Below, piece by piece: positions 1 to 32,000 of a stretch of DNA of 32,000 nucleotides. How positions within the stretch are numbered: position 1 is the stretch's first letter; each line of letters begins with the position of its first letter. The DNA is taken from contig NC_002939.5 in the NCBI RefSeq assembly GCF_000007985.2, positions 3,450,001-3,482,000 of the forward strand, given 5' to 3'. The stretch comes from Geobacter sulfurreducens PCA (GTDB lineage: Bacteria; Desulfobacterota; Desulfuromonadia; Geobacterales; Geobacteraceae). A program made the translations under genes and the position numbers. A model generated the notes under the pieces. That model saw only the letters and a program-made list of their open reading frames with translations, did no database searches and was not told the DNA's origin.

Positions 1-658
1 GGAACTCCTGGATGGTCATGGACATGCCCCGCTTGAGGAGCACCGGGCGCCGAAGCTGCCCCACCTTCTTGAGCAGGGCAAAGTTCTGGGCATTGCGGGC
101 TCCGATCTGGAGAATGTCGGAGTACTCGGACACCAGTTCGGCCGTCTCGGGATTGACCACCTCGGTCACGATGGGGAGACCCGTCTCCTCGCGCGCCTTG
201 GCCAGCAGCTTGAGCCCTTCCTCTTCGAGTCCCTGGAAGGAGTAGGGAGAGGTGCGCGGCTTGAACGCTCCGCCCCGAAGCACCTGGGCGCCGGCCGCCT
301 TTACCGCCCTGGCCGTCTCGATAATCATGGCCTCTCCCTCGACCGAACAGGGACCGGCCATGACAATGACTTCAGGGCCGCCGATGACCACGGTATCCGT
401 AATGGCGACAACACTCGGTTCGGGCTTCACCTCCCTTGATGCCAGCTTGTACGGCTTCAGGATCGGCACCACGCTCTCCACGCCGTGCATGGATTCGACG
501 CCCTGAAGGACCAACTTGCCCCGCTCGTCCCCCACGGCCCCGATCACGTCCCGCGTGGTGCCATGGATGACATGGGGCTTGTAGCCCAGCTCCCTGATCC
601 GCCTGATTACCTCGTCCCGGTCTTTTTTTGCCGCTCCCGCTTTCATGACGATGATCAT
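1..658 (-). CDS. aroF: 3-deoxy-7-phosphoheptulonate (DAHP) synthase, class I-beta, with N-terminal ferredoxin-like regulatory domain. Partial: the 3' end lies outside the window.
   Basis: Not in the ORF track because it runs off the window edge. My reverse-strand translation from the ATG at 658 reads MIIVMKAGAAKKDRDEVIRRIRELGYKPHVIHGTTRDVIGAVGDERG...VIVMAGPCSVEGEAMIIETARAVKAAGAQVLRGGAFKPRTSPYSFQGLEEEGLKLLAKAREETGLPIVTEV...ILQIGARNAQNF. These are the characteristic motifs of the KDO8PS-like DAHPS family (Thermotoga/Bacillus type). RBS GGAGGAAGGG sits immediately upstream. Confidence 0.9.
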   Translation of the reverse strand, partial: MIIVMKAGAAKKDRDEVIRRIRELGYKPHVIHGTTRDVIGAVGDERGKLVLQGVESMHGVESVVPILKPYKLASREVKPEPSVVAITDTVVIGGPEVIVMAGPCSVEGEAMIIETARAVKAAGAQVLRGGAFKPRTSPYSFQGLEEEGLKLLAKAREETGLPIVTEVVNPETAELVSEYSDILQIGARNAQNFALLKKVGQLRRPVLLKRGMSMTIQEF

Positions 659-680
659 CCCTTCCTCCCGTGGTGTCCCG

Positions 681-714
681 AAAGACAAAAGGCCGGAGGA
701 TTTCTCCCCCGGCC
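681..714 (-). terminator. Leader terminator/attenuator hairpin B, about 23 nt upstream of the aroF start.
   Basis: Minus-strand RNA is GGCCGGGG-gagaaauc-CUCCGGCC, an 8-bp stem with one G-U pair, followed by UUUUGUCUUU. It lies in a divergent intergenic region, so it cannot be the terminator of an upstream gene. Confidence 0.6.
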
Positions 715-738
715 CAGTGGTGCTGCAGTATTGGTCTT

Positions 739-780
739 GAAAACTGAAAAGCCGGGGGTGGTTTCCTGTCCACCCTCGGC
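739..780 (-). terminator. Leader terminator/attenuator hairpin A, about 30 nt downstream of the leader-peptide stop.
   Basis: Minus-strand RNA is GCCGAGGGUGG-acaggaaa-CCACCCCCGGC, giving 10 bp plus one A.C mismatch, followed by UUUUCAGUUUUC. Confidence 0.6.
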
Positions 781-810
781 TTCCGGTTTAGTGTATGGTG
801 TGTGCTTCCC

Positions 811-903
811 CTACGACAAACCCCTACCCTGGGCAGACGGCCTAAAATAAAAGCCGTACCAAAAGTAAAAGCTCTCGTAGAAGTAGAAGCCCGAATTCAT
901 CAT
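811..903 (-). CDS. Aromatic-amino-acid leader peptide, 30 aa: MMNSGFYFYESFYFWYGFYFRPSAQGRGLS.
   Basis: Hand translation of the reverse complement of 811-903, from ATGATG to TAG. Residues 6-20 contain 6 Phe, 5 Tyr and 1 Trp, so 12 of 15 are aromatic. It sits in the 5' leader of the DAHP synthase gene and is followed by two hairpin plus U-tract elements. No strong SD is visible and the transcript may be nearly leaderless. Confidence 0.7.
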   Translation of the reverse strand: MMNSGFYFYESFYFWYGFYFRPSAQGRGLS

Positions 904-907
904 GAAT

Positions 908-940
908 CGTATAGTTGCCGATCCGGCAGGACATTGTCAA
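908..940 (-). promoter_or_regulatory. Putative sigma-70 promoter for the leader-aroF transcript.
   Basis: Perfect -35 hexamer TTGACA (complement of 935-940). Only weak -10 candidates follow (AACTAT at 18-nt spacing), about 6-8 nt before the leader ATG. Confidence 0.4.
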
Positions 941-1143
941 GCATTAATTCGTAATGGATACGCCATTGGTTCGATTTCTGCTTTATTCTTTCCAGGTGCC
1001 TCGTCGCAACGGGACATTAACGCATTTTCAACCACTTAACCACGCACAGCCGAACAAGACACTCACGACTGAGACCATGCCGAGGCAACCGGTGGTTATA
1101 GTTTAGGCACCCGTGACGGCCCGGCAGGAAGGAGCATCCAGAC

Positions 1144-1578
1144 ATGAGAACAGCTCAATCGGGCGACATCGTCTTCATTCACTACATCGGTACCCTGGAC
1201 AACGGCAGAATCTTCGACAGCACCACCGACGAGGCGCCACTGCGCTTCACCATTGGCAAAAACGAAATCTTTCCCGCCCTGGAGCGCCAAATCATCGGCA
1301 TGCGGCCGGGCGAGGCCAGGAACATCCTGATCGCCGCCGCAGACGCCTATGGTCCGCGCCGGGCGGAAAACATGCTGACCCTGGGGCGGGACTCCTTCCC
1401 CGCGGACCGTCCCATCTCGGTTGGTCAGAAACTGCGCCTTGAGTTCAACGGCAGCGCCGAGCGGGTCATGCTTGTGGTGGAGGTGACCGACGCCCATGTG
1501 GTTCTGGATGGTAATCATCCCCTGGCCGGTTGCGACCTGACCTTTGCGCTCCGGCTCGACGGAATCGAAAACGCCTGA
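1144..1578 (+). CDS. FKBP-type peptidyl-prolyl cis-trans isomerase (SlyD/SlpA-like, with insert-in-flap region).
   Basis: 144 aa. Reads GDIVFIHYIGTLDNGRIFDST...PLRFTIGKNEIFPALERQIIGMRPGE...VVLDGNHPLAGCDLTFALRL. AGGAG RBS lies 8 nt upstream of the ATG at 1144. Confidence 0.88.
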   Translation: MRTAQSGDIVFIHYIGTLDNGRIFDSTTDEAPLRFTIGKNEIFPALERQIIGMRPGEARNILIAAADAYGPRRAENMLTLGRDSFPADRPISVGQKLRLEFNGSAERVMLVVEVTDAHVVLDGNHPLAGCDLTFALRLDGIENA

Positions 1579-1672
1579 GCGGGCTATGGTCCGGCAACGG
1601 TGACCGCTCGATTAATTCGTTGCCCGCCGTCGGCAGCTGTGTTAACTGTTTCACCGGAACAAGGAGAAGACG

Positions 1673-2881
1673 ATGGGAGCTCTACGCTGCGTCGTCGGCC
1701 CTGAATCGGTGAGAATGCTGCAGTTGGGGCATCCCTGGATCATAGCCGACGCCTATACGAAAAAGTGGCCCGCCGGCTCGGCCGGCGATCTGGTGGAACT
1801 GGTGGATGCCTCGGGGCGTTTTCTCGCAACGGCCCTGCTGGACCCGGGCGAGCGCATTGTGGCGCGGGTACTGGGAGGGAAAGGACTCCGCCTTGGAGAA
1901 AGGTGGCTGGCACAACGGTTGGAAGACGCCCTGGAGCTGCGGCGGTCCCATGTCCCCCTTGAGGAGACCGATGCCTACCGGCTTGTGAACGGCGAAGGGG
2001 ACGGTCTGCCGGGCATCACGGTGGACCGCTACGGCGACTACCTGATGGTTCAGCTTTACTGCGGGGGGTGGCGACCGCACCTGCCGGAACTGACCCGGGT
2101 GCTGGCCGGGGCCCTGAAACCGGCCGGCATCTATGAAAAAACCCGCCCCCGCAACACGCGGGAGCTGGAAGCGGTTAGCGACACCAAGCGTTATGGGCGG
2201 CTCCTGGCCGGGACATCCGCACCGCCACGGCTGCCCGTGCGGGAAAACGGTCTGACCTTTCTGGTCGAACTGGAGCGGGGTCTGAACACCGGCCTTTTCC
2301 TGGACCAGCGCGCCAACCGCCGCCAGTTAATGGCCCGGACCGCCGGCAAGCGGGTGCTCAATCTCTTCGCCTATACCGGCGCCTTTTCCGTGGCAGCCGC
2401 GGCGGGCGGAGCGAGCCGCGTGACAAGCGTGGATGCCTCTCCCACCTACACCGACTGGGCAAAGGCCCATTTCGAGGCAAACCGCCTCAATCCCAAGCGC
2501 CACGAATTCATTGTGGGCGACTGCATGGACACCCTGGCGGAGCTCGCCCGCCGGCAGGAGCGTTTCGACATCGTCCTGATGGACCCCCCTTCCTTCTCAA
2601 CCACGTCGAAAAGCCGCTTCACCACGCGCGGCGGCACCTCTGACCTTGTTGCCGCTTCGCTTCCCCTGCTGGCGGAAGGTGGGCTCCTGATCACCTCATC
2701 CAACCACCAGAAGGTGGATATGGCCGACTACCTCAAGGAATTGCGCCGCGGAGCGCTCCAGGCAGGCAGCACCGTGCGCGTGATCTCCCTGGCCGGCCAG
2801 CCTGAAGATTTCCCCTACCCGGTCACTTTTCCCGAAGGGCGCTATCTGAAATATGTCGTCAGTGTCAAGGGAAGGACGTAA
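1673..2881 (+). CDS. Class I SAM-dependent rRNA (cytosine-C5) methyltransferase, RlmI-like, with PUA-like N-terminus.
   Basis: 402 aa. The layout is an N-terminal PUA-like region, then GLNTGLFLDQRANR, then VLNLFAYTGAFSVAAA (SAM motif I), then DIVLMDPPSF (motif IV). AAGGAG RBS precedes the ATG. Confidence 0.88.
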   Translation: MGALRCVVGPESVRMLQLGHPWIIADAYTKKWPAGSAGDLVELVDASGRFLATALLDPGERIVARVLGGKGLRLGERWLAQRLEDALELRRSHVPLEETDAYRLVNGEGDGLPGITVDRYGDYLMVQLYCGGWRPHLPELTRVLAGALKPAGIYEKTRPRNTRELEAVSDTKRYGRLLAGTSAPPRLPVRENGLTFLVELERGLNTGLFLDQRANRRQLMARTAGKRVLNLFAYTGAFSVAAAAGGASRVTSVDASPTYTDWAKAHFEANRLNPKRHEFIVGDCMDTLAELARRQERFDIVLMDPPSFSTTSKSRFTTRGGTSDLVAASLPLLAEGGLLITSSNHQKVDMADYLKELRRGALQAGSTVRVISLAGQPEDFPYPVTFPEGRYLKYVVSVKGRT

Positions 2882-2897
2882 CGGGTGCGTTACGTCC
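2874..2897. terminator. Perfect 9-bp inverted repeat between the convergent rlmI-like and MOSC genes.
   Basis: GGACGTAAC-gggtgc-GTTACGTCC, overlapping the rlmI-like stop codon. No U-tract on either side, so function as an intrinsic terminator is uncertain. Confidence 0.35.
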
Positions 2898-3003
2898 CGT
2901 GGGCTATCGCGGGGCAAGAGAACCGGCGGGTGCAGGACCGACAGGGCACATGAAAAGTCGCACCCAGAAGGGGATTGCGGGCGGAAACTGGTCGGAGGTA
3001 ATG

Positions 3004-3438
3004 CTAGGGCACCCGGACGATTACATCCCCCGGCCTCACCGCCCCCCCTGTCAGAACCCGGGCAAAAATGCCCTCCTTGGGCATGACGCAGTCGCCGGCC
3101 TGATAGTAGATGGCACAGCGGGTGTGGCATTCCTTGCCGATCTGGGTGACTTCGAGGAGCGTCTCCCCCACCGTCAAACGCGCCCCCACCGGTAGCGCCG
3201 GCAGGTCGATCCCCTCGGTGGTGATGTTCTCGGCAAAATCGCCGCTATCCACGTCGAGCCCCATGGCCCGCATCTTGTCGATGCTCTCCTTGGCCAGAAG
3301 GCTCACCTGGCGGTGCCAGTCGCCGGCATGGGCGTCGCCCACAACACCGTGGTTCTCCCGCAACTCCACGCCCGTCACCGGCGTCTTGCGCTCCCCCTTG
3401 TTCCTGCTGATACAGACGGCAACTACTCTCGCTGACAT
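3004..3438 (-). CDS. MOSC domain-containing protein.
   Basis: MSARVVAVCISRNKGERKTPV...GDAHAGDWHRQVSLL...GENITTEGIDL...IGKECHTRCAIY...GIFARVL, a typical small MOSC beta-barrel protein. Start placed at the ATG at 3438 rather than the ORF-track start at 3519, because the latter would overlap moaA. Confidence 0.85.
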   Translation of the reverse strand: MSARVVAVCISRNKGERKTPVTGVELRENHGVVGDAHAGDWHRQVSLLAKESIDKMRAMGLDVDSGDFAENITTEGIDLPALPVGARLTVGETLLEVTQIGKECHTRCAIYYQAGDCVMPKEGIFARVLTGGAVRPGDVIVRVP

Positions 3439-3470
3439 GAAACCCTCTCGTTGTGGTGCTTCCGGCACTG

Positions 3471-4451
3471 TTATCCGCCGATCTTCGCCATGGAAAACGC
3501 CTGGTGCTCCGCTTTGCATGCGCTCATGCCGTGGCGCTCGGGCTTGACCCCCACGATTCGCCGCAGCGCCTCCTGAAGGATAATCGGATCGCTGGTTTCG
3601 AGGAACGGACGCAGGTCGAACCCTTCATCCGAGAAGAGACAGCTCTTGGCCATGCCGGTCGAGGTGACCCTGACGCGGTTACAATCGCCGCAGAAGTGCC
3701 CGGAAACGGCGGTTATCACGCCGAGTGTCCCGGCAGCGCCACGAATCCTGAAATCCCTGGACGGTCCGGCACATGCCCCTTTCTCCACCGGCTCCAGCTC
3801 GTACGATGCGGAGATCCGGTCGAGGATTTCCCGGCCAGGCACCGTCAGGGACTGCCAGTTGTTCTCCCGCGTGGCCGGCATGTACTCGATGAAACGCACC
3901 GTGCAGGGACGGTCAATGGTGAGGCGGGCAAAATCGGCCACTTCACCGTCATTGACACCGCGCATGACCACCATATTGATCTTGGGAGGAGGAAAACCGG
4001 CCGCGTCGGCGGCGGCGATGCCGTCGAGCACCCGTTGCAGCTCTCCGATCCTGGTGATGGCCCGGAAGGTGTCGGCCCTGAGCGAGTCAAGGCTGATGTT
4101 GAGCCGCTGGACACCCGCGCTCCGGAGATCGGCCGCCATCTCCGGCAACAAGAGACCATTGGTAGTGAGGACCAGCTGCCGAAGCCCCTCAATGGCGGCA
4201 ATGCGGGCCAGGAACGGCACGATTCCCTTGCGGACCAGGGGTTCGCCGCCGGTGATCCGGATCTTCTCGATGCCTATGGCAACGGCGGCCCGGGCAATGC
4301 GGAAAAGGTCCTCGTAGGAAAGGATGTCGCCATGGGCGAGCTTTTCCACCCCCTCGGCCGGCATGCAGTAACTGCAGCGGAGATTGCACCTGTCGGTGAC
4401 CGAGAGGCGGAGATAGTTGATGCGGCGACCAAAGCTGTCAATGAGTTCCAT
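3471..4451 (-). CDS. moaA: GTP 3',8-cyclase MoaA (radical SAM, molybdenum cofactor biosynthesis).
   Basis: MELIDSFGRRINYLRLSVTDRCNLRCSYCMP (CxxxCxxC radical-SAM cluster) with a C-terminal second cluster in SGHFCGDCNRVRVTSTG. Start set at the ATG at 4451. The ORF-track TTG at 4541 and the ATG at 4484 are alternatives. Confidence 0.93.
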   Translation of the reverse strand: MELIDSFGRRINYLRLSVTDRCNLRCSYCMPAEGVEKLAHGDILSYEDLFRIARAAVAIGIEKIRITGGEPLVRKGIVPFLARIAAIEGLRQLVLTTNGLLLPEMAADLRSAGVQRLNISLDSLRADTFRAITRIGELQRVLDGIAAADAAGFPPPKINMVVMRGVNDGEVADFARLTIDRPCTVRFIEYMPATRENNWQSLTVPGREILDRISASYELEPVEKGACAGPSRDFRIRGAAGTLGVITAVSGHFCGDCNRVRVTSTGMAKSCLFSDEGFDLRPFLETSDPIILQEALRRIVGVKPERHGMSACKAEHQAFSMAKIGG

Positions 4452-4537
4452 GGGAAATCCAGGCGAAAAGGTACGACGTTGCATTTTTGTTACTATAGCA
4501 GAATGACCCGTGATAGAGGTGAGCGTATACGGAACCG

Positions 4538-5650
4538 TCAACTCCGTTGCGTAAGAAACCGCTCCTCCACGAAGTCTGCCACCTGCTTCGGATCATTCAG
4601 GTCCAGGACCGGCACGTCCAGCTCCAGGGGCTCGTCGCTCGCCACCGCCAGCAGCGTCGGGTCATGCTGCTCGCCCCGGCAGAGCAGCGTTGTGCTCCGC
4701 TCCCGGCGGTGTACCTCGATCTTGGGAAGGCCGCTCTTCTTGAACCCCTCGGTTATGATGATGTCAACATCGCCGAAGTAGGTGGCGATCAACTCCTCGA
4801 TGGGCGGAGAAACCTCGTGCTTCTTCACCACGGCCAGCTTTTCGGGCGAAGAGATGAGCATTGTGTCAGCCCCGGCAGCAGTAAGGCGATAGCTGTCCTT
4901 GCCCGGGTGATCGATATCGAAGCGGTGGGCGTCGTGCTTGATGGCGCCGACCCGATAGCCGCGGGACTTCAACTCGGCGATGACCTTCTCCAGAAGCGTG
5001 GTTTTGCCGGTCCCGGACTTTGCCACGAACGATATGGCCTTGGCCATTGGTGCCTCCTCCCGTTGCCTGATGTGCTCGAACTCTGATGGCGTATTGACAT
5101 TGACGAACGTCCGTTCCGGGGCAGCGAGACCGGCCAGTTCCGCCATCGTAACCTGACGGGTCCGCACCTCGGGGTAGAAATCGTAGATTCGGCAGTTTCC
5201 CTGCCGCAGCATCCGTTCCACCGCCGGAAGACAACCCGTGCCGTACACGGCGAAGAGGGGTTCGAATCCTCCGTCGGTGCGCGGCACCACCACGTCGTAA
5301 CCTGACCGCAGGGAGCAAAGATGCGCGATTACCCGGGAATCGGGCCACGGCACGTCACATGCCGCAACGAACACGTACGGCGTCCCGGCCCGGGCGAGGC
5401 CCGTGTGGAGACCACCAAGGGCGCTGCCGGGGTGAATATCGGAAATCACCTCTACACCGAACTCCCGAAAGCGCTCCCCCCGGTCGCCCACCAGCACGGT
5501 CCGGGCAAAAACCCGGCGGAAGGCTTCGATCACTCGCGCCACAAGAGGCGCACCACCCAGGGAGAGGAGAGCCTTGTCACGCCCCATGCGGCGGCTCCGG
5601 CCGCCCACGAGGATTACGCCGGTCACGTCGGAGAGGAGAGCATTGTCCAT
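4538..5650 (-). CDS. mobA: Bifunctional MobA-MobB fusion: molybdenum cofactor guanylyltransferase plus MGD biosynthesis adapter.
   Basis: The N-terminal half has GVILVGGRSRRMGRDKALL (MobA). The C-terminal half has ISFVAKSGTGKTTLLEKVI...GAIKHDAH (MobB Walker A). The frame is continuous with no stop between them. Start placed at the ATG at 5650 (MDNALLSD). Confidence 0.88.
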   Translation of the reverse strand: MDNALLSDVTGVILVGGRSRRMGRDKALLSLGGAPLVARVIEAFRRVFARTVLVGDRGERFREFGVEVISDIHPGSALGGLHTGLARAGTPYVFVAACDVPWPDSRVIAHLCSLRSGYDVVVPRTDGGFEPLFAVYGTGCLPAVERMLRQGNCRIYDFYPEVRTRQVTMAELAGLAAPERTFVNVNTPSEFEHIRQREEAPMAKAISFVAKSGTGKTTLLEKVIAELKSRGYRVGAIKHDAHRFDIDHPGKDSYRLTAAGADTMLISSPEKLAVVKKHEVSPPIEELIATYFGDVDIIITEGFKKSGLPKIEVHRRERSTTLLCRGEQHDPTLLAVASDEPLELDVPVLDLNDPKQVADFVEERFLTQRS

Positions 5651-5682
5651 GAACGGATTGTACGGGGGCGACGGTCGAAGAG

Positions 5683-7698
5683 TCAAAGGGCAATGTAGAA
5701 TACGGCGCCCCGACCCTCTTCGGCTTCGGCCCAGACCCGTCCGCCGTGGCGGCTCACAATCCTGTGCACGGTAGCCAAGCCGATGCCGGTCCCCTCGAAT
5801 TCATCGTCCCGGTGGAGCCGTTGGAAGGGCCGGAATAACTTGTCGACATACCGCATGTTGAAACCGGTGCCATTGTCCCGGATGAAGCAGGCAGTAACAC
5901 CGCCTACCTCTGCCGTGCCGAATTCGATGAGTGCCCGGGGGCGCATGCCGGTATACTTCAAGGCATTGCCCAGCAGGTTTTCCAGAGCGATCCGCAGCAA
6001 CTTCCGATCTCCCCGAACAGTGACGCCGGCGGCAATGGCAAACTCCACCGAGCGGGCTGCCTCCCGCTGCTGCAGCTCCTCCGCCACCTCAGCCACCAGG
6101 GCGCTCAGATCAATCTCCTCCCATACCAGTTCGCTGCGGGTTACCCGGTACAGAGCAAGCAGATCGTCGATCAACTCCCCCATCCGCACCGCTGCCGCGC
6201 CGATCCGGGAAAAATAGACCGGAGAGGGCGGCGGGAGGCGGTCGTCGCACTCCTCACGGATGACGGCGCAATAGCCGTTGATGGCCCGGAGTGGTGCCCG
6301 GAGGTCGTGGGCAACGGTATAGCAGAACGCCTCCAACTCCTGGTTGGCAACCTCCAGCAGGGCAGCCTGCCGTTGTTCCCGGGCCAGGTGCTCGGCGTTG
6401 TGAATGCTGATGCCGATCACCGGCGCAATCCCCATAAGGAGGCTCAGGTCGCTCTGGAGCAGCGGCCTGCCGGTGCGTATCGTATCCACCGCCAGTACGC
6501 CGAGGGATTGCCCCTCGCAAACAATGGGGCAGCTGATGAAGGAACGAATGCCCAGCCGGCGGCCCAACTCCCGATGCAGCGGCGGGATGAGATGATTAAT
6601 CTCATCAAGGTCGTTCACCAGGAATGGCTTCTGGTCGAGGAACGAAGCGGCCACGACGCCGCGGGGACCGACGCCGTCCAGCGCAATGGGCGTTTCGTGC
6701 ATGACCCGCCGACCCGCCTCGTCGAACCCGTAGCTGGCCAGCACCCTGAGAGCGCTCCCGCCGGCATCGGCCATCATGATCACGCCCCGGTCGTAGTCGA
6801 GCCGCTTCTCCAGTAGGACGGCAATAGCGGTCAGAATGTGCTCAATATCGCTCTTACTGCTGACCACCTGCCCGATTTCACTCACGAGCAGCGCATTGTC
6901 GCTGTTTGACTGAGACTGGCCGAGCAGCTTTTCGGTAGAATCCCGCAGGTTGTCGACGGCCGCGCTCAAATCCTTGTTCTCGGCCCGCTCGGCGGCAAGA
7001 AAAAACAGCAGGACCAGGGGAATGGCCACCGCTGCCACAACGGGGAACAGAGAGGGGCTCAGGAGAAGAGTGGCAAGCCCGAGGACCGTCCCGCCGAGGA
7101 GCCCCCAGCGGCGCACCGTCCGCCAGAGATCGGCATGCCCCTTAGGCCAGGAAATTATGTAGCGACAGACCCCTCCGCCCTGAAAAATGCACTCGGGATG
7201 CTCGATTTCCGGAAGACACCGGCTGAAGATAACGACAAGCGCCTCGAGGAATCCCGTGCGGTTGGCGCACTGGTATGGCCGCTCACTCACCCCCGGCCTG
7301 AAGCGAACCGTGACCTCGATCCTGTTGTCCCCGATCTTCCGGGACTCGAACGTCGACGACCGGGTGAAGAGGGCTGCCGTGCGGTTGAGGAGGGCATAGC
7401 CGAGGGCAGGCCCCACCAGTCCGAGGACGTACTGCCGTACAAGGCCGAGCGCTTCGGGCGATGCGGCGTAACGGCCCGCCTCGCGAGCGATGCCGGGGTT
7501 GCCGGTCATCCGCGTGAGCACCTCGTGAAAGCGATCCGCCTGCTGCTGGGTGAACCACTGGCCGGGGTCCGCGACCTCGTGCTCAGACATCCCGGCATGG
7601 CTGAGCACCTCATCGGTCCGAACGTGAGGATACCGTTGTGCGAGGAGCTTCAGATAGGTATCGAAGATCCTGCTGTTATAGAGGGGCGGGCTGTCCAT
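5683..7698 (-). CDS. Membrane-anchored sensor histidine kinase with an N-terminal V4R-like domain, TM segments, GAF, HisKA and HATPase_c domains.
   Basis: 671 aa. The N-terminal ~190 aa end in EHPECIFQGGGVCRYIISW, a V4R-like HxEC...G..C motif. A hydrophobic stretch follows (WGLLGGTVLGLATLLL...VAAVAIPLVLLFFLAA). Then come a GAF-like region, the H-box AHDLRAPLRAINGY, and G-boxes RDNGTGF and GTGIGLA. Confidence 0.85.
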   Translation of the reverse strand: MDSPPLYNSRIFDTYLKLLAQRYPHVRTDEVLSHAGMSEHEVADPGQWFTQQQADRFHEVLTRMTGNPGIAREAGRYAASPEALGLVRQYVLGLVGPALGYALLNRTAALFTRSSTFESRKIGDNRIEVTVRFRPGVSERPYQCANRTGFLEALVVIFSRCLPEIEHPECIFQGGGVCRYIISWPKGHADLWRTVRRWGLLGGTVLGLATLLLSPSLFPVVAAVAIPLVLLFFLAAERAENKDLSAAVDNLRDSTEKLLGQSQSNSDNALLVSEIGQVVSSKSDIEHILTAIAVLLEKRLDYDRGVIMMADAGGSALRVLASYGFDEAGRRVMHETPIALDGVGPRGVVAASFLDQKPFLVNDLDEINHLIPPLHRELGRRLGIRSFISCPIVCEGQSLGVLAVDTIRTGRPLLQSDLSLLMGIAPVIGISIHNAEHLAREQRQAALLEVANQELEAFCYTVAHDLRAPLRAINGYCAVIREECDDRLPPPSPVYFSRIGAAAVRMGELIDDLLALYRVTRSELVWEEIDLSALVAEVAEELQQREAARSVEFAIAAGVTVRGDRKLLRIALENLLGNALKYTGMRPRALIEFGTAEVGGVTACFIRDNGTGFNMRYVDKLFRPFQRLHRDDEFEGTGIGLATVHRIVSRHGGRVWAEAEEGRGAVFYIAL

Positions 7699-7819
7699 CG
7701 ATGACGCGCAACTCCGAAAACGCCGGCCGGATGATGGCGAGAGGAACGGCGGGGGTGTTGCGGTCGAGCTTACCGGAACCGGGGTATGCGGGCAAGCTTA
7801 TTTTACCGGGCCGGGCTCC

Positions 7820-8347
7820 TTACCACCACTGCTCCGGATAGTGTCGGTGCTGGACGATATTGTTGGTGAAGAGGGCCACCGTCAGCAGGATCAGCGCACC
7901 GGTCAGCACCGGGTCCACGAGAAAGGAGAGCCCGGCGTGCCCTTGGACGCCGATCAGGGCCGTGGCGCCACCGGGTGGATGGATGGTGCGGGTGAGGTAC
8001 ATGAGAAGGGTAGCCGCCCCCACTGCCAGGGCGACGGCAACGGGACCGGACCCGAGCCAGGCCGTCACCGCCACCGCGGTAACGGCGGAAACCAGGTGTC
8101 CCCCCACCAGGTTGCGGGGCTGGGCGAAAGGGGACTCGGCGGCCCCGAACAAAAGCACCGCCGATGCGCCGAAGGAGCCGATCAGCAGGGGATGGCCCGC
8201 CATGCGGGTCACCGCCATTATGGCAAGAACCCCTGCCATTCCGCTCACGCACCCCCACAGGGCGTATTTGAACGACAGGGGAGGACGCTCCCTGTTCCTC
8301 CCCTGCCCTTTCATCTTGCCGGGTAACCGGGTGATCCGTTTTTTCAA
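7820..8347 (-). CDS. HPP family membrane protein.
   Basis: 175 aa. Reads SFGASAVLLFGAAESPFAQPRNLVGGHL...TIHPPGGATALI, which includes the eponymous HPP motif, with 4 or more hydrophobic helices. The start is ambiguous: TTG at 8347 or ATG at 8314. Confidence 0.8.
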   Translation of the reverse strand: MKKRITRLPGKMKGQGRNRERPPLSFKYALWGCVSGMAGVLAIMAVTRMAGHPLLIGSFGASAVLLFGAAESPFAQPRNLVGGHLVSAVTAVAVTAWLGSGPVAVALAVGAATLLMYLTRTIHPPGGATALIGVQGHAGLSFLVDPVLTGALILLTVALFTNNIVQHRHYPEQWW

Positions 8348-8387
8348 GCGCGCACGGCCTCCATGCCTGGATCAATGAACGGCGCGA

Positions 8388-9041
8388 TCAGTGGCCGTGG
8401 CTCACATGGGCATCGCCGTGGCCGTGAGGCGCCTTCGTCCCGGTCGGACCGCCATGGTGGGCGGCGTGTCCTTCCGCGGCCTGGTGGAGGCGCTCCACGT
8501 AGTGAGTGTACTCCACGTAGGCTGCCACGTACTTCCGGCCGGCCGCCACGCTCTCGTCCTTGTGCTTCTTCGCCTCGACAACCCGGTCGAAGCGCTCGCG
8601 GATACCGGCGGCAACCGCATCGGTGACGATCTTCACGAGTTCGGTCGATGACCCCGACGCCAGGGCCTCATCGGCCGCCGCCACCGGGGGCTCCACCGTG
8701 CCGGCGGGTTTGAGCCCGGTAAAGGGAGCCCCTTCTGCGGTCCGGTGGACCTTCACCAGCGAGGTGAAAAAGCGGTGCTCGGCCGCCTCCTTCGCCTTCG
8801 TCCCCTTCTGCGCTGCGGCTACGGCTTCTTTGAAGGAAGCGCGGACCGTGGGCTCATCCTTCTCCCGGACCCATTTGAGGACCGGGGTGACGTCGTTCTT
8901 CTTCAGGGCGATACGGGCATCCTGGATGACCGGGCCGTCCATGGTGTCGCAGTGGGCCCGGGCGCTGCCGGCGGACAGGGTGACCCCGGCGGAGAGAAGG
9001 GTTAGATAAAGGGCGGGGATAACAATGGTCTTCCTGTTCAT
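8388..9041 (-). CDS. Secreted/periplasmic protein of unknown function (DUF6448-like) with a His-rich C-terminal tail.
   Basis: 217 aa. Signal peptide MNRKTIVIPALYLTLLSAGVTLSAGSARA, then HCDTMDGPV at the mature N-terminus. The C-terminus is HQAAEGHAAHHGGPTGTKAPHGHGDAHVSHGH. AGGAGA RBS is present. The family assignment is from memory of the HCDTxDGPV motif and is tentative. Confidence 0.7.
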   Translation of the reverse strand: MNRKTIVIPALYLTLLSAGVTLSAGSARAHCDTMDGPVIQDARIALKKNDVTPVLKWVREKDEPTVRASFKEAVAAAQKGTKAKEAAEHRFFTSLVKVHRTAEGAPFTGLKPAGTVEPPVAAADEALASGSSTELVKIVTDAVAAGIRERFDRVVEAKKHKDESVAAGRKYVAAYVEYTHYVERLHQAAEGHAAHHGGPTGTKAPHGHGDAHVSHGH

Positions 9042-9085
9042 GGTTCCGGTTCTCCTTCACGTCGTTGTGATGGGTGGAGACTGCC

Positions 9086-9163
9086 TCACTCTCTTTTCCA
9101 GAGCAGGGCGGCCGCCGCAACGAGCCCCCAGCAAAGGGCCTGTCCTGCGATGAAATACTCCAT
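9086..9163 (-). CDS. Possible 25-aa hydrophobic micro-protein: MEYFIAGQALCWGLVAAAALLWKRE.
   Basis: Hand-translated ORF in the 150-bp gap between the PAS gene and the His-rich protein gene, on the same strand as its neighbours. GAAGGAA lies about 6 nt upstream of the ATG. It has one predicted TM helix and a basic C-terminus. There is no homology evidence. Confidence 0.3.
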   Translation of the reverse strand: MEYFIAGQALCWGLVAAAALLWKRE

Positions 9164-9190
9164 GCGGTTCCTTCTTTTCGCGCCTACGCG

Positions 9191-9646
9191 CTACCGGCCG
9201 GGCCGGTCGGCGCCGCAGCACCGTTCCAGCTCCGCCAGGCGCTCTTTCATATCCTTTTCCTTCAGCCAGCGATCGGTCACGTCGCGGATCACGGCGCCGC
9301 TGCCGGCCATGGTACCGGCCTCGTCGCGCACGAGCGCCATGGAGAATTCGGTGGACAGGCGACTGCCGTCGGCCCGCAGGGCCGGTGCCGTGAGCAGCTT
9401 GGTGCCATAGCGGGTCGTACCGGTCTCCATGACCCGGCGGTACCCTTCCCAGTGACGGGCCCGCAGGTTTTCGGGAATGATGAGGTCCAGGGACTGCCCC
9501 ACCGCCTCGGCTGCGGCAAAGCCGAACATCCGTTCAGCCCCGGGGCTCCAAAGACGGATGACCCCCTCCCGGTCGGCGTAGACAACGGCATCGGGAACTC
9601 CCTCGGCAACCAAGCGGTACAGGACATCGTTCGTATCGTCAGCCAT
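9191..9646 (-). CDS. Stand-alone PAS domain protein.
   Basis: 151 aa. PDAVVYADREGVIRLWSPGAERMFGFAAAEAVGQSLDLIIPE...GAVIRDVTDR is a canonical PAS fold signature. AGGAGG RBS is present. Confidence 0.85.
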   Translation of the reverse strand: MADDTNDVLYRLVAEGVPDAVVYADREGVIRLWSPGAERMFGFAAAEAVGQSLDLIIPENLRARHWEGYRRVMETGTTRYGTKLLTAPALRADGSRLSTEFSMALVRDEAGTMAGSGAVIRDVTDRWLKEKDMKERLAELERCCGADRPGR

Positions 9647-9723
9647 GCAACACCTCCTGTTCTCCCACGTTGAATGATAAACGGTACCCCGTCTTGGACG
9701 GGGGTCAAGCCCCTCCCATCCTC

Positions 9724-10731
9724 TCAGTGGCTCAGGTACGGCACCATGGGGATGAGCTGCCGGTAGTCCTCATAGGTAAGTGAGCTCTGCCAGGCGCCGG
9801 TGGCCATACCGGTGCCGATGCCGGCGGCGAAGAGGAGCAGCACCACGGCAGGGAACACCCATGCCGGGAGCGGCTGTCGCCAGAGGGGTGGCGCCATCCG
9901 GAGCACCTCCCGTTGGGGACAGCTGGCCACGCAGGTGAGGCAGCCGGTGCATTCGGCGGAGCGGATTGTCTCGCGCTCGTGGACCGGAAGCCCGGACGGG
10001 CAGGCCCTGGAGCAGCTGCGGCAGCCGGTGCAGCCGGCCGCGTCGCGCCGGATCTTGAAGGGACTCAGAAAACTCGCCACCCCCAACAGCGCGCCGTAGG
10101 GGCAGAGATAGCGGCACCAAGCGTTTTTGTAGAGCAGCGACAGTGCCGTGAGTACGAGGAGAGTCGCCACGGTGGTGCCCGACATCCGAGTAAAGAAGTG
10201 AAGCATCTTCACGTCGCTCACGGCCCAGTAGGGGGTTTCGAGAAAGGCCGCCAGGGCAAAGACCGGCATGTCGACCAGGATGATCTTGACGAAAAAGAGA
10301 AGCAGCAGGTACTTCGCCCCCCGCAGGACCCGGTCGAGCCGGGGCCAGACCCGGAAGTTGCGGCCAAAGAGCCGTTGTCCCAGCTTCCAGGCCGCCTCCG
10401 ACAGGGTCCCCACCGGACAGAGCCAGGAGCAGAACGACTTCTTCGCCACAAGGCTCATGCCGACGATGGTCAGGAAGATGACCAGGGCTGCCGGGTGGAC
10501 CGGGTTGATGGTGCCGGTGGCAAGCCAGAGCTTCGTGCCGGCCAAGGCACCGATGGGAAGAAATCCCTCCACTCCCGGCGGGCGGGAAATCAGCGGCGTT
10601 GCGCCGCCGGTCTCGAAGTGGCGGACAAAGACGCCGAAGCGGATGCCGATGACGACAACCCAGGCGAAGAAGCCCCACTGGACCAGGGAGCGCCAGAGGG
10701 TGATACGTGCATGCTGATGCCGATTGTTCAT
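9724..10731 (-). CDS. Integral-membrane 4Fe-4S polyferredoxin of the NapH/MauN/YccM type.
   Basis: 335 aa. It has several TM helices, two cytoplasmic-loop CxxCP motifs (CSWLCPVG, CRYLCPYG), and two C-terminal ferredoxin motifs (CTGCRSCSRACP, CTGCLTCVASCP). Confidence 0.85.
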   Translation of the reverse strand: MNNRHQHARITLWRSLVQWGFFAWVVVIGIRFGVFVRHFETGGATPLISRPPGVEGFLPIGALAGTKLWLATGTINPVHPAALVIFLTIVGMSLVAKKSFCSWLCPVGTLSEAAWKLGQRLFGRNFRVWPRLDRVLRGAKYLLLLFFVKIILVDMPVFALAAFLETPYWAVSDVKMLHFFTRMSGTTVATLLVLTALSLLYKNAWCRYLCPYGALLGVASFLSPFKIRRDAAGCTGCRSCSRACPSGLPVHERETIRSAECTGCLTCVASCPQREVLRMAPPLWRQPLPAWVFPAVVLLLFAAGIGTGMATGAWQSSLTYEDYRQLIPMVPYLSH

Positions 10732-10806
10732 GGGTAGTGCCTCGCGCAGCAGCGGTACCGGAGCCGGCAGGGACTGATACCGGCCCCGGCCCCGCTGCCA
10801 TCGTGA

Positions 10807-12279
10807 CTACTTTTCCTTGGCCGCCAACGGGTCCTTGATCTCGTGCTCGGCCTTGAACATGAGCTTCTTCACTCCGCGGTTGTTCGTGTACTTGGCCAGC
10901 TCCAGGTCGACCTTGAGGGGAACCGTCACCCCGGCCTTGGCCAGGGCCTGCCGCAGGAACCCTTCGGCCTTGCCCGCGTGGGCAGCGGCGTCGCCCGTTA
11001 TTCGCAGAGCTTCGGTGGGATTATGGAAACCGATCGAGTTCTCGGCGCCGATGAAGACTACCCGGTAGAACGCCTCTTCGTAGTGATCCCTGGCTTGGTC
11101 ATAGAGGGCCTTGTCGATCTGCTTGCCTTCGGCCTGGGCCTTGTGGGCCATTTCGAAGAGCTTGGCCACGGTGGCAGTGGCGTATCCGGCCCGGATGAAC
11201 TGGGACATGGTCCGGTCCTGGATGGCGTACACCTGATTACGGAGCCATTCGGGACTCTCGGCATGGCACTGCTGGCACGCCTTGAGATCGTTCTTGAGGG
11301 GGCTCATGACCCGGTGGTCGGAGACCTTGCGGGTGCCCACCTTGGTGTAGGGCATGTGGCAGTCGCTGCAGGCGACCCCCGCCTGCCAGTGGACACTGTT
11401 GTTGGAGAAGAGCTCGAACTCGGGGTGGCGGATGAAGGCGAGTTTGAAGCCGGTTACCCCTTGGGTCCACTCGCGGTTTGCCGGGTTGCTCCGCAGTTTT
11501 GCGATGATGTTCTCGATGGTAATGCCGCCATAGCTGCTGCCATCCCAGGGGAAGAACACATCGGTCGACTTCATGTTCTCGTCCTTGGGAATGCTGTAGG
11601 TGACGTGGCACTGGGCACAGACCAGGGTCCGCTTGTCCTGGGTGGAGAGCTTCTCCTGATCCACGCCGAGCTTTTCCAGGGCCTTGCCGAGGGTGAACCC
11701 CCGCGAGACCTTCAGGGACAGGTCATTGTTGTTGTGGCAGTCGATGCAGGCCACGCCCAGCATCTGGTGCTCCTTGGGGATCTGGGCATGGACTTCCTTG
11801 TAGGGTTTGGAGAAGTAGTCCTTGCCGAGGCGCTGCTGCAGGGCCGGCGCATAGGGGGTCTTGCAGGTGAGACAGGAGCCTCCCGCCTTGACTCGCCCCG
11901 GGTCAACTTCGAACTGGTCCCGCACCATGTGGGCATGGCCCCTGGGCTCCTTGTACTCCACGCCGAACCCCCAACCGTTGTAGAGGAGCGCCAGGAAGGG
12001 GAACTCGTCCAGCTTGTCGTAGAAAACGCCGTCGTCGTCATACCCCTTCTTGTACCGGCTCTTACCCGCCACGGTGGGCTCTTCGGTCTTTTTCCAGAGA
12101 TCGTAGTGGACCGGGTAGGCCTTTCCCCATTCGGCCGGGTCGATGGTACCGTCGGGGATGGCGACCCTGCCGGCCTGTTCCACCTTCTTGGGGGCACAGC
12201 CGGCTCCGGCCGCCGCCACCGCTGCCGTTGCGGCCAGGGCAGTCACGACGGCCCAACGCTTCATGCTTCTCTTACTCAT
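10807..12279 (-). CDS. nrfA: Ammonia-forming pentaheme cytochrome c nitrite reductase NrfA.
   Basis: 490 aa. Signal peptide, the diagnostic CxxCK active-site heme motif (CLTCK), and four CxxCH motifs (CIDCH, CAQCH, CSDCH, CQQCH). A strong AGGAGAGGAG RBS is present. Confidence 0.95.
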   Translation of the reverse strand: MSKRSMKRWAVVTALAATAAVAAAGAGCAPKKVEQAGRVAIPDGTIDPAEWGKAYPVHYDLWKKTEEPTVAGKSRYKKGYDDDGVFYDKLDEFPFLALLYNGWGFGVEYKEPRGHAHMVRDQFEVDPGRVKAGGSCLTCKTPYAPALQQRLGKDYFSKPYKEVHAQIPKEHQMLGVACIDCHNNNDLSLKVSRGFTLGKALEKLGVDQEKLSTQDKRTLVCAQCHVTYSIPKDENMKSTDVFFPWDGSSYGGITIENIIAKLRSNPANREWTQGVTGFKLAFIRHPEFELFSNNSVHWQAGVACSDCHMPYTKVGTRKVSDHRVMSPLKNDLKACQQCHAESPEWLRNQVYAIQDRTMSQFIRAGYATATVAKLFEMAHKAQAEGKQIDKALYDQARDHYEEAFYRVVFIGAENSIGFHNPTEALRITGDAAAHAGKAEGFLRQALAKAGVTVPLKVDLELAKYTNNRGVKKLMFKAEHEIKDPLAAKEK

Positions 12280-12324
12280 ATCGCTCTCCTCTCCTGCGCT
12301 AAATGCATGCTCTGTCCCGGCCCG

Positions 12325-12789
12325 TCACCGGGTGGCCATGGCGCCGGTCAGCTTGTGCCGCAGCTGCCGGTGACAGCCCCAACACTGGCGGGTCCGGTCC
12401 ATGGTGGTCACCGTCGCCTCGTGGCACCGGACGCAGTTCTGCTGGACGACTTTTGCCCCATGGGACGACAGCTTGATCGGATCGGGGACATGGCCCGAAT
12501 AGAAGGCCACCACATCCTTCATGCCGTCGATGGATTTCCAGACGTAGTGCGCGACCGGATTGCCGTTGGGAAGATGGCAGTCCACGCACCTGATCCTCCG
12601 GTGGGCGCCGGCGTGGCTCCAAGCCTCGTGCTGCTCACCCATCACGTGGCAGCCGGCGCAAAATGCCGGCGACTCCGAGTGCTCCAGCAGCCGGGGCGGC
12701 CCCACCAGCGCGAATGCCGCTACCGCCACACCGGCAATACCAGTGATAATCGTGGTCGCCAGGACCTGTCGTGACAACGAGATTCCCAT
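12325..12789 (-). CDS. nrfH: Tetraheme NapC/NirT-family quinol dehydrogenase NrfH.
   Basis: 154 aa. N-terminal TM anchor and four CxxCH motifs (CAGCH, CVDCH, CVRCH, CWGCH). It lies directly upstream of nrfA. Confidence 0.92.
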   Translation of the reverse strand: MGISLSRQVLATTIITGIAGVAVAAFALVGPPRLLEHSESPAFCAGCHVMGEQHEAWSHAGAHRRIRCVDCHLPNGNPVAHYVWKSIDGMKDVVAFYSGHVPDPIKLSSHGAKVVQQNCVRCHEATVTTMDRTRQCWGCHRQLRHKLTGAMATR

Positions 12790-12878
12790 TCCATTCTCCT
12801 ATCGGGTGCGGCGCCCGCTCGGCCTGCGGCGAGTACCGGCGGTTGATATTTAGAATACAAACCATTGGCGCGGATGGT

Positions 12879-12892
12879 TTGACTCAAGTCAA
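12879..12892. promoter_or_regulatory. Putative CRP/FNR-family binding site upstream of nrfH.
   Basis: Perfect palindrome TTGAC-tcaa-GTCAA (FNR consensus is TTGAT-N4-ATCAA). It is centred about 96 nt upstream of the nrfH ATG. A TATTCT hexamer (complement of 12852-12857) sits at the spacing expected for a class II (-41.5) promoter. Confidence 0.5.
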
Positions 12893-12921
12893 CAGCTCGA
12901 ACATTCACACCCGTCAACTGA

Positions 12922-12935
12922 CGGCACCGGCATTG
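12922..12935 (+). promoter_or_regulatory. Putative sigma-54 (-24/-12) promoter facing the MCP gene.
   Basis: GGCAC-cggca-TTGC matches TGGCAC-N5-TTGC with correct GG-to-GC spacing. It lies about 110 nt upstream of the GTG at 13046. An inverted repeat CGTCA-ac-TGACG (12911-12922) abuts it. Confidence 0.5.
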
Positions 12936-13045
12936 CCCGCAAAAAATGCACTTTTTCATAAAGAATCTGCTTTGGTTGCCGATGTAGATTAGTAGTGGTT
13001 CAGTGCCAAACCGTATGAAGGTTTCCGTCCAAAGGAGGTACTACC

Positions 13046-14161
13046 GTGTTTTTTGTATCGGGGATGAAGAAGCAGTTGGAGGAAAAAGACGCCGAGCTTG
13101 ATGTGCTCAAGCAAATGCTTGAAAATGTGAAAAACATTGTGATGCTCTGCGATGCAACCCCTGAAAATACTATCTTCTACATGAACAAGGCGGCGAGGGA
13201 GCTGCTGGCAAAATACCGTGGCGACCTGAACGCCGGCCTGCGCGGGGCCGACGTGGCAGCAGCCATGGACCATTCCATTCACCAGTTCCACAAGGATCCG
13301 AACCGCGTACGCATGATCCTGGGCAAACCGGGCGAAATGCCCCATTCGGCCGAAATCCCCATCGGGGGAATAACGCTCCGCACCACATCCTTCCCCATCT
13401 GGGACAAGAAGAATCCCGGCAGGGTCAAATGCTACATGGCATGCTGGGATGACATCACCGCCGAAAAGGAAGTGGTGGAGCGCAACCATCAGGAGCTGCA
13501 GCGCAAGGAATATCTGGAGGAGCGGGTGGCCCAGATCGCCACGGCCATGGAAGAGATGAGCATGACCGTGACCGAGGTGGCCCGCAACACCTCGAACGCT
13601 TCCGATTCGGCGGTCCAGGTTGCCCAGAACGCCCACGAGGGTCAGGAAATCGTCAACCGGTCGGTCCAGGAGATGCAGAAGGTTGCCCAGATCGTCCGCG
13701 ATTCGGCTGCCATCGTCGACTCGCTGGGGGGCAAATCGGAGAAGATTGGCGAGATCATCAACGTCATCAATGAAATCGCTGACCAGACAAACCTCCTGGC
13801 TCTCAACGCCGCCATCGAGGCGGCCCGCGCCGGCGAACAGGGGCGCGGCTTCGCCGTGGTGGCCGATGAGGTCCGCAACCTGGCGGTCAAGACCATGAAC
13901 TCCACCAAGCAGATCAACGCCATGGTGGCCGAAATCCAGCGGGAAACCCGCCAGGCCGTGGGTTCCATCGAGAACGCCAAGCAGGAGGCCGAAGTGAGCG
14001 AAAGCCTCTCGCTCCAGGCGGAATCGTCGCTGGTGACCATCGTTCAGGCCATCGAGGAGATCAAGAACGTCATCACCCAGATCGCCACCGCCTCAGAGGA
14101 GCAGGCAGCCACCGCCTCGGTGATTGCCGGCAATCTGGAGGAAATCTCGCGCAACGGCTGA
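13046..14161 (+). CDS. Soluble (no TM) methyl-accepting chemotaxis protein with an N-terminal PAS-like sensing domain.
   Basis: 371 aa. The highly conserved signalling hairpin [37 protein letters not shown] is present. The N-terminus has no hydrophobic segment. AGGAGG lies 7 nt before the GTG start. Confidence 0.9.
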
Positions 14162-14208
14162 CCCCACGCCTGACTCGCATATCAGAGTGTTACGAAACTG
14201 CCTGCAAT

Positions 14209-14233
14209 AGCCCGCTTCTGCGGGCTTTTTTTT
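14209..14233 (+). terminator. Rho-independent terminator of the MCP gene.
   Basis: AGCCCGC-ttct-GCGGGCT followed by T8. Confidence 0.85.
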
Positions 14234-14321
14234 GCCCAGCCATCGAGGTTGTTGCCCCGCGACGGCGCATTGGTATATGGTTTTCCCATTGATCCAATGA
14301 CGATTGAAAGGAGACTCCTCC

Positions 14322-15122
14322 ATGGAGGCACTCGTGAACGGCATCTCCCTCGCCTATGACGACCAGGGCAGCGGTCCGCCCCTGATCCTGATCCACGGCT
14401 TTCCCCTCCAGAGAAAGATGTGGCATCCCCAGATCCAGGCAGTGACCGGCGCCGGCTTTCGCCTCGTGACCCCAGACCTGCGGGGTTTCGGCGAATCGGA
14501 TGCCCCGGACGGACCTTACTCAATGGAGATATTCGCCGACGACATCGTGGCGCTCATGGATCATCTGTCGATCGGGCAGGCGGTCATCGGCGGAATGTCC
14601 ATGGGAGGCTACGTCCTCATGAACCTGCTGGAACGCTACCCGGAGCGGGTTGCCGGGGCGTGCTTCATCGTGACCCGGGCGCCGGCCGACGACGAGGCGG
14701 GCAAGGCCCGGCGGCTGCACCTGGCCCAGGAGGTGATGAAGTTCGGGCCTCAGCTGGTGGCGGACGCGTTTGTGGAAGTCCTCTTCGCCGAGCAGAACCT
14801 CACGGAGCGGCCGAAACTGGTTGAGGAGGTCTACGGGTGGATGAGCGCCACCGATTCGCGGGGGCTTGCGGGCGGGCTCCTGGCCATGCGGGAGCGCACG
14901 GACTACGGCGCGCTTCTGGACCGGTTCCGGGTGCCGGCACTGGCCATCGGGGCCGAAGATGACCGGGCCATCCCGGCCGAATTCTCCCGGGCCATTGCCG
15001 CCGGCGTTCCGGGGTGCCGACTCTGTATCGTGCCCGAGGCAGGGCATCTGGCCAATCTGGAGCATCCGGGGGCCTTCAACGACTGCCTGCTGGAATTCCT
15101 CACCTCGCTCGGCAGCTGGTAG
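14322..15122 (+). CDS. Alpha/beta-fold hydrolase.
   Basis: PPLILIHGFPL...GGMSMGGYV (GxSxG nucleophile elbow)...GHLANLEHP (catalytic His region). Start placed at the ATG at 14322, 9 nt after AAAGGAG, rather than the TTG at 14304. Confidence 0.85.
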   Translation: MEALVNGISLAYDDQGSGPPLILIHGFPLQRKMWHPQIQAVTGAGFRLVTPDLRGFGESDAPDGPYSMEIFADDIVALMDHLSIGQAVIGGMSMGGYVLMNLLERYPERVAGACFIVTRAPADDEAGKARRLHLAQEVMKFGPQLVADAFVEVLFAEQNLTERPKLVEEVYGWMSATDSRGLAGGLLAMRERTDYGALLDRFRVPALAIGAEDDRAIPAEFSRAIAAGVPGCRLCIVPEAGHLANLEHPGAFNDCLLEFLTSLGSW

Positions 15123-15130
15123 CGGACATG

Positions 15131-15153
15131 AAAAAGCCCGCGGGATGCGGGCT
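15131..15153 (-). terminator. Rho-independent terminator of the cysteine synthase gene, lying between convergent genes.
   Basis: AGCCCGC-auccc-GCGGGCU followed by UUUUU on the minus strand. There is no U-tract on the plus strand. Confidence 0.75.
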
Positions 15154-15182
15154 GGTGGTGCAACGTCAGGCACATGCGCCTC

Positions 15183-16109
15183 TCAGGGAGGGCACTTGCC
15201 GCAAACCGACCGGAACAGGACCGTGCTGAGATAGCGGTCCCCCCGGTCCGGCAGGAGCACTACGATGGTGCTGCCTGCCGGGGCATCCCGTGCCACCTGG
15301 ACGGCACCCGCCACGGCGGCGCCGCTGGACATCCCCACGAAAAGGCCCTCGCGGGCGGCCAGCTCACGGGCCGTGTCGAAGGCCGGCTCGTCATGGACCG
15401 TCAGCTTCAGGTCCAGGGCCTCGGGGTGGTAGATGGGAGGCACGATGGCTTCCTGCATGTTCTTGAGCCCCTGCACCTTGTGCCCCAATCGCGGCTCCAC
15501 GCCCACGATGCGCACGGAAGGCTTCTTCTCCCGGAAATAGCGGCTCGTTCCCATCAAGGTGCCGCCCGTCCCCATGCCGGCCACGAAGAAGTCGACGGCA
15601 CCGCCGGTGTCCCGGAAAATCTCAGGCGCAGTGGTCTCATAGTGAGCCAGGGGATTGTTGGGATTGGCGTACTGGTTGGGCATGTAGTAGCGGTCCGGCT
15701 CCTCTTCCAGGATGCGGTGGGCCAGCCGGATGGCTCCGTCGGTGGCCTCGTCGTGGGGAGAGAGGACCAACTCGGCGCCATAGGCCTCCAGCACGGCGCG
15801 CCGTTCAAGGCTTACGCAGGCGGGCATCACGAGCTTGACCCGGTATCCCTTGACCGTGCCGAGCATGGCCAGAGCGATGCCGGTATTGCCGGAGGTCGGC
15901 TCGAGGATGGTCTTCTCCGGCACCAACTCGCCGGACTCCTCCGCCTTGGCCAGCATGTAGAGAGCCGGACGGTCCTTGACGGAACCGCCCACGTTATTCC
16001 CCTCCAATTTGGCCAGGATGCGAACCCGCGGATTCGGGTTCAGGTGTCGCAGCTCAACGAGGGGGGTGGCGCCGATGCTGCCGGCAAGCGAAAAAGGGGG
16101 ATGCTCCAT
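15183..16109 (-). CDS. PLP-dependent cysteine synthase (CysM-like).
   Basis: 308 aa. TPLVEL...KLEGNNVGGSVKDRPALYML (PLP lysine motif, closer to the CysM GSVKDR form than to CysK)...EPTSGNTGIALA...GTGGTL. Confidence 0.9.
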   Translation of the reverse strand: MEHPPFSLAGSIGATPLVELRHLNPNPRVRILAKLEGNNVGGSVKDRPALYMLAKAEESGELVPEKTILEPTSGNTGIALAMLGTVKGYRVKLVMPACVSLERRAVLEAYGAELVLSPHDEATDGAIRLAHRILEEEPDRYYMPNQYANPNNPLAHYETTAPEIFRDTGGAVDFFVAGMGTGGTLMGTSRYFREKKPSVRIVGVEPRLGHKVQGLKNMQEAIVPPIYHPEALDLKLTVHDEPAFDTARELAAREGLFVGMSSGAAVAGAVQVARDAPAGSTIVVLLPDRGDRYLSTVLFRSVCGKCPP

Positions 16110-16222
16110 GGCAGGATTCCTCTAAACGGAAAAAGGTGCTTAATGCCCCCTCATGCTATACGAACATGCCGCAAAAAACAACATTCGCGAGCCACCTCGG
16201 CTTTTGCCGCCAGGAAATCCCC

Positions 16223-16813
16223 ATGACGAACCCGACCCTTGACGAGATCGAACGCACCTTGAAGGACTCCGGAGGGGAAAACCGGCCGGCCGCCGCCGCT
16301 TATACCCCTGCAGCCGTGGCGCTGATCTTGCGCCGGGACGCCAGCGAGGTGTCGATCCTCTTCATCGAGCGCTCCCCCCACGATGGCGATCCCTGGTCCG
16401 GCGACCTGGGGTTTCCGGGCGGCAAGGTAGAGGCGGGCGATGCCGGTCCCCGTGCCGCCGCCGAACGGGAGACTCGGGAGGAACTGGGCGTTGACCTGGC
16501 CTCGGCCCGCCTGTTGGGTCGGCTTGCCGATATCGAGGGGGCCCACCTGCCGATCCGGGTGTCCTGCTTCGTCTACGGTGTGACCGGAGCACTTTCCCTT
16601 CACCCGGGCGGCGAGGTCCGCGACGCCTTCTGGGTCTCCCTGGAGGCACTGTGCGATCCCGCCCGCCACGTAACTGCGCCGGTCCGCTTCGGCGGCGAAC
16701 CCTTCGAGCGACCGGCCATCATCCTTCCCGTGTCAGGAAAGCCGGTCCTGTGGGGGATCACCTACCGGCTCGTGATGCAGTTCCTGGCCCTCCTCGGCAA
16801 GGCACGGGGATGA
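16223..16813 (+). CDS. NUDIX hydrolase (CoA pyrophosphatase-like).
   Basis: Nudix box GFPGGKVEAGDAGPRAAAERETREELG. Start placed at the ATG at 16223 (MTNPTL). Confidence 0.85.
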   Translation: MTNPTLDEIERTLKDSGGENRPAAAAYTPAAVALILRRDASEVSILFIERSPHDGDPWSGDLGFPGGKVEAGDAGPRAAAERETREELGVDLASARLLGRLADIEGAHLPIRVSCFVYGVTGALSLHPGGEVRDAFWVSLEALCDPARHVTAPVRFGGEPFERPAIILPVSGKPVLWGITYRLVMQFLALLGKARG

Positions 16814-17571
16814 GCGCCGTGGAGATCCTCTTTCGCGACCAATACCTGGTGGCCGTGCACAAGCCGGCCGGGCTCCTGGTGCACCGAAGCCCCATCGACC
16901 GCCATGAAACCCGTTTCGCCCTCCAGGAGGTGCGCGACCTCCTCGGCCGCCGGGTCTATCCCGTTCATCGCCTCGACAAGCCCACCTCCGGCGTCCTGGT
17001 GTTCGCCCTGGACCCGGCAACGGCCCGTTCGCTCGGCGATGCCTTCGCCGGCGGCCGGGTGAACAAGACCTACCTGGCGGTCACCCGGGGGATTGTCCCG
17101 CCGGAGGGAATCATTGACCACTCCCTGAGCGAAGAACCGGACCGGCTGGACGGTGCGAAGAGCTCACCAGCAGCGCCTCAGCCGGCGGTCACCGTTTTCC
17201 GGCGACTCGCGGAAGCAGAACTGCCCGTGGTAACGGGGCGCTATGCCTCCTCCCGCTACTCACTTGCGGAACTAACACCCCACACCGGCCGCCGCCACCA
17301 GCTGCGGCGCCACATGAAGCACATCTTCCACCCGATCATCGGCGACACCACCTACGGCGAAGGGCGCCACAACCGCTTCTTCCGGGAAGAGTTCGGCTGC
17401 GGCCGTCTCCTGCTCCATGCCGCGGAGCTTTCGCTGCCGCATCCCGCAAGCGGAGAAACCCTGACCATCGCCGCACCGCCGGACCGGGAGCTCGCCCGCC
17501 TCCTGGATCGCCTCGGCTGGCTGGCTGCGGCGACCGGTCGCGGGCGGCCGGGCATGCCTGCGCCGCCTTGA
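16810..17571 (+). CDS. RluA-family pseudouridine synthase (TruC-like, lacks an S4 domain).
   Basis: LVAVHKPAGLLVH...VHRLDKPTSGVLVFA (catalytic Asp motif)...HQLRRH. The ATG at 16810 overlaps the NUDIX stop codon (ATGA). Confidence 0.88.
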   Translation: MSAVEILFRDQYLVAVHKPAGLLVHRSPIDRHETRFALQEVRDLLGRRVYPVHRLDKPTSGVLVFALDPATARSLGDAFAGGRVNKTYLAVTRGIVPPEGIIDHSLSEEPDRLDGAKSSPAAPQPAVTVFRRLAEAELPVVTGRYASSRYSLAELTPHTGRRHQLRRHMKHIFHPIIGDTTYGEGRHNRFFREEFGCGRLLLHAAELSLPHPASGETLTIAAPPDRELARLLDRLGWLAAATGRGRPGMPAPP

Positions 17572-17655
17572 TTTTTGCCGTGGCGGCGCGTATGGTACGC
17601 GCAGGGACAACCATTGCGCGCTGTGTTACTCTTTTCAGGCAGGGAGGTACATGTC

Positions 17656-18144
17656 ATGGGAGAGAATACGAGTCTTGAGAAGGCTACCTTCGGGGCCGGC
17701 TGTTTCTGGCATGTGGAAGAGGAGTTCCGCCGCGTGCCCGGAGTCGTCTCAACCCTGGCGGGATATATGGGGGGATGGAAGGAACACCCCACCTACGAGG
17801 AGGTCTGCTCCAAGACCACCGGCCACGCCGAGGTGGTGGAGGTGACCTTTGACCCCGCCGCCGTCACCTATGACCACCTGCTGCGGGTCTTCTGGGACTG
17901 CCACGACCCGACCCAGCTCAACCGGCAGGGCCCCGACATCGGCACCAACTACCGCTCCGTCATCTTTTACCACTCGCCGGACCAAGAGCGGGCGGCCCGG
18001 GCCTCCCTAGAGCACGAGCAGCGTTCCGGGCGCCATGCCCGCCCCATCGTTACCGAGATCGTTCCGGCTGCCACCTTCTGGTGGGCCGAGGAATACCACC
18101 AGCACTACCTGGAAAAACGGGGCGGCGGCAGTTGCCGCTGGTAG
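17656..18144 (+). CDS. msrA: Peptide-methionine (S)-S-oxide reductase MsrA.
   Basis: ATFGAGCFWHVEEEF...GYMGG...PTYEEVCS..TGHAEVV. AGGGAGG lies 8 nt upstream of the ATG at 17656. Confidence 0.93.
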   Translation: MGENTSLEKATFGAGCFWHVEEEFRRVPGVVSTLAGYMGGWKEHPTYEEVCSKTTGHAEVVEVTFDPAAVTYDHLLRVFWDCHDPTQLNRQGPDIGTNYRSVIFYHSPDQERAARASLEHEQRSGRHARPIVTEIVPAATFWWAEEYHQHYLEKRGGGSCRW

Positions 18145-18239
18145 GCCGGCGGATATTCTCCGCGAGCCCGGCGCGTGAACTCCCGCCCACGGGCAAATGA
18201 CCCGACGCACGCACACTATCCCCATCCCACGAGGATCCC

Positions 18240-19286
18240 ATGAACATCATTGACCTGCGCAGCGACACCGTTACCCGGCCGAGCCCTGCCATGCGCGCCG
18301 CCATGGCGGGAGCCGAGGTAGGGGACGACGTCTATGGCGAAGACCCGACCGTGAACCGGCTGGAGGAACTGGGCGCCGCCACGCTCGGCACGGAAGCGGC
18401 CCTGTTCACCGCCAGCGGTACCCAGGCCAATCTTCTGGCTCTCCTGGCCCACTGCCGGCGTGGTGACGAATACATTGCCGGCCAGACCGCCCACTGCTAT
18501 CGCTACGAAGGGGGCGGTGCCGCCGCTTTGGGGGGCATCCAGCCCCAGCCCCTGGAGGTGGAACCCGACGGGACCCTCGATCTCTCAGCCGTGGCCGCCG
18601 CCATCAAGCCGGACGACCTCCACTTCGCCCGCACCCGGCTCCTCTGCCTGGAAAACACCCATGCCGGGCGGGTTCTTCCCCTGGACTACCTGGCACGCGC
18701 CAGACGGCTCTGCAACGAGCAGAGCCTTGGCCTGCACATGGACGGTGCCCGCATCTTCAATGCCGCCGTAAAGCTCGGCGTACCGGTCCGCGAGATCGCC
18801 GGTCACGTGGATTCGGTGTCGGTCTGCCTCTCCAAGGGGCTCGGCGCCCCGGTGGGGTCGCTGCTCTGCGGGGGAAGGGAGTTCGTCGCCACGGCCCGCC
18901 GGTGGCGCAAGGCGGTCGGAGGAGGCATGCGCCAGGCCGGCATCCTGGCGGCCGCCGGCATCCTGGCGCTGACCGAAAACGTTGACCGGCTCGCCGAGGA
19001 CCATGCCAACGCCCGCCGCTTGGCCGAGGGGTTGGCCGCCATCCCGGGGCTGGGCCTTGACCCGTCCCAGGTCCAGACCAACATGGTATTCCTGTGCCTC
19101 CCTCTCCGGACGGCGGACCGGCTCGCCTCATTTCTCAACGAACAGGGAATTCTCATCTCCGGCCGGGAAAGTATCCGTCTCGTCACCCACCTTGACGTAA
19201 CCTCTTCGGACGTGGAACGGGTTATCGCGGCATTCGGCGCATTCTTCGCCGGCCACGGCGAGATGCAACCGGGAGCATCGTCATGA
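18240..19286 (+). CDS. ltaE: Low-specificity L-threonine aldolase.
   Basis: 348 aa. [19 protein letters not shown]...[16 protein letters not shown]...SGTQANL...[12 protein letters not shown] (PLP lysine). Confidence 0.9.
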
Positions 19287-19651
19287 TGGTCCGCAGTCTC
19301 ACAGCCATGCTTGTCCTTGCCGCTACCGTGGCGCTCACACCGGCACTGCTCCATTCCGCCCCGGACAAGCCCGGCCGGACAGCCGAATCCCGTAACCCCT
19401 CAGTGGTCATCTTCGTCGGTGAAGGCTGACCCTACTGCGATGAGGTGGAAAGGTTTTTCACCGAAAAGGGCATCCCCTACACCTGCCGCGACATCCGCCG
19501 CGACCGCGCCGCGTTCCGGGAGTGGCGCGAGCGCTACGGCGGCGAGATCGTACCCATGGTAGTCCTCGATGGAGGAAAGAAGGTTATCGACGGCTGCGAC
19601 ATTCCTGCCATCGAACGCGCCCTGGCGGACATTCGCTCCTCCCGGCCGTGA
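19283..19651 (+). CDS. Exported glutaredoxin-fold thiol/selenol oxidoreductase, a predicted selenoprotein with Sec encoded by TGA at 19427-19429. 122 aa.
   Basis: Hand translation gives [48 protein letters not shown]-[TGA][73 protein letters not shown]. The TGA falls exactly where Grx has the first Cys of CPYC. The same frame continues into ORF-track 19445..19651. The cis-Pro (VP) and GCD motifs are present. The ATG overlaps the ltaE stop (ATGA). The N-terminus looks like a signal peptide. Confidence 0.75.
19430..19470 (+). promoter_or_regulatory. Candidate bacterial SECIS element.
   Basis: Starts directly after the UGA. Lower stem is CCCU/AGGG (19430-33 with 19467-70). Upper stem is GGUGGAA(A)/(U)UUUCACC (19444-51 with 19455-62). 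The apical loop contains GGU. The upper stem begins 14 nt after the UGA. Confidence 0.55.
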
Positions 19652-19725
19652 GCACCCCGTGCGCCTCGCACACATCGCAGCAACCCAACCCCTTGTTATT
19701 CGACGAAAACCCCCACAGCTTTTTA

Positions 19726-19754
19726 TTGACTTTTAATGTGAGCTCTTTTATTGT
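19726..19754 (+). promoter_or_regulatory. Putative sigma-70 promoter at the head of the T6SS locus.
   Basis: TTGACT-N17-TATTGT in the only AT-rich stretch of the 345-bp gap, about 245 nt upstream of the tssL start. Confidence 0.45.
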
Positions 19755-19997
19755 TTCGGCAATTCTCATGACAGAGGAGACCGGACTCATTCCCATCCGC
19801 TAGGACGGCGGCCCGCGCGATTCACCCGGAATCAGACCTTTCCTGGCATTTCCCATCACAGCGAACGGTGACTCACGGTAGCCGGAGTGCTTAACGGTAC
19901 CGCCGTGCGTCCATGCCCCGTCATGCCCATCGATGCCGGGTTCGATCCTGCCTTCGGCCGTCGCACAGCAGCGGCCGGCAGAGAGGTTTATCCATCC

Positions 19998-20681
19998 ATG
20001 CATCTGACCGACTGCTTCACAGACGTTATGGCCTACCTGAACCACTCCCTCCGGACCATCGGGGTCCGACAGCCCCCCTACGGAGAAATTCGCTGTGAAA
20101 TCGAACGGTTCATGGCGACGGCGGATGCCGCAGCCCGCAGCGAAGGGCTCGACGGGGAGGAATTCGACCTGGCGCGCTTCGCCGTCTGCGCCTGGATCGA
20201 CGAAGCGATTCTCTCCTCATCATGGGAAGAAAAAAACACCTGGCTGAAGGAACAACTCCAGCGCATCCACTACGCCACCACCGACGCGGGGGAGGAATTC
20301 TTCACCAGGCTCACGGCGCTCGGGCTCAATCAGCGGGAGGTGCGGGAAGTGTTCTATCTCTGCCTGGCCTTCGGCTTTACCGGCAAATACTGCAAGCCTG
20401 GCGACGAGTACCACCTGGAACAGTTGAAAACCGCCCAGCTGAAACTGCTGATGGGAAGTTCGGTAGGACTTCCCTCTCTGGAACGGACCGAACTCTTTCC
20501 CGAGGCATGGCCGTCGGGGCCGGCACCGGCAACCGTCCGCCCCGGACGCGGGCAGGGAAGCCGGGCGTTCCTGGTTGCCGTGGCAGCTGTGCCGGTGGCC
20601 TTGTTCCTGATTCTGCTCCTGGCCTACCGCTTCACGCTCACGGGCGTGGGTGACACGTTCCTGAGGACGGTACCATACTGA
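19998..20681 (+). CDS. tssL: Type VI secretion membrane-complex protein TssL (DotU family, short form without a peptidoglycan-binding domain).
   Basis: DLARFAVCAWIDEAIL...EEFFTRL...REVREVFYLCLAFGFTGKY... plus a single C-terminal TM helix (FLVAVAAVPVALFLILLLAY). Start placed at the ATG at 19998. The upstream GTG at 19887 and the ATG at 19923 are possible. Confidence 0.88.
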   Translation: MHLTDCFTDVMAYLNHSLRTIGVRQPPYGEIRCEIERFMATADAAARSEGLDGEEFDLARFAVCAWIDEAILSSSWEEKNTWLKEQLQRIHYATTDAGEEFFTRLTALGLNQREVREVFYLCLAFGFTGKYCKPGDEYHLEQLKTAQLKLLMGSSVGLPSLERTELFPEAWPSGPAPATVRPGRGQGSRAFLVAVAAVPVALFLILLLAYRFTLTGVGDTFLRTVPY

Positions 20682-20682
20682 A

Positions 20683-23600
20683 ATGAGCGAACGGATGATG
20701 AAATCGCTGAAATGGCTGCTGCTGGCGAGTGTCGTCGTGCTCACGGTATTCCTGGTGGCCGGGATCGTCCTGGCGCTCGACTGGCCCTGGTGGGTGACCT
20801 TCTGCCTGTTGCTGCTCCTTGCCGGAATCGCAGCGGGGGCCATACTGCTGCGGTCCCTACTGCTGCGGCGCCGGGAGCGACACTTCGTCAGGGAGGTTAT
20901 CGAGCAGGAAAAAGACACCCTCTCCACCCTGTCAGACGGAAGCCGTACGCATCTGGACCAGCTCGCTCAACAGTGGAAAGAAGGGGTGGGAGCCCTCAGA
21001 GGCTCGCACCTCAAGCGACGGGGCAACCCCCTCTACGTGCTCCCCTGGTACCTGGTCATCGGCGAGAGCGGTTCCGGCAAGAGCACGAGCCTTGCCAGCG
21101 CCCGTCTCCCCTCTCCCTACACCGATTCCCGACGGTCCGCCGATGATGCCGGTACGCGCAACTGCGACTGGTGGTTCTTCGAAGAGTCCGTCGTGCTCGA
21201 CACGGCGGGCCGTTACGCCGTGCCGGTCAACGGGGAGCGGGACCGGGACGAATGGCAGAAGCTCCTGGCGCTGCTGGTCAGGCACCGGAGACGCGAACCC
21301 CTGAACGGTCTCGTCCTGACCGTGGCGGCAGACCGACTCCTTGCCGGCGGACGGGAGGAAAACGCCGAGGAGGGGCGTACCATGCGCCGCCGGGTGGATG
21401 AACTGATGCGCGCCCTGGGGGTGCGGGTACCGGTTTACGTGCTCGTAACCAAGTGTGACCTTATCGAAGGGATGAACTGCTTCGCCGAACTTCTGCCGGA
21501 AAAGGCGCTGCGCCAGCCCATGGGCATGATCAACCGAGATCTGACCGCCAACGTGGGCTCGTTCACGGCCAGGACCATGGAGACGGTAACCGAGCGACTC
21601 AGAAGTCTCAGGCTCCAGATCCTCCACCGGCCCGAAGCCCGCGACGCGACGCCGGCTCTCGCCTTTTTCCCCGAGGAATTCGCAGGGCTCCGCGAAGGGC
21701 TCACCGCGTTCATGGAAGGGACGTTCCGCGAAAACCCCTATCAGGAAACCCCGTTGCTGCGAGGGGTGTTCTTCGCCAGCGGCCGTCAGGCCGGCAGCCC
21801 CCGTTCCCGGTTCAGCGGGACACTGGGCACCGTTGCCGGGCCCCAACCGCTCCCCGACACCAGCCGTGGCATCTTCCTCCACGACTTCTTTGCCCGGGTC
21901 CTTCCCGCCGACCGGGCACTCCTGACCCCGACACAACGGTCTGTCCAGTGGCGCACCGTCACCGGCAACCTCGGGCTCCTCTCCTGGCTGCTGGTGGGGC
22001 TGGCCCTGTGTGGCCTCTTGTCGTTTTCCTTCGTGAAGAACATGGCCACCATTCGCGAGGTATCGCGCCAATTCGAACGGACGCCGCCCATCAATGCTGA
22101 TCCGGTGAATAATCTCCTGGTCCTGGAGAGCCTTCGCCAGGGGATTCTGCGCGTGGAAGAGCAGAATCGCGCCTGGTGGGTGCCCCGGTTCGGCCTTAAT
22201 GAAAGCCGGCGGGTTGAAGCTGTTCTCAAGGACAAGTTCTGCAACCAGTTCCGGGATGGCTTTCTCGCCCCCTATGACCGTCACCTGGCCGAAGAGCTGA
22301 ACGGTCTCTCCGCGGCCACGCCGGACGAACTCTTTGCCCGGTACGCCATCCACCTGACGCGACGGATCAACATCCTTACCGCCAGCCGGGCAGGCAGGGG
22401 GCTCGATGAACTGCGCGCCCTCCCTCAGCCGGCGTCCCTGTCGTTCATGGCCGCTGAGACGCCGTCGGTCGCCGACGCGCACAAGCGGTTCGGAGAGCTC
22501 TATCTCCACTATCTTGCATGGCGATCCGACTCTCCCGACTTGGCCCGCGAGGCGGCCCAGCTCCAGGGCTGGCTCAGGCGGTCCCTCGCGCTCAAAACCG
22601 ACAGCCTTTCCTGGCTCGCCCCCTGGGTTGACCGTCATGGGGGGCTATCACCCGTAACCCTGGCGGAGTTCTGGGGAGGAAGCGTGCCGGCCCCGGATGA
22701 GCCGACGATCACCCCGTCCTTCACCGGCAAGGGTAAAGACCGGATTGACGGGCTCATGCGCGAACTGGAGACCGCGGTGGGCGACTCACGACTTCTGGCG
22801 AAGGCACGGGCAGGGTTCGTCCCCTGGTACCGGGCCCTGTGCCTGCAGGCGTGGCAGGGATTCGCAGCCTCATTCCCCCGCGGCGCCGAGAGGCTTCGGG
22901 GCAGCGGCGAGTGGCAGCAGGCCGCTACCCGGATGGCGACCGAGCACGGTCCGTACTTCGCGTTCATCACCCGGATGACCCAGGAGTTGCACACCCTGGC
23001 GGGCACGGAGGGACTCCCTCCCTTTGCAGCACAGCTCTTCGCATTCCAGATTGCGCGAACCGGGGGAGCCGTCTCGCACGATGCAGCAGCCAACGTCACC
23101 GCCGAAAGCCGTCGCCTCATGGCCTCCATCCGCAGGAGGCTGGGAAACGAGGCTGCGGCCAGCACCATCGATCCGACCTTCATGGCATCGCGCAGCTGGC
23201 AGGAATACCAGGCAGCCCTGGCGGCCATCGCTCCAGCCGCATCATCGCGGCAGCAGGCCTTCCAACTGGCATCCCAGACCTTCACCGATGATCCCGCCAC
23301 GGGGAAAACCCCATTCCATGCAGCCTGGAATGCGGCCGCACGGCTGAAGCGGGATATCGCCGGCGCCGGTGCCGACGACGCCTTCTGGCGCCTCGTCACC
23401 GGTCCCCTCGATTTTCTCTGGGGATATGTCAGGCGCGAAGCCGGTTGCCAGCTCCAGACCCTCTGGGAGGAGCAGGTCCTCGCCCCCACCCTGGGCATGC
23501 CCCCCCAACAGGCGGGGCCAATGCTGCTGGGCGCCGATGGCCTTGCCTGGCGCTTCGTGAAGGGCCCGGCCGCCCCCTTTGTCCGGGGCACGGCAGCGGG

Positions 23601-24147
23601 GTACGCCCCCCGGCAGGCACTGGGCGGAGCGCTGCCGCTGGAGGGATCCCTCTTCGCCTTTTTGGGCAAAGGGGCACAGCTCAATGCCATGGCATCCGGC
23701 CGGCAGTCGAACTATACCGTAGCAATCAAGGGACTTCCCACCGATGCGAACCCCGAGGCCCGGATCAAGCCGCACGGCACGCGATTGGAGCTCCAGTGCG
23801 CCGGGCAAGCCCAGGCTCTCGCGAACCACAACTTTCCTGCCGGCAAGACCTTTTACTGGTCGCCCGACAGCTGCGGCGACGTGATCTTCCAGATTGAGGC
23901 GGGCGACCAGGTACTCACAAAGCGATATGCTGGACCCCAGGCATTCCCGGACTTTCTACGCGAGTTCGCCAGCGGGCATCGCACGTTTGCGGCCGGAGAG
24001 TTTCCCGGCGAGAAAGATGCGCTGGCTCGCATGGGGATCACCTCAATCCGGGTAAGCTACCAGTTCACCGGCAGTCAGCAGGTGATCAGGCAGGGCGGCG
24101 CCATGGCCGGAGCCACGGCTCCACGGATGATCGCCCGGTGCTGGTAG
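20683..24147 (+). CDS. tssM: Type VI secretion membrane-complex protein TssM (IcmF family).
   Basis: 1154 aa. N-terminal TM hairpin, Walker A in LPWYLVIGESGSGKST, a third TM near residue 440, and a long periplasmic C-terminal region. It starts 1 nt after the tssL stop. Confidence 0.92.
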   Translation: MSERMMKSLKWLLLASVVVLTVFLVAGIVLALDWPWWVTFCLLLLLAGIAAGAILLRSLLLRRRERHFVREVIEQEKDTLSTLSDGSRTHLDQLAQQWKEGVGALRGSHLKRRGNPLYVLPWYLVIGESGSGKSTSLASARLPSPYTDSRRSADDAGTRNCDWWFFEESVVLDTAGRYAVPVNGERDRDEWQKLLALLVRHRRREPLNGLVLTVAADRLLAGGREENAEEGRTMRRRVDELMRALGVRVPVYVLVTKCDLIEGMNCFAELLPEKALRQPMGMINRDLTANVGSFTARTMETVTERLRSLRLQILHRPEARDATPALAFFPEEFAGLREGLTAFMEGTFRENPYQETPLLRGVFFASGRQAGSPRSRFSGTLGTVAGPQPLPDTSRGIFLHDFFARVLPADRALLTPTQRSVQWRTVTGNLGLLSWLLVGLALCGLLSFSFVKNMATIREVSRQFERTPPINADPVNNLLVLESLRQGILRVEEQNRAWWVPRFGLNESRRVEAVLKDKFCNQFRDGFLAPYDRHLAEELNGLSAATPDELFARYAIHLTRRINILTASRAGRGLDELRALPQPASLSFMAAETPSVADAHKRFGELYLHYLAWRSDSPDLAREAAQLQGWLRRSLALKTDSLSWLAPWVDRHGGLSPVTLAEFWGGSVPAPDEPTITPSFTGKGKDRIDGLMRELETAVGDSRLLAKARAGFVPWYRALCLQAWQGFAASFPRGAERLRGSGEWQQAATRMATEHGPYFAFITRMTQELHTLAGTEGLPPFAAQLFAFQIARTGGAVSHDAAANVTAESRRLMASIRRRLGNEAAASTIDPTFMASRSWQEYQAALAAIAPAASSRQQAFQLASQTFTDDPATGKTPFHAAWNAAARLKRDIAGAGADDAFWRLVTGPLDFLWGYVRREAGCQLQTLWEEQVLAPTLGMPPQQAGPMLLGADGLAWRFVKGPAAPFVRGTAAGYAPRQALGGALPLEGSLFAFLGKGAQLNAMASGRQSNYTVAIKGLPTDANPEARIKPHGTRLELQCAGQAQALANHNFPAGKTFYWSPDSCGDVIFQIEAGDQVLTKRYAGPQAFPDFLREFASGHRTFAAGEFPGEKDALARMGITSIRVSYQFTGSQQVIRQGGAMAGATAPRMIARCW

Positions 24148-24193
24148 GGCCACACTCTCTGTGGCTGTATCGCAGGAACAAGGAGCGGAACTG

Positions 24194-26563
24194 ATGCCCT
24201 CCGTTGATCCGTGCTGGCGCTGGTCTGCCTTCGGCAAACATCCTGCCGCAGCTGACTATTTTCGGCTCGGTGAGGATTCTCCCTTTGTCGAAGGATTGGC
24301 CGCATGGGTGGAGAACGGGTACCGGCATCTCATCAGTCGGCACGAAGCGACAATGCCGTTCTGCTCCTGGCGCTTCTGGGCCCGCGGGTTCGGCCGGGAT
24401 TCCCTTGTCCTTGGAGTGGTCCGGCTCTCCAGCGACAGCCTCGGCCGCTCCTATCCGCTGCTCATCATGGGAAGCGGCCCCCTTGAGGGATGGGAAGAGC
24501 AGTGGGACCTGCTCCCTTTTGCTTGTGAACCGTCATGGTGCCAGATCGAGTACTTGGCGACGCATTCCTTTGATGGTCTGAAGCACGTGGGTGAAGAACT
24601 CCGAAGGGTTCGCCCCCCCGGGTCGGACTGGGACGAGCTGGCGGAACGGCGCCGCGGCCTGAACCGGCTCGGTTCCCCCCTTGATCCCTATGCATCCTTC
24701 CTGGACATCCCCAGTCTCGAACGACTGGTCGCCGAACATTCCGGCCGGGAAGAGTTTTCCGTCAGACTCGACCGGGGGCCGGTGCATGACAAAATCACCC
24801 TGGTAAGCCTTTGGCACCTCCTGACCAAGAGGACCGTCAAAGGAGTCCCCCACACCCTTTTCATGGGCGGCAACCTGGAACACTCCTTTCTCGCCTCCTT
24901 CCGGCGGGCCCTGGCCCCGGGGGATTTTCTCCACCTCTGGTCCGCGCCGGAGGCAGGAGGATGGCACGACAGCATCGGAACGGGGCACGCCTTGGACATT
25001 GCATCTATCGGAAAAGAACCGGTGTGCCCCGAACGGCCGGCCGGCGAGGATATTCGCTACGATCCCCTCTTCGACGCGCTCCAGGCGGAGGTTGACAAGC
25101 TCACCTCCCCCGCCGTGGCCGGTGCCGTCGACTGGGAACGGGTGGTACATATGGCAGCCGACATCCTCGCCACCCGGTCCAAAGACCTCCTTGTGGCGAG
25201 CTACCTGGCAGTGGGACTCGTCCAGACCCGCGGGGGTGACGGCCTCGCTCTGGGGCTCACTGTCTGGCGCGATCTCCTGGAACGGTTCTGGTGCACCCTC
25301 TACCCCACCCGCACACGGGGGCGCCAACGATCGGTGGAGTGGTGGCTGGATCGGACCGTGATCGCCCTGCATCATCAGGGAAACTGGTCCCTTCCCCCTG
25401 AGCAACACGGCATTGTGCTGGAAACCCTTGGCGCCATAGACCGCTTTCTGGGAGAGCGCCTGGAGGATGCCCCCTCCCTTACGAAACTGAGGCAACTACT
25501 GGCGGACATGGCGCCGGAAGGCGGAGAAGAAACGGCCCCCGAAGCCGTGGTTGCTACGCCGGCTCAAGCCGAGGCTCCCGCCACTGGCCTATTCGCTCCG
25601 CCCCGTCAAACCGCCGCCCCCGCCGTGGAGCCCCCCTGTCAGGCGATTGCCACTGGCTCCTCCCTTCAGATGCTGGAGGAAGCGCTTCGCCAGGTGGGGG
25701 AGGCGGCCGGCGCCCTCATCCAGCAGGATCCCGCGGCCCCCGTATCCTATCGGCTCTCCCGCCTTGCCGCCTGGGGGAAGGTAACCGAGCTCCCGCCGTC
25801 GATAAACGGACGTACCCGAATCCCTCCTCCCGAGCGGCAGGTGCTGACCCTTCTCCAGGAACTGGCCAGCCACGGAGACGGCGAGGCGCTCCTGAAGGCG
25901 GCTGAGGCGCGGCTTCCCCAGTTCATCTTCTGGCTCGATCTGAGCCGGCTCACCGCCAAGGCTCTCTGCCGCCTCGGCGACCGCTTTGCCGCCGCCCGCG
26001 AAGCGGTCTGCGCGGAGACGGCCGCCTTTGTGGGTCGGCTTCCGGCCCTTCCTGACCTGACCTTTGCCGACGGCACTCCCTTTGCCGCCCCGGAAACCCG
26101 CCAGTGGCTCACGGGGCTCGCACAGCGCGGGGCATCCGTTGCAGACTGCCCTGCGGTGGGTCATAACGACGGCCGCGCCGCGGCCATTGCCCGGGAGGTG
26201 GAAGAGGCCCAGGCTCTCATTCGGGACGGCAAACTCCTGGAGGCGGTGGAGCGGTTCCAGAAACAACTCGGCAACGGCGCCTCCCGCAAGGAGAGGCTCC
26301 ACTGGCGTCTCGCCCTGGCCCAACTCCTTGTGAACACCAATCGGGCCAAGCTGGCGCTCCCCCATCTAGAGCAGGTCGTGGCGGACATCGAGGCCTTCGG
26401 CCTCGAAGAGTACGACCCGGCCCTGGCCCTGCGGGGGCTGAAGCTCGCCTGGGCCGGCTTCGATTCCCAGATCGAGCCCCGCTTCAAGGAAAAGGCCGCC
26501 GATGCCCTCCACCGGATCGCCCGCCTCGATCCGGTGGAGATGGTGCGACTGACGAAGGGGTAG
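24194..26563 (+). CDS. tssA: TagF-TssA fusion protein: an N-terminal TagF (DUF2094/ImpM) domain joined in-frame to a full-length ImpA_N-type TssA (VasJ-like).
   Basis: Residues ~12-262 of the tracked ORF carry the TagF signature (WSAFGKHPAAADYF...SYPLLIM...GDFLHLW). From about residue 278 (nt ~24990) onward is the TssA N-terminal signature LDIASIGKEPVCPERPAGEDIRYDPLFDALQAEVDKL...WERV...A..IL...SKDL. There is no stop codon between the two. AGGAGC lies 7 nt before the ATG at 24194. Confidence 0.8.
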   Translation: MPSVDPCWRWSAFGKHPAAADYFRLGEDSPFVEGLAAWVENGYRHLISRHEATMPFCSWRFWARGFGRDSLVLGVVRLSSDSLGRSYPLLIMGSGPLEGWEEQWDLLPFACEPSWCQIEYLATHSFDGLKHVGEELRRVRPPGSDWDELAERRRGLNRLGSPLDPYASFLDIPSLERLVAEHSGREEFSVRLDRGPVHDKITLVSLWHLLTKRTVKGVPHTLFMGGNLEHSFLASFRRALAPGDFLHLWSAPEAGGWHDSIGTGHALDIASIGKEPVCPERPAGEDIRYDPLFDALQAEVDKLTSPAVAGAVDWERVVHMAADILATRSKDLLVASYLAVGLVQTRGGDGLALGLTVWRDLLERFWCTLYPTRTRGRQRSVEWWLDRTVIALHHQGNWSLPPEQHGIVLETLGAIDRFLGERLEDAPSLTKLRQLLADMAPEGGEETAPEAVVATPAQAEAPATGLFAPPRQTAAPAVEPPCQAIATGSSLQMLEEALRQVGEAAGALIQQDPAAPVSYRLSRLAAWGKVTELPPSINGRTRIPPPERQVLTLLQELASHGDGEALLKAAEARLPQFIFWLDLSRLTAKALCRLGDRFAAAREAVCAETAAFVGRLPALPDLTFADGTPFAAPETRQWLTGLAQRGASVADCPAVGHNDGRAAAIAREVEEAQALIRDGKLLEAVERFQKQLGNGASRKERLHWRLALAQLLVNTNRAKLALPHLEQVVADIEAFGLEEYDPALALRGLKLAWAGFDSQIEPRFKEKAADALHRIARLDPVEMVRLTKG

Positions 26564-26569
26564 ATAACG

Positions 26570-27763
26570 ATGGAACAGGATTGCGAATCGATTGCTTGCG
26601 GAAAAGGCTCCAAAACCAGGGCCCAAAAATCCGGAACCGGCGGGCGGATCGCCGTGACCGGTTTCGGCCTCGTGACCCCCATGGGAGTTACGTCCTGGCG
26701 CTCCGTGTCAGCCGTGATCCGCAACCGCAGCCACTTCGCCTGGCACGAAACGGTTCTGGTGGCCGACGCCCCCGACGGCACCGCCCTGCGTGGTGCGACG
26801 ATCAGCCGGGTTTCGGGGGAAGGCGTGCGGTTCGGCCTGACCGGGAGCGAGCGAAGTCTGGCGCTCTTGGCACCGGCGCTCCGGGAGGCCACCAGCGGCC
26901 TTTCACCCTCCCCTGGCGACGCGGTGCCGGCATGGATCATCAATGGGATCCCTTCGGAAGAAGTCGGGGCAATTCCCTGTCCGGCGGACATTCTTCCCCT
27001 CCTCTCTCCGATGGAGCATCTACCGGTTGGCCGGGAGGCAGGCTCCGGACGCTGCCTCTTTCTTGACCGGGTAGCCGAGGCGGCGAAGGCCCTCAGAGAG
27101 GGGAGATGTCCGCGGGCGCTCGTCGCCGCCGTCGACTCCCTCTGCTTCCTGCCGGTGCTCGAAGAACTCCTGGCGGCCGGCAGACTTCTGAGCGGGCCGA
27201 ACCCCGAGGGGATCATCCCCGGAGAGGCGGCCGGAGCCATCCTCCTGGAGCGGGAAGAGTCGGCACGGAAGCGGGGCGCCCCCATCTACGCGTTCGTCTC
27301 ATCACGGGGCCACGGCATTGATCCCGCTCCCCGCACCGGAGGCCGCCCTTCGCAGGGGAGGGGGCTCACCGAAGCGTTTTTTCAGGCCTTCGATGGACTT
27401 CCCACCACCGGTGGAGAGATGGGGCTGGTCGTCGCCGACCTGAACGGCGAACGGCAGCGTGCGCTGGGATGGGCCGTGACCGAAGAACGGGTTTTCGGCC
27501 CCTCACACCGGGAGCGGCAACTGTGGCTCCCCGCCTTCTCCGTCGGGGAATGCGGCGCGGCCCTCGGCGTGGTGCAGACCGTCGTCGCCGTCGCAGCTCT
27601 TGCCAAGGACCTCGCCAACGGGGAGCAGGTCGCCCTCTGTTCCTCCGATGACGGAGGAGAGACACGGGTACTCTGTCTCGATCAGGGGGACTTCGCCGAT
27701 CGCCATGCCCTTAACCGGTGGCGGCGGGAGCGGCAGGCGAAAACGAACGAAAGAGTAACCTGA
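26570..27763 (+). CDS. Thiolase-fold, beta-ketoacyl-synthase-like protein with a degenerate active site.
   Basis: 397 aa. RIAVTGFGLVTPMG matches FabF RVVVTGLGMLSPVG. GIIPGEAAGAILLEREESARKRGAPIYAFV matches [30 protein letters not shown]. In a by-eye alignment to E. coli FabF, the Cys position may be kept (GRCLF), but His303 aligns with Asp (VVADLNGE) and His340 with Glu (FSVGECGAALG). Confidence 0.75.
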   Translation: MEQDCESIACGKGSKTRAQKSGTGGRIAVTGFGLVTPMGVTSWRSVSAVIRNRSHFAWHETVLVADAPDGTALRGATISRVSGEGVRFGLTGSERSLALLAPALREATSGLSPSPGDAVPAWIINGIPSEEVGAIPCPADILPLLSPMEHLPVGREAGSGRCLFLDRVAEAAKALREGRCPRALVAAVDSLCFLPVLEELLAAGRLLSGPNPEGIIPGEAAGAILLEREESARKRGAPIYAFVSSRGHGIDPAPRTGGRPSQGRGLTEAFFQAFDGLPTTGGEMGLVVADLNGERQRALGWAVTEERVFGPSHRERQLWLPAFSVGECGAALGVVQTVVAVAALAKDLANGEQVALCSSDDGGETRVLCLDQGDFADRHALNRWRRERQAKTNERVT

Positions 27764-28431
27764 TGGGAGCAACGCTTGTCGTCAACGGCCAGACCGTCGT
27801 CCACAAGGAAAGCGGCGGCGTAGTCACCACCACCGACGTCTGCAAGACGCCGGTGGGAAACACCGTGGTGCCGATTCCCTACACCAACGTCGCCCGGTCG
27901 GTCGATGTGGCAAACGGCAGCAGTACCGTGGCCGTGGACGGCCACCCGGTCATGCTGAAGGATTCGGTCTTCAGCCGCAGCAGCGGAGATGAGCCGGGCT
28001 CCCTCGGCGGCGTCGCCTCCGGGGTCACCGGCGGCAAGGCGAAGTTCGTCAACTTCTCGAACAACGTCTTCTTCGAAGGACGCCCGGTCTGCCGCCGTCT
28101 CGACCCCATGGTCAGCAACCTCTCCGGCACGGGGAACACCCCGCCGGCGCCTCTGATGCAGGAGAATATAGCCGTGGCGGCCGACGATCACCAGGGGCAC
28201 CGGATACCGTTCACCTTCTCCTTCAGGCATCCGGACTTGAAAAGCGGCAGGGTCGAATTCCCCTCATTCACCGCCCGGCACGCCATGGAGGGAACGACCG
28301 ATCCGGGGGATGACCCCGACGGCTACTGCGACGACGTCCACCTCGCCGGCGCGCCGGGGACCCACGACCTGAGGTTCGCCGACTTCGAGCGCGAACGGAA
28401 GAAACTCCCCCGCGAGGAGACCACCACATGA
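27763..28431 (+). CDS. DUF4150 PAAR-like T6SS spike-tip protein with a ~90-aa C-terminal extension of unknown function.
   Basis: MGATLVVNGQTVVHKESGGVVTTTDVCKTPVGNTVVPIPYTNVARSVD...GSSTV.VDGHPVMLKDSVFSRSSGDEPGSLGGVASGVTGGKAKFVNFSNNVFFEGRPVCRRLDPMVSN matches the DUF4150 pattern. The ATG overlaps the stop of the KAS-like gene (TGATG). Confidence 0.85.
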   Translation: MGATLVVNGQTVVHKESGGVVTTTDVCKTPVGNTVVPIPYTNVARSVDVANGSSTVAVDGHPVMLKDSVFSRSSGDEPGSLGGVASGVTGGKAKFVNFSNNVFFEGRPVCRRLDPMVSNLSGTGNTPPAPLMQENIAVAADDHQGHRIPFTFSFRHPDLKSGRVEFPSFTARHAMEGTTDPGDDPDGYCDDVHLAGAPGTHDLRFADFERERKKLPREETTT

Positions 28432-29456
28432 CCATATCCGCCACCCTGCGCAGGGCGCTCCTCTTCCTGCTCATCACGCCGATCGTCACCCTGCTTGCCT
28501 GCACGAGCAGCGAAGGGACGCAGAAAAAAAGCACGCAACCCTCGACTGACAAAGGAGTACCACGGATGACCACCTACCCCATCGGAAGATTCGCCATCGA
28601 TGTGCCGGCGGAGATGAAGCTGGTTCACCAGTGGCAGAGGCTCCGCTACGCGGAGATCGAGGAGTTTGCCTGGTCCGGCAGCGTTCCCCGCGAACGGGCC
28701 CGTGACGAGGCATGGAAGAAGCGCCTGACAGAGATCGGCAAACTCACTCCACCCAAAGGAAAGGAGCGGGTGATCATCGAGACTCGCGAGTTTCCCGGTG
28801 TTGGGGCGTGGGCGCGGGGAATCCTCTTCTACGGCAACAGAATGAGTCCAAAGGACGGGAATTGGCTGATTCTTATGGATGTGGGTCAAACTGCTGCATG
28901 GCTGGAATTAAAGGGGCTCGTTCAATACGAGCAGGATATGCTTCACGATCTGACCGAGATTGCGAAATCTTATCAAGCTCGTCGCTTCGGCGATCTCAAA
29001 CTCCCCCCTGGCAACTGGTTCTATACCGAACGTGGTGCCATCAATCTCCCCTACCTGGAGCAGGAAACGGCCGCCGCCCGGTTCGAGGGGCACCCGCTGG
29101 GGTTGGAGATCGACATCGAGACAACGGAGACGCACAAGGTAGAAGAAGCCGGTCTCATCAAAAAGACCATGGCCGCCATGGCGACAGGATTCGCCACCGG
29201 TTTGGATATCGACAAAATCCGCTCCAGGAAAAAGACTGTTGCCGGCCTCGACGGAGAAGAAGAAGTTCTCAAAATGAACGATGGCAACAAAACCGTCTTG
29301 AACTTCGCATGGGAATACCGGGGAAGAAAGGATTCCGGAGAGTATCCGGAGATACGCATTACCATGGACAGCGCTGATGGCAAACTGGAGCAAAAGCTCC
29401 AGGTCTGGGACGCCATCCTTAACTCGCTGAAACCGATGTACGGAACCGGCAGATAA
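28428..29456 (+). CDS. Lipoprotein, probable Tli4-family T6SS lipase immunity protein.
   Basis: 342 aa. Signal peptide with lipobox (LITPIVTLLAC|TSS). The motif YPIGRFAIDVPAEM resembles the CxGRFxIDLP motif I recall for Tli4-type immunity proteins. The ATGA overlap with the PAAR-like gene and the position immediately upstream of a lipase support this. The family call is tentative; the CDS and lipoprotein calls are firmer. Confidence 0.65.
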   Translation: MTISATLRRALLFLLITPIVTLLACTSSEGTQKKSTQPSTDKGVPRMTTYPIGRFAIDVPAEMKLVHQWQRLRYAEIEEFAWSGSVPRERARDEAWKKRLTEIGKLTPPKGKERVIIETREFPGVGAWARGILFYGNRMSPKDGNWLILMDVGQTAAWLELKGLVQYEQDMLHDLTEIAKSYQARRFGDLKLPPGNWFYTERGAINLPYLEQETAAARFEGHPLGLEIDIETTETHKVEEAGLIKKTMAAMATGFATGLDIDKIRSRKKTVAGLDGEEEVLKMNDGNKTVLNFAWEYRGRKDSGEYPEIRITMDSADGKLEQKLQVWDAILNSLKPMYGTGR

Positions 29457-29471
29457 CGGGGAGAACCACGG

Positions 29472-31091
29472 GTGAGTATTTCCTCGGAAATCAACCAGAT
29501 CGACATCAAGTGGTGGGAGCTGTTCGACACCATACGGGGTCTCAGGACCGAGGTGCAGAACCGGATCGTCATCGAGCGGGAGGTGATCCCGATCATCTTC
29601 GTCCCCGGCATCATGGGAAGCCGACTGAAGTTCGCCAAGGGGAAGAAGCAAGGGACGAGAGCATGGGACCCCGACTCTTCTGGCTTCATGTTTTTGAATT
29701 ACGGCAGATTCGACGTTTCCGCAAAGAAAAAGAAGGCCCTCCTCGTCGGCCCGGAGTTCGATCCCGACTACCTGGAGGTCGACACCAACAACCCGAAGCT
29801 CGACAAAAGTTTCCTGCGACGCTACCCGAGAGCCGACAAACGGGGTTGGGGCGGGGTCATGTGGGGGAGTTACGGACCGATCCTGCGGGCACTTCACGAT
29901 CACCAATGGGAGGAACCGGTGGGACACTGTTTCGAGTTCCCGGTCCACGCCTTCGGCTACAACTGGACCGCCTCCAACATGGAGGCCGGCAGGAAGCTGA
30001 AGGAGTATATCGGTGCCACCATCGACCACTATGCCAAAGGATTGAGGGACGAAGCGGGGCGCCCCCTGGAACGCCTCTGCACTCGGGTTATCCTCGTGAC
30101 CCACTCCATGGGAGGGCTCGTGGCCCGGTCCGCCTGCGTGCTCCACGGTGCCGCAGAAAAAGTGCTCGGGGTCGTCCACGGCGTGCAGCCGGCCACCGGC
30201 TCACCCGCCGCCTACTGGCGGATGAAAGCCGGGTTCGAACGCCCTGCCGGCGGACCCCGCAAGAGCATCTGGGATTGGTTTCTCAATCCCGTGAAGATGT
30301 TCGAGCGGCGGGCCATGGGGTATGCCTCGGCCTGGATCCTCGGTACCGACGGTGAGGAGGTGACGGCGCTCTTGGGGAACATGCCGGGGGGGCTGCAACT
30401 GCTGCCGAATAAGGATTACCGGGACAATAGCGGCAGCCGGCAGTGGCTCGCCTACCCAGGGGCCGACGGCCGTACCCTGAGCCTTCCCCGGAGCGACCCC
30501 TACGAGGATATCTACCGCGTCCGAGACAACGTACCCTGGCGGATGGTGAACCCGGACTGGCTCGATCCAGGGAATCCAACTGGCAGCTCCAAGAGCTATC
30601 GGAGCAAAACATCATGGGATCATTATGAGGAATATCTCCTTGAGGCCGAAGAATTCCACGACAACCTCGGCTCCCGGGTCCACGACGACACGGTCCAGTT
30701 CTACTCCACCACCCTCGACTCACCGGACCGGATCGTTTACACCCGCGAACCCCACGTGCATTCTACGCCCCACCAGTTCAGGAATAAGGGGGCATTCCGG
30801 GCCTATGTGGACAGTAACGACGAAATACGGGAAACCTTCGCAGGAGCAACGGCGGTGGTCGCCCTGGAACCCTTCTCCGGCACCGGCGACGGCACCGTCC
30901 CCGATTCGTCGGGCAAGGCCCTGAAGGTTCCCACGGCACGGATCGGTCGGGATTCGCCCGCCGATTTCTTTTCCATCGACCATCAGGGAATCTATGGGAC
31001 GGATACAGCGAAGAAAATTGTCTTCACCACCGTCTGGAACCTGGCGATCAAGCGGATCGAGGAACAGGTGGGGGGGCCGGCCGGTGATTGA
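29472..31091 (+). CDS. T6SS lipase/phospholipase effector candidate (Tle-type, GxSxG class, LCAT/PGAP1-like alpha/beta hydrolase).
   Basis: 539 aa with no signal peptide. IIFVPGIMGSRL (oxyanion region), VTHSMGGLV (Ser212, nt 30105-30107), GTGDGTVP (Asp473), SIDHQGIY (His504). GTG start at 29472, with no nearby in-frame ATG. Confidence 0.8.
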   Translation: MSISSEINQIDIKWWELFDTIRGLRTEVQNRIVIEREVIPIIFVPGIMGSRLKFAKGKKQGTRAWDPDSSGFMFLNYGRFDVSAKKKKALLVGPEFDPDYLEVDTNNPKLDKSFLRRYPRADKRGWGGVMWGSYGPILRALHDHQWEEPVGHCFEFPVHAFGYNWTASNMEAGRKLKEYIGATIDHYAKGLRDEAGRPLERLCTRVILVTHSMGGLVARSACVLHGAAEKVLGVVHGVQPATGSPAAYWRMKAGFERPAGGPRKSIWDWFLNPVKMFERRAMGYASAWILGTDGEEVTALLGNMPGGLQLLPNKDYRDNSGSRQWLAYPGADGRTLSLPRSDPYEDIYRVRDNVPWRMVNPDWLDPGNPTGSSKSYRSKTSWDHYEEYLLEAEEFHDNLGSRVHDDTVQFYSTTLDSPDRIVYTREPHVHSTPHQFRNKGAFRAYVDSNDEIRETFAGATAVVALEPFSGTGDGTVPDSSGKALKVPTARIGRDSPADFFSIDHQGIYGTDTAKKIVFTTVWNLAIKRIEEQVGGPAGD

Positions 31092-31192
31092 AGGCAGGCT
31101 GAACCAGTACGGTTGACAGAAGGGTAAAGCTAAATTCAACGGGATACACGCCACGGACGGCACGTTCCCATCACACACAAAAGGAGAACTAC

Positions 31193-31678
31193 ATGTCGAA
31201 TGAAGCATCCGTAGCACCGAAGGAACGGGTGAACATCGTCTACCGTCCCGCCGATGGCGAAGGGCGCGAGGAAGTGGAGCTTCCCCTTAAAATCCTGGTG
31301 TTAGGGGACTTTACCGGGCAACCGGACGAGCGGCCCGTGGAGAAGCGGGACCCGGTGCCAGTGGACAAAGAAAACTTCAGCGAGGTCATGAAGGCCCAGA
31401 GAATCATGCTGAACATCGCCGTCTCCAACCGGCTTTACGATGCACCCGACGAGGAGCTGCCGGTGAAGCTGAAAATGGAATCCCTGAGAGATTTCGGCCC
31501 GGAGGCCATTGTGGAGCAGGTCCCGGAGATGAAACGCCTGTTGGAGTTGCGCGAGGCACTGCGGGCGCTGAAGGCTCCCCTCTCCAACATTCCGGACTTC
31601 CGGAGAAAAATTCAGGAACTGGTCACTGACGATGCCGCCCGCGCCAAGCTGCTGGCTGAAATAGGGATCGAAGGGTAA
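31193..31678 (+). CDS. tssB: T6SS contractile sheath small subunit TssB (VipA).
   Basis: 161 aa. ERVNIVYRP...EVELPLKILVLGDFTG...FSEVM....L. is the canonical TssB N-terminus. AAAGGAG RBS is present. Confidence 0.93.
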   Translation: MSNEASVAPKERVNIVYRPADGEGREEVELPLKILVLGDFTGQPDERPVEKRDPVPVDKENFSEVMKAQRIMLNIAVSNRLYDAPDEELPVKLKMESLRDFGPEAIVEQVPEMKRLLELREALRALKAPLSNIPDFRRKIQELVTDDAARAKLLAEIGIEG

Positions 31679-31688
31679 GGAGGAAACA

Positions 31689-32000
31689 ATGAGCTCAGAG
31701 ATGAACGGCACTGCCCCCTTTCAGGACCAGGGTGCGACTGACGTGTCGCTTTTGGAGGATATCGTCCGGGTCACTAAACTTCAACCGGCCGACGAAGCTT
31801 ACTCTATCACCAGAAGAGGGGTCGCGGCCCTCATGGCCCAGCTTCTGGAGCCGGGAGCCGAAGCCCGGAAGGTATCCAAAGCAGTGCTTGATGACATGAT
31901 CGCCGAAATCGACCGCAAGCTCTCCCTCCAGATGGACGAAATCCTCCACCACCCCCAGTTCCAGGCACTTGAATCATCCTGGCGTTCGCTCCACTTCCTG
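31689..32000 (+). CDS. tssC: T6SS contractile sheath large subunit TssC (VipB). Partial: N-terminal 104 codons only.
   Basis: ATG at 31689, 8 nt after AGGAGG. ...LDDMIAEIDRKLSLQMDEILHHPQFQALESSWRSLHFL is the conserved TssC N-terminal motif. The gene runs off the window. Confidence 0.9.
   Translation, partial: MSSEMNGTAPFQDQGATDVSLLEDIVRVTKLQPADEAYSITRRGVAALMAQLLEPGAEARKVSKAVLDDMIAEIDRKLSLQMDEILHHPQFQALESSWRSLHFL

Follow-up and report, generated by a model that had tools for sequence, protein, structure and literature searches.

Tandem terminators behind an aromatic-rich leader ORF suggest ribosome-mediated attenuation of the DAHP synthase gene aroF in Geobacter

The aroF gene of Geobacter sulfurreducens PCA is most probably controlled by a ribosome-mediated transcription attenuator of the trp/pheA/his type, which would couple its expression to the supply of charged tRNA-Phe, tRNA-Tyr and tRNA-Trp; the probability that we give to this reading is about 0.85. 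The analysis was carried out on a stretch of 32,000 nucleotides (contig NC_002939.5, positions 3,450,001 to 3,482,000 of the forward strand), referred to below as the window, whose own numbering is used throughout. A leader ORF, its conservation and coding signature, two terminator hairpins and a set of alternative pairings with co-variation were observed upstream of aroF. An architecture of the trp, pheA and pheST type had been proposed in an earlier note on this DNA, and it was supported by the ORF, the tandem terminators, the co-varying antiterminator and the ribosome-dependent folding described here.

The aroF gene (1..658, cut by the window edge, with its ATG at 658) encodes a DAHP synthase of class I-beta with an N-terminal ferredoxin-like domain (DAHP_snth_FXD and DAHP_synth_1; Pfam PF18152 and PF00793), and is preceded by the Shine-Dalgarno (SD) region GGGAGGAAGGG at 659..669. 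This gene and all of the leader features given below are located on the minus strand, and the divergent neighbour gene is an FKBP gene (1144-1578). The leader ORF, previously unannotated, sits 5' of aroF at 811..903. It consists of 30 codons and a stop codon and reads MMNSGFYFYESFYFWYGFYFRPSAQGRGLS, confirming the minus-strand aromatic ORF of 30 codons described in the earlier note. The claim that 12 of 15 consecutive residues are aromatic (6 Phe, 5 Tyr and 1 Trp) was also confirmed by translation, and this run, FYFYESFYFWYGFYF (codons 6-20, 844..888), would contain the regulatory codons. When the 32-kb window was translated in six frames, all of the 15-residue segments with 7-12 aromatic residues overlapped the leader ORF, and a maximum of 6 was reached outside it. 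A Leu-rich alternative frame (ORF 842..940) was considered and rejected, as it has no start codon 3' of the promoter and is open in only 25 of 77 relatives.

The same aromatic-rich ORF was found in 77 of the 79 informative aroF loci from genomes of Geobacteraceae and Desulfuromonadales. In the loci with the ORF, the leader peptide follows the consensus ..F.F.FW[YCF]GF[YF]FRPS[AT].. and its distance to aroF is constant. In one of the loci (L005) there is no same-strand aromatic pathway gene 3' of aroF, so that the regulated unit appears to be monocistronic there. The search for homologues of the AroF protein detected only close relatives, with at least 83% identity (98% for the nearest proteins), and therefore the phylogenetic range was not extended.

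The 77 leaders were compared codon by codon. The ATG was invariant and the frame of the ORF (frame 0) was open in all of them, whereas the two alternative frames were open in 19 and 25. Aromatic residues made up 49% of the first 21 codons on average. Codons TTT and TTC alternate at the invariant Phe positions (58/19 and 64/10), GGC and GGT alternate at the Gly codon (60/16), and seven positions carry either Phe or Tyr. Further upstream, the aromatic positions move between species, and the aromatic content stays. The tail of the ORF is kept as RNA (GGGTAGAGGT) and not as peptide, with a 1-nt indel that shifts the frame and a stop codon of variable position.

These data were weighed against the alternative that the terminators are under the control of a structured cis-regulatory RNA (for example a riboswitch, or a leader bound by a protein or tRNA) that needs no translation, the ORF being incidental. 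Conservation of the tail as RNA is what such an element would show, and the same can be said of the very high nucleotide conservation of the helix-forming segments and of the earlier annotation of the element only as a conserved 'short RNA element'. However, an incidental ORF does not fit with an invariant ATG at a fixed distance from the promoter and a single frame open in 77/77, nor with synonymous changes in Phe and Gly codons, free Phe/Tyr swaps and aromatic positions that move without loss of aromatic content. Moreover, Phe codon 20, which is invariant, falls in the loop of a hairpin; the helices are separated by variable spacers, without an aptamer-like conserved core. No match to any Rfam family was obtained with cmscan in positions 500-1200 at E <= 10, T-box and known riboswitches included, and the same was true of the leader families Phe_leader, Trp_leader, His_leader, Leu_leader, Thr_leader and leu/phe leader. 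The gathering score was reached by nothing in the whole window. The only hits at a permissive threshold were a weak one to BSR0739 (24 bits, where the gathering score is 191) and a hairpin fragment of the Moco riboswitch, and both were discarded as generic GC hairpins. Control by RNA structure without translation is considered very improbable, and translation-dependent attenuation is preferred.

The earlier note had also pointed to a TTGACA hexamer about 30 nt upstream of the ORF, and this -35 element of the leader promoter was confirmed at 935..940, 31 nt before the first ATG in the window. TTGACA was present in 74 of the 77 leaders and TTGACT in the remaining 3, and the TTGACA-to-ATG spacing was 29-32 nt in 74 and 30-31 nt in 63 of them. 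The family profile is A/T-rich at -12 to -7 relative to the ATG, which points to AACTAT (911..916) as the probable -10 hexamer, with an 18-nt spacer; the A of the leader ATG is 8 nt past it. No SD was detected before the leader ATG in the 77-leader family, and a C occupies position -1 in 71 of the 77. Because of the fixed TTGACA spacing, the missing SD and the C before the ATG, translation of the leader ORF probably begins at a leaderless 5' AUG, a possibility that had already been raised and that the spacing and the SD absence support.

Two GC-rich hairpins with U-tracts are located before the ribosome binding site of aroF, and their previous placement at 739-780 and 681-714 was right within a few bases. 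The first terminator, T1 (helix 3:4, 739..784), has its stem at 784-747 and a U-rich tail to about 739, with -23.5 kcal/mol in the window. The second, T2 (helix 5:6, 681..715), has its stem at 715-690 and the tail UUUGUCUUU to about 681, with -23.2 kcal/mol. Both hairpins were present in the 77 leaders, with U-rich tails and medians of -21 and -23 kcal/mol, so the hairpins are conserved in orthologous leaders as well as the ORF. The T1 hairpin was at -17 kcal/mol or below in all of them, and the median number of U among the 12 nt at the 3' end of the stem was 8. The T2 stem was 94.2% paired across leaders, with changes on both sides at 4 pairs. The 251-nt leader folded better than 200 of 200 shuffles (z = -4.24). 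Of the two hairpins, only T2 was picked up by a simple terminator scan; T1 escaped it on account of a bulge and a loop of 8 nt. From the sequence of these hairpins we infer termination at both T1 and T2.

The genomic distribution of the element was used to assess another explanation, namely that the locus produces a functional small hydrophobic/aromatic protein and/or a T1-terminated trans sRNA of about 160 nt, attenuation of aroF being secondary or absent. Of the 120 metagenome matches to the leader core, 109 were upstream of aroF, 10 were too short to judge and one was spurious; thus the element was found only in front of aroF, contrary to what this explanation would lead one to expect. At locus L071, where aroF has joined another transcription unit, the leader element and the terminators were lost together. 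In addition, the peptide tail is not conserved, and none of nine such leader peptides was annotated among 15 billion proteins. The leader does have its own strong promoter and terminators, and the products of the Sinorhizobium trpL attenuator (peTrpL and rnTrpL) are reported to act in trans, but a trans role would add to attenuation and not replace it. A locus devoted mainly to such products is, in our opinion, highly unlikely.

The arms of the terminators are also involved in alternative pairings with the ORF and with each other. Region 1 (851..890) is the 5' strand of a long 1:2 hairpin and includes UGG UAC GGC (861-853), which pairs with region 2. Region 2, AGGCCGUCUGCCC (831..843), contains the Arg-Pro-Ser-Ala codons and has two alternative partners, regions 1 and 3. 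The 3' strand of the long hairpin (804..830) is rich in G and A and holds the variable ORF tail and the stop codon. Region 3, GGGUGGAC(AGG) (765..775), comprises the T1 5' arm and the first loop bases, and is the antiterminator partner of region 2. Region 4, CCCCCGGCUU (749..758), is the T1 3' arm, and its alternative partner is region 5, the 5' arm of T2 (715-706). The 1:2 hairpin was the MFE hairpin in the window (-41.3 kcal/mol); across the leaders its apex helix was 91.9% paired, with CG/UA covariation at column pair 51:63, and its extended stem was 83% paired. The columns of region 2 were invariant or nearly so in the leader alignment.

In the antiterminator, GUCUGCCC (Ser-Ala codons) pairs with GGGUGGAC, formed by the T1 5' arm and two loop bases. 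This 2:3 helix was chosen by RNAalifold unprompted, and it was paired in 97.7% of the cells, compared with 37-63% when the partner was slid. The haplotype pairs observed were GUCUGCCC:GGGUGGAC, GUCCACCC:GGGUGGAC, GUCUGCCC:GGGCAGAC, GUCUGCCC:GGGCGGAC and GUCUACCC:GGGUAGAC, and an incompatible combination was never seen among them. In an independent metagenome set, the helix was fully paired in 86 of 105 cases. The A and C bases of the T1 loop are at least 90% conserved and are paired only in the antiterminator, and the 2:3 helix is therefore the sole explanation for the conservation of these bases. Mutually exclusive antiterminator and terminator pairings involving the Phe/Tyr codon region, as envisaged beforehand, were thus found, and they show compensatory variation.

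The 4:5 duplex had -21.9 kcal/mol in the window and was 92.5% paired across leaders; part of this complementarity is inherent, given the GC-rich core centred on CCGG that T1 and T2 have in common. When the antiterminator was enforced, the T1 3' arm paired with the T2 5' arm in 75 of the 77 leaders. Native partners were more stable than cross-species partners for 1:2, 2:3, 3:4, 4:5 and 5:6 (0 of 2000 permutations reached the native mean), and no native-partner signal was obtained for the control pairings 6:SD, 2:5 and 1:3 (p = 0.92, 0.91 and 0.44, respectively; permutation). The T1 3' arm and the T2 5' arm co-vary, and this suggests a relay in which the two terminators are both relieved. We also considered that the CCUCC arm of T2 might sequester the aroF SD; the two segments are complementary (-12.2 kcal/mol in the window) but do not co-vary (p = 0.92), and this candidate was rejected.

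The position of these helices is relevant to a third alternative, namely that the leader encodes an arrest peptide like TnaC or SecM, whose nascent FW.GF.FRPS sequence would halt its own ribosome on sensing a free aromatic amino acid, or some other ligand, and not the charging of tRNA. The peptide core has invariant Trp, Gly, Pro and Ser, and arrest peptides typically carry conserved Trp and Pro, as TnaC does. However, all of the conserved non-aromatic residues are encoded by codons of the 1:2 and 2:3 helices, and helix pairing of the Arg-Pro-Ser-Ala, Trp and Gly codons is enough to account for their conservation; consequently, conservation in this core cannot be credited to the peptide. TnaC stalls at its stop codon and relieves Rho-dependent termination, whereas in the aroF leader both the stop position and the C-terminal tail are variable, even as to frame, and the terminators are intrinsic hairpins. 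Two intrinsic terminators together with a co-varying antiterminator fit classical codon stalling, and the enrichment lies in the number of aromatic codons (around 12), which an arrest motif does not need. The chance that the leader works by peptide arrest is judged to be very small, and stalling at the aromatic codons is the reading followed below.

The dependence of pairing on ribosome position was modeled by folding with a ribosome mask. Since full-length equilibrium folding through T1 cannot discriminate, a transcript cut before the T1 3' arm was used instead. In the window, P(antiterminator) was 0 without a ribosome or with the A site at codons 2-3. It rose from 0.09 at codon 4 to 0.64-1.0 over codons 5-19, where codons 7-8 gave dips, and was again 0 at codon 20 and every later position up to the stop. 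This outcome was robust to a footprint edge assumed at A+8 to A+14. In the 77 leaders, with positions counted from the Trp codon, the median P(antiterminator) did not fall below 0.92 between -13 and +3, dropped to 0.74 at +4 and was 0 over +5 to +15, and 11 of the 12 aromatic-enriched codon positions were inside the productive window. Codon 20, the last invariant Phe, is outside it in the folding model. The proposal that the position of the ribosome on the Phe, Tyr and Trp codons controls the antiterminator was thus borne out in the folding model for A-site codons 5-19. Without a ribosome, the antiterminator of the relatives had a mean P of 0.39 at equilibrium (77 leaders), so in the model the untranslated leader is not 'off' by default in every relative. 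After the T1 3' arm has been made, T1 beats the antiterminator at equilibrium at every ribosome position (P(T1) at least 0.92), and therefore the mechanism depends on co-transcriptional kinetics, on which the trp attenuator likewise relies.

In the mechanism proposed, the sigma-70-type promoter (TTGACA, 940-935) would start transcription, probably at the A of the leader AUG (903), and the 30-codon ORF would be read from the very 5' end, with no 5' UTR. Given an ample supply of aromatic aminoacyl-tRNAs, the ribosome would pass the Phe, Tyr and Trp codons and cover region 2 (Pro-Ser-Ala codons, GCCGUCUGCCC); when the ORF is untranslated, the long 1:2 hairpin would keep region 2 locked to the aromatic codons. 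With region 2 covered or locked, T1 (3:4) would form, with T2 (5:6) behind it, and transcription would stop before aroF. A ribosome stalled with its A site anywhere in codons 5-19 would cover region 1 and leave region 2 free to pair with the new T1 5' arm (GUCUGCCC:GGGUGGAC), so that T1 could not form. The orphaned T1 3' arm would then pair with the T2 5' arm (4:5), T2 would be bypassed too and the RNA polymerase would enter aroF. Translation of the ORF, kinetic competition between the helices and a response to amino acid supply would all take part in this process. The model would predict that changing GUCUGCCC to GUCAGCCC abolishes antitermination and that changing GGGUGGAC to GGGCUGAC restores it.

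A joint reading of these features is put forward tentatively, as one that we consider somewhat more likely to fail than to hold. The first committed step of the pathway may be governed by one leaderless ORF that integrates the charging of the tRNAs for Phe, Tyr and Trp, and one stall may be relayed through two terminators, the helix chain changing from 1:2/3:4/5:6 to 2:3/4:5. The 5' AUG start may provide the coupling, in such a way that translation from the 5' AUG as it leaves the polymerase would replace the SD and the pause hairpin as coupling device. By analogy with Sinorhizobium trpL, an abundant T1-terminated RNA (about 160 nt) or the aromatic peptide might act in trans in addition to attenuation of aroF.

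The element has a previous record. Gmet_R0069/GSUR082 was listed as a conserved 'predicted short RNA element' 5' of aroG-2 in Geobacteraceae (Aklujkar et al., 2009; PMC2700814), in front of the gene for a Thermotoga-type DAHP synthase (Gmet_0346 = GSU3142), in an account without ORF, terminators or mechanism. This element and the aroF leader are almost certainly the same. A literature search for the element or for a deltaproteobacterial aromatic attenuator found nothing beyond the 2009 genome paper. The author of the earlier note did not know of such a leader for this enzyme class or lineage, and two points qualify this: the element had been listed, although with no mechanism (PMC2700814), and Corynebacterium glutamicum has a leader-peptide attenuator for a DAHP synthase gene (PMC11802643).

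The attenuation reading would offer a testable mechanism for a Geobacter 'RNA element' unexplained in annotations since 2009. Leader-peptide attenuation would be extended to the Geobacterales (Desulfuromonadota) and to the entry of the shikimate pathway, where one leader would read Phe, Tyr and Trp together and complement the allosteric control exerted by the ferredoxin-like domain of the enzyme itself. It would further provide an example, beyond Actinobacteria, of a leader ORF that is probably leaderless, and an example of two terminators under one leader. It may be useful in Geobacter engineering as a control point for the flux of aromatic amino acids, and the literature on Geobacter pilin and cytochromes stresses aromatic residues. 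The understanding of attenuation itself is unchanged, as this would be the classical mechanism in a new place.

Judged by its functional description, the closest functional analogue is the aroR-aroF system of Corynebacterium. A leader peptide with Phe-Tyr-Phe lies upstream of the DAHP synthase gene of C. glutamicum, transcription of the aroF operon rises as ribosomes stall under Phe limitation, and Tyr supply is reported to have no effect (PMC11802643, citing Neshat 2014). As described there, that system belongs to Actinobacteria and has a three-codon aromatic motif only, with no Trp codon, whereas the Geobacter leader has about 12 aromatic codons, an invariant Trp, tandem terminators and a type I-beta enzyme with a ferredoxin-like domain. 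Leaderless polycysteine short ORFs of mycobacteria are described as amino-acid-responsive attenuators at the 5' end that act on downstream genes (bioRxiv 10.1101/834739). They sense cysteine and occur in Actinobacteria, where around a quarter of the mRNAs are leaderless; by contrast, we infer the leaderless start in Geobacter from promoter geometry alone.

The pheA (pheL), pheST (pheM) and trp (trpL) leaders of E. coli consist of an ORF with codons for the end product, a 1:2 hairpin, a 2:3 antiterminator and a 3:4 intrinsic terminator, and in the kinetic competition on which they depend, the 3:4 helix has the greater stability. The Geobacter leader has the same architecture, but it mixes Phe, Tyr and Trp codons, matches no Rfam leader family and precedes the first common step of the pathway instead of a terminal branch; moreover, its ORF has no SD and abuts the promoter, and a second terminator follows the first. 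In the his attenuator of Salmonella and E. coli, the helices A:B, C:D and E:F alternate with B:C and D:E, and the stall is relayed to the distal terminator. The logic of 1:2/3:4/5:6 against 2:3/4:5 in the Geobacter leader is that of this relay. However, the middle helix C:D of his is not a terminator, whereas 3:4 in Geobacter has its own U-tail, and two terminators would be relieved serially.

The 5′ region of aroF, the gene of a class I-beta DAHP synthase, appears very likely (probability about 0.85, on sequence comparison and folding models) to be a previously unannotated ribosome-mediated attenuator of a well-known mechanism class. A small ORF on the minus strand at 903-811 translates as MMNSGFYFYESFYFWYGFYFRPSAQGRGLS, and its FYFYESFYFWYGFYF stretch contains 6 Phe, 5 Tyr and 1 Trp. 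When the whole 32-kb window was translated in six frames, every 15-residue segment with 7–12 aromatic residues overlapped this ORF, and six or fewer were present in any other stop-free 15-residue stretch. Downstream of the ORF, two GC-rich hairpins that each end in a U-rich tail, T1 (stem 784-747, minus strand, −23.5 kcal/mol) and T2 (stem 715-690, minus strand, −23.2 kcal/mol), precede the aroF Shine-Dalgarno (SD) region GGGAGGAAGGG and the aroF ATG at 658 (minus strand). A −35 hexamer, TTGACA, is located at 940-935 (minus strand), 31 nt ahead of the first leader ATG. The earlier note, which had reported the aromatic ORF, both hairpins and the hexamer, described the leader accurately. A second, Leu-rich frame (..GLLLLRELLLLVRLLF) runs over the same T-rich codons at 842-940 (minus strand), its TTG “start” being the −35 hexamer. 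This frame was rejected as a real ORF and regarded as a by-product of the Phe/Tyr codons, because only 25 of 77 relatives keep it open and it is not conserved.

Species-representative genomes were scanned once with the N-terminal part of AroF, which yielded 80 aroF loci (79–92% identity) from Geobacter, Geomonas, Geotalea, Oryzomonas, Pelotalea and Geomobilimonas, and from MAGs of Geobacteraceae, Desulfuromonadaceae and Desulfuromonadales. One locus (L062) was left out of the leader count, its upstream DNA being too short. An aromatic-rich small ORF was found in the same place in 77 of the 79 judgeable loci, and the consensus of the 77 peptides was ..F.F.FW[Y/C/F]GF[Y/F]FRPS[A/T].. The leader was lost in two Desulfuromonadales MAGs: in L071 a response-regulator gene is followed by aroF after about 40 nt, and in L070 all that remains is the TTGACA promoter and a T2-like hairpin, behind an rplS-like gene. 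A pattern derived from the leader core was run against metagenome contigs and returned 120 loci. AroF (73–96% identity) was encoded about 200 nt downstream in 109 of them, and the element is therefore dedicated to aroF; of the remaining 11, 10 end too early to judge and one (L088) is a chance match. A search of about 15 billion protein sequences found none of nine leader peptides annotated, and the element matched no family in Rfam. A weak Rfam match of 679-815 (minus strand) to the Brucella sRNA BSR0739 (24 bits against a gathering score of 191, E = 0.006) covers only the two terminator-like hairpins and was not taken as evidence of membership.

The leaders of 76 loci and of the window itself were aligned (77 leaders). 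All 77 share the ATG and have frame 0 open across 21 codons, compared with 19 and 25 leaders for the other two frames. The invariant Phe positions use both TTT and TTC (58/19, 54/16, 64/10), the Gly codon is either GGC or GGT (60/16), and Phe and Tyr are exchanged at seven positions. Within the N-terminal half of the peptide, aromatic positions move between species and the aromatic density is maintained. The invariant Phe codon 20 sits in a hairpin loop, and its conservation cannot be explained by RNA pairing. Past ...RPSA, the reading frame is shifted by a 1-nt indel and stops fall at differing positions; the nucleotides GGGTAGAGGT are nonetheless conserved, so this segment is constrained as RNA and not as peptide. 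TTT greatly exceeds TTC at the conserved Phe positions of the family (e.g., 70:1, 58:19, 64:10), opposite to the long ORFs of the window, where TTC is favored about 3:1 (177:59). The preference may be caused by RNA pairing (U:G and U:A pairs, U-rich loop) or by slower wobble decoding.

In 74 of the 77 leaders the hexamer TTGACA (TTGACT in 3) precedes the leader ATG by 29–32 nt, and in 63 by exactly 30 or 31 nt. With the leaders aligned on the ATG, the stretch from −12 to −7 is rich in A/T (A at −12, −11 and −9), C occupies −1 in 71/77 and −2 in 54/77, and no purine-rich SD is seen ahead of the ATG. RNA polymerase prefers to start at a purine (+1) preceded by a pyrimidine (−1). Together with the promoter geometry, this preference would place the transcription start at the A of the AUG or within 1–2 nt. 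Translation from a leaderless mRNA is the likeliest reading of these signals, at roughly even odds. The −35/−10 spacer is not conserved and hence gives no sign of a repressor operator. A T-rich tract at 941-950 (minus strand), immediately 5′ of the hexamer and in the same position in the loci from relatives (L001–L080; family consensus aatTTTTTtcTTGACA), resembles an UP element.

The leader RNA folded better than 200/200 dinucleotide shuffles (z = −4.24), and the MFE structure in the window consists of a long hairpin, T1 (regions 3:4) and T2 (regions 5:6). The long hairpin (−41.3 kcal/mol) pairs the aromatic codons (region 1) with a downstream G/A-rich segment, and at its apex UGG UAC GGC pairs with GCC GUC UGCC (region 2, the Arg-Pro-Ser-Ala codons). 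In the alignment of 77 leaders, pairing reaches 91.9% for the apex 1:2 helix, where one pair covaries between CG and UA, 83% for the extended stem that joins the Phe/Tyr codons to the G/A-rich strand, and 94.2% for T2, in which 4 pairs show changes on both sides. T1 is a strong hairpin in every leader, with arms that differ by clade.

A co-varying 2:3 helix is mutually exclusive with the terminator. RNAalifold, applied to the 77 leaders, picked out three helices by itself: the one at the apex, T2, and a long-range pairing of CUGCCC in region 2 with GGGUGG in the T1 5′ arm. In its extended 8-bp form, GUCUGCCC:GGGUGGAC, the antiterminator has 97.7% of cells paired, and pairing falls to 37–63% when the partner is slid by 1–3 columns. 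Its two central column pairs vary: 69:145 (UG 40, CG 17, UA 17) and 70:144 (GU 31, GC 22, AU 19, CG 2). The haplotypes observed were GUCUGCCC:GGGUGGAC, GUCCACCC:GGGUGGAC, GUCUGCCC:GGGCAGAC, GUCUGCCC:GGGCGGAC and GUCUACCC:GGGUAGAC, with zero occurrences of an incompatible combination in the alignment. Among 105 distinct metagenome leaders, 86 were fully paired in this register and none carried the CA-by-CA incompatible combination. The A and C directly after GGGUGG, which are loop bases in T1, are at least 90% conserved and are paired in the antiterminator only.

In equilibrium folding T1 always wins once its 3′ arm is present, and in the classical trp attenuator 3:4 is likewise the most stable helix; the switch must therefore be kinetic. 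For this reason the transcript was folded before region 4 is made (region 3 present), with A−15 to A+11 around the A-site codon kept unpaired. The predicted antiterminator probability in the window was 0 with no ribosome or with the A site at codons 2–3, 0.09 at codon 4, 0.64–1.0 at codons 5–19 (G F Y F Y E S F Y F W Y G F Y; dips at codons 7–8), and 0 from codon 20 through the stop (0.02 at the stop). This result was stable to footprint edges of A+8, A+11 and A+14 and to two transcript lengths. In the full set of 77 leaders, with positions counted from the Trp codon, the median probability was at least 0.92 at −13 to +3, 0.74 at +4 and 0 at +5 to +15. Of the 12 aromatic-enriched codon positions, 11 lie within the productive range, beyond which aromatic codons are essentially absent. 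A weakness of the equilibrium model is that some members of the family still form the antiterminator without a ribosome (mean 0.39), so the untranslated “off” state would rest on the 1:2 hairpin forming first.

The T1 3′ arm CCCCCGGCUU can also pair with the T2 5′ arm GGGCCGGGGG (−21.9 kcal/mol in the window), and this 4:5 duplex is paired in 92.5% of cells. It formed in 75 of 77 leaders when folding was performed with the antiterminator enforced and the ribosome at the Trp codon. A GC-rich core common to T1 and T2 accounts for some of this complementarity, and native partners were therefore compared with cross-species partners. Native duplexes were more stable for 1:2, 2:3, 3:4, 4:5 and 5:6, the native mean being reached in 0/2000 permutations, and no signal was obtained for the control combinations 6:SD (p = 0.92), 2:5 (p = 0.91) and 1:3 (p = 0.44). 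The native advantage, 4:5 included, and the null controls support a relay in which 1:2/3:4/5:6, with both terminators formed, would be exchanged for 2:3/4:5, with both bypassed; as a model, this relay stands near an even chance. The T2 3′ arm UCCUCC (690-700, minus strand) is also complementary to the aroF SD GGGAGGA (659-669, minus strand; −12.2 kcal/mol). The arm could occlude the SD when T2 is open, but native pairing is no better than cross-species pairing (p = 0.92) and thus gives no evidence of such use. In L014 and L021 an insertion of about 50 nt separates T2 from the aroF SD region.

The aroF product carries a DAHP synthase ferredoxin-like domain (PF18152) and DAHP_synth_1. Five AroF database entries (P0003, P0012, P0043, P0067 and P0116) have 361–380 aa rather than 339, probably through a start annotated too far 5′, within the leader or T2 region. 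In Geobacter sp. AOG1 (L005, 4020-5085), no same-strand aromatic pathway gene follows aroF, and the first clear gene beyond it encodes a PAS histidine kinase in convergent orientation; aroF thus appears monocistronic in that genome.

The attenuation reading of the earlier note is supported by the conservation, the coding signature, the co-varying alternative helices and the ribosome-position model. Aklujkar et al. (2009; PMC2700814) reported a conserved sequence 5′ of aroG-2, Gmet_R0069 = GSUR082, upstream of Gmet_0346 = GSU3142, and a literature search on Gmet_R0069/GSUR082 or a deltaproteobacterial aromatic attenuator found nothing beyond that report. In Corynebacterium glutamicum, according to PMC11802643, the Phe-responsive leader peptide aroR (Phe-Tyr-Phe motif) controls a DAHP synthase gene, and leaderless attenuator ORFs are known in mycobacteria (bioRxiv 10.1101/834739). 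The aroF leader is noteworthy for the mixing of Phe, Tyr and Trp among its regulatory codons, for the probably leaderless start of its ORF, and for tandem terminators that are apparently relieved in relay. The proposed relay follows the logic of the his attenuator, with the difference that the middle helix of the aroF leader is itself a terminator.

Follow-up and report, generated by a model that had tools for sequence, protein, structure and literature searches.

Based on the comparative evidence presented here, we conclude that positions 19283-19651 of the analysed 32,000-nucleotide stretch of Geobacter sulfurreducens DNA (in the following, the window) very probably represent a glutaredoxin-family selenoprotein gene (Sec-Grx), predicted to encode an exported oxidoreductase with selenocysteine (Sec) at residue 49. 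An earlier note on this DNA had interpreted the gene in the same way; this interpretation is correct, and the gene is real, but it is already known.

Gene structure and coordinates

The start codon (ATG, 19283-19285) shares bases with the stop codon of the upstream gene ltaE (TGA, 19284-19286) in an ATGA overlap, and tssL (GSU3165) flanks the gene on its other side. The LtaE protein of the window is identical to those of G. sulfurreducens PCA (AAR36553.1) and KN400 (ADI85913.1). In the open reading frame listing of the window, Sec-Grx appears as two pieces, namely 19283-19429 (48 aa) and 19445-19651 (68 aa, starting with GTG at 19445). The TGA which separates them is in frame, directly preceded by VVIFVGEG and followed by P-Y-C, and when the frame is read beyond this TGA, it enters the 68-aa ORF and ends at its stop codon. 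Our reading reproduced every coordinate of the earlier note, i.e., the overlap of ATG and ltaE, the in-frame TGA at 19427-19429 and the terminal stop. All features are collected in the table.

Table. Features of the Sec-Grx locus, with positions counted from the first base of the window
Feature	Position	Strand	Description	Basis
Shine-Dalgarno-like GGGAG	19271..19275	+	7 nt 5′ of the ATG	direct sequence reading
Complete selenoprotein CDS	19283..19651	+	122 aa; U is residue 49; stop TGA 19649-19651	translation
N-terminal signal sequence (predicted)	19283..19360	+	one Arg, then a hydrophobic core of ~19 residues	hydropathy heuristic
Glutaredoxin-fold domain	19403..19624	+	residues 41-114	PF00462, PDB matches, P0017 model
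UGA, predicted to be read as selenocysteine (Sec49)	19427..19429	+		conserved in relatives; Cys at the aligned codon in L023 and L032
U-P-Y-C redox motif	19427..19438	+	U-[PSTLG]-[YH]-C in orthologues	
Bacterial SECIS-like hairpin	19444..19462	+	stem 19444-19450 x 19456-19462; apical loop AGGUU, 19451-19455	covariation and synonymous constraint

A glutaredoxin domain extends across the TGA

The Pfam family Glutaredoxin (PF00462) was matched with an E-value of 5.9e-12 (46 bits, cut-off 22.9) over profile positions 1-57 of 60. Since residues 41-97 are covered, the match, which lies above the gathering threshold, crosses the TGA and supports the glutaredoxin fold proposed in the earlier note. Sequence matches in the PDB, 4tr0 and 7c10 (E-value of 1.7e-6 for the latter), align to residues 40-114. 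Further, the AlphaFold model of a Cys-containing orthologue (P0017) has the order beta1-alpha1-beta2-alpha2-beta3-beta4-alpha3 with a pLDDT above 95 in the domain, and its cysteine C46 immediately precedes a helix (47-58). The best fold match of this model is 7c10, the structure of cGrx1 (target TM-score 0.89, rmsd 1.4 Å, 30% identity), and the top PDB fold matches are glutaredoxins and glutaredoxin-like proteins. BC3987, which is named a thioredoxin-like protein in its PDB entry, is also among the nearest structures. A V-P pair, containing the cis-proline, is invariant in the alignment of relatives. The motifs of the glutathione site show only a partial resemblance, namely IVP and DGCD (GGCD in 4tr0). 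No NCBIfam model attains its cut-off for the Sec-Grx clade; the best match, the YruB family TIGR02196, reaches 50.2 bits (cut-off 88.55), and NF041212 (UXX-star) reaches 42.1 bits (cut-off 66).

The domain is predicted to lie outside the cytoplasm

The N-terminus had been described as signal-like, and a hydropathy heuristic agrees. The mean Kyte-Doolittle value of the signal is 2.29 over 12 residues, and each of the 17 relatives tested exceeds 2.1. Five of these 17 relatives match the PROSITE lipobox pattern, and several others carry a lipobox of a looser form. The G. sulfurreducens form is without a lipobox cysteine and has a single AXA-like site (HSA|PD) with a proline at +1. A proline there is unfavourable for cleavage by signal peptidase I, so that in G. 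sulfurreducens the protein may be anchored rather than released. Predicted export signals or lipoprotein signals in all members, whether Sec or Cys forms, point to a periplasmic selenol/thiol redox role. Most likely, the domain is situated outside the cytoplasm and would act as a thiol/selenol-disulfide oxidoreductase in the periplasm or tethered to the membrane, as far as can be judged from sequence. The statement of the earlier note that export is unusual for such a selenoprotein did not hold: DsbA-like, DsbG-like and thiol:disulfide interchange selenoproteins are listed in the same surveys, and the Cys-containing relatives carry export signals as well.

The proline after the only AXA-like site and the missing lipobox cysteine would also fit a true selenoprotein whose N-terminus in G. 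sulfurreducens is an uncleaved inner-membrane anchor or, less likely, one that stays in the cytoplasm and serves neighbours such as MsrA as a reductant. In favour of this, msrA is located two genes upstream, and the nearest solved structure, Clostridium cGrx1, is cited in reviews as a selenoprotein glutaredoxin reducing a selenoprotein MsrA. However, a hydrophobic signal is present at the N-terminus of every relative, in many of them with a lipobox, which indicates an extracytoplasmic domain; the MsrA of the window is of the Cys type and lacks a signal sequence; and the msrA-ltaE-grx neighbourhood is restricted to G. sulfurreducens. We therefore regard this reading as rather unlikely. Since the neighbours in Geomonas and in metagenome-assembled genomes (MAGs) differ completely, neither ltaE and msrA nor the type VI secretion system (T6SS) permits a conclusion on function.

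The TGA codon is conserved and exchanged with cysteine

Orthologues of the Sec form were compared as a set of 20 distinct sequences from Geobacter, Geomonas, MAGs and metagenomes, with identities down to approx. 60%. All 20 carry TGA at the same codon. Coding conservation is visible on both sides of it, in the upstream beta1 strand as well as in the downstream domain, and the variation falls mostly on third codon positions. In databases, all 14 relatives are represented by fragments of 67-77 aa which start just past the TGA.

Two relatives, at loci L023 and L032, have a cysteine codon (TGT or TGC) in place of the TGA. Their motifs are SGCSYC (L023, protein P0017) and HGCPYC (L032, protein P0019), and P0017 shares 42% identity with the window protein over a stretch of 106 residues. 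In relatives that are further away, the motif reads WCxxC. The proposal that the TGA replaces the first cysteine of a CxxC motif is borne out by the alignment of both Cys forms at this position, and the search for Cys-containing orthologues, which the earlier note had recommended, was successful with P0017 and P0019.

Sec-decoding organisms have been defined by the presence of SelA and SelB (Zhang et al., 2006, Genome Biol 7:R94). The 32-kb window contains none of selA, selB, selC and selD, and a search for tRNA genes in it likewise gave none. G. sulfurreducens is a documented Sec decoder; its selenoproteins include SelD, FdhA and glutaredoxin (Table 3 in Zhang et al., 2006).

A hairpin downstream of the TGA is under selection

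The bacterial SECIS element is a stem-loop that follows the UGA closely on its 3′ side and whose small apical loop includes a G (PMC1088965). The hairpin of Sec-Grx has these features, being a stem-loop near the UGA with a small loop and an invariant G. It starts 14 nt past the TGA and has a 7-bp stem (GGUGGAA/UUUCACC); an 8-bp stem with a GGU loop is an alternative fold. The fold energy of the single sequence is unexceptional (z = −0.19), so that this one sequence would be no proof of the hairpin, which comes from the comparison of relatives. As single-sequence z-scores were non-significant, we did not rely on thermodynamics alone and turned to comparative analysis. Rfam, searched with the entire window at gathering thresholds, gave no match, and it may be without a general bacterial SECIS model.

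In the alignment, the stem positions pair in 140 of 140 cells, with compensatory double changes at two pairs, a result matched by only three of 500 shuffles. Each double change is seen in one sequence: in L031, a U-A pair is replaced by C-G, and in L024, an A-U pair is replaced by G-C. Besides, the stem codons GTG, GAA, TTC and ACC are free of synonymous variation in 15 sequences, compared to four invariant codons of 24 elsewhere (Fisher p = 0.0034). The five-nucleotide loop has the consensus A-G-K-U-W, in which A25, G26 and U28 are invariant. The Ser/Arg codon in the loop is AGU or AGG in every Sec form, whereas the two Cys forms have UCA or AAG there. Consequently, the stem-loop with a GGU loop postulated in the earlier note is present and is backed by covariation and synonymous-site constraint. 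On the other hand, the stem is partly dictated by the conserved peptide V-E-x-Y/F-F-T, and most of it is kept in both Cys forms.

Other explanations of the TGA are far less probable than its decoding as Sec. The codon could be read through by near-cognate insertion of Trp or Cys, or by another SelB-independent route, and one database entry (P0021) indeed shows a W at this position. However, this W is an artefact that arises when the TGA is translated with a different genetic code: the locus carries TGA and gives no translation to the query under table 11. Trp read-through deduced from P0021 was accordingly ruled out. In addition, the position is that of the catalytic cysteine of CxxC and is functional only as Cys or Sec, a SECIS-like hairpin under selection lies at a suitable distance, and the species decodes Sec, all of which leaves read-through by another amino acid very improbable. 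Even more improbable is a true stop, in which case the locus would be a glutaredoxin pseudogene in decay, or a pair of small ORFs unrelated to each other, and would give short products or none: gene callers do annotate a split (YM18_3049 and YM18_3050, fragments of 68-77 aa) and the hairpin energy is unremarkable in a single sequence, but a pseudogene would not show an unchanged TGA and frame, with purifying selection before as well as after this codon, in 20 distinct sequences from Geobacter, Geomonas and metagenomes, the 68-aa piece is without beta1 and the active site, the Cys forms align exactly at the TGA, and the stem shows synonymous constraint and compensatory changes.

Proposed mechanism

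Beyond the gene anatomy, UGA conservation, Cys/Sec exchange, RNA constraint and fold obtained here, we infer actual Sec insertion, export, a substrate and a reductant. Following the standard bacterial mechanism, SelB carrying Sec-tRNA(Sec) would be expected to bind the hairpin 14 nt past the UGA, and the UGA at 19427 would then be decoded as selenocysteine instead of a stop. The product would be one protein of 122 aa in place of the 48-aa and 68-aa fragments of the gene callers. Sec49 would occupy the N-terminal, nucleophilic position of UxxC at the start of helix alpha1, and the protein may cycle between a selenol/thiol state and a Sec49-Cys52 selenenylsulfide. In G. sulfurreducens, the N-terminal signal would be of the SPase I type or serve as a signal anchor; in many orthologues from Geomonas and MAGs, it is a lipobox signal.

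Sec-Grx in the literature and in relation to known systems

Zhang, Romero, Salinas and Gladyshev (2006; Genome Biol 7:R94) give the same 122 aa including U in their supplementary file 4, with the heading “Glutaredoxin”, and count glutaredoxin among eight selenoproteins of G. sulfurreducens. All residues, the start and the U at the TGA agree with our reading, without a single sequence difference. The literature also lists a ‘glutaredoxin 3’-like read-through ORF in AE017180, and the protein was flagged by Chaudhuri and Yeates (2005) as well. Since this exact protein of G. sulfurreducens was published as a predicted selenoprotein in 2006, the selenoprotein finding is not new, and the gene was not “hidden” as the earlier note had assumed. 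WP_010943784.1, the glutaredoxin exemplar in reviews from 2022 and 2026, is probably the same protein. Zhang et al. (2006) use neither ‘signal peptide’ nor ‘periplasm’ in their main text, so that we make a small addition with the export signal and with the orthologues in Geomonas and MAGs. Our literature search retrieved no mention of the locus tags GSU3163 and GSU3164, and no experimental report of Sec incorporation (75Se or mass spectrometry) or of export for the Sec-Grx protein.

The protein cGrx1 of Clostridium (Alkaliphilus) oremlandii (PDB 7c10) is a characterised selenoprotein glutaredoxin (Kim et al., 2011, cited in PMC13188914). It shares the UxxC motif in a short glutaredoxin fold with the Geobacter protein. 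However, cGrx1 has approx. 75-84 aa without an N-terminal extension, and is presumably cytoplasmic for this reason, whereas the Geobacter protein has 40 residues of signal and linker. The motif is UPYC in the Geobacter protein and UPHC in the Alkaliphilus sequence. Exported glutaredoxin-like proteins of the Cys type (P0017, P0025-P0061; WCxxC or GCxxC) resemble Sec-Grx in having a signal or lipobox, a short linker and a glutaredoxin domain, in their length (108-127 aa) and in the conserved cis-proline. They differ in using Cys instead of Sec, with no need for a SECIS, and they are distant (E-values of 1e-20 to 1e-4 against the C-terminal profile). The UXX-star selenoproteins (NF041212, NF041114, NF041211, NF047338) have a glutaredoxin-like fold, and similarity to them is weak (42 bits for NF041212). 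Going by the family name, their Sec is three residues from the C-terminus, in contrast to Sec 49 of 122 in the N-terminal UxxC of the Geobacter protein.

Implications

The value of this result as a discovery is small, given that the selenoprotein was described by 2005-2006 at the latest and that current reviews include the glutaredoxin UxxC family. Its value for annotation lies in the fact that several public records still give the gene in split or truncated form, e.g., in G. sulfurreducens YM18, in subsp. ethanolicus, in the RefSeq ‘glutaredoxin family protein’ of Geomonas (71 aa) and in many metagenome calls. A modest addition is that the whole clade appears, from its N-terminal sequences, to be extracytoplasmic, with orthologues still annotated as fragments; the surveys list the Sec-Grx protein without discussing an extracytoplasmic location or role. 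We tentatively suggest, as a possibility that falls somewhat short of our favour, that the Sec-Grx clade of Geobacteraceae is an extracytoplasmic selenol oxidoreductase, tethered as a lipoprotein in Geomonas and either held by a signal anchor or soluble in G. sulfurreducens, which may work independently of glutathione and keep periplasmic thiols reduced with electrons from, e.g., a DsbD-/CcdA-type reductase. If this were true, the CxxCH motifs of apocytochromes and oxidised periplasmic proteins would be candidate substrates in these cytochrome-rich bacteria.

Reading Frame and Conservation of the Probable Selenocysteine Codon

The coordinates claimed in the earlier note for the 122-aa glutaredoxin-like selenoprotein gene (Sec-Grx), i.e., its ATG, the ltaE overlap, the in-frame TGA and the stop, proved exact when the sequence was read. 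The mechanical ORF list splits the gene into 19283–19429 (48 aa) and 19445–19651 (68 aa).

Coordinates of Sec-Grx elements and other features in the window
Feature	Position	Strand	Remark
DUF6448 protein	8388–9041		near NrfA
Fer4_5 4Fe-4S membrane protein	9724–10731	−	adjoins NrfA
Cytochrome c552 nitrite reductase NrfA	10807–12279	−	
MsrA	17575–18144		Cys type, GCFWH; two genes upstream of Sec-Grx
GGGAG motif	19271–19275	+	5′ of ATG 19283
Start ATG of Sec-Grx	19283	+	ATGA overlap with ltaE stop 19284–19286
In-frame TGA	19427–19429	+	reading frame runs on past TGA
SECIS-like hairpin	stem 19444–19450 and 19456–19462	+	GGUGGAA and UUUCACC; loop AGGUU; starts 14 nt after TGA
Stop codon of Sec-Grx	19649–19651	+	end of read-through frame
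Sigma-70-like promoter match	19726–19754		TTGACT, 17-nt spacer, TATTGT; AT-rich gap, grx stop to tssL
DotU/TssL	19887–20681		
TssM	20683–24147		
TssA-like fusion	24161–26563		800 aa; TagF_N + ImpA_N + VasJ domains
Tli4_C immunity-like protein	28428–29456		
PGAP1-like lipase effector candidate	29472–31091		

A word-indexed search returned 14 relatives, all of which are fragments of 67–77 aa starting just past the TGA position, the signature of systematic mis-calling. Orthologues are annotated as fragments of 68–72 aa at L007 (Geomonas edaphica NZ_SSYB01000002.1), L008 and L012 (proteins P0010 and P0001), under the names ‘glutaredoxin family protein’ (RefSeq Geomonas edaphica) or ‘hypothetical protein’ (G. 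sulfurreducens YM18, subsp. ethanolicus). In strain YM18, YM18_3050 is identical to our 68-aa fragment, and the 48-aa piece before it bears the tag YM18_3049; LtaE of the window is identical to AAR36553.1 of G. sulfurreducens PCA and ADI85913.1 of KN400.

The loci compared comprised G. sulfurreducens-like contigs (L001–L006), Geomonas edaphica, G. diazotrophica, G. oryzae and three MAGs (L007–L012), ten metagenome loci, and more distant cluster representatives. All loci of the Sec form share this in-frame TGA at an identical codon position, and 20 distinct Sec-form sequences span the stretch from the TGA to the hairpin. Upstream, the motif P-x-[IV]-x-[IMLV]-[FY]-[VTI]-G-x-G is kept in the Sec-form loci, followed by U-x-[YH]-C. 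Variation in the codons 5′ of the TGA is mainly synonymous or conservative (Pro −10 occurs in all four codons) and, therefore, this region is under purifying selection as coding sequence; a lack of conservation here had been named as an argument against the gene. Cys-containing homologues, for which a search had been proposed, were found in two relatives with Cys at exactly the TGA codon (L023/P0017, SGCSYC; L032/P0019, HGCPYC).

A Trp at the Sec position of P0021 (L031 374–715, ENA ERZ15185996) was rejected as a genetic-code artefact, since the locus carries TGA and gives no query translation under table 11. Such a TGA read with a non-standard code could mislead Sec/Cys alignments.

No tRNA or sel gene was found in the 32-kb window. 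Zhang et al. (2006; PMC1794560), who took SelA together with SelB as the mark of a Sec decoder, count G. sulfurreducens among selenoprotein-rich bacteria, with eight selenoproteins (SelD, FdhA, Prx-like, thioredoxin, a distant AhpD homologue, glutaredoxin, HesB-like and SelW-like).

A SECIS-Like Hairpin Downstream of the TGA

The stem-loop reported 14 nt past the TGA exists upon folding, and its reading as a SECIS is backed by comparison with relatives. Its single-sequence energy is ordinary (z = −0.19 for the hairpin, +0.12 for the wider region) and, consequently, any functional claim must rest on that comparison. Among 15 distinct close orthologues, the stem codons GTG, GAA, TTC and ACC show zero synonymous variation, while only 4/24 codons of comparable kind (degenerate, with a fully conserved residue) lack variation elsewhere in the gene (Fisher p = 0.0034). 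In Sec forms, the codon of the loop residue is always AGU (Ser) or AGG (Arg), never UCN or CGN, so that A25, G26 and U28 stay invariant.

Covariation was analyzed in the close orthologues together with more distant Sec forms. Compensatory double changes, each found in one sequence, convert U-A to C-G in L031 and A-U to G-C in L024; further, a G-U pair becomes A-U in three sequences and a U-A pair U-G in one. All 140 of 140 hairpin cells pair, with double changes in two pairs, a result reached by 3 of 500 shuffles, part of the stem being imposed by the conserved peptide V-E-x-[YF]-F-T. All slid registers gave much poorer scores. In both Cys forms the loop AG is lost (UCAUA and AAGUA), and each has one broken stem pair. 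Rfam gave no match in the window. Overall, we consider it very likely that Sec-Grx is a genuine Sec-decoding gene.

Domain and Fold

With C in place of U, the full 122-aa sequence hits Pfam Glutaredoxin PF00462 (E 5.9e-12, 46 bits, cut-off 22.9) with residues 41–97 on profile positions 1–57, a domain which spans the TGA; the 68-aa fragment alone is without beta1 and active site. The best NCBIfam matches of the full product all fall under their cut-offs (YruB-type Grx-like, 50 bits vs 88.55; Uxx-star, 42 bits vs 66), hence no curated equivalog exists for the clade. Top sequence matches among solved structures are 4tr0 (‘GSSG-bound cGrx2’), which we take to be a Clostridium oremlandii protein, and 7c10 (cGrx1; E ~1.5e-6). 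Their CPYC or CPHC aligns on UPYC and V-P on the cis-proline. As the Cys forms show, the TGA takes the place of the first Cys of CxxC.

Structure was modelled for P0017, the closest Cys-form relative (42% identical to Sec-Grx over 106 residues). Mean pLDDT was 86, exceeding 95 through the domain, with the first ~36 residues of low confidence. The topology is canonical (beta1-alpha1-beta2-alpha2-beta3-beta4-alpha3) with the active-site Cys at the start of alpha1, and the best fold match was 7c10 ‘Dithiol cGrx1’ (target TM-score 0.89, rmsd 1.4 Å), followed by the Bacillus cereus thioredoxin-like protein BC3987.

Gene Neighbourhood

The gene order is msrA, ltaE and Sec-Grx, with type VI secretion genes downstream, of which tssL, tssM and tssA correspond to GSU3165–GSU3167 (PMC10580878). 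The adjoining cluster covers 19887–31091, i.e., GSU3165–GSU3171 (PMC10580878). Given the promoter-like match in the gap before tssL, transcription of the T6SS genes is probably separate from that of msrA-ltaE-grx. The neighbourhood is wholly different in Geomonas and MAG loci; thus, no function can be inferred from the ATGA coupling to ltaE or from adjacency to msrA or T6SS genes. According to reviews, a selenoprotein Grx of Clostridium oremlandii reduces a selenoprotein MsrA. MsrA of the window is of the Cys type and without signal peptide, and resemblance to the Clostridium Grx1-MsrA pair is only a lead. Proximity of msrA and grx is probably coincidental, given that this MsrA has no signal peptide and that Geomonas does not share the linkage.

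The NrfA neighbourhood is unrelated to Sec-Grx. Three long ORFs had no Pfam match at E ≤ 1e-5: 3453–4781 (442 aa), 15174–16226 (350 aa) and 26570–27763 (397 aa). The first is of uncertain reality, since a 356-aa ORF of the other strand overlaps it.

Predicted Export Signal and Prior Knowledge

The proposed signal-like N-terminus recurs as a hydrophobic core in 17/17 relatives, Sec and Cys forms alike (mean Kyte-Doolittle >2.1 over 12 residues). Five of the 17 match the PROSITE lipoprotein pattern (LVGC, LLGC, LLAC, AAGC, LLSC), looser lipoboxes occur in several more, and others have clean AXA sites, e.g., INA|QQ and AEA|VQ. More distant Cys relatives (108–127 aa) are built alike, with a signal and a linker ahead of a WCxxC Grx domain. 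Since both forms carry predicted export signals, extracytoplasmic location would be a property of the whole clade rather than a peculiarity of the Sec form, and judging from these sequences the domain is likely extracytoplasmic. The G. sulfurreducens protein may be signal-anchored rather than released, as it has no lipobox and a Pro comes directly after HSA, its sole AXA-like site. The earlier note called an exported Grx-fold selenoprotein unusual. This does not hold, given the Cys relatives with the same signals and the exported thioredoxin-fold selenoproteins already in surveys (DsbA-like, DsbG-like and thiol:disulfide interchange proteins; PMC1794560); lipoprotein selenoproteins have likewise been described. 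The export signal is a small refinement and no surprise.

Nor is the selenoprotein ‘hidden’: Sec-Grx of G. sulfurreducens is already known. Kryukov and Gladyshev reportedly described it first, in 2004. Chaudhuri and Yeates (2005) give a glutaredoxin-3-like read-through ORF for AE017180. In the survey of Zhang, Romero, Salinas and Gladyshev (2006; Genome Biol 7:R94, PMC1794560), supplementary file 4 gives, under ‘#Glutaredoxin’ and ‘>Geobacter_sulfurreducens’, a 122-residue entry identical to the Sec-Grx product, U and start included; the terms ‘signal peptide’ and ‘periplasm’ are absent from the main text. Among experimentally supported families, reviews of 2022 and 2026 include ‘Glutaredoxin (Grx), PF00462, UxxC’, with exemplar WP_010943784.1, which is probably this protein. 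The residual value lies, on the one hand, in annotation repair of the orthologues and, on the other hand, in the idea that Geobacteraceae may possess a periplasmic, probably glutathione-independent selenol oxidoreductase.

Follow-up and report, generated by a model that had tools for sequence, protein, structure and literature searches.

Genetic context of GSU3168

The window considered here is a 32,000-nucleotide stretch of the Geobacter sulfurreducens PCA genome, in which genes of a type VI secretion system (T6SS), tssL, tssM, tssA, tssB and tssC, flank a TvpD-PAAR-Tli4-Tle module. The first gene of this module, GSU3168 (26570..27763, + strand), begins with an ATG and encodes a 397-aa KAS-II-fold pseudo-enzyme of the TvpD/PRK06147 family, as identified from its ORF, the NCBIfam model NF004798, an AF2 model and Foldseek. 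The identical protein is present on many G. sulfurreducens contigs. The start codon lies 6 nt past the stop of an 800-aa TagF_N/ImpA_N/VasJ (TssA) ORF (24161..26563, + strand), a TagF_N-TssA fusion recognized by Pfam and NCBIfam matches, and a putative Shine-Dalgarno-like run, GAAGGGG (26554..26560, + strand), can be read 9 nt 5′ of the ATG within the 3′ end of tssA. The TagF_N-TssA ORF is context outside the module, its slot being held by VgrG in relatives (L011-L016, L053, L059). At the other end of GSU3168, the TGA stop (27761-27763) and the ATG of the DUF4150 gene (27763) have an A in common, forming a TGATG with a one-base overlap. Both the 397-aa ORF directly after tssA and this overlap with a PAAR-like gene had been part of the original prediction, and both were recovered.

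The overlapping gene, GSU3169 (27763..28431, + strand), encodes a 222-aa DUF4150 (Tox-PAAR-like) spike-tip protein, the presumed client of TvpD, in which residues 20-120 match PF13665 (E = 4.8e-37) and a C-terminal extension of ~95 aa is conserved among relatives. Its structural model, built from a 37-sequence alignment, is poor (mean pLDDT 48.3, pTM 0.27). One homologue of this protein carries a Pfam CarboxypepD_reg domain, the sole hint that the extension could be a transthyretin-like docking domain. A 342-aa Tli4-like immunity protein (28428..29456, + strand; Pfam Tli4_C, E = 2.1e-13) is encoded next, with an ATGA overlap with the PAAR-like gene, followed by a 539-aa Tle4-like lipase (29472..31091, + strand), a PGAP1-like α/β hydrolase with an HSMGG motif (Pfam PGAP1, E = 1.2e-7). 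The lipase, PAAR and Tli4 genes co-occur in all related loci, and the lipase is the predicted cargo effector of the module.

Family membership and fold

GSU3168 is a member of the PRK06147/TvpD family of “thiolase-like” T6SS accessory proteins. It scores 409.9 bits (E = 9.2e-123) against NF004798 (PRK06147), for which the curated cut-off is 342, and the alignment is full length, with residues 24-378 covering positions 3-349 of the 349 in the model. The FabF, PKS and KAS models of NCBIfam give only 18-33 bits, against cut-offs of 325-759 (>380 for the FabF models); the TIGR03150 fabF model reaches 32.7 bits against a cut-off of 493.75, and the remaining KAS and PKS models reach at most 30 bits. 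The Pfam ketoacyl-synt match is likewise weak, at 23.3 bits, and is confined to residues 169-232. With a threshold of E <= 1e-30, the family numbers ~2,480 cluster representatives, and it has been noticed before. PRK06147 was put forward as a fourth T6SS adaptor class on the strength of 407 homologues (Liu et al. 2020; PMC7714669), several papers on vgrG1b-type islands label the gene “thiolase-like” (PA0098; PMC7970981, PMC11883445), and Monlezun et al. (2026; PMC13373197) gave it the name TvpD, for a predicted PAAR co-chaperone. GSU3168 was initially regarded as an undescribed component and possibly a new adaptor class; the gene is real, but a part in mounting the PAAR-like tip on the T6SS spike had already been suggested for its family, and it is neither a new class nor part of a new kind of system.

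The AF2 model of GSU3168 (pLDDT 80.6, pTM 0.85) adopts the KAS II fold. Its best matches in the PDB by Foldseek are FabF/KAS II chains (probability 1.0, TM 0.61-0.71, top matches ~0.68), with which it has 17-20% identity. Residues 58-88 are modelled with low pLDDT, and this segment aligns with the ordinary KAS N-terminal region. The GSU3168 clade carries its own tail at the N-terminus and, over residues 378-396, a C-terminal helix; both are missing in the paralogue and in other clades. Sequence alignment by HMMER sets RIAVTGFGLVTPMG opposite RIVVTGMGMINSLG of FabF, and GEAAGAILLEREESARKRGAPIYA opposite a 24-residue FabF stretch. The thiolase fold and the two KAS-I/II hallmark motifs, originally recognized from the sequence, are borne out, the fold by structure and the motifs by profile.

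Loss of the catalytic residues

The catalytic columns were read from an hmmalign alignment of 180 family members with E. coli FabF. At the position of the FabF nucleophile, Cys163, GSU3168 has Arg161 (the codons of Arg161 and the adjacent Cys162 lie at 27050..27055, + strand), and this column holds Arg in 75 members and His in 68, together 143 of 180, with no Cys at all. The column of Cys162, one residue beyond, contains Ala in 57 members and Cys in 39 (n = 180). FabF His303 is replaced by Asp290 within the motif VVADLNGE (27437..27439, + strand), as seen by HMMER against the PDB FabF chains, and Asp occupies this column in 176/180 members. By profile alignment, Lys335 is replaced by Ala322 (27533..27535, + strand; Ala in 168/180) and His340 by Glu327 within SVGECG (27548..27550, + strand), where 138 members have Asp and 35 have Glu, together 173 of 180. 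Arg161, Asp290, Ala322 and Glu327 all match the majority residues of the 180 members, none of which (0/180) carries the Cys, His and His combination. GSU3168 has lost the whole Cys-His-Lys-His set and is classed as a pseudo-enzyme.

The two His replacements had been called correctly beforehand, and the change of Lys335 to Ala322 is additional to them. The suggestion that the nucleophilic Cys may be retained is now doubtful, because in the profile register it is Arg161 that aligns with Cys163, while Cys162 falls in the next column, so that Cys is found in 0/180 or 39/180 members depending on the register. The broader expectation that GSU3168 is improbable as a condensing enzyme holds, and the protein is best read as a catalytically degenerate KAS-fold accessory or chaperone. 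Across the PRK06147 family, the KAS catalytic set has been swapped uniformly for Arg/His-Asp-Ala-Asp/Glu, a signature derived in the present analysis rather than a published definition; a term search of five T6SS papers found no discussion of this swap. Nine residues are near-invariant over the 180 divergent members (Asp189, Ser190, Glu219, Asp290, Gly293, Glu294, Arg307, Gly326 and Gly329), and the spot where catalysis once took place retains invariant polar residues throughout the family (Arg/His161, Asp290, Glu294, Arg307 and Asp/Glu327). These polar residues could form a ligand-binding or catalytic site instead of inert packing.

Genomic linkage and gene fusions

A genome scan by a single peptide pattern yielded 21 independent loci with a true family member, which constitute a convenience sample rather than a census. 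A DUF4150 gene is present in 20/21 of these loci, mostly as the next gene, and the context is that of a T6SS in 20/21. None of the true KAS matches (<=66 bits) is accompanied by a DUF4150 gene. Among the 407 homologues of Liu et al. (2020; PMC7714669), PAAR follows 52.3%, and DUF2169 is near 74.4%. The tie to a DUF4150 PAAR-like tip, originally proposed from the gene overlap, is accordingly a property of the sampled family as well as of this locus.

Gene fusions are also found. All of the long family representatives (10/10) are PRK06147-TIGR02270 fusions, the Myxococcus loci have the fused domains in the opposite order, and one further locus (L026) encodes a DUF2169-TvpD fusion. Within the GSU3168 clade (>=38% identity), TvpD always has the same company, namely a DUF4150 protein of 215-230 aa, a PGAP1-like lipase and a Tli4-like gene, and each of three further PAAR/Tle/Tli4 loci has a TvpD, with varying gene order. 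The identities of TvpD and PAAR proteins are correlated over 190 locus pairs (Spearman 0.59), a value confounded by shared ancestry; this co-divergence fits cognate pairing, and because of the shared phylogeny it carries little weight.

A second TvpD-PAAR pair in the cluster

The G. sulfurreducens T6SS cluster encodes one each of VgrG, DUF6484, TIGR02270 and DUF2169, and two TvpD-PAAR pairs. The TvpD-PAAR-Tli4-Tle module stands apart from the four single genes. The second pair lies 3′ of the first, beyond the window, and there TvpD2 precedes a bare 126-aa PAAR. The two TvpD copies are 25-32% identical, and their PAAR domains 50%. Single helpers alongside two TvpD-PAAR pairs fit TvpD as the PAAR-specific component.

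The DUF6484 gene, which comes after the only VgrG of the cluster, is found ~10 kb downstream of the GSU3168 module, and DUF2169 ~20 kb downstream, both of them beside the second TvpD-PAAR pair and beyond the window. DUF2169 is absent from the window, and also from <=10 kb upstream and ~15 kb downstream of TvpD in the corresponding loci (L001-L008). The notion that G. sulfurreducens has no TvpA was nevertheless rejected: a DUF2169 search finds a DUF2169 protein under both PCA and KN400 accessions. The search also located a partial DUF2169 copy (P0308) on the same 89,481-nt contig as the exact TvpD of the window, and DUF2169 is therefore placed inside the cluster but outside the GSU3168 module. 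Joint action of GSU3168 with DUF2169 and DUF6484 is an assumption, since both lie 10 to 20 kb from the module.

Proposed function and its alternatives

GSU3168 is probably no enzyme but a co-chaperone dedicated to the DUF4150 PAAR tip of its own module. We infer that it binds the PAAR protein, acts on it as a chaperone and is a requirement for delivery of the lipase. It would remain cytoplasmic and non-secreted, holding and shielding the DUF4150 protein of the overlapping gene until this is mounted on VgrG. Its helpers may be the DUF6484/TvpC-like protein, the TIGR02270 HEAT-repeat protein and DUF2169/TvpA from the same cluster, and mounting of the PAAR protein would in turn permit the adjacent Tle4-like lipase to be delivered.

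Loading of the lipase had been among the roles first envisaged, and a variant of the proposal would have TvpD1 (GSU3168) act as a bridge between the separate Tle4-like lipase and the PAAR protein's C-terminal extension, instead of or besides chaperoning. The lipase has no loading domain of its own, whether PAAR, VgrG or another, the N-terminal tail and the C-terminal helix 378-396 are specific to the clade, and in its own clade (>=38% identity) TvpD is invariably encoded with the DUF4150, Tli4-like and PGAP1-like lipase genes. Family-wide, however, the toxins vary (Tox-GHH2, AHH and others) and are mostly fused to PAAR, while DUF4150 is constant; the paralogue TvpD2 precedes a bare PAAR, and the lipase would more obviously dock on the conserved extension of the PAAR protein. 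With a PAAR-like protein, and no particular toxin, as the constant neighbour, lipase loading is less likely as the main role, and an adaptor of this kind is rather unlikely. Still less probable is a re-purposed enzyme or ligand-binder in which Arg/His-Asp-Asp/Glu, in place of Cys-His-His, makes up a new site for catalysis or for binding of, for example, an acyl chain, metal or peptide; the part of GSU3168 in the T6SS would then be this chemistry instead of passive chaperoning. Several of the nine near-invariant residues do occupy former catalytic positions; by alignment, however, Asp189/Ser190 and Glu219 belong to structural motifs common to real KAS enzymes (GGxE, GEGAG), and an Arg/His between two carboxylates could equally well be a salt bridge that is buried within the former pocket and fills it. 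Moreover, no ACP, acyl-transferase or fab genes are nearby, and all of the fusion partners are structural accessory proteins.

GSU3168 and its paralogue have also been listed as the putative effectors “tse1” and “tse4” (Table 1 of PMC10580878). Besides that entry, location in a T6SS cluster is what speaks for a secreted effector that disturbs the fatty-acid metabolism of the target cell (Smith et al.), a reading that appears very improbable given a protein lacking the catalytic triad and any immunity gene of its own, the only nearby immunity-type gene, Tli4-like, being paired with the lipase. The position 5′ of PAAR is in the style of a chaperone gene, and in the sample examined the fusions are with DUF2169 and TIGR02270, never with toxin domains. 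A genuine β-ketoacyl-ACP synthase lying by chance in a T6SS cluster would account for the KAS fold, the weak Pfam ketoacyl-synt match and the database name “3-oxoacyl-ACP synthase”, but the loss of four catalytic residues in GSU3168 and family-wide, NCBIfam scores far below the KAS cut-offs and the T6SS setting of the family led to its rejection. The evidence thus favours annotation of GSU3168 as a TvpD-type accessory protein, neither a lipid-synthesis enzyme nor a toxin.

The co-chaperone reading may be extended, tentatively, to one in which TvpD is a specificity factor for the spike tip, and two cognate TvpD-PAAR pairs compete for a single VgrG and shared helpers. The payload of the spike would then depend on the TvpD that is made, and would be either the Tle4-type lipase or a second payload encoded near an amidohydrolase-domain gene, and the conserved Arg/His-Asp-Asp/Glu pocket might recognize the PAAR protein or a ligand. 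The TvpD and DUF2169 proteins of the Geobacter clade would act without a TvpC pre-complex. With two TvpD-PAAR pairs and single Tvp-type helpers, G. sulfurreducens offers a compact test system for PAAR specificity conferred by TvpD.

Comparison with known systems

TvpD/PA0098 of P. aeruginosa (vgrG1b island; NF004798, IPR040771) has the same family model and KAS-like fold as GSU3168, and comparable genes are known in Proteus mirabilis (PefC-position genes) and Vibrio parahaemolyticus (VP1399). As in PA0098-type loci, GSU3168 belongs to a T6SS locus and lies directly 5′ of a gene for a DUF4150 PAAR-like protein, and its cluster also encodes DUF6484, DUF2169 and TIGR02270, a HEAT-repeat protein. 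Unlike PA0098, GSU3168 is not flanked by DUF6484 and DUF2169, and it has an extra N-terminal tail and C-terminal helix. The clients differ as well: the toxin of the PA0098-type system is a PAAR-fused nuclease, whereas the PAAR client of GSU3168 has a short extension that is not a toxin, and a Tle4-like lipase encoded separately takes the part of the toxin. A published AlphaFold complex (ipTM 0.753; PMC13373197) places PA0098 together with the DUF2169 protein in a groove that surrounds the Tse7 PAAR domain, and the role proposed in P. aeruginosa is derived from this model. The data for P. mirabilis show only that the whole pef operon is required, with polar effects admitted, and the literature search turned up no experiments with a PRK06147/TvpD protein.

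Class II Tvp systems, as set out by Monlezun et al. (2026; PMC13373197), have a contiguous VgrG - DUF6484 TvpC - DUF2169 TvpA - TvpD - DUF4150 PAAR arrangement, and DUF2169 (TvpA) is there stated to be the common, defining component of Tvp systems. In the GSU3168 module, DUF2169 is not adjacent to TvpD and PAAR. Close relatives have the order VgrG-TvpD-PAAR-Tli4-Tle-DUF2169, and DUF6484 is missing at the corresponding loci (L012, L013, L016, L053 and L059). This arrangement of TvpD and DUF2169 without DUF6484 is no exact match to any of the three Tvp classes published so far and, were the specificity reading true, would represent a fourth.

The function proposed for TvpD is also that of the DUF2169 chaperones (TvpA; Agrobacterium Atu3641/Tap2; Vibrio VP1398), namely that both would stabilize DUF4150 PAAR-like proteins for loading onto VgrG. 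For DUF2169 this role is backed by experiment (PMC11883445). DUF2169 is a frequent neighbour of TvpD and is occasionally fused to it, although its fold is unrelated.

Among enzymes, the closest comparison is with FabF/KAS II (E. coli FabF; PDB 1KAS, 2GFW), with which GSU3168 has in common the thiolase/KAS fold, the N-terminal RxxVTGxG strand and the motif GE(A/G)AG...A(K/R)xRGAxIYA. Unlike FabF, it has all of Cys163, His303, Lys335 and His340 replaced, and its setting is a T6SS rather than a fab/PKS locus. A precedent for a KAS-fold paralogue that is without condensing chemistry and works as a partner subunit is the chain length factor (CLF, KS-β), which forms a heterodimer with an active KS in polyketide synthases and still shapes the acyl pocket. 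The actinorhodin CLF (PDB 1TQY, chain B) ranks 29 among the fold matches of GSU3168. Unlike CLF, TvpD is without any link to acyl chemistry or a KS partner.

Family membership and fold of GSU3168

GSU3168, the KAS-like gene of the window, encodes a new and previously wrongly labelled member of the TvpD (PRK06147) family of thiolase-like T6SS accessory proteins. The NCBIfam model for this family, NF004798, spans the protein from end to end, scoring 409.9 bits (cut-off 342; E = 9.2e-123), whereas the scores with KAS, FabF and PKS models lie at 18-33 bits (cut-offs 325-759). An exhaustive profile search places 2,480 cluster representatives in the family at E <= 1e-30. With 29 homologues as input, AlphaFold2 gave a confident model (pLDDT 80.6, pTM 0.85). 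Its top PDB matches are without exception chains of FabF/KAS II (TM ~0.61-0.71, identity 16-20%, Foldseek probability 1.0); thus, the thiolase/KAS fold of the original prediction is real, and HMMER aligns both motifs proposed as KAS-like hallmarks to FabF.

Loss of the catalytic residues

E. coli FabF was added to a family-profile alignment of the window protein and 179 homologues (n = 180), and its His, Lys and His fall where HMMER alignments to PDB chains also place them. The two substitutions read by eye are borne out by this alignment: FabF His303 corresponds to Asp290 (D in 176 sequences) and His340 to Glu327 (D in 138, E in 35; 173 together), while Lys335 is replaced by Ala322 (A in 168). 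That the nucleophile Cys is retained, as had been thought possible, is doubtful. Cys163 aligns with Arg161 (R 75, H 68, C 0) and the following column with Cys162 (A 57, C 39, T 26, V 25), and since significant local alignments start just past the nucleophile the register here is uncertain by one residue, yet neither register holds a conserved Cys. No member among the 180 combines the Cys with the two His, and that GSU3168 is a real KAS, for all its fold, is scarcely credible. Near-invariant residues of the family are Asp189, Ser190, Glu219, Asp290, Gly293, Glu294, Arg307, Gly326 and Gly329. Arg/His161, Asp290 and Asp/Glu327 probably form a buried salt bridge in place of Cys-His-His; a re-purposed ligand-binding site at these positions, or an enzymatic one, is together quite improbable. 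This pseudo-enzyme signature across the whole family is a modest addition to knowledge.

Position in the window

The GSU3168 ORF is intact (397 codons; 26570..27763, +), with a GAAGGGG run 9 nt upstream of its ATG. As had been described, it directly follows tssA, starting 6 nt after the stop of an 800-aa TagF_N, ImpA_N and VasJ (TssA) ORF, and is coupled through TGATG to a 222-aa Tox-PAAR-like/DUF4150 gene (PAAR1; Pfam E = 4.8e-37), whose ATG shares one base with its TGA (27761-27763). The identical protein is encoded by Geobacter sulfurreducens chromosomes (CP072789.1) and also turns up in a mock community, of which strain PCA is presumably a member.

Positions 1-19300 hold housekeeping genes, including those for a methyltransferase, MobA/B, a GAF histidine kinase, NrfA/NrfH cytochromes and an MCP, together with NUDIX, RluA-like, MsrA and threonine-aldolase-like proteins. 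Three long ORFs, at 3453-4778, 15174-16223 and 9074-9670 (all +; 442, 350 and 199 aa), lack a Pfam match; they may be genuine, uncharacterized genes or may stand open by chance in GC-rich DNA. The T6SS cluster begins with tssL (from 19887), followed by tssM, tagF-tssA, GSU3168 and the DUF4150 gene. Next come a Tli4_C immunity-like gene (28428-29456) and a PGAP1-like lipase (29472-31091), then tssB and the beginning of tssC.

In the 800-aa ORF (24161-26563, +), TagF_N (residues 23-138) is fused with an entire TssA (ImpA_N + VasJ; TIGR03362 E = 1.4e-155); because TagF is a T6SS repressor in other systems, this fusion may be of regulatory interest. The conserved linker MxSNLSxxGNTPPAPLxQxN and the ~80-aa C-terminal extension of the DUF4150 protein (27763-28431, +) recur in hundreds of homologues of 215-230 aa. 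One homologue matches the Pfam domain CarboxypepD_reg (transthyretin-like); AF2 modelled the complete window protein poorly (pLDDT 48). The immunity gene, 5' of the lipase, has an ATGA overlap with the PAAR gene (28428-31091 for immunity gene and lipase), and in relatives the order of the two varies, with some duplicated (L057, L059).

Genomic context across relatives

A genome scan yielded 42 loci, of which 21 outside G. sulfurreducens hold a true family member (>100 bits), the remainder being ordinary KAS genes (<=66 bits). A DUF4150 gene is present in 20 of the 21, and the ordinary-KAS loci gave no DUF4150 match. The clade of GSU3168 (Geobacter and Smithella; 38-80% identity) has the order VgrG-TvpD-DUF4150(~222 aa)-Tli4-Tle-DUF2169, without DUF6484 (L012, L013, L016, L053, L059); G. 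sulfurreducens and two close relatives instead have tssA-TvpD-DUF4150-Tli4-Tle-tssB. Other clades keep the published VgrG-DUF6484-DUF2169-TvpD-(TIGR02270)-DUF4150-toxin order (L017, L019, L021, L023, L025, L047). All three extra loci picked through the PAAR-like protein contain TvpD, in two as a TvpD-TIGR02270 fusion 3' of the lipase, and these differing positions tie TvpD to the module rather than to gene order.

Fusions tie TvpD to the other helper proteins, TIGR02270 and DUF2169. All ten long family representatives (P0036-P0141) are PRK06147-TIGR02270 fusions, Myxococcus has the reverse domain order, and fusion genes lie at 8180-10636 (L018/L024), 14264-16627 (L057) and 11356-13704 (L058). 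Fusion in both orders in different lineages suggests direct physical contact between TvpD and the HEAT-repeat protein TIGR02270 (PA0101-like), which the available text of the 2026 Tvp classification does not treat as a Tvp component (PMC13373197). A 704-aa ORF (L026, 8924-11038) is a DUF2169-TvpD fusion (Pfam DUF2169 21-317, ketoacyl-synt 504-568). Its contig bears the label of an uncultured Actinomycetes MAG; a T6SS would be unusual in such a host, so mis-binning is possible. Directly 3' of DUF2169, L058 encodes a protein of 349 aa (14810-15859) that matches Pfam ketoacyl-synt but reaches only 34 bits with the TvpD profile; it may be a thiolase-like accessory protein of greater divergence, or belong to another family.

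Two TvpD-PAAR pairs in one cluster

The full G. sulfurreducens cluster reads tssL, tssM, tagF-tssA, [TvpD1, PAAR1, Tli4, Tle], tssB, tssC, hcp, a 151-aa gene, a LysM protein, VgrG, DUF6484, TIGR02270, [TvpD2, PAAR2], a 125-aa gene, an Amidohydro_2 protein, a 406-aa gene and DUF2169. The second accessory module (L008, 16276-19490), ~10 kb past the right end of the window and after the only VgrG, comprises DUF6484, TIGR02270 (E = 1e-194), the 347-aa paralogue TvpD2 (GSU3181; NF004798 E = 9e-116) and PAAR2, a bare DUF4150 PAAR of 126 aa. TvpD1 (GSU3168) and TvpD2 share 25% identity overall and 32% over the C-terminal half, and the two PAARs 50%. Every other spike or Tvp-type gene is single-copy, and this pairing is the best local argument for TvpD as a PAAR-specific partner. 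The 151-aa gene, conserved between hcp and the LysM protein 5' of VgrG (L008 12667-13122; L013 6375-6830), has no Pfam or NCBIfam match.

Proposed role and comparison with known systems

GSU3168 is likely a cytoplasmic, non-catalytic co-chaperone, which would bind its own DUF4150 tip protein and, together with shared helpers, pass it to VgrG; the mounted tip would then allow delivery of the lipase. A role as cargo adaptor for the lipase, compatible with the former, is unlikely. In Table 1 of Smith et al. (2023; PMC10580878), the PRK06147 genes GSU3168 and GSU3181 of G. sulfurreducens and Gmet_0287 of G. metallireducens appear among the putative effectors, under the names tse1, tse4 and tse2 respectively ("fatty acid metabolism protein"). 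The evidence on GSU3168 and GSU3181 contradicts this listing, which is probably a mis-assignment, and that GSU3168 is a secreted effector is very improbable.

The accessory or adaptor reading of the original prediction was right in kind; the class it thought possibly new had been published. Liu et al. (2020) proposed PRK06147 as a fourth T6SS adaptor class from 407 homologues, with a PAAR gene next in 52.3%, DUF2169 nearby in 74.4% and a TIGR02270 fusion in 3.8%, and with PRK06147 and effector homologues but without any other adaptor in some clusters (PMC7714669); work on the P. aeruginosa vgrG1b island calls its PA0098 "thiolase-like" (PMC7970981; bioRxiv 2023.12.14.571490); a thiolase-like gene defines DUF2169 "synteny type A" (Sachar et al. 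2025; PMC11883445); and Monlezun, Earl and Coulthurst (2026) gave PA0098/PRK06147 the name TvpD and, from an AlphaFold complex (ipTM 0.753), predicted that it serves Class II Tvp systems as a PAAR co-chaperone (PMC13373197). Our literature search turned up no direct experiment on a family member; the complete pef operon is required in P. mirabilis, but the mutants described hit other genes and are polar. Compared with the published Class II layout, TIGR02270 of the second G. sulfurreducens module occupies the place of DUF2169. The GSU3168 module is split off, its cluster has two TvpD-PAAR pairs, the lipase cargo is separate, and relatives show a TvpC-less order; these local twists are variations on a known system and not a new one.
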